46,936 bases of DNA from Geosiphon pyriformis uo1 (GCA_016748015.1 JAAOMT010000306.1:30602-77537); one strand, 5' to 3'; counted from the stretch's first letter, positions 1 through 46,936 are shown. A program made the numbers and translations. Notes: generated by a model not told the origin, from the letters alone.

Positions 1-400
1 AAAAAATATATTTAAATTAAGTTATAATTTTTAAAAAAAATTTTATAAATATTTTTAAAAAAGTATTTATTTTGGTTTTAAAATTTTTTTTTAATTAATA
101 AAAATTTTATATATATAGTTAAAACTAATAAAAATTAGACAGTATAATAACAAAAAAATAAATTTAAAACTGTATTATTTATGTATATTATTGTTTATAA
201 TTTTAAAAATTCTTTAAATAAATCTAAAAAAATTTATATTATAAATTATATATATTATTATATTTATTTTTTTTATTACAAGTTTTATGAATAAAGTCCA
301 ACTGTTATCTAGTACATAAAACCAAACTAAATAGAACCAACTAAATGCAGCTCACATACAGACTATATATAGCCAGTTACTTGGGTCAGACAAGACAATA

Positions 401-3400
401 CTACACACTTATACTAACAAAAGCATTATCATCCAAACCAGAAAAAAAATGACACAATTTTCGTTTACCAAACCTAACAGCAAAAAATTCTATAACACTA
501 AGCATACAGACAACACTAGCCGACAACATAGAAACTATACTATAAGACAAGCCAGAAACCATACTATTATCCCCAATCAAGCCAGCTCTTTCTATATCTA
601 CTTTATACTTGGCCTTAACAGTCTATACCTTAGTGTGATGCAACTCCACCACAAATTTAATATATTTCATAAGGGCTAAAGCAGCTTTTTTTTTCTCTCA
701 AAAACCAAAACAACTTCAGTATATCAATTTCTTATTATAAAACTCTTGTAAACTACTGTATAAAGACTCATATTTGAAAAACATAACAAAAGTAAATGCA
801 GAATGGCAGATGTAAATAAACTCAAAAGACCAGACATTGACATCTATCTATTAACAGCTTCAATCAAAATGTCCCCACAAAGACCAAAGTCACTAGAACA
901 AGTAAAAACATAATTAGACACCTCCACTTTGCTACACAGCAAGTACAACACTCCAGGATAACTTCTATTATACAACCTCTTCCTAACCACAACTGACAGC
1001 CACCTATAAACAGTTTTCATTAAATAAGTGTACAAATTGGCTAATTTCCTACTGGTAAATTCACAAAGCATATGTGAATCAGAGTGCCAATTTATTATAG
1101 TAGCCTTCCAATTTATTTTCTTAATTATAATATCTGGAATTATATCAAAACCTGGACCAGTCTCCCAATAGGCATGACATATCAATTGGTGTAAGTCTTA
1201 AACAAAATGACAAGCATTACCAGATATGGCAATTCTCTCAGTGATTAGAAATCTTTCCCGAATTTTAACCAGCAAAAAAAAAGATGAGGAAGTAGTCTTA
1301 TTAGCCAATGTGTCAGTCTTAATGTTGCCTGATACATTTAAATGTCTCTTAACTTTTATCCACTTAATTAAAATATTTTTATTCTTGAGAAGATTGATTA
1401 TCTGCAATTTTTTGATCTAATATTGATTATGGAAGTTGGGTGTAGTAAAAAAAGCCTTGGAAATGCAGGCATCAATTGCAAATTGACTATCTGAGTACAA
1501 AACCACAAAGCATGAAGATGGAACACATTTCAAAGCCAATGTTACAGCTTGCAATTCAGTTAAAATAGAAAACAAAAGCCCAGCCACCTTAATTTTAATA
1601 CTCACATTTACAGCCAAAAAGTATGTAGCCATTCCACTCACTACTTTAACAGAACCAGCACATCTTAAAGACCCATCTGTATAAACCTCAATGCAATTAG
1701 ACCACACCTTTAGTAAATTATTACAAATATTAGAAAACTTATTAGAATTCAAAACACTCAACACATTTTCTCTAGTAGTAATAATAGCTCTAACCTCCAA
1801 AGAAACAGATTTGTTCATAAAATCAGACATTAATAAAAACCAGTAAGGCACAAAGCCCCTTGGGTCCAATTGCTTTCAACACCAAAATGTTTTCCAGTTC
1901 AACACTTTTTTTTTCTTGTTAAAAATTCTGTTATCAAATGCAACACCAAATTGCTTTAATAAAAAAACAGAATTGTAATACAAGAACTGATCCAGAATGT
2001 TAGACATCAGAAAATTACCAGACTCACAAAAAGCACAAGGCAGATTGTTTGCCAATGACAATTCATTCTCCAAAAAAATTTTCACCACCCCTGTTAAAAA
2101 ATTGTTCACAGAACTAACATACAACCTAACAAGAAATTGTAAAAGATTTAGAAAAGACCATTCCAAAACTTGCAAATCCAAAAATTTATGATCAAATAAA
2201 CATTCAAGAATGCCATAGCCATTGGAAAATAAAATCAGTGACACTAGTTTTCCTTCAAACTATATTTGCTTAAAAGATTTCAAACTATACAAAGAAGAAC
2301 AGTACAAGACCTTATTAGAAAAGTCACGTGGTAAACCAGTTTTGGCTCTAAGACTCTTTCTAATTATGATATCTCACTTATAACACACATCTAAAAAAAT
2401 AAAACTAAACTGCATACAATAACTAATTATGAGTTGCAAGACTGCCAAAACCAAATAACAGAATAGTTTGTCTATAATAGCTTTTCTTAACACTATATTA
2501 GAAAAAAACCTGACATTCACATAAGCTTGAACCAAACTGGGCTTAAAAAGACCCTCAGTTAACAGAAAAATACCCAAATATTGGTGTAATTCACCCTTTT
2601 TAATAATTGCAATTGGTGATTTATTGATCAATAGCAAAGCATTTTTAATTCCTTAATTAATGGGAATAGTTACCATCTTATCATTATTAATTGAGATATT
2701 ATTGATTTCAAAAAACTTACTTGCAATATTCAAAATATATTGTGTAAATGCCTAAAAACTTTTGACCCAAATTGTATCATCAATAAAGACACCAGCAGCC
2801 AAAAAAAAAGTCTTTTCTCCACTTGTCTCAATCTTGCCAGACTTTACCATAAACCTAAAATCAATTTTGTACTTACATAAGTGCTTATGTCTTTTTACTT
2901 TGCACAAAAGTGGATCATAAAAGATCCTCTAAAGTAGTAGAGAAAAAATCTCTTTCTGATCCAACTTATCATATATCCTATAGCCTTCCAAGAGCCCAAA
3001 GTTTATCATTACTCTGTTGACCCAATTTTTATGAATGTTACCAAAAAATTGGATAAAACATTCACACATTTTAATGTGATACAAGCTTGCTCACAAATAA
3101 TGCCAGCCTATTGAATCATAAGCTTTATACATATCTTGCAGTACCAACCAAAGCTTTCTATTTTTCTTCAGAACATTTTCAACAACTGATCTAATTAGAG
3201 ACTGGATCAAAATATTCTTTAACACCAAAAAATTGTCACCACAAAAAACATTAAACCTGCTACAAGCCAAAGATATCTGATCAAATAGAATCTTAGATAG
3301 TATTTTACATATTGTATTGACTAATGCGATAAGTCTAGTATTTGTCAGAATACCATTTTACTTGTAAGGTTTTGAGATCATTAAAACCCATGCTTTTTTT

Positions 3401-5063
3401 TAAGAACCAAGAACTGCACTTAGACTTAAACACAAATTCAACAGTCTCAACAAACAAACCAAAACCTCCTCACCACAATGCTTCCAAAGTTTATTAAGTA
3501 TCTTCAACCCAGCTGCTTTATCATTTGGCAAATTATCAACAATCAAAGACAATTTTTCCAAACCAATTTTATTCATAACATCAGAGAAAGCATTATCATT
3601 TACATAATTTAGAGACATATATTGTTGAGACCAAAAGTCTGGCATTTTTGGAAAAACTGATCACTTCCTTGTTTATCTTTTCATAATTTCATCAACTTTG
3701 AGCTTTACTTTATTAGACTCAACCACCAGCTCATTATTTACTACCAAGTGATTCAAAACTACCTTGTAAAATAGACGTTTCAGAATGCTTTTTATTATCT
3801 GTTCTTTGTCAAAACAGAAGTTTTCCATATAATGGTCAATTGTCTTTCTAATAGTTATATTCTTAGCAATCTTAGATTCACAATACTTAGACCTTCAATA
3901 CTTTTTTCTTATTATCAACAAATGTTTAATCAAATTCATTAAGCTTACACTGTTCAAAACTATGTTATCAACTTTGGAAGCTTCAATTCCATCAATAGCC
4001 AACTAAATCTTAATAAAGCAGTTGAAATTCAATAGATCACCAGAATTCCAACATTTCACAATTTTTATAACAAGCAGTTCTAATTTAAAGAATTTTGAAG
4101 ATTGTTTATTCCTCAAACAGTTATATTCACTATATCAAATCTTAGAAAAAACTACATTGACAGCTTGTATTACAGCTTTCTTCAGTATTTTTCATATTGT
4201 ATTTAGGTTACTATTGTTTCTTGCCTCCTTAAACATATTTGACTTAATCAACAATTCAACAAAAGAATAGTCTTTAAAGCTCAACCATTGAATATTATCC
4301 ACATTTTCTAATTTGAACTTTCACCAGTTTTGGTTGGCTTGTTGATAAATGCTGATAAGATAGGCATCCAATAGTCCAACCAAACCAATTGAAACTAAAA
4401 CTGACTTATGATTTGTATTAAAAAACTCAGACACATTATTGACTTTATGTGATGCAATTACAGATGCCAAATTTCTACTTACTAGAATAAAATTAATTAC
4501 TTTTTCAACATCTCTAGAATTGCTTCAGGTAAAAGCTTTGGCCAGTAAGTGTTCATTTAAAGTGTTAACTAGGTCTAAACCCAAACAGAACTTGAAACTT
4601 GTACTTTTCTTAAATTTATTCTTATTAAAATCACCACCCAAAATCACAAAAAAGCTGGAATTGACTGTCTTAAAAATCATAGAATTAATATCAGCAGCTT
4701 GACTAAAATGTGTGCCAATAGATACACCAGTATACAGATCCAAAATTATAATTAAAAGCTTGTTTTTGAACAGAAAGTGCACAAAAATTAAATAACCAGA
4801 AATCTCATTCACTTTTAACACATACCAAACCAAAAAATTATTCATAATTATAACAACTCTAGCACCATAAAACCCAACATTTAATTCAGTAGTAAAAACC
4901 CAAGTTCCATCAAACTTATTCATAATCTCAATTTTGTCTTAGTAACAATAGAAATCATGCTATCTAAATCTTTATACCAATGAACAATATTTTCTTGTTT
5001 AGCTAAATTTGTTATACCCCTAATATTGCATGTAGTCACTTTTCAAATAAGCTTATTTATTAA
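401..5063 (-). pseudogene. LINE ORF2 (APE endonuclease - reverse transcriptase - RNase H - CCHC), many stops and frameshifts
   Basis: APE motifs: TCNIRG (~5020-5040) and LGGDFN (ORF 4525-4923). RT motifs: DKAAG (ORF 3400-3645), LVLQDxYKAYDS (~3115-3150), FIDDTIW (~2767-2790). RNase H motifs: IEVYTDGSL, TELQAV, YSDSQ, WIKVKRH (1198-1869). C-terminal YLLCSKVEVSNYVFTC is a degenerate CCHC (ORF 844-1185). Confidence 0.9.
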
Positions 5064-5074
5064 TACAAAAAATA

Positions 5075-6912
5075 TATTAAAAAACCCAGATTTATGTACA
5101 ACAAATCTAAATTCCCTAAAATTAAGCTGATAGAAACTTCAAGAGCCACTATCTTAGATTCCAAACCACCAACTTTGGAAGTGAGGACCTTCAAACTACT
5201 TAGACCCAAATCTACAACCTTTTTTTCTATTACTGGAGAGGAAAGAAGAAAGGATAGTTATAAAACATTCAGAATTATATTAGCATCAGATGTCAACAAC
5301 ATAGAACCAGGAACAATTGGAGACATAACCTAAGTAACAGACACTAGGGGCACTAGTTTCATACTATTTAATTTGTGCACAATATCAGACATTTGATCAG
5401 CCAGCAATTCTAAAAAATGTTCTAGCAAAGTTAGGCAATTGATGATTAAGAAGCCATTTTAAACAACCAGTGTACTTTTTTTAATACTCAAAGAACCAGA
5501 AGAAAAAAAACCAGACCCAAAGCCAGAATTGAAATAAAAATCACTAAAAGAAAAAACAAGTGACATTATCTGTGTCCAAAACTTGCCACCAAAGGCAGCA
5601 GATCTAAAAATAAGAACACTTTTCTTTGCATACAACTTCACTAGCTGAAGACAACATTCCTTTAAAAAGATTTTTATAACAGATTTTAAAAACTTGGAGG
5701 TGGACATAGTTGGTATGTTACATTCCAAAACAAAATGACCAAAGCACTCACACTTTTTACAATAAACCAAATCCAATTTAGCCGAAGGATGTTTAACACC
5801 ACTAAATATTGGCTCAGTGCAATATGCAGATTCCAATTCCTTTTCAGATTTGAAACCAATCACAGCATAGCAAATCCAGTTGCCAGTATTAAATAAGCAA
5901 TTAATAATACATGTTTTCTCACCAGTTCCATCCAATAGAGTGCCCAAATTATAAGCAATCATTTCTATGGGCAAAGTAAATAACAGAGCTCTGAACTAAT
6001 TCCTTGATGCCCAGATATCATAGTCACTCATAACCATAGCCACACACACTAAATTCTTTTCAATCAAGAAGAACCATTTAGCAGCCAACTACTTAGCTTG
6101 ATCTAATTTAGCAAATTCTACTACAGCTTTTTGCCACAAACCAATGAATTGAATTTTGATTGACTTAATTTCCCCAAATTCAGTTACTGCAATAACAATT
6201 ATATTCTTTAGTGTATCCATGGGAATTTTTTTTATGACCACAGTCTGATCTGAACACATTCTTTGTTTTTTGAGATCAGTGTTTACAACAATTTCTTTTT
6301 TTCTGGCCAATAATGCAGCTTTTTTTATGCTGCTCTCTAAGGTGAAAATAGATCTGATAATTTTTTCAAATTTTGAGAGGATAGTGGCCTCTTCAAAACC
6401 ATTGATTGATAAAAAAATTTTTCTGACAAACTAAGTTTTTGCTGTTACTGATTTTCTTTCCACAGTTAAAAGATTAATATCCAAAGCAAAAAATTTTTTA
6501 ATAGACACTTTGACCTGAGTTTTCACTATTTTAGAATCAACCCACTTTCTGTCAAAAAAGATATTGAAAGAAGAGAGGCGATAAACCATATTATTATCTA
6601 TTCCAAAGTCAATAGTACTAATAGGAGAACTACTAATCAAATTATTACAGACTCTTTTAGCTTTGGGAATTGTTGCAGCTAAACTAATAAAAAAAACCAC
6701 TACTTAAATTCATCACAGTACTACCAAGCTTATTGTCACTCAACTCACTGTCTATATCCAAATACATGCTATTACTAACATCAGATTTGGTTAGAGAAAT
6801 TTTTTTTCATCACCAGAGTGTTTAATATTGCCCACAAAAACTTTTTTTTTTTAAGAAAAAGTACCACTAATAAGACTATAAAAGGCACTTTTTGAAGCTT
6901 TTTTTTAGACAT
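5075..6912 (-). pseudogene. LINE ORF1 (RRM-like domains plus zinc knuckle), degenerate
   Basis: RRM-like segments VVIKKIPMDT...EFGEIKSIKIQ...KAVVEF (6089-6310) and LLFTLP...YAVIGFKS. CCHC knuckle CKKCECFGHFVLEC (ORF 5459-5974). Lies upstream of ORF2; homologous to 30983-31995 and 41561-42210. Confidence 0.8.
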
Positions 6913-7913
6913 ACTGCCACTTAAAGCAGTCTCCAGATTTATTACAAAAGAGTTATTAGCTTGAAAAATGTTGAAAATAATAAAGCAAGCAAGATAAAAA
7001 ACAAAAACTTCTTTTTCAAAAAATTGCTCTTTGAAGAATTTGAACAAAGGAAAGAAAGAAGTTTTTTATTATTATTATTAATAAAATATAAAATATAATT
7101 ATTTATTTTAAAAATAAAAAAATTTTTAATCAAATTTATTATATTATTTGTGTTTTTAATAAAAATTAATTTTTAATGAATTAAATTTTATTTAATTTAA
7201 TATAAAACTTATAAATATTTTAAATATTTTAAATTCAAATATAATTTTTTTATAAAATTTTTTAAAATTAATTAGTCTTATTTTATTAATTTTTATGTCA
7301 AAAAAAATGTTTTTATCTTCTATATAATCATTTTTAATAATAAATTATGAATTTAAATAGTTGTTGGCCAAATTTTTGGTTATAATATATTTTATTTAAT
7401 TTATTTTTTTATTAATAATTTTTAAATAAATTTTTAAAAATATATTATTAAGTTTTTGTCTAATTAAATCTTATTAATATTTTAAGCTAGATATTATATT
7501 TTTATTTGCTGTTTTTTTTCAGTTTACAGCTTTTTTTAATGTTAATTTTTAATTTTAATATGATTTTAGACAATATTTTTAAGAAAACTATTAATATATT
7601 GTTTATAAACTTTAGTATTTCTGTTTTTATAATATTTAAATTAAAATATTTTAAAGCTAAATTGACTAAACTTTCAGATTTTTAATATTGTGTTATTAAA
7701 ACTTAATAAAATATTAAAAATAAGTTTAAATACTTTTTTTTAATAATTAATTTAATTTAAAAAATTATTATATGCAATATTTTTTTTATTAAGCAATTAA
7801 TAAGTAAAGTTTAACTGCTATCTAGTACATAGAACCAAACTAAGTGAAACACACTAAATGCAGCTTATGTATTTACTATATGTGACCAGCCATTTGGGCC
7901 GAACAAAGCAACA

Positions 7914-10900
7914 CTATACATCTATGCTAATAAAAGCATTACCACCTAAACCAAAAAAAAAACAGCACAATCTGCACCTACCAAAACTGATAACAAAAGA
8001 TTTTAAAACACCAAATAAATAAACTATCCCATCTAATAACATAAACACCACACAATAAAACAGGCCTGAAATCATGTTACCATCCTTAACCAAACCAGCT
8101 TTCTTTAGATCCATCCTGTACTTGGACTTAACAAATCACATCTTAGCATAAAACAATTCAACCACAAACTTAACATATTTAACAATAGTTAAAGCAGTCT
8201 TTCTTTTCTCTTCAAAAACTAATGCAGTCTTACTGTCCAATCTATTTCTCCAATCATGGCACCCGAAATAATATTAAAACCAGGACTGGTCTTCTAATGA
8301 GCATGACAAATTAATTGATACAGATCATAAACAAAATAATAAGCATTGCCTAATACAGCAGTGTTTTTAGCAACCAAAAACTGTTCTTGAATCCCAACTG
8401 GCAAAAAATTTGAAGAGAAAGCAGCCTCTTCTGCCAACTTATTAGCCCTAATATTGTTCAGGATTCTTAAATGCACTTTAATTTTCATTTATTTAACAGA
8501 AATGTTTTTATTTCTAATAAGATTAATGATATGCACTCTTTCAATTCAGCATTGATTATAGAAGTCAGACATTGCCATTGAGGTCTCCAACATACAAGCA
8601 TCAATTACAAATTGGCTGTTAAAATACAAAATTACAGAACAAGAAAAAAGAATACATTCCAAGACCAAAGCAATGGCTTGTAATTCAGCCAAAGTGGAAG
8701 ACAAAAGTTCAAAGACTCTAATCCCAATATCTATGTCTGTAGCTGGAAAATAGGCAGCTGCACCACTTGCCATCTCAACCAAACCAGCATTTTTTAAGGA
8801 CCCATTTGTGTAGATCTCAATACAATTCGACCAAACCTTCAAAAAACTACCACTAATATTAGCAAAAACCTTAGAATTCAAAACATTTAGCACCATTAAC
8901 TTATGAGTTTTGGTGAAAACAACCTCTAAAGAAGCATGTTTGCTCATAAATTTAGCCACCAAAATAAATCAGTAGGGAACAGAGCCTCTCAAATCTAATT
9001 TTTTCTACCAACAAAACGTTTTTCAGTCCATCAATTTCCCTCTTTTGTCCAAAAGTCTATCACCAAAAGCAATACCAAATTGCTTCAAAGAGAGAACAGA
9101 ATTATAGTATAAAGAATGTCTTAGGACACCAGATATTGGAAACCTGCCAGACTCTTAAAAAGCACTGGGCAAATTGTTTGTCAAAGATATCTCATTTTTT
9201 AAAAAGATTCTTATTACACCAGCTAGAAAATTATTCACCAGGCTAATTTTTAACTTGACAGGGTGCTGCAAAAGTTTCAAAGAAGACCACCCCAAAATCT
9301 GTAAATCCAAAAACCTATGTTCAAATAAATATCCAAAAATGTCACAGGCATTGGAAAAAAAAACCAGCATAATCAACTTTTCTTCAGATTATATTTGCTC
9401 AAAAAGTTTTAAATCATACAAAAAAGAGTGATGTAAAACTTCATTTGGAAAATCACATGACAAACCAGTCTTAGATCTGAAACTTTTTTTGACCATAACA
9501 TTTTATTTGTGATATACACTTAATGAAACATAACTAAACTGCATTTGATAACCAACTATAGATTAAAGAACAGCCAAGACCAAATAAGAGAATTGTTTAT
9601 CTGTAATAGCTTTTTTAAGCACCACATTTAAAAAAACCCTAACATTCACATGAGCTTGGGCTATACTAAGCTTAAAGAGACCTTCTGTAGACAAAAAAAT
9701 GCTCAAGTACCTGTGTGATTCACTCTGTTTAGCAATTGAAATTAACAAACTATTAATTAAAAGTAAGGCAATCTTGACACCTTGATTGATAGAAATAGCC
9801 ACTGTCTTATTATTATTAATAGAAATATTATTAACAACAAAGAACCTGCTAACAATATCCAAAATGTTCTGTGTAGAAGTCTGACAGCTCTCAGTCCAAA
9901 TTGTGTTATCAACAAAGGCACCAGCAGCCAAAAAAAAAGTTCTCTCTCTAACAGCTTCAACTCAGCCAGTTTTTGCCACAAACTTTGTATCAATATGGTA
10001 GCCACACAAGTGTTTATGTTTCTTAATTTCACATAAAAGTGGATCATAAAATATCTGCCAAAGAAGTGGAAAAAAAACCTCACCTTAATTCAAACCATTA
10101 TGTACTCTGTAATTATTCAAGAGGCCAAAATCTATTATTACTCTATTGATATGATTTCCATGAATGCTGCCAAAAAACTTGATAAACTGACTGCATATCT
10201 TAATGTGATGCAAACTAGTTCTCAAATGATGCCAGTTAACAGAGTCATAAGTCTTGTGTATATCTTGCAATACTAACCAAAGTTTTTTATTCTTTTTCAA
10301 AACATTTTCAACAACTAAACCAATAGCAAAAATTGAAGACTAAATCAAAGTACTTTTTAAAACTGAAAAATTGTTTCCACAAAAAACATTAAATCTGCTC
10401 CATGCTGAAGATATCTAATCAGAAAGAATCTTGGACAAAATTTTCTGGACAGTCTCAATCAGAGCAATAGGCCTAGTATTAGTCAAGACACTATTCTATT
10501 TATAGGGTTTTGGGATCATTGAAACCCATGCTCTCTTCCAAGGAATTGGAACAGCACTCAAAGTCAAGCACAAATTCAACAGCTTTAAGAGACAAGCCAA
10601 CACTTTACTACCACAGTGCTTCCAAAGTTCATTAGGTATTCCCAATAAACTGACAGCCTTATTGTTTGGCAAATCACTAACAACCAAAAAGAGCTCTTTC
10701 ATATTAATTTCTTTTATTACACCAAAAAAGACATTATTGCATATATGATCCAGAGGCATATATTAATAAGACCAAAAGTCAGGCATCTTTAGAAGAACTG
10801 TCTGCTTTTTTGTCTACCCTTCTATGATTTTATTCACCTTAAGTTTCACTTTATCAGATTCAACTAACAACTTATCTTCAATTACTAAGTGATCCAAAAC

Positions 10901-11586
10901 AATCTTGTGAAATAGATATTCAAGAATATTCTTAATTATCTGTTCCTTGTCTGCGCAAAAGTTTTTTATGTGTTGCTTAATTGCCTTTCTAATAGCTGCA
11001 TCCTCAAACATCTTTGATTCAAGATACTTAGACTTTTAATATCTTTTCTTGACTATTGACAAATGTTTGATTAGATCCATTAAACTTACACTAACCAGAA
11101 CTATATCAACTATCTTAGATAACTCAATCTTATCAATAACTGACCAGACTCCAATGAGATGATCAAACTCTTAAAGATCTTCAGAACTCCAAACTTTCAC
11201 AATTTTTGCAACAAGCAGCTCCAATTTGAAAAACTTTGAAAATTGTTTGTTTTTTGAGCAATTATATTCACTGTACTAATGTCTAAAAAACACCACATCA
11301 GCAGCCTATACCAAGACATCTTTCAGCACTAACCATATAGTATCTAAATCACTATCATTTTTTGCATTCTTAAACATGTTTAATCTCACCAACAACTCAA
11401 CAGAAGTTTACTTCTTAAAATACAACCAATGGGTTTTATTTACATGTTCTATCTTGAACTTCTACCAGTTCTGATTGGCCTGTTTGCAAGCACTGTTAAA
11501 ATAAGCATTCAAGAGTCTTTTCAAACCAACTACAACTAAAATTGCTTTATGATCTGTATCAAAAAATTCCAACACATTATTGACAT
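7914..11586 (-). pseudogene. LINE copy 2 ORF2, 3' part (RT, RNase H)
   Basis: Motifs NNKAVSLLGIPNELWK, LVLQDIHKTYDS, GAFVDNTIW, IEIYTNGSL, STLAELQAI; same C-terminus as copy 1. Confidence 0.88.
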
Positions 11587-11816
11587 TGTTACTCATAGAA
11601 TATAGAGAGTATATTAACATATAAATTAGCCAATTAGAAGTGGCTGTAGTAAATGTAAAATTCTAGGATTTCTCTTAAAAAAAATCATAGGATTCTAGGA
11701 ATTTCAGGATTCTTGTACAAGAAATCACAGGATTTCAGAATTTTAGAATTCTTTTCAAGAGGAATTGCAGGATTTCTGGTGTGAAGAATTGAGGAATTGA
11801 GGAATCTCAATTATGT

Positions 11817-12506
11817 TGTTATGGTTGAAACTCATAGTTTTTATTAGTTATCACATATATTAGTCATTAATGTCATATAATTAGCCACCCTATTTTTAGA
11901 TAGTGATTATTGATCTGATCAATAACTTGACCATTAATCTGATTATTGACCTGATCAATGACCTAGTCGTTAACCATTTTCAATAGCTATATAAGTAATA
12001 AGTCTCTTAGCTATAGAAAATTATGTCAAAAATTAAGGAATTAAATAAATAAAATAACAACTTTCATCTCAATTATTCTCTTATCGCTAATTTCTCTTTT
12101 CTTACCTTCAAGTATCCGAACATCTTTGGAATAAAAGATTACTTGTTGGTGTTTACCTGTCTTTTTCCTGAAATGATTAATTGTAGTATTTGAAGATTAT
12201 TAAATAAAATGTAACTGAAAAGCATATCTGATACTTGATATTGAATTCTAAGAGTGCCAACGTGAGGCATAGAATTATACCAAGCATAATCATTTGTTGA
12301 CAGTACAGACTATTCCTCTACCTTCAGATTCTCTAGTTATTTTTGAAAAGAATAGTGACTGTGATATTTTATAAGACTGATCTCGCACATTAAATCCATA
12401 CTTATTTAATTCACTCTTTGAAGTTGAATTTTTTTTGATTATTTTCATCACCTTACAATCCTGTTCTCCCTTGCTATCCATTAGCTTGTTATTCTAACCC
12501 ATAAAA
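11817..12506 (+). repeat. 5' LTR of Gypsy A
   Basis: Direct repeat of 18829-19560; starts tgttatggttgaaactcatag. Confidence 0.92.
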
Positions 12507-12512
12507 TAAAAG

Positions 12513-12529
12513 TGGTGCTCTCTATAAGG
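12513..12529 (+). other. Primer binding site of Gypsy A
   Basis: tggtgctctctataagg, 6 nt after the 5' LTR; similar to the PBS of B and C. Confidence 0.7.
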
Positions 12530-12559
12530 TTGTCAAAATTCACTTATTTCCTCATTATA

Positions 12560-14100
12560 TAGGTAATTACTCATATCTGCCACAGCAATCAGAAGAACAC
12601 TTTGCAGCACACAATAGAAACAATTCAGACTTTATTGAACTCAATCTCCTGCCCTTCTGCTTGATCTGCTTTCCTGTTGAAGAACAATCTAGTAGACAAT
12701 TCCAAGACTTTTAGAACTGGTTTCTGAACAAGCATTCAGCTGAAACTTACACAGCCTATACAATCTATTATTTTGACCAAACTTATTTTGAAGACACTTT
12801 TGAAAAAAGAAACAACAGCATTAATCAGCTCTTATACTTAACAACTTTTGAACAACAGTCCCCTGATTTCGAATATCTGAACCACCAAATTCACATTTGG
12901 ATTACTGCCCACCAATTAGCTATAACTTCCTTTGAAACAGAAGAAGAAAGCTACCAAACTGCTCCTATTTTTGATATCTTCTCAAGCAATTCAGATCATT
13001 CCACCCAAACAGTAACTCCTGAACCAATAATTAATAACCCCATACAAGCAAACATCCTGGCCACTCTTCAAGACATACAAACTGCTTTGGGGCAAAGAAA
13101 CAATGCCTCATTACCACTATTCAGAAGTGATGCACAAGATTTAATTGAATGGTTAGATGACTTTGAAAAAGCAGCTATAGCCAACTAATATGATAATGAA
13201 TACAAGTTTCAAATTATTGGTGGCTATTTCCAAGGCTTCCCTGCCACATGGTTCTCACAAAAAACTGATGCTGGTGCTTACCAAAGAATTATTAGATGGA
13301 CACCAACAAATGCTAAAGAAAAAAACATTTTCTTTACTATCTGGTTTGAAAACAAATTCAGAACTCCAATCTTAATATCCAAATAGTGAATGGAGTTAGA
13401 AAGAAAAACCCAAAGTTCTGGTGAAGTTGTGACTGAATATGCCAAAGCAATCAGAAAATTGATCAAGTGAGTAGACTTTAGAAGAAATTAGACAGAAAAG
13501 CAGAAAATACATTCCTTCACAAAAGGATTAAGAACAGACTTTTCATATGTTCTTTGGCCCCTCCTGGCCCTGAAAGATAATCCTACAATGGATATGGCCA
13601 TTGAACTTGTCCAGAGAATAAAAGACAATCAAAGAATGCATTTGGGACCCATACTTCCAGTTTTTGCTCCAGCTCTTGTCATAACTTCTGCTCCACAAAT
13701 AGCTACTACTTCTTTTGCTGTTCAAATACAAGATCCCAATGAACAATTAATAGATAAACTTATAGTTAATCTTGTTTGGTTACTGGAACTGTTAGCTTAA
13801 GCAGTCAGAAAAAACTAACAACTCCAAAGATCTAGATATGAACCACGCTTCAATCAGCCCCAGCAACCACTATATCAAAGACAGCAAAATTGTGGTCCAC
13901 CTGTGTGTTATCATTGTGGACTAACTGGACATTTTTCCAAAGACTGTAACAATTCTCCATTGCCCCCTCTAGCTTTTAGAAATAATGACACCCAGAATAA
14001 CAAACCTAACAATATTAATTAAAGACCTAATCATGCCAACATCAATTTTTTTGGAGAGAATCCCTTGGTTGAAGCTACTGTTTATCAGCCTTTAAACTGA
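12560..14100 (+). pseudogene. gag: Gypsy A gag (N-terminal extension, capsid-like domain, CCHC knuckle)
   Basis: PLFRSDAQDLIEWLDDFEKA...TQSSGEVVTEYAKAIRKL...FTKGL; CYHCGLTGHFSKDC at 13906-13947; the frame ends at TGA 14098-14100. The start position is uncertain. Confidence 0.8.
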
Positions 14101-16781
14101 TAGGCACACCTTCAAAGGGTGAGAGTACAAGCCAACCAGAAAAAAACCTCTTTTATGTCTTTACCTTAACTGATTATGACCATAACATAGATGAACTAGC
14201 AATCAACACTTTAGAATTAACCAGGAAGAAGAAAAAAGCCAAGATTAATTTTGTTCTGAATCCAAACAAACCATTTATTTCAACTGCTGACAACAATAAA
14301 CCACCAAAAACTAAAGTATTCAAGAATCTTTCAAAGTTGGAATCATCAAAAATAGTACAAAAATCTGGACCTTATTCCATTGTCAAAGATCTCATAGAAA
14401 CTCTTGCACACATTATCTTTGGCCAGTTAATGACTCATTCCCAATTCAGAAAAGATCTTCGCAAATCTTTGATTCCTAAGAAAAAAACACCAAAAACTAA
14501 CAAATGCTCATGCCAAGCTGGACTTGCTGACAACAGCAATGTCATCCCTCTTATTTGTAAGGCCCAAGTGGCTGGTTACTTTATTGATCTAATCCTGGAC
14601 AGTAGATCATCTGTTAGTGTCATTGCCAAACACTTCTTAGAAGCAATTGGCAAAAAGATTGATGAACCATTTACACAACCAATGACCAACATACACGGTG
14701 ACAAAAAGAAAGATCTAAGCATAGCCAAAGCTGTTCCTGTCTGAATCAATGACATCAGTATTGAAACTGACATGGAAGTATCTGAAGCAAAAAAATACAC
14801 CATAATAGTTGACAATAAATGGCTCAAGAAAGCAAAAGCCTTGCTTGATTATGAACTTTGTGAACTGACCATCAGATGTGGTGAGAAACCTATTGTGGTT
14901 AAGTGTCGCCATTAGACAACTCCTCTAGTATTCAAACAAAGCCAAGAAGAAAAACAATCAGATGAGTCAGATGATGAAGAAAGTAATAAAGAAGATGAAC
15001 AAAAAGAACAAGAAGAAACTGCTGAACTTGTCTACACCATTTTTACCAACAATGACAAACCATTAGATAATGTCAAAGCAGATAAAAAAGAAATCATAGT
15101 AAATGGCAAGCTGATCTGCTGGCCCTATTATGATATCTTTAGAAGAACCTTTAACCGAAAGCCTGGCAAAAAAGCCAAATACAATTATTGGTGGCATGGC
15201 CTTTGTGCCAGATGCTGATACAATAAATCTTTGTATTCTCTCAGTGATGAATGCAAATCCTGTTTGATCTATTACAAAGATTGGGAACCAATCAGTTTGA
15301 TATCCAGAGAAAAAATAAAAGAAGTACAGAAGTCCTTTGAGAATAAATCACCTAAGATCCAATTACTTGTTGTAGAACAAAAAGAACCTTCCCCAAAAAA
15401 AAGAAAAGTAGATATTGAAAACCTATTAACTAGAAACAGCCCAGTTATCTCAAAAAAAGGTAATACCTCTGGATGAATCCATATGATACAACATACCATT
15501 ACAACTAAAGAAATTCATTCCATATATTTAAAACTTTATTAATCCAATCGTCATAATGATGAATTTATCAAGAAAGAGATAAACCAGATAAAAAATCTTA
15601 GATTCATACAAGAAACCAAAAGTGAATGGGCTTTCCCAGTTGTAGTAGTATCCAAGAAAGATGAAACTCTATACTTCTGTGTCAACTACTGTCAATTAAA
15701 TGCCATCACTATAAGAGACATGTACCCACTTCTTAAAATTGATGCAATGCTAGACAAATTCAATGGTGCTGCTTTTTTCTCAACTATTGACTTAATTGCT
15801 GGATTCTGGCAAGTAGAGATGAATTCAGAAAGCAGAAAGAAAACTGTTTTTATTACCAAGTATAACACCTATGAATTCATGGTTATGCCTTTTGGTCTCA
15901 CAAATGCCCCTCCCACCTTTTAATGCCTAATAGACAAGATGTTTAAATCAGTGAAAACAAATTTTGTTCTAGTTTACTTGGATGATATAATGGTATACTC
16001 AAAAACCTGGGATAAATACCTTGAACATTTACAAAAGATTTTTGACCTGCTCAAAAATACTGGCCTTAAGATCAACCCAATTAAATCTTTCTTTGGATGC
16101 CAATTCACCCAGTTTCTTGGTTATTTTATTACAAAAGATAGAATCTTCTCTGATCCAGCCAAAGTTGAAAAAGTTCAAAACATTAGACAACCAATGAATG
16201 TTCTTGAACTATGCTTTTTCCTTGGTTTGGCCTCTTACTATCGCAAATTTATCAAAGATTTCTCTAAAATTGCCTTCCCACTAAATCAGCTATTCAGAAA
16301 AAATGTTAATTATTACTGGGACACTTATCAACAAAAAGCTTTTGAAATTCTAAAGGAAAAACTTGTTATTGAACTAATTCTCAAACAATCTGACTTGGAT
16401 CAACCTTTCATCCTCTACACTAATACATCTGGCTATAGACTTGGTGCTGTTCTCTTACAGAAAGATGAAGATGGCAGAAAACATGCTATAGTATATGCCA
16501 GTAGATCTCTGACACCAGTAGAAAAGAACTATTCAGTAACTAAACAAGAATGCTTAGCAGTAGTTTGGGCTACTAACTACTGAGATCAATATTTTCTTGG
16601 TGCCAAATTCCTGGTAGTAACAGATCATCAAGCCTTGGTTTGGCTGTGCAATAAAAAGAATCTGAAACATAAATGGATAACTCACTGAATACTTCATTTG
16701 AATAAATTTGACTATAATATTCAACACTGCAAAGAAGCTAATTATCAAAACGCCAATGCTCTTTCTAGACTTACCATCTAG
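14097..16781 (+). pseudogene. pol: Gypsy A pol (protease, RT, RNase H)
   Basis: Protease LILDSRSSV; RT DLIAGFWQV, VMPFGLTNAP and YLDD (15975-15986); RNase H YTNTSGYRLGAVL, KQECLAVVWA, ANALSRL; stop TAG at 16779-16781. Confidence 0.9.
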
Positions 16782-16845
16782 TGACAATACAATCTCTCAA
16801 ACCAAACCAACTTAATTATTAGTAACTCTTCCACAAACAAACACG

Positions 16846-18162
16846 ATAATAGACTTGGACAACTATTCTGTCTTAATAGAATTTTTGGGTAAAAGACAAT
16901 ACCCACTGGACTATACTCGACAACAAAGAGAACATTAGTGCAAACAATCAAATTTCTATTTGATCTGCCAGAACCAGTTATACAAAAGAAACAGAAAAGA
17001 TTCTGATCACCCCCAGAGAGTCATAAAATTTGAAGAAAAAGAAATTGTAATCTACAACATATATACTGATCCATTAGCTAGACATTTTGGAAAAACAAAA
17101 ACAATCTAGAAAACTTTAGCTTGCTACTATTGGTCTACCTTGGAAAAAGACATTGCTGAATACATCAAAATCTGTAACATTTGCCAAAGAAGAGGCAAAC
17201 CCAATCACAAAAAAGATATCCATCCAATCTCTGTTGGTCAACTATTTAACAGAATTGGTATAAATGTTGTTGGACCTTTAACAATAACTCTTAATAGCAA
17301 CAGATATATTATTACAGCTACTGACTATCTCACAAAGTGGGTAGAAGCAAGAGCCACTTCAGACTAAACAGCAGTCTTAATAGTCAATTTCATTTATAAA
17401 AATATCATTTGTTGTTATGGCTGTCCCAAAGAACTTTTATCTAATAGAGGAAGAGTTTTTCTCAGTACACTAGTTGAAAAACTCTGCAGGAAAATGGAAA
17501 TATGTCATAAACTTTCCTTCCCTTACCACTCTTAAACAAATGGCTTAATAGAATGTTTCAATAGAACACTATGTGAAATCTTAGCCAAAACTAGTGAAAA
17601 AACAAACCTATGAAACAAAGTACTGCTTTCAGCCTTGTTTGCTTATAGAACTGTAAATCATGACATAACAAGTTATGAATCTTTTTATCTGCTCTATGGA
17701 AGAATGGCAACTCTACCAATAGAAATTAATATTGAAACAATACCCTTTGAAGAAATCACAATAGGGAATTACAAAGACATTTTGCAAAGAAGACTTGGTA
17801 CCATTTTTGACTCACTTGTAGAGGCCCAGATAATTGCTTTTGAAAAGATGAAACAGTTCCAAGAAAAGCTTAAGAAGAAGAAAACTTATAAAACACTTTC
17901 ATTAAGTGTTGGTAACTTAGTTTTGGAATATCATTCAAACAGAAACAATGTTTATGGTAATAAATTTTCTAGTTAGTAGAAAGGACTCTTTATAGTCAAC
18001 AAAGTTTTGAACAATGATTCTTATATCTTACAAAATCAATATGGAACAATATTCAATGATCATTCTGTTCATGATATACGACTTAAGAAATATTACAAAC
18101 AACCTGATTGGTTACTTGTTGTGGTAATACTAACCCAAATGATCAGCAAAAATGAGATATAA
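16846..18162 (+). pseudogene. Gypsy A integrase, separate reading frame
   Basis: HFG...CNICQR zinc domain; rve core IGINVVGPL...DYLTKWVEA; ALFAYRT; all in one frame that differs from RT/RH. Confidence 0.85.
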
Positions 18163-18203
18163 ATAAATGCACCATTTTCAAAACAGAGATATCTTCAATT
18201 GAC

Positions 18204-18815
18204 ATGAATAATTATTTTCTGGATCAAAACATTCAAAACACTTTCTATACTTTTCATGAGTATTGGATCAAAAACTATCCAAATGCTACTTTAACTATTG
18301 GAAAACAGACCACTATAACTGATAACAGCAGAATACATACTGTTATTAGACCCAAGAAAACAACAACCAGAAGAGAAAGAATTGGTAGCAAAATGGATAA
18401 GTATCTGCTAGAAAGCATAACAGTAATAATACTTGCACCTTCCATCATAATTGAAAAAGCAATTAAAGAAATCTTGCCCATAAACAAAAACTTGTCATAT
18501 GAAAGACAACTAAAACTCTATGGTTGCCTTGGTAAAATCATAGAAAATATAAAGCTCATAAAGAAAACAACTTCTAAGATACAAATAGAAATTTTAGCAT
18601 TATACGGTTGAATGTCCAAAGAGTTTTAACCATTGCAAGAAGAGCCAAAACTCTTATACAAAGATTTGGTCTCTTGAATACAAAACTTATTTCACCCTAA
18701 GTACTATACATCTTATCCACAAAAGACTTCAACAAACTAGTTAGTTTTGAATTAGATAAAACACTTCAAGTATATTATTCTATAAATAGTTTGATTTTGC
18801 CAGAGCTCAATCTCT
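18204..18815 (+). pseudogene. Gypsy A 3' accessory ORF of unknown function
   Basis: 135-aa ORF from ATG 18204; the reading continues past stops and an indel to F-A-R-A-Q (18796-18810) just before the PPT. Confidence 0.6.
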
Positions 18816-18828
18816 TTGGAGAAGATGA

Positions 18829-19560
18829 TGTTATAGTTGAAACTCATAGTTTTTATTAGTTATCACATGTATTAGCCACTGATGTTATATAATTAGCCAT
18901 CCTATTTTTAGATAGTGATTATTAACCTAATCAATGACCTGACTGTTGACCTGATCATTGACCTGATCATTGATCTGATCAATGACCTGACCGTTAACCT
19001 GATTATTGATCTGATCATTGACCTGATCAATGACCTAGTCATTAACCATTTTCAATAGCTATATAAGTAATGAGTCTCTTAGCTGTAAAAAATCATGTCA
19101 AAAATCAGAAAATTAAATAAATAAAATAACAACTTTCATCTCAATTATTCTTTTATCACTAATTTCTCTTTCCCTACTTTCAAGTATCTGAACATTTTTG
19201 GAATAAAAAATTACTTGTTGGTGTTTACCTGTCTTTTTCCTGAAACAATTAATTGTAGTATTTAAAGATTATTGAATAAAATGTGACTAAAGAGCACATC
19301 TGATACTTGATATTGAATTTTAAGAGTGCCGATGTGAGACATAGAATTATATTAAGTGTGATCATTTGTTGACAGTACAAACTATCTCTCTACCTTCAGA
19401 TTCCCTAGTTATCTTTGAAAAGAATAGTGACTGATCTCGCATATTGAATCCATACTTATTCAATTTGCTCTTTGAAGTTGAATTCTCTTTGATTATTTCT
19501 ATTACCCTACAATCCTGTTTTCCCTTGCTATCTATTAGCTTGTTACTCCAACCTGTAACA
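18829..19560 (+). repeat. 3' LTR of Gypsy A, with expanded ~12-bp ttgacctgatca tandem array (~18920-19045)
   Basis: tgttatagttg...acctgtaaca; preceded by purine tract ggagaagatga (18818-18828). Confidence 0.92.
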
Positions 19561-20004
19561 ATGTATATATAGCAGTAGTATTAGAAAGAAAAAAAGCAAA
19601 ATCCTTTAGTTAAAGATCTTTCAGTTTAGATTTAATCTAAGCAACTTTCCAACTCACAAATATTAATAAATAATTATTTTTTATCTCAAATCTACTTCCT
19701 ACTATTAACATTTCATGTTAATAGTAATTGATACTTAACCACACTGGAACAATAGCTCTTGATTACAGCTATTAACAAGATACTAACCATTATTGCCTTG
19801 GCTTATTTTCTTATTTTTTTTATTGTTATTTTTATTTTTCTTTCTTTTGTTGTTATTTATTAATTGATTAAAGAGAAAGTGCTGAGATACAGACATCATA
19901 GGGACTGGTAAAAAACCTGTAAAACAAGAGTAGAACACTCATAGATTTAAGAATAGCTTACTAAGAGAATTACCAGCCACCATGTTGAGAAAAAAATTTG
20001 ATGG

Positions 20005-20850
20005 TGTTATGAGTAATTATTTGAGATATTGAATCAAATAACAAATCCGTAATTTGGTGCTAAAAGTTATTTGTGTTAATGTTATTAATCTGAAAATTTT
20101 GTATCTGAAAGTTTTGTATCTGAAGGTTTTGGTTTGAGTTCTTTGTATAATGGACAGAGATTCAATAATTGTTTTATCCATAGCTTCCCGAAACTGCAGT
20201 TTTGTTAATTTTTCTCTTGGCATGATGGCCGGCAATCCTCTGATAAGTATTTTGTATCTTCTGTACATGTCCTACCCTCTCGTAGGAGTCTTTTACTAAG
20301 CAATTCTTGACGTCAGTAATCTAGTGCTTTATTCAACTAATTAGTGCACAACAATAAAATCAAAATAAAATAAAGAAAAAAAATAAAAGAAAATAACAAA
20401 AGAAAAAAAATAAAAGAAAATAACAAAAGAAAAGAAATAAAAGAAAATAATGAAAGAAAAAAAATAAGCCAAGGCAATTTACAAGTTAGTATTCCATCAA
20501 TAGCCGTGATCAAGAGCTATTGTTCCAGTGTGATTAAGTATCAATTACTATCAACATAAAGTGTTGATAGTAGAATTAGGTTTGAGATACCAAATAGTTA
20601 TTTATTGTGTTTGAAAGGTTGTCTAGATAAAATCTAAACTGAAAGGTCTGTCTTTTTAGCTTCTAATTCTACTGCTATATATACATAATTGAGATTTCTC
20701 AATTTCTCAATTCTTCACAACAGGAATTCTGAAATTTCTGGAATTCTGCAATTCCTGAAAAGAATCCTGGAATTCCACCTTTTACTATGTCTACTTCTGA
20801 TTAGTTAATAACTATACTAATATATATTTCCTATATTTCTATAAATAACA
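20005..20850 (-). repeat. 3' LTR of Gypsy B
   Basis: Direct repeat of 29248-30126. Confidence 0.92.
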
Positions 20851-20863
20851 TTATTCTCTCCTT

Positions 20864-21523
20864 TTAATATTGAGTTCTGTCGAAATCTAACTCTGTTAAT
20901 TCCCCTTCTTGAAGTATTTCTTGAATTTCATTTTCGAGAATTACTTGTGTTATTTGAGTCTGTAATTCTTCAAATTGAGCATTGATGATCTTTCCTAATT
21001 GATTACTGATAACCGTATTCATTGCTTTGTTAAGTAAGATTTCTGGTTGATCTTGAAATGCTGTGTGTATTCAGTATATGGCTCAAGTCTGTGTGAATAA
21101 GTTGTTCTTTTCCACAAAATGTTCTAATTGTTGTAGTATTTTTGTGTCAAATAATTGCTTTGTTTTATCCATATATAAATTTTGAATATTCACATGTTGT
21201 CCCAAGTAAAAATAACAATAGTTTTTTGGAAATTGTTGTATCCACCAATTCCAAGTTTCTTTAGTCAACTCTTGGTATAGTGACTCTTTTGTCAACTCTT
21301 ATATTGCTAATTTTACTTTCGCAATGATTTTGTCAATGGTATTTTCTGTTTTCTTCTGTGTTCTATGTGGCAATGTCTTTCTAGTGTCTTGATATTGGAT
21401 GGTTTGTTGATTAATTGTAATTTTCATCTCTTGGTGTTGAATCAATTGAAAAAGTTGTTGTGCTAGTAAGTAGATGTTGTCTGTAATTTCCATTTTTCTG
21501 ATATTTCTTGTCACATCTACCAT
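20864..21523 (-). pseudogene. Gypsy B 3' accessory ORF (~219 codons, two in-frame stops)
   Basis: ORFs 21299-21523 and 21083-21295 share one frame, which continues to ...FEELQ...DFDRTQY-stop. Confidence 0.65.
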
Positions 21524-21547
21524 GTCTTTATATATTCTTTTGATGAA

Positions 21548-22908
21548 TTAATTTAATGTGTTGTTGTCAATGATGATGATTGGTTCCAGATCTCATGGAA
21601 TCTCCTCTGATTGGACTAGTATCTTCTGTACTCCTAATTGTGAAATATTACTAGTGGATAGTGGTGTGATGTTGTGATATGGTTTCAGTCAATCTCTATG
21701 TATTGCTTTGGTTAAGATTTTGTTATTCAGTCTTAATTTGTAAGCTCTATTCCTTAGAATTTCTTCTATGTAAAATGGTCTATTCCATTTGGGGTCAAAT
21801 TTTCCACTCCATTGTTTTTTTGCTTTGGTACAATGTAAGAGTACTTTGTCTCCAATCTTGAATTCAACTGGTTTGTCTGGTAGTTGATTATCATGTCTTT
21901 TTTTCTGTTTCTCTTGTGACTTTTGTATATTATCAGCTGCTTTTCTTTTTTTGTTTTCCAATGTTTTCATTAAGTCATATGTTCTTCTTAACAATGTTTC
22001 TTGGAAATTCTCTTCTGTTATTGGTTCAGTTAGATATGTATTAACCTCTATCTCAACTGGTAATATTGCTGTTCTACTGTATATCAATTTAAATAGTGTT
22101 GCTTATGTGATGTCTTACTTCATTGTTCGATAAGCAAATAATACTGATAGTATGAACAAATCCTATTTGTCATGGTTTTTTTGGCTAAGTTTTGCTATTG
22201 CTTTACACAATGTTCTATTAAATCTTTCAACTAAACCATTGGTTTGTGGATGGTATGGTGATGATAGTGGTCTTTTAATTCCGAATCTTTGGCTTAATTC
22301 TGCTAATGTTTGGTTTACAAAATGGGTCTCTTAATCTAATAATAGTTTTCTTGGACACTCATATCAACAAATCAGATCTTAATGAACAAATTTGGCAATA
22401 GATTCTGCATCCACTCTTTGAATTGCTTTTGCTTCTGGCCATTTAGTGAGATAGTTTATGGCTATTGCAATATATCTGTTTCCTCTGCTGGTAATTGTTA
22501 ATGGTTTGACTAAGTCAATTCCAATGCAATCGAATGATTGTCCCACTTTGATTGGTCTTAATGGTTTATTTGGTCTGGTTTCTCCTCTTTTCTGACAAGC
22601 ATCACAATTTTGAACATATTGAATAATGTTTGGATACATTGATGGCCAATAGTATCTTTTTCTGGTTCTTTTTATGGTTGCTTCTTTATGAAAATGTCTT
22701 GCAATTGGATTTGAGTGCATGTTGAACAGTATTGTCTCCTGGTTGGTTGATCTGAATCTTTTCTATTTTTTTGATAAAGTATATTTTGGTAAGTGATAAA
22801 ATATTTGGATTGTTGTTTGATTCTCTTTTGTTCCGGTTGAGATAATTTCTCCTTGAACTGTTGAGTATCTATATAATATTCAAGTTGTTAATATTTATGT
22901 GTATTTAT
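21548..22908 (-). pseudogene. Gypsy B integrase, separate reading frame
   Basis: MHSNPIARHF...CDACQK; IGIDLVKPL; YLTKWPEA; YHPQTNGLVERFNRTL; FKIGDKVL...KFDPKWNRPF; C-terminal EPIIII. Confidence 0.88.
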
Positions 22909-22967
22909 CTTTTGTTATGTTGTTGTTGGATGTAGTTTGGTTTTGTTATATTTTTGAATTGGAATGT

Positions 22968-25900
22968 TTAGATTTATCTCATTCATGACAAACCATCAGC
23001 ATTTCTATTGTCTTTTCCCTTTTTATAATGTATAGTATAATTATATGGTGTGAGTGTCATTTTTCATCTTGACTGTCTTTCATCTCCAAATTCTTGTTTT
23101 TGGAGTGATGTTAATTCTTTGTAATCTGTGTACACTTCAAACTTCTGGCTCAAGTATTTTTTCCATTTCATGACTGCTCAGTATATCACTAAGTGTTTTT
23201 GTTCCGGTGTTCCATAGTTTTTTTCGGCTGGTATTAAGTCTTGGCTGGCAAATACTACTGGATGTTCTCTTCTATCCAGTCTTCTCTAAGATAGTACTGC
23301 TCTTAATGCTTGACCTGATGCATCAGTAGTAATAATGAATGGTTTGTTGTAATTTGAATAGATTAATACTGACACTTGAATGAGCTTTTCTCTTAAAATG
23401 TCAAAAGCTTTTTGTTGTATTTCCGTCTATTCATATTTTATGTTCTTGGTTTGTAGATGATTGAGTGGCTGAGCTATTTTAGAAAAGTTTTTGATGAAGT
23501 GACGATAATAGCTTGCAAATCCCAAGAATGATTTTAGTTTGGTCATATTGGTTGGCACTGGAAAGTTCTTTACTATTTTTATCTTGTCTGGGTCTGTTTT
23601 AATACCGTTTTTGCTGACTATATGTTCCAGAAACTTCAGTTCTGTTTTGCCAAAGAAGTACTTGGTAGCATTTAGCTTTAACCCTGTTCATCGCAGTCTT
23701 TTGAATACTTGTTAAAGATGATAGAAATGATTATCAAATGTTCTTGAGAATACATTGGTGTCATCCAAGTACACAACTACTGATTTCCACAATAAGCCAG
23801 TGTACACAATTTCCATTAGCCATTGGAAAGTTGCTGTGGTATTGGTTAAGCCAAATGGCATTACTTCAAATTTGAAATTCCCTTTTCTTGTGGTAAATGC
23901 TGTTTTCTCTTTGTCGGCTGAATTCATAGCTACTTGTCAGTAACTGCTATCCAAGTCTAATGTTGAAAACCATTTGTTTCCTCCAAAAGCATCAAATAAC
24001 TCTTGGATCCATAGAGTTGGATAACTGTCTTCACAAGTGACTCCATTGAGTTTTTTGTAGTCTACACAAAATCTGATCTTTCCATTCTTCTTCCAGACAA
24101 GTACCACTGGTAACGACTATGGGCTCATTGATAACTGGATTAGCCTGTTGTCAAGCATTCTATTGATCTCTTGACAGATGATCTCATGGCTTGCTAGTGG
24201 TACTTTGTATGCCCTTTGTTTGATTAACATTGTATCTCTAGTTTTGATCTGGTGTTGGATGATATCAGTTCTGCCAAATTCGTTTTTGCTGGCAAAGATA
24301 TCATTAAAATTGTTGAGTAACATCTTTAATTGCATCTGTTGAAGTGGATCTAGATTTCCCATATTTATTTGCTTTAGCTGTTCTGGTTGTAACAAATAAT
24401 ATTCATTCCATCCATAGATTGTTTGTGACGTAATATTCACATATTCACACAATTGTGGAAAGTCTGGAATGGTGCTTGGTGGTTGATTCTCAATTTCAGT
24501 GGTCAAATATCTGAGAATAGTTCCTTTCGGTATCTTCACAACATTTCCTGTATTGTTGTAGATGGGAATTTTGATATGATTGTGGTTCTTGGCTGGTATG
24601 TGTAGATTGATAAGTCCAACTTTTTCTGTTTCACAAAGGCTTGTTTCCGCTTCAAAAATTTGTGCCTGATCCTTCACCTTTCTTTCTATTGCTAACATGT
24701 ACTGGTCATATGGTGGAATAGAAATTGCTTGACCCATTGAGATAATTTCTTCTTGGCCAATAATTTTTTCCTTTGCCATATTGACTGATATGTCTATTCT
24801 ATCCATAGATCCGAATCTCTATATCTGTCTCACAGTTATCCCTAATTCTTCCTTATTTTCCACTGAAGCTAACTGAGCTATTTTAACTAGAGACAGGAAT
24901 ATTGCCTGTGCTATCTTCTTGTTTGGCTTTATAATATAGGCTTTTTTAGAGTTATTTTGTAGCATGATGATAATATTTTCTACATATCCCGTGTCAATTA
25001 TTTCTCTTCTTATATTAATCCTTTTTTTTGCTAAACTACTCCTAAATGCTAGTTGAATCATGGTTGTTGCTGGAATTTTCAGTGCTACTTTTAGATTAAT
25101 GCAGATGCGTGAATGTGGTTCTAATTTGATGGTGTTTTTTCTAAAATATCTTAGATCAAATCCTGTATCAGTATCATGCACGCATTTTGGCATAATACCC
25201 TTATTATTGTCACTATACTATTTGAGTTCCTGCTCTTTAGAGAGATTAGGAAGCACTATGTATATTTTGGGATTCGAGTCAGAGTCTGAATTGTTGATAT
25301 TCTTGTTGCCATATTGTGTGGAGCTGGAACCAGTGTTTTTGTTGTCTTTGTTGTCAGAGTTGGAATCAGGATTGAAAATTGATTTTGATTCTGATGTGCA
25401 GCTGCTGATTAGTTCTTCTTCCTTTGGGATCATGTAGATTATGCGTGGTGATGGATTGTAAATGAGGTCACATTCATTACAATATTGGAAATCACATAGG
25501 ATCAAACAGTAGTTATATAGTCTGGTGTTTATTTGGGCCAAACATTGCTCTTGTTCTTCTTTTGTAGGTGCCAAAGTTTGATAATGTTTATGAAACTCTT
25601 CTGGTTCCAGGAGATTTATGACCAGTTCTTTGTTCTAATCAAGTTCTAAGAGTTCTGGCAGGTTGTTCTTGACTTCTTTGATTTTTTCGGGTGATGCTTC
25701 TTGAATTTTGGCAAGGGCTATTCTCTAGATTTTATTATCGTCGTGTAGACAAATGTCCAATCATCATACTGCTGTTCTTTAGGTGGCTTCTATGAGTGTT
25801 TTTTTTCTAATCCAATTGCTGATAAAGATCGTGTACTGGCACAAAGTGTTACATGTTCCTTCTCGACCAGGAATGTCGTTTCACATTCTTTCATTCAAGA

Positions 25901-28900
25901 GTGTCTCTCCACAAGCTAAACATAGTATATTGTCCTATTTTCTCACTCAATTTGGTCTTCCAAAGTGTTCTATGATGCACGCATGGTAGTAGAATTGGGT
26001 TGCTGTTGTGTATTTCTTATTGTTACCACAGCATGCGCCCATTGACAACAATTTCTTGTCGCAATTGACACATATCAGTTTTGGTTGATGATAGCTTAAT
26101 AATTGTGGTAATGTGTATGTATAAAGGGTGTAACTGGCTGTTGGTAGTGGCTCCTCTTTCTTCACTTTTCCTTTTCCTTTTTCTCTCTTATCCTATTTCT
26201 AAATTGGTGGTTCTTCTAAGTCATAATCAATGTCCCAGGCTTGGTCTGCGTTCCAGGCAGGTTCTGTTCTCTTCTGTTTTTTTTATCATTGTCATCTCAT
26301 GAGAGTATTGGCAGCAGTTCATTGTGTTCTTTGTTGGCCCACAAGACTTGATACACTTCCCAAGTAGGTTTTGGTTTTTCTTCTTCAAGATCAATTAGTG
26401 GTGCTGTGGTATTGGTAGCTTTGAAGTGACCACACATTGCTGGTACTCGTGTGTGTTGACCATTCTGGCTGAGTACTAGTTCTTGAGTTATCTAATTGAA
26501 CACAGTGTTGGTTTTAGATAGCCAGTTATTACCAACTAACACTTAGTATTAGGTGGCTTTCATCACCAGAACTTTGATGGGTACTATGATGCCATTGACT
26601 TCAATTTGAAAGTCATTGATTTCGCCAATTGGGGTTTTGGTGGCTCCATCCGCAGTGATAATTCTGGCACTAGCAGTGTGATTAACTCGGCAACCTAATT
26701 GATCCATGAATTGTCGGGTGATAATGCTGCCTGCTGAACCACTGTTAAGGATTAATTTGATAAAATGGCTATTAATTTTGATGTCAGTGTATATGGCCAT
26801 GATCGGTTTCTCTTCAAATGCTGCTCTACTGAATAATGGCGTATCTAATGGTTCCTTGAGTTCAAATGGAAAGATGGCATCCAAAGATTCATTTTCAGTG
26901 ATTGTAGCAGATGGGATATTATTGGTAGGTAGTTGTTGTTGTTTGATTCCCTAATTGCTGAATGCAGCATCTTCTGAAGTCACCAGAAGATTTAAATAGT
27001 GTTGGGAATTTGGGTTTTGGGTGAGACTGGGGCCTGAATTCCACTGACAAGATCCTGATTGTTGGTAGAAAGAGCTAGAAATCGGTTGATGTACAACTAT
27101 TGCCAATCTCCAGTTTTGGGTGATCTTTAATCTTGGGTTCTCTGATGTCATTTGAGCTGGGTTTGCTGGTGGTATTTGAATGGTGGGTGTTTGATAGATT
27201 GCTGGTGGCTGTGGTTGATATATTACTTGTAGCTGCGCCTAATAAATTGCTTGTAATGGCGGTTGATAAATTGGAGTTTGATAAACTGACAGTTGATAAA
27301 TTGGTTGGTGCGTTATAAGCAGGTAAATAGGTTAGTATTGGTCTTGATTCGGGTGATGATTTGAAGTTTGGAACTGGCGGTTGGGTTTCTATATTGATTT
27401 TCTGATCATGGATTGTTATAAGTATGGCAGTTGGCTTTGATGTGCCCTTGTTTACCACAGTTATGGCAGACGCGCGTCTCTGGCTACCACAACTGATTGG
27501 ATAATGACAATGAACGTGACTGATTTTGGAAACAATTTGCATTTTCCTGATTGTTATGCCATTAAGGAGGTTGATAAATTGTGTGATTGTCAGCTAAGTA
27601 TTCCTCTAATTTCTGATTAATTGAATCACTGAATTGCTTTAATTTGGAATCCAATTAAGATGATCTATTCATTGCTAGATTCACAGCTTGAGTGTGATTA
27701 GCTTCTAGTTCAGCTGCTTTAAAATCTCTGGCATATGTGACTGCAGTTGAAAAGTCCACTGAGTGTATTGGACATATTCATTGTAGGATGCTACTGCACA
27801 ATTCTCTAATAAATTGATTTAAAATCTGTGGCACTGTAAAATAGTCGGCTTGGATGGCTTGTATTTGGCGTAAATTTCTATGGAAGCATCCCAAGTAGGT
27901 AGTGACTGCTTCAGTGTCTCCTTGTCTGATCATTGTAAAAGTGTTGGCTAATTTGTTGATACTATTATTGTTGCTAAAGTACCACAAAAATTCAGTTTTA
28001 AATCCATTAAAATTTTGGGGTTTGACAGCAAGATTTTGATACTATGCATTAGTAGTATCCTGGAGAAAGTAAGGGATCACTTGCATCACTCTAGCATCAT
28101 CTTAATTATTGGCTGTAATAGCTTTAACTACGTCATTTAATCAGACTTGGGCATTGTCTTCTTTACCATTAAATTTGTTGAGTTTTGCAATAGGTGCATA
28201 AGCCATTTGTTGTTGCTGTAGTGGTAGAAGTTGAAGTGATTGTTATTGCATGAGTTGTTGGAGTGGTAGTTGAAATGGTGGTTGTATGGGTTCAGCTATT
28301 GGATTAATTGGTGGTTGATTGATGACAATTACTGGAGGTAAGTTTTGTTGATTTATTAAATTGAGATTTCAATTATCCTGAGTTGGTGGTATCTGAATAT
28401 TCGGAGTTTTGATTTCCAGATTTTCTGGGTTTAGATTTTGCTGGGTTTGAAGATTTGAGGTTTCAAATTCTGGGTTTTCAGTGATCAGGTTCTGGTAAGT
28501 GAATTCTTGATCTTTAGCTTCTTCTTCTTTCTCTTCTTCTGATTTTGTTACTTTCCATGGATCAGAAATTCTGAAATCTGGAGGAGGCAGTGGCGATTGG
28601 AGTCCTGATGGCATTGATGATTGCGAGTTAAATCCTTCAAAATATGCACTATATGGTTCTAATAATTCTGCTTTTCTTTGTTTACTTTGGAATGGGAATT
28701 GTCCAAATGCTGATGTTGTGTTTGATGTGGTCACGCTGGTAAATGTAATATTAATGGCACTTCCGGGTGTATAGTGGTATAATGGATTAGTTGGGGACTC
28801 AACTCTTGTTTTCTTCTAAGTAGGTGGTTGTATTCTTTTGGGTATTACTGCTGGTGTTTGCAGTTTTCCTTTGCCTTTGCTTGCATAAGTAATGGGGTAT

Positions 28901-29190
28901 CTTTGCTGTATATGGTGTTCAATTTCTTTGTTAATTTCCATAATGGAGGTGAAATTGTGATTTGTTGACAGGTTGGTATTTTGAATTAATTCACTATAAA
29001 AGGCTTCTCTTGCTAATTCAATATTTACTGGTGTTTTTAACAGATAGGCAATTCTTTTGTTGACATAGAAATTAAAAGCTAATTCTGCTAATATGTGGTT
29101 GTGATTTAATCGCAAATGTTGACAGTAGTGTTGAAATAAGAATTTTGCGAATTCTAGATGGTTTGCTCCTATGTTTTCTGATTCTGCCAC
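22968..29190 (-). pseudogene. Gypsy B gag-pol (gag, CCHC, protease, Cys-rich insert, dUTPase, RT, RNase H)
   Basis: MAYAPIAKL...QGDTEAVTTYLGCF; CHNCGKQGHIKANC (~27427-27468); KLILNSGSAGSII; VMPFGL and YLDD (23760-23771); IITTDASGQAL; NADGLS followed by stop at 22968-22970. Confidence 0.9.
24790..25193 (-). pseudogene. dUTPase domain of Gypsy B
   Basis: Trimeric dUTPase motifs: I (DTGFDL), II (RSSLAK), III (IIDTGYVENI), IV (KIAQAIF), V (decayed RxxxxFGS). Confidence 0.9.
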
Positions 29191-29247
29191 TTTTAGATTT
29201 GGGTTGGTGCTGGTTCTCTAGAATTATACCTTACAGAAAGCACTAAA

Positions 29248-30126
29248 TGTTACGAGTGATTATTTGGGGTATTGAATCAAATAACAAATCCGTAACTTGG
29301 TGCTAAAAGTTATTCACATTGATGTTATTAATTTGAAGATTTTGTATCTGAAGGTTTTGTATTTGAAGGTTTCAATTTGAGTTCTTTGTATAATAAATAG
29401 AGATTCAATAGTTGTTTTATCTGTAGCTTCCTGAAACCACAGTTTCATCAATTTTTCTTTTGACATGATGGCCAGTAATCCTCTGGTAAGTATTCCGTAT
29501 TTTCTGTACAGGAGTTTTTTACCAGACAATCTTTGATATCAGTAATCTAGCGCTTTATTCAACCAATTAGTGCACAACAATAAAATCAAAATAAAATAAA
29601 AATAAAAAATAAAAAAAAATAACGAAAAAAAAGAAATAAAAAAAAATAACAAAAGAAAAAAAATAAGCCAAGGTGATTTGCAAGTTAGTATTCTGTTAAT
29701 AGCCATGATCAAAAGCTATTGTTCTAGTGAGGTTAAGTATCAATTACTATTAACATGAAGTGTTGATAATGGAATTAGATTTGAGATACCAAATAGTTAT
29801 TTATTGTGTTTAGAAGATTGTCTAGATGAAATCTAAACTAAGAGATCTGTCTTTTTAGCTTCTAATCCTACTGCTATATATACATAATTGAGATTCCTCA
29901 ATTCCTCAATTCTTCACAACAGGAATTGCAAGATTCCTGAAATTTTGCAATTCCTTTGAGAAAAATTCTGGAATTCTGGAATCTTGCGATTCCTTGTAAG
30001 AATTCTGTAATTCCTGGAATCCTGCAATTCCTGAGAAAAATCCTGGAATTCCACCTTTTATTATATCTACTTCTGATTAGTTAATAACTATGCTAATATA
30101 TATTCTCTATATTTCTATAAGTAACA
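29248..30126 (-). repeat. 5' LTR of Gypsy B
   Basis: TGTTAC/GTAACA ends; direct repeat of 20005-20850. Confidence 0.92.
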
Positions 30127-30295
30127 ACAGAATTGCAATTTTGGAAGGCTACTGAAACAACTATTGAATCTCTGCCCATTATACAAAGAACTCCACAACC
30201 AAATCTTTAGATATTAGCACTAGAATATTAATCAAGCACCAAGTTACAGGTTTGTTATTTGCTTTGGGACCCCAAATAATCACTTGTAACAATGT

Positions 30296-31995
30296 TATGT
30301 GATATAATAGCAGAAGCCAGATTTTTATTCACAAAAAATAAAATCCAGCACCTTTTTAATGCTCCTAAAATTGCTCCAAGTAGAAGCTCTGGCCAATAAA
30401 TGTCTATTAAAAGTATTAACTAAACCCAAGTCTAAACAAAACTTGAAGCTCACACTCTTTTTAGATCTATTTTCATTAAAGTCACTACCAATAACAGTAA
30501 AGAAGCTAGTATTAACTGCTCTAAAGATCATGAAGTTGATAACAGAAGCTTGGCTGAAACATGTATAAGTAAATGCACCAGCATACAAGTCCAAAATTGT
30601 AACTGAAAGCTTGTTTTTAAACAAAAGGCATACAGAAATTAACTGACCAAAAACTTCTTCTATCTTCAAGACATGTTAAGCCAAAGAATTGTTCATAATA
30701 ATGGCAACTTCAGCACTAAAAAAACCCACATTTAGACCAGAAGTGAAAACCTAAACTCCATCAAACTTACTCATAATTCATAGTCTAATATTAGATCTTA
30801 ATTTTGTTTCTGTAACAATTAATACTATATTCTCAAATTTCTTATGCCAACAAACAACATCTTTTTGCTTAGCAAAAACATTAATACCTCTAACATTACA
30901 CATAGCAAACTTCCAGACTAGATTCATCATTGAGAAGACAAAAGTAACAAAGAGCCTGAACTAGCACACAAATAATCCAATTTTAACAGAACAAAATCAA
31001 CAGAAGCCTCAAGAGCTGACAATTTAAATTCCAAGCTGCCACTTTAGTGGTAAGAATTTTTGAACTACTCAAACTTAAAGACAAAACCATATTCACAACA
31101 ATTAAGAAAGGAGCCATGAAAGGCATTTGCACAATATCCAGAATCATATTTAAATCTGAATCTGAACTTACAGGCACAACCACAGCAGAAGAGGAAGATT
31201 GAAAAACAGACACCAGAGGTACTAGATCAATTAGGCTCAGCTTCTTAACAATACCCAAAACTTGATCAGCCAAAAGCTTTAAAAAATGTTTCAAAGAAGC
31301 CAAATGATTATTAATTGAGATATTCTCTTAAGCAACCAATGTGCTTCCCATATTATCTAAGGCATCAGAAAAAAGAGAACCAGACCCCAAACCAGAATTA
31401 AGATAAGAGCTACCAAAAAAAAAAGTGAGCAAAACTACCTATGCCCAAGACTTACCACCAAAGGCAGCAGGTTGAAAAATAAGAACATTCTTTTTTGTAT
31501 ACAACTTAGCCAACTGAAAATAATGGTCTTCTGAAGTAATTTTTTTTACAGATTTTGAGGGTTTGGGAGTGAATGTAGTTGGTACATTACACTCCAAAGC
31601 AGAATGACCAGAATGTTCACATTTTTTGCAACAAACCAAATCTAATCTAGCCTAAGAAAACTTAATACTATCAAATATCAGCTTAATGTGATATACAAAC
31701 TCCAATTTTTCTTCAAACTTGAAACCAATCACAGCACAGCAAATTCAGTTACCAAAATCCATTAAGCAATTAATGACACAGATTTTCCCACCAGTTTCAT
31801 CTAAAAGAGTGCCCAAATCATGAGCAGTTGTTCCTACTGGCAAAGTAAACAACAATGCCCTGAACTTATTTCTTGATGCCCAAGTCCTACAATCTCCCAC
31901 AGCCATAACCATATGCACTAAGTTTTTTCCAATCAGGAAGGACTATTTGGCAGCCAATTGTTCAGCCTAATCTGAATTGGCAAATTCTATCATAG
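30296..31995 (-). pseudogene. LINE copy 2: ORF2 N-terminus (APE; ATG at 30930) and ORF1 C-terminal part
   Basis: MMNLVWKFAMCNVRGIN, IGSDFNE; zinc knuckle CKKCEHSGHSALEC (ORF 31439-31639). Confidence 0.85.
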
Positions 31996-32891
31996 TGTTA
32001 CTTGAAAAAAAAAGTCTATTAAAGAAAGAAAAAAAAATGTGACTTGAAAAAAAACATAAAAAAATATGAAGAGACACAGAATAGTACACAATAACATAAA
32101 ATAACACGTTTTAATATAGAATAATGTGTTATAAAGCAGAATAATACAGAATAACGTGTAATAATATTAGATAACATGTTATAATATAGAATAATTAGTT
32201 ATAATATAAGAAAATGAAGTAATAGCTAGCAAAAACAAACAATCCAAAGCAATTCTGTAAAACTAGAAAATACATATATATAGTAATAGCATTAGAAGCA
32301 GAAAAAAAAAATCTTCAGACAGAAATTCATTAGTTACTATTCCCTAATTAGAAACCATATCATTCCAAAATATTAATAAATATATTTATTTAGCATCTCA
32401 AATTTAGTTGTTTATTATCAACACTAAATGTTGATAGTAATTAATACTTAAAACATACGGAAACAATAGTCTTTGATTATGACTATTGATAAGATATTAA
32501 TTTACATTGCCTTGGCTTATTGTCTTTATTTTTCTTTATCTCTTTTATTTTTGCTTTATTTTGTTGTGTATACTAATTAATTGAAGATTAAGTGCTAAGT
32601 ATTGACATCAAAAATTGTCTGGTAAAAGACTCTTGTGAGTGAGTAGAACATATAAAAATTATGAATTGCTTACCAGAGAATTGCTGGCCACCACACTGAG
32701 AAAAAAATTGATGGAATTGTGATTCTAAGAAGCTATAAATAAAATAACATAGAAATTTCTGTTTGTTATACAAAAAACTCTAATCAAAATCTTCAGATCA
32801 AAACATCTTTAAACATTACTAATGTTATCAATTGAACACCAAATTATAGGTTTGTTATTTGCTTTAAGATCCCAAATAATCACTTGTAACA
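31996..32891 (+). repeat. 5' LTR of Gypsy C
   Basis: TGTTAC...GTAACA; direct repeat of 40700-41556. Confidence 0.92.
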
Positions 32892-32954
32892 TTTGATGCT
32901 TCCTATAAGGTATAATCCTACAGAGAACCAGCACCAACACACAACTATCCAAAA

Positions 32955-35900
32955 GTGGCAGAACCAAAAAGAATAGAAACAAACCATTTAGGATTTGCCA
33001 AATTCTTATTTCAATACTACTGTTAATATTTAAGATTAATCAACAATCACCTATTAGCAGAATTAGTCTTTAATTTTTACATTAACAAGAGAATCTCATA
33101 TTTGCTAGAAGTACCAGTAAAAACCAATTCAGCCAGAGAAAATTTTTACAACAAATTAATCCAAAATACCAGCCTATTAACGAATTATAATTTCACAGCA
33201 ATCTTTACTAAAATCAATAAAGAAATTGAAATCCACACTCAACAAAGATATTCAATCACCTATGCAAACAAAGGCAAAAAAAAACTACAAACACCAGCAG
33301 TAATATCTCAAAAAATACAATCACCTACTTAAAAAAAAACAAGACTTGAATCACCAACAAATTCATCATATTACTATATACTTGAAAGTGCTATCAATAT
33401 CTTATCAACAGACATGTTCACATTAAACCTGAAAATCCCAGTAGCATGAATACCTTTTCAAAGTAAACAATCAAAACTAATCTATTAAGAACTTATGGCA
33501 AATATTTTGAGGGATTTAAGTTGCAATCACCAATGCCATCAGGATTTTGATTACTGCCACCTCCACCAGATTTCAGAATCATGAGTTCTTGGAAAGTAAT
33601 AGAATTAGAAGAAAAAGAAGATGACAATCAGAAATTCAATTACCAAAACCCAATTATCAAAAACCCTGAAATCAAAACCATGAACATTTAAACTCAGCAA
33701 AACCCAATTTTAGAAAATCCAAAATTAAAACTCTGAATCTTCAAACTCCACAAAATCAGAATAATCTAAACCTCAACATTAATAATCAACAAAACTTATC
33801 TCCAGTAATTGTTATCAATTCACCACTAGTTGCTACATAACAACAGCCATTGTCACAACCTCAAATTCAGTTACCACCATAACAACAACAACAACAGCAA
33901 TCAAACTTAGATCCAATGGTCTACACCCCAATAGCAAAACTTGAAAAGTTTATGGGCAAAGAAGATAATGCCCAAGTGTGGCTAAATGATGTTAAAAAAG
34001 CCATCACAGCCAATGGATAGAATGATACCAGAGTTATGCAAGCCATTCCATATTTTCTTTAGAATACCGCTAACTTGTGATATCAAAGTCTGGGTAACAA
34101 ATTCCAGAATTTCAATGCATTTAAGCTTGTGTTTTTACAATATTTCAGCAATAATAACAGCATCAACTGCTTTGCCAACATCTTTACTATCATTAAGCAA
34201 GAAGAAACTAAAGCAGTCACTACTTATTTGGAATGCTTCCACAGGAATTTACACCAAATTCAAGCAATACAGGTTGATTATTTCACAGTGCCACAAATAC
34301 TAAACCAATTCATTAGAGGCCTGTACAGTAGTATCTTCTAATATGTATGTTCCTTGCATTCAGTAGATCTTTAAGCCACCATTATAAATGCCAGAGATTT
34401 TGAAGCAGCTAAATTCGAAGCCAATCATGTCCAAGTCATAAATCTAGTAATAAACAAATCATCTAAATTGAATTCCAAATTGAAACAATTTAGTGATTCA
34501 ATTAATTAGAAACTAGAGAGATACTTAGCTGACAATCGAGCAATTTATCAGTCTCCACAATAATGTGATAATGCAAAAAATGTGAATTGTTTCTGAAATC
34601 AGTTACATCTCTCATCATCATTATCCAATTAGCCATGATAGCAAGAGATATGTAGTTGCTACAATTGTGGTAAACAAGGTCACATCAGAGCTAGCTGCCA
34701 AGTTTATAGCAATAATCCACAATTGGGGAATCAAAATTGAAACTCTGATTGCAAATTTCAAACTCTGAACCACTACTCAAATCAAGATCACTATCAACCA
34801 CACTACACTCAAATAGCACAACAACCAATCTACCAAATCCCAGTTTATTAAATCCCAGCATCAGTTATCTACCAGCCACAGCTGCAAGTAATATATTAGC
34901 CACAACAAATTCAAATTCCATCATACAATTCAACCCAAACATCACCCAAAAACCAAAGACCAAGAATTATTCAGCAAAACTAAAAATTAGCGATGGTTGT
35001 ACATTAATTAATTCCCAGTTTATCTAACCATGCCATAAGATTATGTCCCAAGAATTTGGAAAACAGATACAACCAAAATCAGAGTTCCCAGAACTATCTA
35101 AGTTTCCTGGTTATTCCAAAAGATGCTTCAACCAACAACAACCTAAAACAAACAATTAATAACAACATATCTTCAGTTACTGTTACAAATGATGAATTGT
35201 TAGCAGCCATTTTTCTCTTTGAAATTGAAGGACCAACTGAAATCCCTTTTTTTAGTAGAGCTGCCTTTGATACAAAACTCATCACTGCCATGTACACTGA
35301 TGTCAAAATTGATGGGCAGGCCATCAAGCTAATCTTAGACAGTAGTTCAGCAGGCAGCATCATCACATAACAACTCATAGACCAATTAGGTTGCTGAGTT
35401 GATCACACTATCAACACCAAAATTATCAATGCTAATAGAGCCACCAAAACTCCAATTGGTAAAATTGACAATTTTCTTATCAAAATCAATGATATCATTG
35501 TACCAATCAAGGTTTTAGTCATGGAGACCACTCAATATTAAGCTCTTATTGGTAATAACTGGCTGTCTAAAACCAATGTCATGCTTAACTGGAACATTCA
35601 GAAGCTACAGCTCAGCCAAAATGGGCAATATACTAAAGTACCAGTCACTTGTGGACACTTCAAGACCATTATAACTGCACCACTAATTGAATTTGAAAAA
35701 GAAAAAAAGAAACCTACCTGGAAAGCCTATCAAGTTTCATGGACTGATACTAACCACAATGAATTACTGTCAATACTGTCTTGAGACAACAAAGGAAAAA
35801 GAAAAGAAGAAGACAAGCCACAAAAAGATACCACCAACAAAATTACCAATAATTGGAGAAGTTTTTATTCAACTGACACCACTTAAGTACAAAGACTGCA

Positions 35901-38900
35901 AGAAAAAGTTGTCCTTCATGGGAGCTTGGGTTGTGCCCAACAAAGACTACTAGATGCAAACCATGTCACTGTGAACATTATGGCTACCCAAAATGCTAAG
36001 ACAAGTGGGACAATAAATTATGTCTTACTTGTGGTAAACAACTGCTTAATAAAAAAATGTGGAATGACATTCCTGGTCAAAAAGGAATCTGTGATACATC
36101 ATGTTAATACACAATTCTTATTAATGACTAGGTAAGTCAAGAAACCCCAATAACTACAGTTTAGCATTGAGCAATCTTTCACCTAGACAATTACTTACAC
36201 AACAAAGACAAAATTTGGAGAATAGCTAATGCCAAGATAAAAGGCACTTTGCCTAGTAAGATCTTAGAAATAAAGAACAATCTACTTAAACCAGTTAAAG
36301 TTGTTCTTATTTCCAATCCTGACATTTTTTTAGATATTGAGACAGATCCAGAAGAATTTCATGAACACTACCAAAATTTAGCACCCACTTAAAAGAAACA
36401 AGAACAGCATTTGGAAGAAATAAACACCCAATTATGTGACCACTGTTTGATCGCATATGACTTTCAGTATTGTAATGAGTGTGATTTCATCTACAATCTA
36501 CTATCATGCAAAATCTATACAATTTTGGAATAGGAAGAACCAATTAGCAGCTGCACATCAGAATCAGATTCAATTTTCAATCCTGATTCAAACTCCAAGA
36601 ATGATAATAACAATGATTTCAGCTCTATTCAAAATGGCAACAATGATAACAATGACAATTTAAACTCAGATTCAGACTCTAAACAGTACATCGCACTTTT
36701 TGATCTCTTTAAAGAGCAGAAACTCAGATGGTTCAGTTACAACAATGAAAGTATTATGCCAGAACACACACATGATACCAATATAAGGTTTGATCTAAGA
36801 TATCTGGAAAAAGATGTTATCAAATTAGAACCACATTTATGCATCTGCATTGATCTTAAAGTAGCACTAGAAATCTCTGCAAAACCAATGGTTCAATTAA
36901 CATTTAAAAGTAGCTTAGTAAAAAAAGGAATCAACATTAGAGGAGGAATAATTGACACTGGATATGTAGAAAATATTATTGTTATGCTACAAAATGACTC
37001 AGAAAAGGCCTATATCATAGAGCCAAATAAAAAAATAGCACAGGCAATATTCCTGTTTCTGGTTAAAGTAGCTTAATTAATATTAATAGGAAACAGAAAA
37101 AAATTAGGAATTACAGCTAGAAGGATACAGGAATTTGAATCAATGGGTAGAATAGATGTATCAATTAATATGGCAGAAGAAAAAGTTATTGACAAGAGAG
37201 AAATTATATCCACTTGTCAATCAATTTCCATTCCACTATATGATTACTATATGTTAATCATAAAAAGAAAAGTGAAGGATCAGGCACAAATTTTTGAAGT
37301 AGAACCAACCATTTGCAAATCAGGAGAAATTGGACTTACCAATTTCTATATACCAGCCAAAAACAAGAACCATATCAAAATTCCTATTTACAATACAATA
37401 GGAGATGTTATAAAAATACCAAAAGAAACTACCATCAGATATTTAAGCACTGAAGTTAAAGAACAGTCACCAAATCCCATTTTAAATTTTCTACAGCTTT
37501 GTGAATATGTGAATATCATGTCACAAACAATTTACAAATAGAATGAATGTTATCTGCTCCAACCAGAACAATTGAAACAAATGAACATAAGAAACTTAGA
37601 CTCACTTCAACATATACAGCTCAAGATATTACTCAACTACTTTAATGACATCTTTGCCAGCAAAAATGAATTTGGCCATACTGACATTATCTAGCATCAG
37701 ATCAAGACTATAAATGTAATGCTAATAAAACAATGAGCATACAAAGTACCACCAGCCAGCCATAAAATCATTCATCAAGAAATCAATTAAATACTTGACA
37801 ATAAGCTAATTTAGCCATCAATGAGCCCATGGTCATTACTAGTGGTATTAGTTTATAAGAAAAATAGGAAAATCCACTTTTTTGTAGATTATAGAAAACT
37901 GAATAGAATAACAAAAAAAGATAGCTACCTGATTCCAAAGATCCAAAAACTGTTTGATGCTTTTGGAGAAAAGAAATAGTTCTCAATTTTGAACTTAGAC
38001 AGTGATTACTAGCAAATAGCCATAAAACTAGAAAATAATAAAAAATAGCTTTTACAATATGAGAAGAGAATTTTGAATTTAAAGTAATACCATTTGGTTT
38101 AATGAATGCACCAGCCACCTTTTAATAACTAATAAAAATCATTTACACCAGACTAATATGGAAATCAGTAGTTGTTTACTTAGATGACACAAATGTGTTC
38201 TCCAAGACATTCAACAAGCATTTATATCATTTTCAACAAGTGTTTGAAAGACTAAAAAAAGCTGGATTAAAATTAAATACAACTAAGTGTTTCTTTGGAA
38301 AAACTAAACTCAAGTTTTTGGGACATATTGTGAGCAAAGATGGTATCAAAAAGATTTAGACAAGATTAAGATAGTCAAGAACTTTCTAGTACTAACCAAC
38401 TTGACAGAACTAAAAGCATTTTTGGAATTTGCTGGATACTATTACTGCTTTATCAAAGACTTTTCTAAACTGGCCCAACCATTACACCAGCTCCAATCAA
38501 AAAACATTAAGTATGAATAGACAGAAAACCAGTAAGAAGCTTTCAACATATTAAGAAAAAAGCTTATTTAAGTTCCAATGTTGATGTATCCAGATTACAG
38601 CAAACCATTCATCATTACCACTGATGCATCAAGCCAAGCATTGGGAGCAGTACTATCACAAAAAAGACCAAATGGAAGAGAATATTCAGTAGCATATGCT
38701 AGCCAAAGTTTGAGTTCAGCTAAAAAGAACTATAGAACACCAGCATTAGAATACTTAGCAATTTATTAAACAGTCATGAAATGAAAAAAATACTTAAGCC
38801 AAAAGTTTGACATATACATTGATCATAAAGAATTAACTTCAATCCAAAAGCAAGAATTTGCAGACAATTACTATATCAGATAGAAAATAGAACTTTCACC

Positions 38901-38979
38901 ATTTAATTATACAGTACATTATAAAAAAGGAAAAAAAAACAGAAATGCCAATGGGTTGTCACAAATAAGACAAATCTAA
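32955..38979 (+). pseudogene. Gypsy C gag-pol (gag, CCHC, protease, Cys-rich insert, dUTPase, RT, RNase H)
   Basis: PIAKLEKF; CYNCGKQGHIRASC (34657-34698); KLILDSSSAGSII; YLDD (38177-38188); IITTDASSQALGAVL; stop TAA at 38977-38979. Confidence 0.9.
36756..37150 (+). pseudogene. dUTPase domain of Gypsy C
   Basis: RFDL, KSSLVKKGI, GGIIDTGYVENI, KIAQAIF, ARRIQEFES (decayed RGxxGFGS). Confidence 0.9.
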
Positions 38980-39008
38980 AACACTTTAACCCAAAAATAT
39001 AACAAAAG

Positions 39009-40684
39009 ATAAATACACAAAAATATCAACAACTTCAACATTTTATAAATATTCAATAGTTTAAGAAGAAATTATCTCAAAAAAAACAAAACCATATTAA
39101 ACAACAGTCCAAATATTTTATTACTCACCAAAATATACTTTATCAGAAAAACAGAAAGAATTCAGATCAACTAACCAAAGTAATCACAAAACCAGAGAAA
39201 GAAACAATATTATTTAACATGCATTTCAATCCAACAGCAGGACATTTTCACAAAGAAACAATCATGAAAAGAACCAGAAATAGATACTATTGACTATTTA
39301 TGTACTCAGACATCATTCAATAGGTGCAAAATTGTGATGCTTGTCAGAAAAGAGAAGGAACAAGACTCAGCAAACCATTAAGACCAATCAAAGTAGGACA
39401 ACTATTTGAGCATATTGGAATTGACTTAGTCAGACCATTAACAATAACTAGCAGAGAGAACAGATACATTGCAATAACCATAGATTATTTCACTAAATGG
39501 CCAGAAGCAAAAGCAATTCAAAGAACAGATGCAAAATCCATTGCCAAATTCGTTCATCAAGATCTGATTTGTTGATATAGATGTCCAAAAAAATTATTAT
39601 CTGACCAAGGAACTCACTTTGTGAATAGAACATTAACAGAACTGAATCAAAGATTCGGAATAAAGAGACTATTATTATTACCATATCACTTACAAACCAA
39701 TGAATTAATTAAAAAATTCAATAGAACATTGTGTAAAACAATAGCCAAAATTAGCCAAGAAAACCAGAATGAATAAGATTTATTTATACTATTAGTATTA
39801 TTTGCTTATTGGACAATAAAGCAAGATATTACACAAGCAACACCATTTGAATTAGTATATAGTAGAATAGCAATATTACAAGTTGAGATAAAGGTTAATA
39901 CATATTCAACAGAACCAATAACAGAAACCAATCTCCAAAAAACATTGCTGAGAAGAACATATAACTTAATAGAAATGCTAGAAAACAAATAGCAAAAAGC
40001 AGCTGATAATATCCAAAAATTACAAAAAAAACAAAAAAAAAGACACAATAACTAACTACCAAATAAACTTGTCAAATTCAGAATTGGAGACAAAGTACTA
40101 TTATATTGTACCAAAGTAGAAAAACAGTAGAATAGAAAGTTTGATCCAAAATGGAACAGACTATTTCACATACACAAAATTTTAGGAAATAGATCTTACA
40201 AGTTATGATTAGAAAAACAGAATTCTAAATAAAACAGCACATAAAAATTGTTTAAAAATTTATCAAACAACACAAGAATTGACATCAGTAGACACCAGAC
40301 AATATCCAAGAGTGGAAAAAAAAACTCCCTTCAACATATTGGTTTTACAAAATCAGGGAACAATTAGACTTAAAAAACCCATATAGAGACTACAACCAGA
40401 AAACTTTCAACAAAGAAGCAATGCAACAAATAGAAAAATTTGTAAGAAGGAGCAACTTGACACTACACTACAAGGCAGCATGTTGATTATACATTGCTTT
40501 CCAATATTGTTCAAACATACTATTGAATGGATCTTTGAAAAAGATAACAGTCAACAACATAAAACAAATGACCAATCAATAGTTTGAAGATCTACAAAAA
40601 GCCATAGTTGACATAATTATCAAACATTATATAAACAAAGTTCTATTAACAGACATAACCAACTTTACAGGAGCTTAATATTAA
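39009..40684 (+). pseudogene. Gypsy C integrase (from 39009) and truncated 3' accessory ORF (~40300-40684)
   Basis: GHFHKE...CDACQK, IGIDLVRPL, DYFTKWPEA; the 3' part is homologous to B ORF3 and ends NFTGA*Y*. Confidence 0.8.
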
Positions 40685-40699
40685 AAAAAGAAGAGATAA

Positions 40700-41556
40700 T
40701 GTTACTTAAAGAAAAAAAGTCTATCAAAGAAAGAAGAAAAAACATGACCTGAAAAAAAACGTAATAAAATATGAAGGGACACAGAATAGTATGCAATAAT
40801 ATAGGATAATGTATTATAATATAAGATAATGTGTTATAATGCAGAATAACATAGAATAATTAGTTACAACTTAAGAAAATAAAGTAATAGCTAGCAAAAA
40901 CAAACAATCCAAAGCAATTCTGTAAAACTAGAAAATACATATATATAGTAATAGCATTAGAAGCAGAAAAAAAAAATCTCCAGACAGAAATTCATTAGTT
41001 ACCATTCCACAATTAGAAACCATATCATTTCAAAATATTAATAAATATACTTATTGAGTATCTCAAATCTAGTTGTTTGCTATCAACTCTAAATGTTGAT
41101 AGTAATTGATACTTAAAACACATGGGAACAATAGTCTTTGATCATGGCTATTGACAAAATACTAACTTATATTGCCTTGACTTATTGTCTTTATTTTTCT
41201 TTATCTCTTTTATTTTTGCTTTATTTTGTTGTGTATACTAATTGATTGAGGATTAAGCGCTAAGTATTGATGTTAAAAATTGCCTGGTAAAAGACCTCTA
41301 CAAGTGAGTAGAATGCATAAGAATTATGAATTGCTTACCAGAAGATTGCTGGCCATTATACTGAGAAAAAAATTGACAGAATTGTGATTCTGGGAAGCTA
41401 TGAATAAAATAACATGGGAATTTCTGTTTGTTATACAAAGAATTCTAATCAAAACCTTCAGATTGAAACACCTTCAGACATTACTAACATCATCAATTGA
41501 ACACCAAGTTATGGGTTTGTTATTTGCTTTAAGATCCCAAATAATTATCTGTAACA
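40700..41556 (+). repeat. 3' LTR of Gypsy C
   Basis: TGTTAC...GTAACA; direct repeat of 31996-32891. Confidence 0.92.
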
Positions 41557-41560
41557 ACAG

Positions 41561-42337
41561 CCTTTTGCCATATTCTAATCAACTGAATTTTAATTGACTT
41601 AATTTTACCAAATTCAGAAACTGTAGTAACAATCATTTTCTTTTGTGTATCCATGGGAATTTCTTTAATTACTACAGCCTGATCTGAATAAATGCCTTGT
41701 TTTTTAAGATTAGTGTTTATGACAATTCCTTTTTCTCTGGTTAATGATGTGGTTTTTTTTAAACTGCTTTTTGATGTGAAGATAAATCTGATAATTTTTT
41801 CAAATTTTGAGGAGATAGTGGCCTCTCTAAAACTATTGACTGATGAAAAATTTTTTCTAACAAACTGAGTCTTTGCCATCGCTGATTTCTCTTCCACAGC
41901 TAAGAGATTAATGTTTAAAACAAAAAATTTTCTAATGAGCACCTCAACCAGAGTTTTTACCACTTTGGAGTCAACCCATTTTTTGTCGAAAGAGATATTG
42001 AGAGGAGAGAAGAGATAAACCAAATTCTCATTCATTCCAAAGTCAATAGTACCAATAGGTAAACCACTGATCAAATTACTACTAACTCTTTTAACTTTGG
42101 GAGTTATTGCAGCTAAACTGAAAAAAGAACCACCACCTGAACTTATTGTAGCACTACCAAGCTTATTGTTACTAAATTAACTGTCCATATCCGAATACAT
42201 GTCATTATTGCCACAAAATGATTATTAGCTTGAGAAATGTTGAAAATAATAAAACAAATAAGATAAAAAACAAAAAACTTCTATTTCAAAAAACTGCTCT
42301 TTGAAAAATTTGGACGAAAGAGAAAAAGAAGTTTTTT
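41561..42337 (-). pseudogene. LINE copy 2: ORF1 N-terminal part and 5' UTR
   Basis: ORF 41529-42074 matches copy 1 ORF1 (6089-6700); 5' UTR matches 6950-7067. Confidence 0.85.
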
Positions 42338-43051
42338 GCAATATTAAAAATATAAAAATATTGTTAAGTAAATTAATATTAATAAATAATATAATAATAA
42401 TTAAAATTTAATTATTATAAATATAAAAACTAAATTAAATTTTAAATTATAAATAAATTTAATAGAATTAAAGTTTTTGTTTTAATTTGAATTTTAGTTA
42501 TTTAAAATTTGATATTATAATTATTATAAACAATAATTTAATTAAATATATATATAAGATTTTAAAAATAAATTGGTTTGAAGATTAGTTATTTGTTTTT
42601 TGCCAATATAATTAGAAATATTTTAATTAATATAATTACATAGTATTGCTTTGATTGGCCAAATGGCTGATTACATGTAACAAACACATAAATTATATTT
42701 AATTTAGAATTTTAGATAGTTGTATTGTATTAGATAGTAATTGAGTTTCACTTATAAATAAAAAATAAATAAATAAATTAATAACTATTATTGTTTAAAC
42801 TACTATTTAAATATAAATTTTTTGTTACTATTTTAAAATTAGATATTAAATTTTTTTAAATATATAATTGGCTTAAATAAATAAAATTAATTTATAACTA
42901 AAACTATATAAATTTATTTTGTTATTTTAGATGGCAATTTTAATAAAAATAAATTTAAAAAAAGTATTAATTTTAAAAAAAATTTTAATTTAGATTTTAA
43001 TTAATTTTATAATAAATAATATTATCTATAAAATAATATAAAAAAATAATA

Positions 43052-44953
43052 CAGACAGATCTTTATAAAAAAACAATCTCTTACAAAAAACATTTTTTTA
43101 TAGAATTAATTAATTAATTAGCAATTTACTTTTTTGATCTTATTTATTTTTATATACAGCTACTTAACTCTTATTTAAACTTGTTAAAACCAAATTTAAT
43201 ATTATTGTTATAGGAATATTTTCTAACAAACTTGCTAAATTATCACAATAGTAGAATTTTTATTCAAAAAATAAAAACAAGGAACAGTTAATAATACTCT
43301 TTATAAAAAAATTTGTCAATATTCCAAAAATTACTATGGTACAAAACATGATAATATTATAGCTTATTTTAATTATAAATATTCAAAAAACATGCAAAGT
43401 AGTTGAATATTAAAATTAATAAAATTCCAGAAAGATTTATTCAACACAAAATATTAAATTTTTATTATTAGACCAAGTTTTAAGTTATTGGGTAAAACAA
43501 ATAATTACAGCTACTATCAAATTTAATAATCAACTAAATAAAGAAAAAGAAAAAAATTTGTTAAACTTTTTAGTATACACAAAAATAAAATACAATTTTT
43601 AAATAGATTGGTTCAAAAATTCAAAAAATGAAACTAGTTATATGTTTACTAATTTTATGATAAAACAGAAAATATATTAACTAAAAGTTTATTAGAAAAA
43701 TAAAAAAAATTAAAAATTATTATATCCGAATTTAATCTTGTTAACATATATAATACTAATAAAACAAGATTATTTTTCGTATAAAACCAAATCAAACACT
43801 AGTAAAATGTTAAAATACAAGAAAAAAATTTATATATTATATATTTATTAATTGTTATTGTTATATATTATTATTATATTAAATTAATTGGGTTTTTTAT
43901 AGAATAAATTTTAAATTATAATTTTTTTTGCTACAAAATCTACTAGATCTTATAAATTGTAATTTTTAGTAATTCGACATGCAAAAAATTTAAGATATCT
44001 AAAAAAAATTAATATTTTTAATTTATATATGATTTACAAATTCAATTTCAAAGCATAAATGTACTTAAATATATGGAAAACATGACTCAAATATATAAAT
44101 AAAGACTTTTAAATTCAAAATTGGCATATATTACTTTTGATTAATAATACAACTTTTTATTATACTTAAATTAAAGCCAAAATATTGCTTGTTATATATA
44201 GATTAAGATATATATAATTTTAATTATTTAATAAATTATTTTTAATAACCAATTTAGACTACTAAGTGCTTTGTTAATTAATTAAATAGCAAGTAAATTT
44301 TTATATCAAAGAATATAAAATTTTTTATATCAAAAATAGATAAATTTTATTTTATTTAATTCAATTATATATTATTTAAAAAGTAATATTTTATTCCGGA
44401 AATTTTTATTGGCAGAATATTCTATAGCCTATTTTATATTAAATGATAAAGTTATAATATATAATCATGTTTTATTTAGATAATTTAAATAATTAATAAT
44501 AGATAAAGTTTGGTTTTTTATAAACAGTAAAATAAAAATACACTAAAATTAATATTCAATAAGGTAACTTTAAATAAAATAGATATTTTCGATGCAGTAT
44601 TTTTTAAAATAAAGTTTTTTTTTTAATAAACTCGAAATACTTAATTTTGTTTTTTTATTTTTATTGAAAAATTAAAATTTTTAATATTTAAAAAAATATA
44701 ATTAAAAATTTTTTTATAACTATTTGTTTTTTAAAACTTCAGTTTGTATTTCAAAAAATAAATATTGTAATTTAAATTTAACTAATAAATGTTCTTAAAA
44801 CTTGAAATTTATTAAAAATATTATTAATTGAAACAATTTATTTGTGGATTGGTTTTCTGAATCTGTTTATAAGTTTGGTTAGGTTAATATTACTGGTCTA
44901 CATATTATTAATCTTATTTAAGATTAAGTTGTGGCTTATAGAGATCTGATCTG
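43052..44953 (+). mobile_element. Eroded pogo/Tigger-type (Tc1/mariner superfamily) DNA transposon
   Basis: Candidate TIRs ta|cagacagatctttataa (43052) and ttatagagatctgatctg (44936-44953) enclose a transposase relic; the right-hand TA is not preserved. Confidence 0.6.
43280..44160 (+). pseudogene. pogo/Tigger (CENP-B HTH + DDE_1) transposase relic
   Basis: Manual translation gives LDQVLSYWVKQ; NRLVQKFKK*N (cf. SNGWxxxFKKR); NIYNTNKTRLF (cf. DxYNxDETGLF); STRSYKL*FLVIRHAKNLR (cf. ATGxHKLxPLVIGxxKxPR); NFKA*M (cf. NxKAWM); HILLLINN (cf. xILLLxDN). Confidence 0.8.
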
Positions 44954-45532
44954 GCAAAATATAAAAAGAGAAATCTAATTAATAATGCTAGTTTTGTAAT
45001 TTCTAATATTAAAGATTCGACTTTTTTGCTTAATAATATAACAATTTATAAGATTGGTTTGCTAAAAAAATTGATTTGAAATTTAATTTTCTTAAAAACT
45101 TGTTTTTTTAATCTCAAATTTGTTTTTTGATGTGTTGGTCTTCAGAATATAGCTGGTTTAAATAGTTGATTACATGTAATTAAACATGAGTTTTTATTAT
45201 TACATAATAAATAAAGATATATTATAAAATCTAAATTTTTTATTAAAGAGTTAGCATAATAATAAACAAAATTTTCAAAAAATTTAAATTTTAAAAATAT
45301 AATATTTAATATTTAAAATAATAAAATAATGTATTATGTTTTAATTATAAACAAAAATTATTTAATAAATATAATAAACTTATATTATATTTCAAAAAAT
45401 ATTTATTTAAATTAAGTTTGTGATTTTTATTGAAAAATATATTTTATTCAAACTATTAGAAAAAACATTAAGAATTTATTACTATATTTTTTTTAGTTAA
45501 ATGAATAATTTATACATTTTATATTACATAAA

Positions 45533-46164
45533 AATTTATTATTTATATTAGAAAAAATACTTGGATTCTCAAATTTTTATTGCAAAATATGGGAATTAAT
45601 TAGATAAAAAAAGTGATAATAAATCTTTTTGAGATTCTTTGCAATTAAATTATATTAATTTTATTTATATATAATAAAAAATATAAATTAATAAGTATTT
45701 ATTAATATTTTGTAAAGACCAGTTTTTAAAAAATGAAAATAAACAGTTTTAAAATAAGTTAATACTGAAAACTTATTTTTTATGTTCTGTTTAATATAGC
45801 CAAAAATTAATGATAATCTAAATTAGAATATTTTTATTNNNNNNNNNNNNNNNNNNNNAATTTATTATTTATATTAGAAAAAATACTTGGATTCTCAAAT
45901 TTTTATTGCAAAATATGGGAATTAATTAGATAAAAAAAGTGATAATAAATCTTTTTGAGATTCTTTGCAATTAAATTATATTAATTTTATTTATATATAA
46001 TAAAAAATATAAATTAATAAGTATTTATTAATATTTTGTAAAGACCAGTTTTTAAAAAATGAAAATAAACAGTTTTAAAATAAGTTAATACTGAAAACTT
46101 ATTTTTTATGTTCTGTTTAATATAGCCAAAAATTAATGATAATCTAAATTAGAATATTTTTATT
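45533..46164. repeat. 306-bp exact duplication on both sides of a 20-N scaffold gap (probable assembly artefact)
   Basis: 45533-45838 equals 45859-46164; Ns at 45839-45858. Confidence 0.85.
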
Positions 46165-46936
46165 CTAAAGAATAGAAAAAACAAGAAGAATATTAATTAG
46201 AAAAATTAATTATTTAAAAGCTTTATTATTTGATACTTTCTAAATAAAATATAAATAAAACTTGATTTTCTTTCAATTTTATAAATTAAGATCCAAAAAA
46301 TTATGACATAAAATTTTAAGGATTGTAAATTTATTAAAAATTATATAATTATTTTATTTTATTTATAAGTTAATTAGAAAGCTATAATATTATTTCATTT
46401 TTCAAACTTTGCTTAGCCTGATTTAAAGAAAAGATTTAACATATGTTAAAAAAACAAATTTCTTAATTATCTAATTAGTAAGTAATCAAAGAGATTTTTA
46501 TCAAATGTAGTAAAGTTAAAAAAAAAAAATTAGAATCTTTTAGGTTAACTTAATTATTTAAAAAAATAGTTTATCTTGTTAATTATTTAAGTTTTTCAAA
46601 AAGTTAGATAAATATTACAATAAAAGAAAATAAAAAATAATCAAAAATGAAATTAATTAGCAATTATTTTTTTCAAGTAATTGTTTTCTCAAAAATGTAT
46701 TAATAATTTATTTATATAATATTAAAATCCAGTTTTTTAATTGTTTATTACAATTAGAGTTCAATATTATAAATTAATTTATAATCATAATTTATTATAG
46801 TAATAAAAATTTAATATTTTAAAATATTATAAATTAAAATTTTTTAATTATAAAAATTTTTATTACTTATTATAATATTTATTAATATTTATATAAATTA
46901 AAATTTGTTTATAATAGTTCATATATATATAATATT

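Follow-up and report, generated by a model that had tools for sequence, protein, structure and literature searches.

Separate, ATG-started integrase reading frames in a lineage of Gypsy-type LTR retrotransposons kept as dead copies in Geosiphon pyriformis

The three LTR retrotransposon copies A, B and C in a stretch of 46,936 nucleotides from Geosiphon pyriformis uo1 (hereafter the window, meaning the whole stretch of DNA that we analysed) are dead, yet they keep a lineage-wide departure from the rule that integrase is part of a single Pol polyprotein. In family A, as read from its sister copies, the Pol frame ends in a TGA stop, a 64-nt non-coding spacer follows, and integrase starts at an ATG of its own. 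It is the sister copies and intact relatives, beyond the window copies themselves, that establish the split, and our results support a lineage-wide layout of gag-protease-reverse transcriptase-RNase H (gag-PR-RT-RH), integrase (IN) and ORF3 rather than decay.

Three decayed Ty3/Gypsy elements

The window is AT-rich with strong CpG depletion (observed/expected 0.13) and holds three decayed elements, A (+ strand, 11813-19556), B (- strand, 20005-30126) and C (+ strand, 31996-41556), whose LTR pairs are 89-90% identical within each element and whose frames are all full of stops through C>T and G>A decay. Pfam matches cover gag, zinc knuckle, protease, RT, RNase H and integrase in A, and dUTPase and integrase in B. 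As in canonical Ty3/Gypsy elements, we found long terminal direct repeats on all three copies, gag with a zinc knuckle, an RT of RVT_1 type, the domain order PR-RT-RH-IN, and an integrase with an H2C2 finger, a core and a GPY/F-type motif (W-x-G-P-F/Y columns). Purine runs lie ahead of the 3' LTRs, a TGGTGC-like site lies past the A 5' LTR, and no chromodomain family was detected at the integrase C-terminus of P0001 or of the intact relative P0003. What does not agree with a canonical Ty3-like Pol is the position of integrase, which is not the C-terminal piece of a single polyprotein. Gene models of Geosiphon pyriformis account for 25 of the 95 protein matches to the A integrase, with 59-89% identity over partial lengths. 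The features are as follows.

11813..12502, + strand: A 5' LTR, about 90% identical to the A 3' LTR
12715..14022, + strand: A gag, decayed (Retrotrans_gag, zf-CCHC); ends approximate
14073..16781, + strand: A PR-RT-RNase H frame, decayed; final codon 16779-81 TAG here, CAG in most sister copies
16782..16784, + strand: family-A Pol stop TGA, from sister copies
16785..16848, + strand: A spacer, 64 nt, non-coding, A/C-rich, predicted unstructured
16849..18162, + strand: A integrase ORF with H2C2 zinc finger and core; opens with ATA here and with ATG in 60% of sister-copy depth
18204..18660, + strand: A ORF3 remnant, 41 nt past the integrase stop, without Pfam match; end approximate
18828..19556, + strand: A 3' LTR, with a purine-rich run just before it
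29248..30126, - strand: B 5' LTR (approximate)
24852..25196, - strand: B dUTPase domain (Pfam) in the PR/RT interval
22971..24383, - strand: B RT-RNase H, decayed
22968..22970, - strand: B Pol stop TAA, likely ancestral
22909..22967, - strand: B spacer, 59 nt, predicted unstructured
21548..22908, - strand: B integrase ORF, decayed and frameshifted; ATA at 22908 a putative decayed ATG; end approximate
20860..21523, - strand: B ORF3 remnant, reaching the purine tract; ends approximate
20005..20850, - strand: B 3' LTR
31996..32891, + strand: C 5' LTR
37452..38976, + strand: C RT-RNase H, decayed and frameshifted
38977..38979, + strand: C Pol stop TAA, likely ancestral
38980..39008, + strand: C spacer, 29 nt, predicted unstructured
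39009..40270, + strand: C integrase ORF, decayed; ATA at 39009 a putative decayed ATG; end approximate
40700..41556, + strand: C 3' LTR

The RNase H-integrase junctions of A, B and C

A preliminary description of the window had proposed that RT-RNase H ends with ATC and a stop in all three elements, shortly after an (A/G)LSR motif, and that integrase follows in another frame behind a short spacer. The letters are present (A, ATC TAG at 16776-81; B, ATC TAA at 22973-68; C, ATC TAA at 38974-79), and the spacer lengths of 64, 59 and 29 nt and the change of frame are as described; the motif is found before the stop in A (LSR), whereas B reads GLS-stop and C reads GLSQ. The A junction was then read in sister copies on the contigs of run X1 (1207 pieces, none covering the whole stretch), counting variants at 15% or more of sister-copy depth. 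Run X1 is very rich in such copies and may itself be the source of the window; runs X2 and X3 contributed no pieces. Position 16779 is C in 77% of that depth (30982/40248), giving CAG, so the TAG of the window copy is a product of decay and the ATC-stop common to A, B and C is therefore a coincidence. The only variant at this threshold in the following TGA (16782-84) is G>A (30%), which gives TAA and keeps the stop, while A>G at position 16851, in 60% of the depth, restores an ATG at 16849-51; no indels reached 15% at the junction. The stop (TAG) and start (16846) named for A were thus each off by 3 nt, and the spacer still measures 64 nt because the two errors cancel. A sense codon in place of the stop, with one continuous RNase H-integrase frame, had been named as the observation that would speak against a split: CAG does stand in place of the TAG, but the frame is not continuous, since the next codon is the TGA stop. 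For B and C, the reading of the ATA starts as decayed ATGs would follow from positional homology only.

For B and C, the common TAA is estimated to be ancestral about nine times in ten, because of the B-versus-C decay counts at YAA sites (CC 59, CT 13, TC 13, TT 26). A single in-frame 30-nt indel had been invoked to separate the two spacers, but the alignment shows a 31-nt gap and a 1-nt gap instead, so the 2-mod-3 offset common to B and C is weak evidence and partly accidental. Integrase contains seven stops in B and nine in C, two of them common to both by chance, and the three window copies alone therefore cannot exclude decay. Among 18 candidates, a protein search aimed at the B/C RNase H end yielded no sister copies. 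We also considered, and rejected, the reading of the B/C spacer as a coding tail that ends in an ATGA overlap: the shared part of the spacer lies in different frames in B and C, which argues for a non-coding spacer, and the nearest intact relative of B and C (L005, support 98) has its stop three codons past LSR, followed by a 24-nt A/C-rich spacer.

Relatives with a separate integrase

Scanning metagenome contigs at the DNA level, we confirmed 535 relatives and analysed the best 80. The end of RNase H was detectable in 41 of these best 80 of 535, and in all 41 a stop precedes integrase; the other 39 loci, with no detected RNase H end, were left out. As a positive control, the identical script called 25 of 41 more distant loci, from two other collections, fused. 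The scan query was built from stand-alone integrases and so favours this lineage, although a search at the DNA level could not hide fused members. Before the counts we dropped L068, where the script had picked the wrong ATG, and L092 and L105, which come from prokaryote bins; L019, L027, L044, L069 and L076 were dropped as well, their stop being visible and the motif or Met not placed automatically.

The 35 scored junctions (from the best 80 of 535) form 32 groups at 90% identity and 20 lineages at 70%, with a median pairwise identity of 49%, and in 27 of them both frames are intact. Their stop-to-ATG distances range from -20 to +943 nt and fall into three classes: -20 to -1 nt in 15 junctions, which thus overlap the stop, 24-97 nt in 17, and 365-943 nt in three; integrase starts no more than 100 nt from the stop in 32 of 35. 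All three frame offsets occur (22, 7 and 6 junctions), and ATGA and TAATG overlaps are seen in L012 and L049. Of the long-distance loci, L041 is likely a broken tail. At the protein level, an integrase Met stands at the column of window position 16849 in 25 of 30 near-full-length matches chosen from the 95, a Rhizopus protein begins at this same Met, and the named members of the cluster come from Rhizophagus, Funneliformis and Entrophospora.

ORF3 was found in 21 loci, with start positions between -38 and +174 nt relative to the end of integrase at its stop, and a single ORF3 family, mostly of about 140 aa, accounts for 16 of these 21. The family has a confidently predicted helical fold (pLDDT 95), with no match in Pfam, Atlas, PDB sequences or Foldseek, nor by VIA-align (best Z 4.4); searches with the window ORF3 remnants gave no significant match to this family (E 0.09 for B, E 0.38 for A). 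Together with the 41 of 41 readable relatives that stop before integrase, the presence of ORF3 after integrase in many loci upholds the lineage-wide three-part design that had been proposed from the window.

Phylogeny

A FastTree integrase tree of 238 rows unites every split or stand-alone row with A, B and C in one group of 143 rows (support 100), which includes just six of the 97 fused rows; these six are genuine single-frame proteins that sit on long branches, and one of them has a Met at the same position. This broad group also contains an integrase-Ulp1 protein of Ginger1 type (P0187). The subsets for IQ-TREE (55 and 48 rows) were hand-picked, and 26 fused proteins were thinned out for the RT tree. 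In the 55-row integrase tree, 26 of 27 DNA-verified split rows group together at 87. In the free RT tree, three fused rows fall among split rows. A single origin of the split was not rejected (AU p 0.565 for integrase and p 0.937 for RT), in a test that can reject and gives no proof.

Comparison with known elements

Unlike Ty3, whose integrase is cleaved from Gag3-Pol3, the window lineage has integrase as a separate ATG-started ORF followed by ORF3 (PMC5371799). Reverse transcription in Ty3 and Ty1 was not rescued when integrase was provided separately from RT (PMC5371799). The B dUTPase sits between PR and RT, as it does in the fungal Gypsy element PosPlaTy3-5 (PMC2864245). Under the definitions of the YPYY motif and Ginger1 in PMC2836005, the integrase resembles those of YPYY-motif Gypsy elements (Athila/Tat-related, Gypsy-1-I_RO, DGLT-A) and of Ginger1 in starting about 60 residues ahead of the zinc finger, with a stretch rich in aromatic residues and proline, and in having a GPY/F-type motif at its end. 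DGLT-A, however, is a single ORF, whereas the window lineage is split (PMC5911963), and Ginger1 is a stand-alone integrase with terminal inverted repeats and no RT, whereas the window elements have LTRs, gag and RT-RNase H upstream.

None of the literature searched, which did not extend to Repbase, subscription papers or supplements, describes Gypsy elements with integrase in an ORF of its own; the Repbase entry Gypsy-1-I_RO may already show the split. The accessible parts of PMC6839031, PMC3248453, PMC6431247, PMC4427930 and bioRxiv 10.1101/2022.06.16.496473 do not describe one, and the separate ORF in the accessible part of PMC10508981 is for an additional RNase H, not integrase.

An ORF whose start lies on or close to the stop of a long ORF upstream is also known from the TURBS of caliciviruses and influenza B, the hypovirus CHV1, the victorivirus HvV190S, the non-LTR element SART1 and TART-B1, the last having a stop, 37 nt and a start (PMC10275272; PMC5009743). 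Reinitiation after long ORFs is described for fungal viruses and SART1 (PMC10275272); in SART1 it requires RNA structure downstream of the stop (PMC10275272; PMC5009743), and reinitiation of TURBS type declines past about 30 nt and is indifferent to Kozak context (PMC10275272).

How integrase may be translated

The preliminary description had named reinitiation, a subgenomic RNA and splicing without preferring any of them. Our preferred mechanism, to which we give roughly an even chance, is that ribosomes terminating on Pol restart on the same RNA at the nearby integrase ATG. The Pol frame would end after RNase H, and the ribosomes would terminate and stay bound to the full-length RNA; the small subunit would then scan a short, ATG-poor, unstructured spacer to the integrase ATG or, in relatives of the overlap type, slip back by up to 20 nt, and the ATG would be chosen through an A at -3. 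A covarying RNA structure in the spacer of one sub-lineage may help to hold or place the ribosome. The integrase so made would be carried into the particle through a non-covalent contact, for which RT-RNase H is the most plausible candidate. Two patterns favour reinitiation: starts stay close to stops even in divergent lineages, and junctions of the overlap, bare-spacer and structured-spacer kinds are mixed with one another on the tree.

Besides this proximity, we counted in favour of a coupling to termination the few ATGs in spacers, the A at -3, the unstructured window spacers and the start of ORF3 close behind the integrase stop. An A stands at -3 in 52 of 69 integrase starts, against 129 of 405 internal Met codons, so that the integrase ATG behaves like a true initiator, an observation that fits a capped subgenomic mRNA equally well. 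Spacers hold three ATGs in 1062 nt where 10.0 were expected (P=0.002), but GTA is equally depleted (3 against 9.4 expected), and the depletion of ATG is thus not specific. The A, B and C spacers have no predicted structure. Counted against reinitiation are the distances of more than 30 nt in 17 of 35 relatives (three of 365-943 nt) and of 64 and 59 nt in A and B. Where Pol lies in another frame than Gag (A, L009), reinitiation would be expected to yield very little integrase.

Any such reinitiation would not be of the TURBS type, given the long spacers and the Kozak context. TURBS systems have a stop-to-start distance of no more than about 20-30 nt, which the window elements do not share as a set (A 64, B 59, C 29 nt), with 18 of 35 relatives within 30 nt. 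They differ from our junctions, on sequence comparison, in that ours have distances of -20 to about +100 nt or more, Kozak-like starts and no TURBS motif found. TGGGA, a candidate for the 18S rRNA-complementary TURBS motif upstream of the stop, occurs in two of 35 junctions. Among the same 35 junctions there was no shared upstream motif beyond coding constraint, and no non-coding-constrained k-mer stood out.

A subgenomic mRNA for integrase, made from a promoter that lies inside the element, at the RNase H end or within the spacer, is a possible but clearly less probable source. It would account for the good start context (A at -3 in 52/69), would tolerate spacers of up to hundreds of nucleotides and would uncouple the integrase dose from the Pol dose, and several spacers are T- or pyrimidine-rich. 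However, it leaves the tight clustering of starts around stops unexplained, and each of the 15 overlap-type loci has its nearest upstream ATG only 7-69 nt away, so that transcription would have to start inside coding sequence and leave a very short leader.

Somewhat less probable again is a Pol-independent IRES in the spacer, unstructured and A/C-rich in the window families and folded, over 44 nt, in one sub-lineage. The folded form counts in its favour. A predicted, covarying 44-nt RNA structure just before the integrase ATG marks this sub-lineage: the motif occurs in 26 of 84 loci, starting 37-74 nt ahead of the ATG and nowhere else in these loci (the model was trained on 23 of the 26; there is also a weak 27th match). 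The ten base pairs of the motif are paired in 97.8% of cells, with two-sided changes in seven of ten, and the covariation score exceeds all 500 shuffles and all slid controls, although the structure was derived from the same sequences on which it was tested and relatedness inflates the shuffle test. A single copy folds no better than shuffles (z -0.54), the support being covariation only. Seven loci with the motif had no Rfam match up to an E of 1, a search of the window with the motif model yielded no significant match (best E 1.1), and the motif pattern was not found in viral contigs. Such a structure, stable and lying 1-35 nt ahead of the ATG, could also be repressive or serve as an IRES, which counts against reinitiation. 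Against an IRES, 15 of 35 junctions have no spacer whatever, the structure is missing from the window and most relatives, and 44 nt is far smaller than well-known IRESs.

Splicing, by which a 5' exon would be joined to an acceptor just before the integrase ATG, seems improbable. Foamy viruses use splicing for Pol, and a branch point plus YAG with no later ATG is mildly more frequent at the junctions (12 of 35) than at control ATGs (63 of 323). However, the interval from the last upstream ATG to that of integrase lacks a YAG in 12 of 35 junctions and any AG in five of 35, and the acceptor positions vary rather than being conserved.

Programmed frameshifting, readthrough or hopping into a Pol-IN fusion would solve the packaging problem, and loose slippery heptamers lie near the stop in seven of 35 junctions, but we regard it as very unlikely: each of the three possible frame offsets is represented (22, 7 and 6 of 35), a stop lies 1-8 codons before the Met in the integrase frame in 23 of 35, up to four stops intervene in same-frame cases, and a universal ATG with a start context would be superfluous. 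Least probable of all is mutational decay of an ordinary single Pol, for although the window is heavily decayed (CpG o/e 0.13) and the stop first named for A is indeed decay, the split is also present in intact relatives (both frames are intact in 27 of 35) and the true A stop is always a stop in sister copies, in agreement with the earlier argument that the break is not random decay.

Implications

LTR retroelements are understood to dose and package integrase as a part of Pol. A large and diverse lineage without that fusion must have solved both the translation of a downstream cistron in a eukaryote and the separate packaging of integrase, and its junction series of overlap, bare spacer and structured spacer is natural material for reporters. 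The arrangement also suggests a simple route from a retrotransposon to a Ginger1-type transposase. Taken at its widest, and as a speculation that we think is probably wrong in some part, the picture would be of an old LTR lineage of early-diverging fungi with a tricistronic RNA (Gag-Pol / integrase / ORF3), an uncatalogued 44-nt RNA element that starts integrase internally, packaging without a polyprotein, and a place as precursor of Ginger1-type DNA transposases. For genome annotation, the 'putative integrase core domain proteins' of mycorrhizal fungi may be complete products, and tools that require a single intact Pol would label intact elements of this lineage as broken.

Decay and other repeats in the window

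Beyond the loss of CpG, non-CpG sites have also been hit by C>T and G>A decay, as seen in window positions 16740-16900 and in the comparison of element B with element C, and at some CA sites the changed base accounts for roughly one quarter to one half of the sister-copy depth on the element A junction. Segments of the B/C-family LTRs reappear in inverted orientation, both adjoining the 3' end of A and inside LTRs. The dUTPase of B and C lies between protease and reverse transcriptase (RT), and protease and dUTPase have a long Cys-rich region between them. By eye, a second, degenerate dUTPase-like stretch apparently follows the dUTPase.

Features of the window
Within 24117-25217, minus strand: dUTPase of B (Pfam)
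Within about 36700-37450, plus strand: dUTPase of C (alignment)
19561-19865, 20408-20686, 29607-29885, 32275-32722 and 41033-41374: LTR segments involved in the inverted recurrence
1107-4446 and 8236-11587, minus strand: decayed copies with RT, then cellular-type RNase H (Pfam RVT_1, RNase_H); likely non-LTR elements
4445-6120 and 30295-31989: repeats related to these decayed copies
45533-46164: perfect direct duplication of 306 nt next to an N gap region; may have arisen in assembly as an artefact

Coding regions flanking integrase in the relatives

Between integrase and the purine tract sits an ORF3 family, mostly of about 140 aa, comprising the ORF of locus L020 (L020:1596-2039) and 15 related ORFs. 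Its predicted structure is helical and confident, and structure comparison of this model returned no match to known folds. Locus L009 differs in that its ORF3 bears an HTH. The proteins P0187 and P0135 join integrase to a Ulp1 protease in a Ginger1-like arrangement; the broad split-integrase group includes P0187. Prokaryote genome bins contain fungal-type members of the lineage (L082, L083 and L092), which likely reflects binning contamination.

A 44-nt RNA structure before the integrase ATG

In one sub-lineage, the integrase ATG is directly preceded by a covarying 44-nt RNA structure (26 loci: L034, L018 and 24 others), composed of two helices with conserved GUGAAAGC-like and CA..GUGA loops. 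An Rfam search with seven of the motif-bearing loci, at E up to 1, returned nothing. In some relatives, Pol continues past RNase H into a conserved domain, about 110 aa long and rich in Cys and His, for which Pfam returned no match. Tail and RNA structure are mostly found together, the exceptions being L006, with the structure and no tail, and L061, with the tail and no structure.

Features of the relatives
L034:4461-4504: 44-nt RNA structure (covariation)
L018:17-60: 44-nt RNA structure (covariation)
L017:4345-5163: Cys/His-rich Pol tail, present too in L028, L034, L041, L047, L060 and L061

The 44-nt structure is a candidate translation element or ribozyme.
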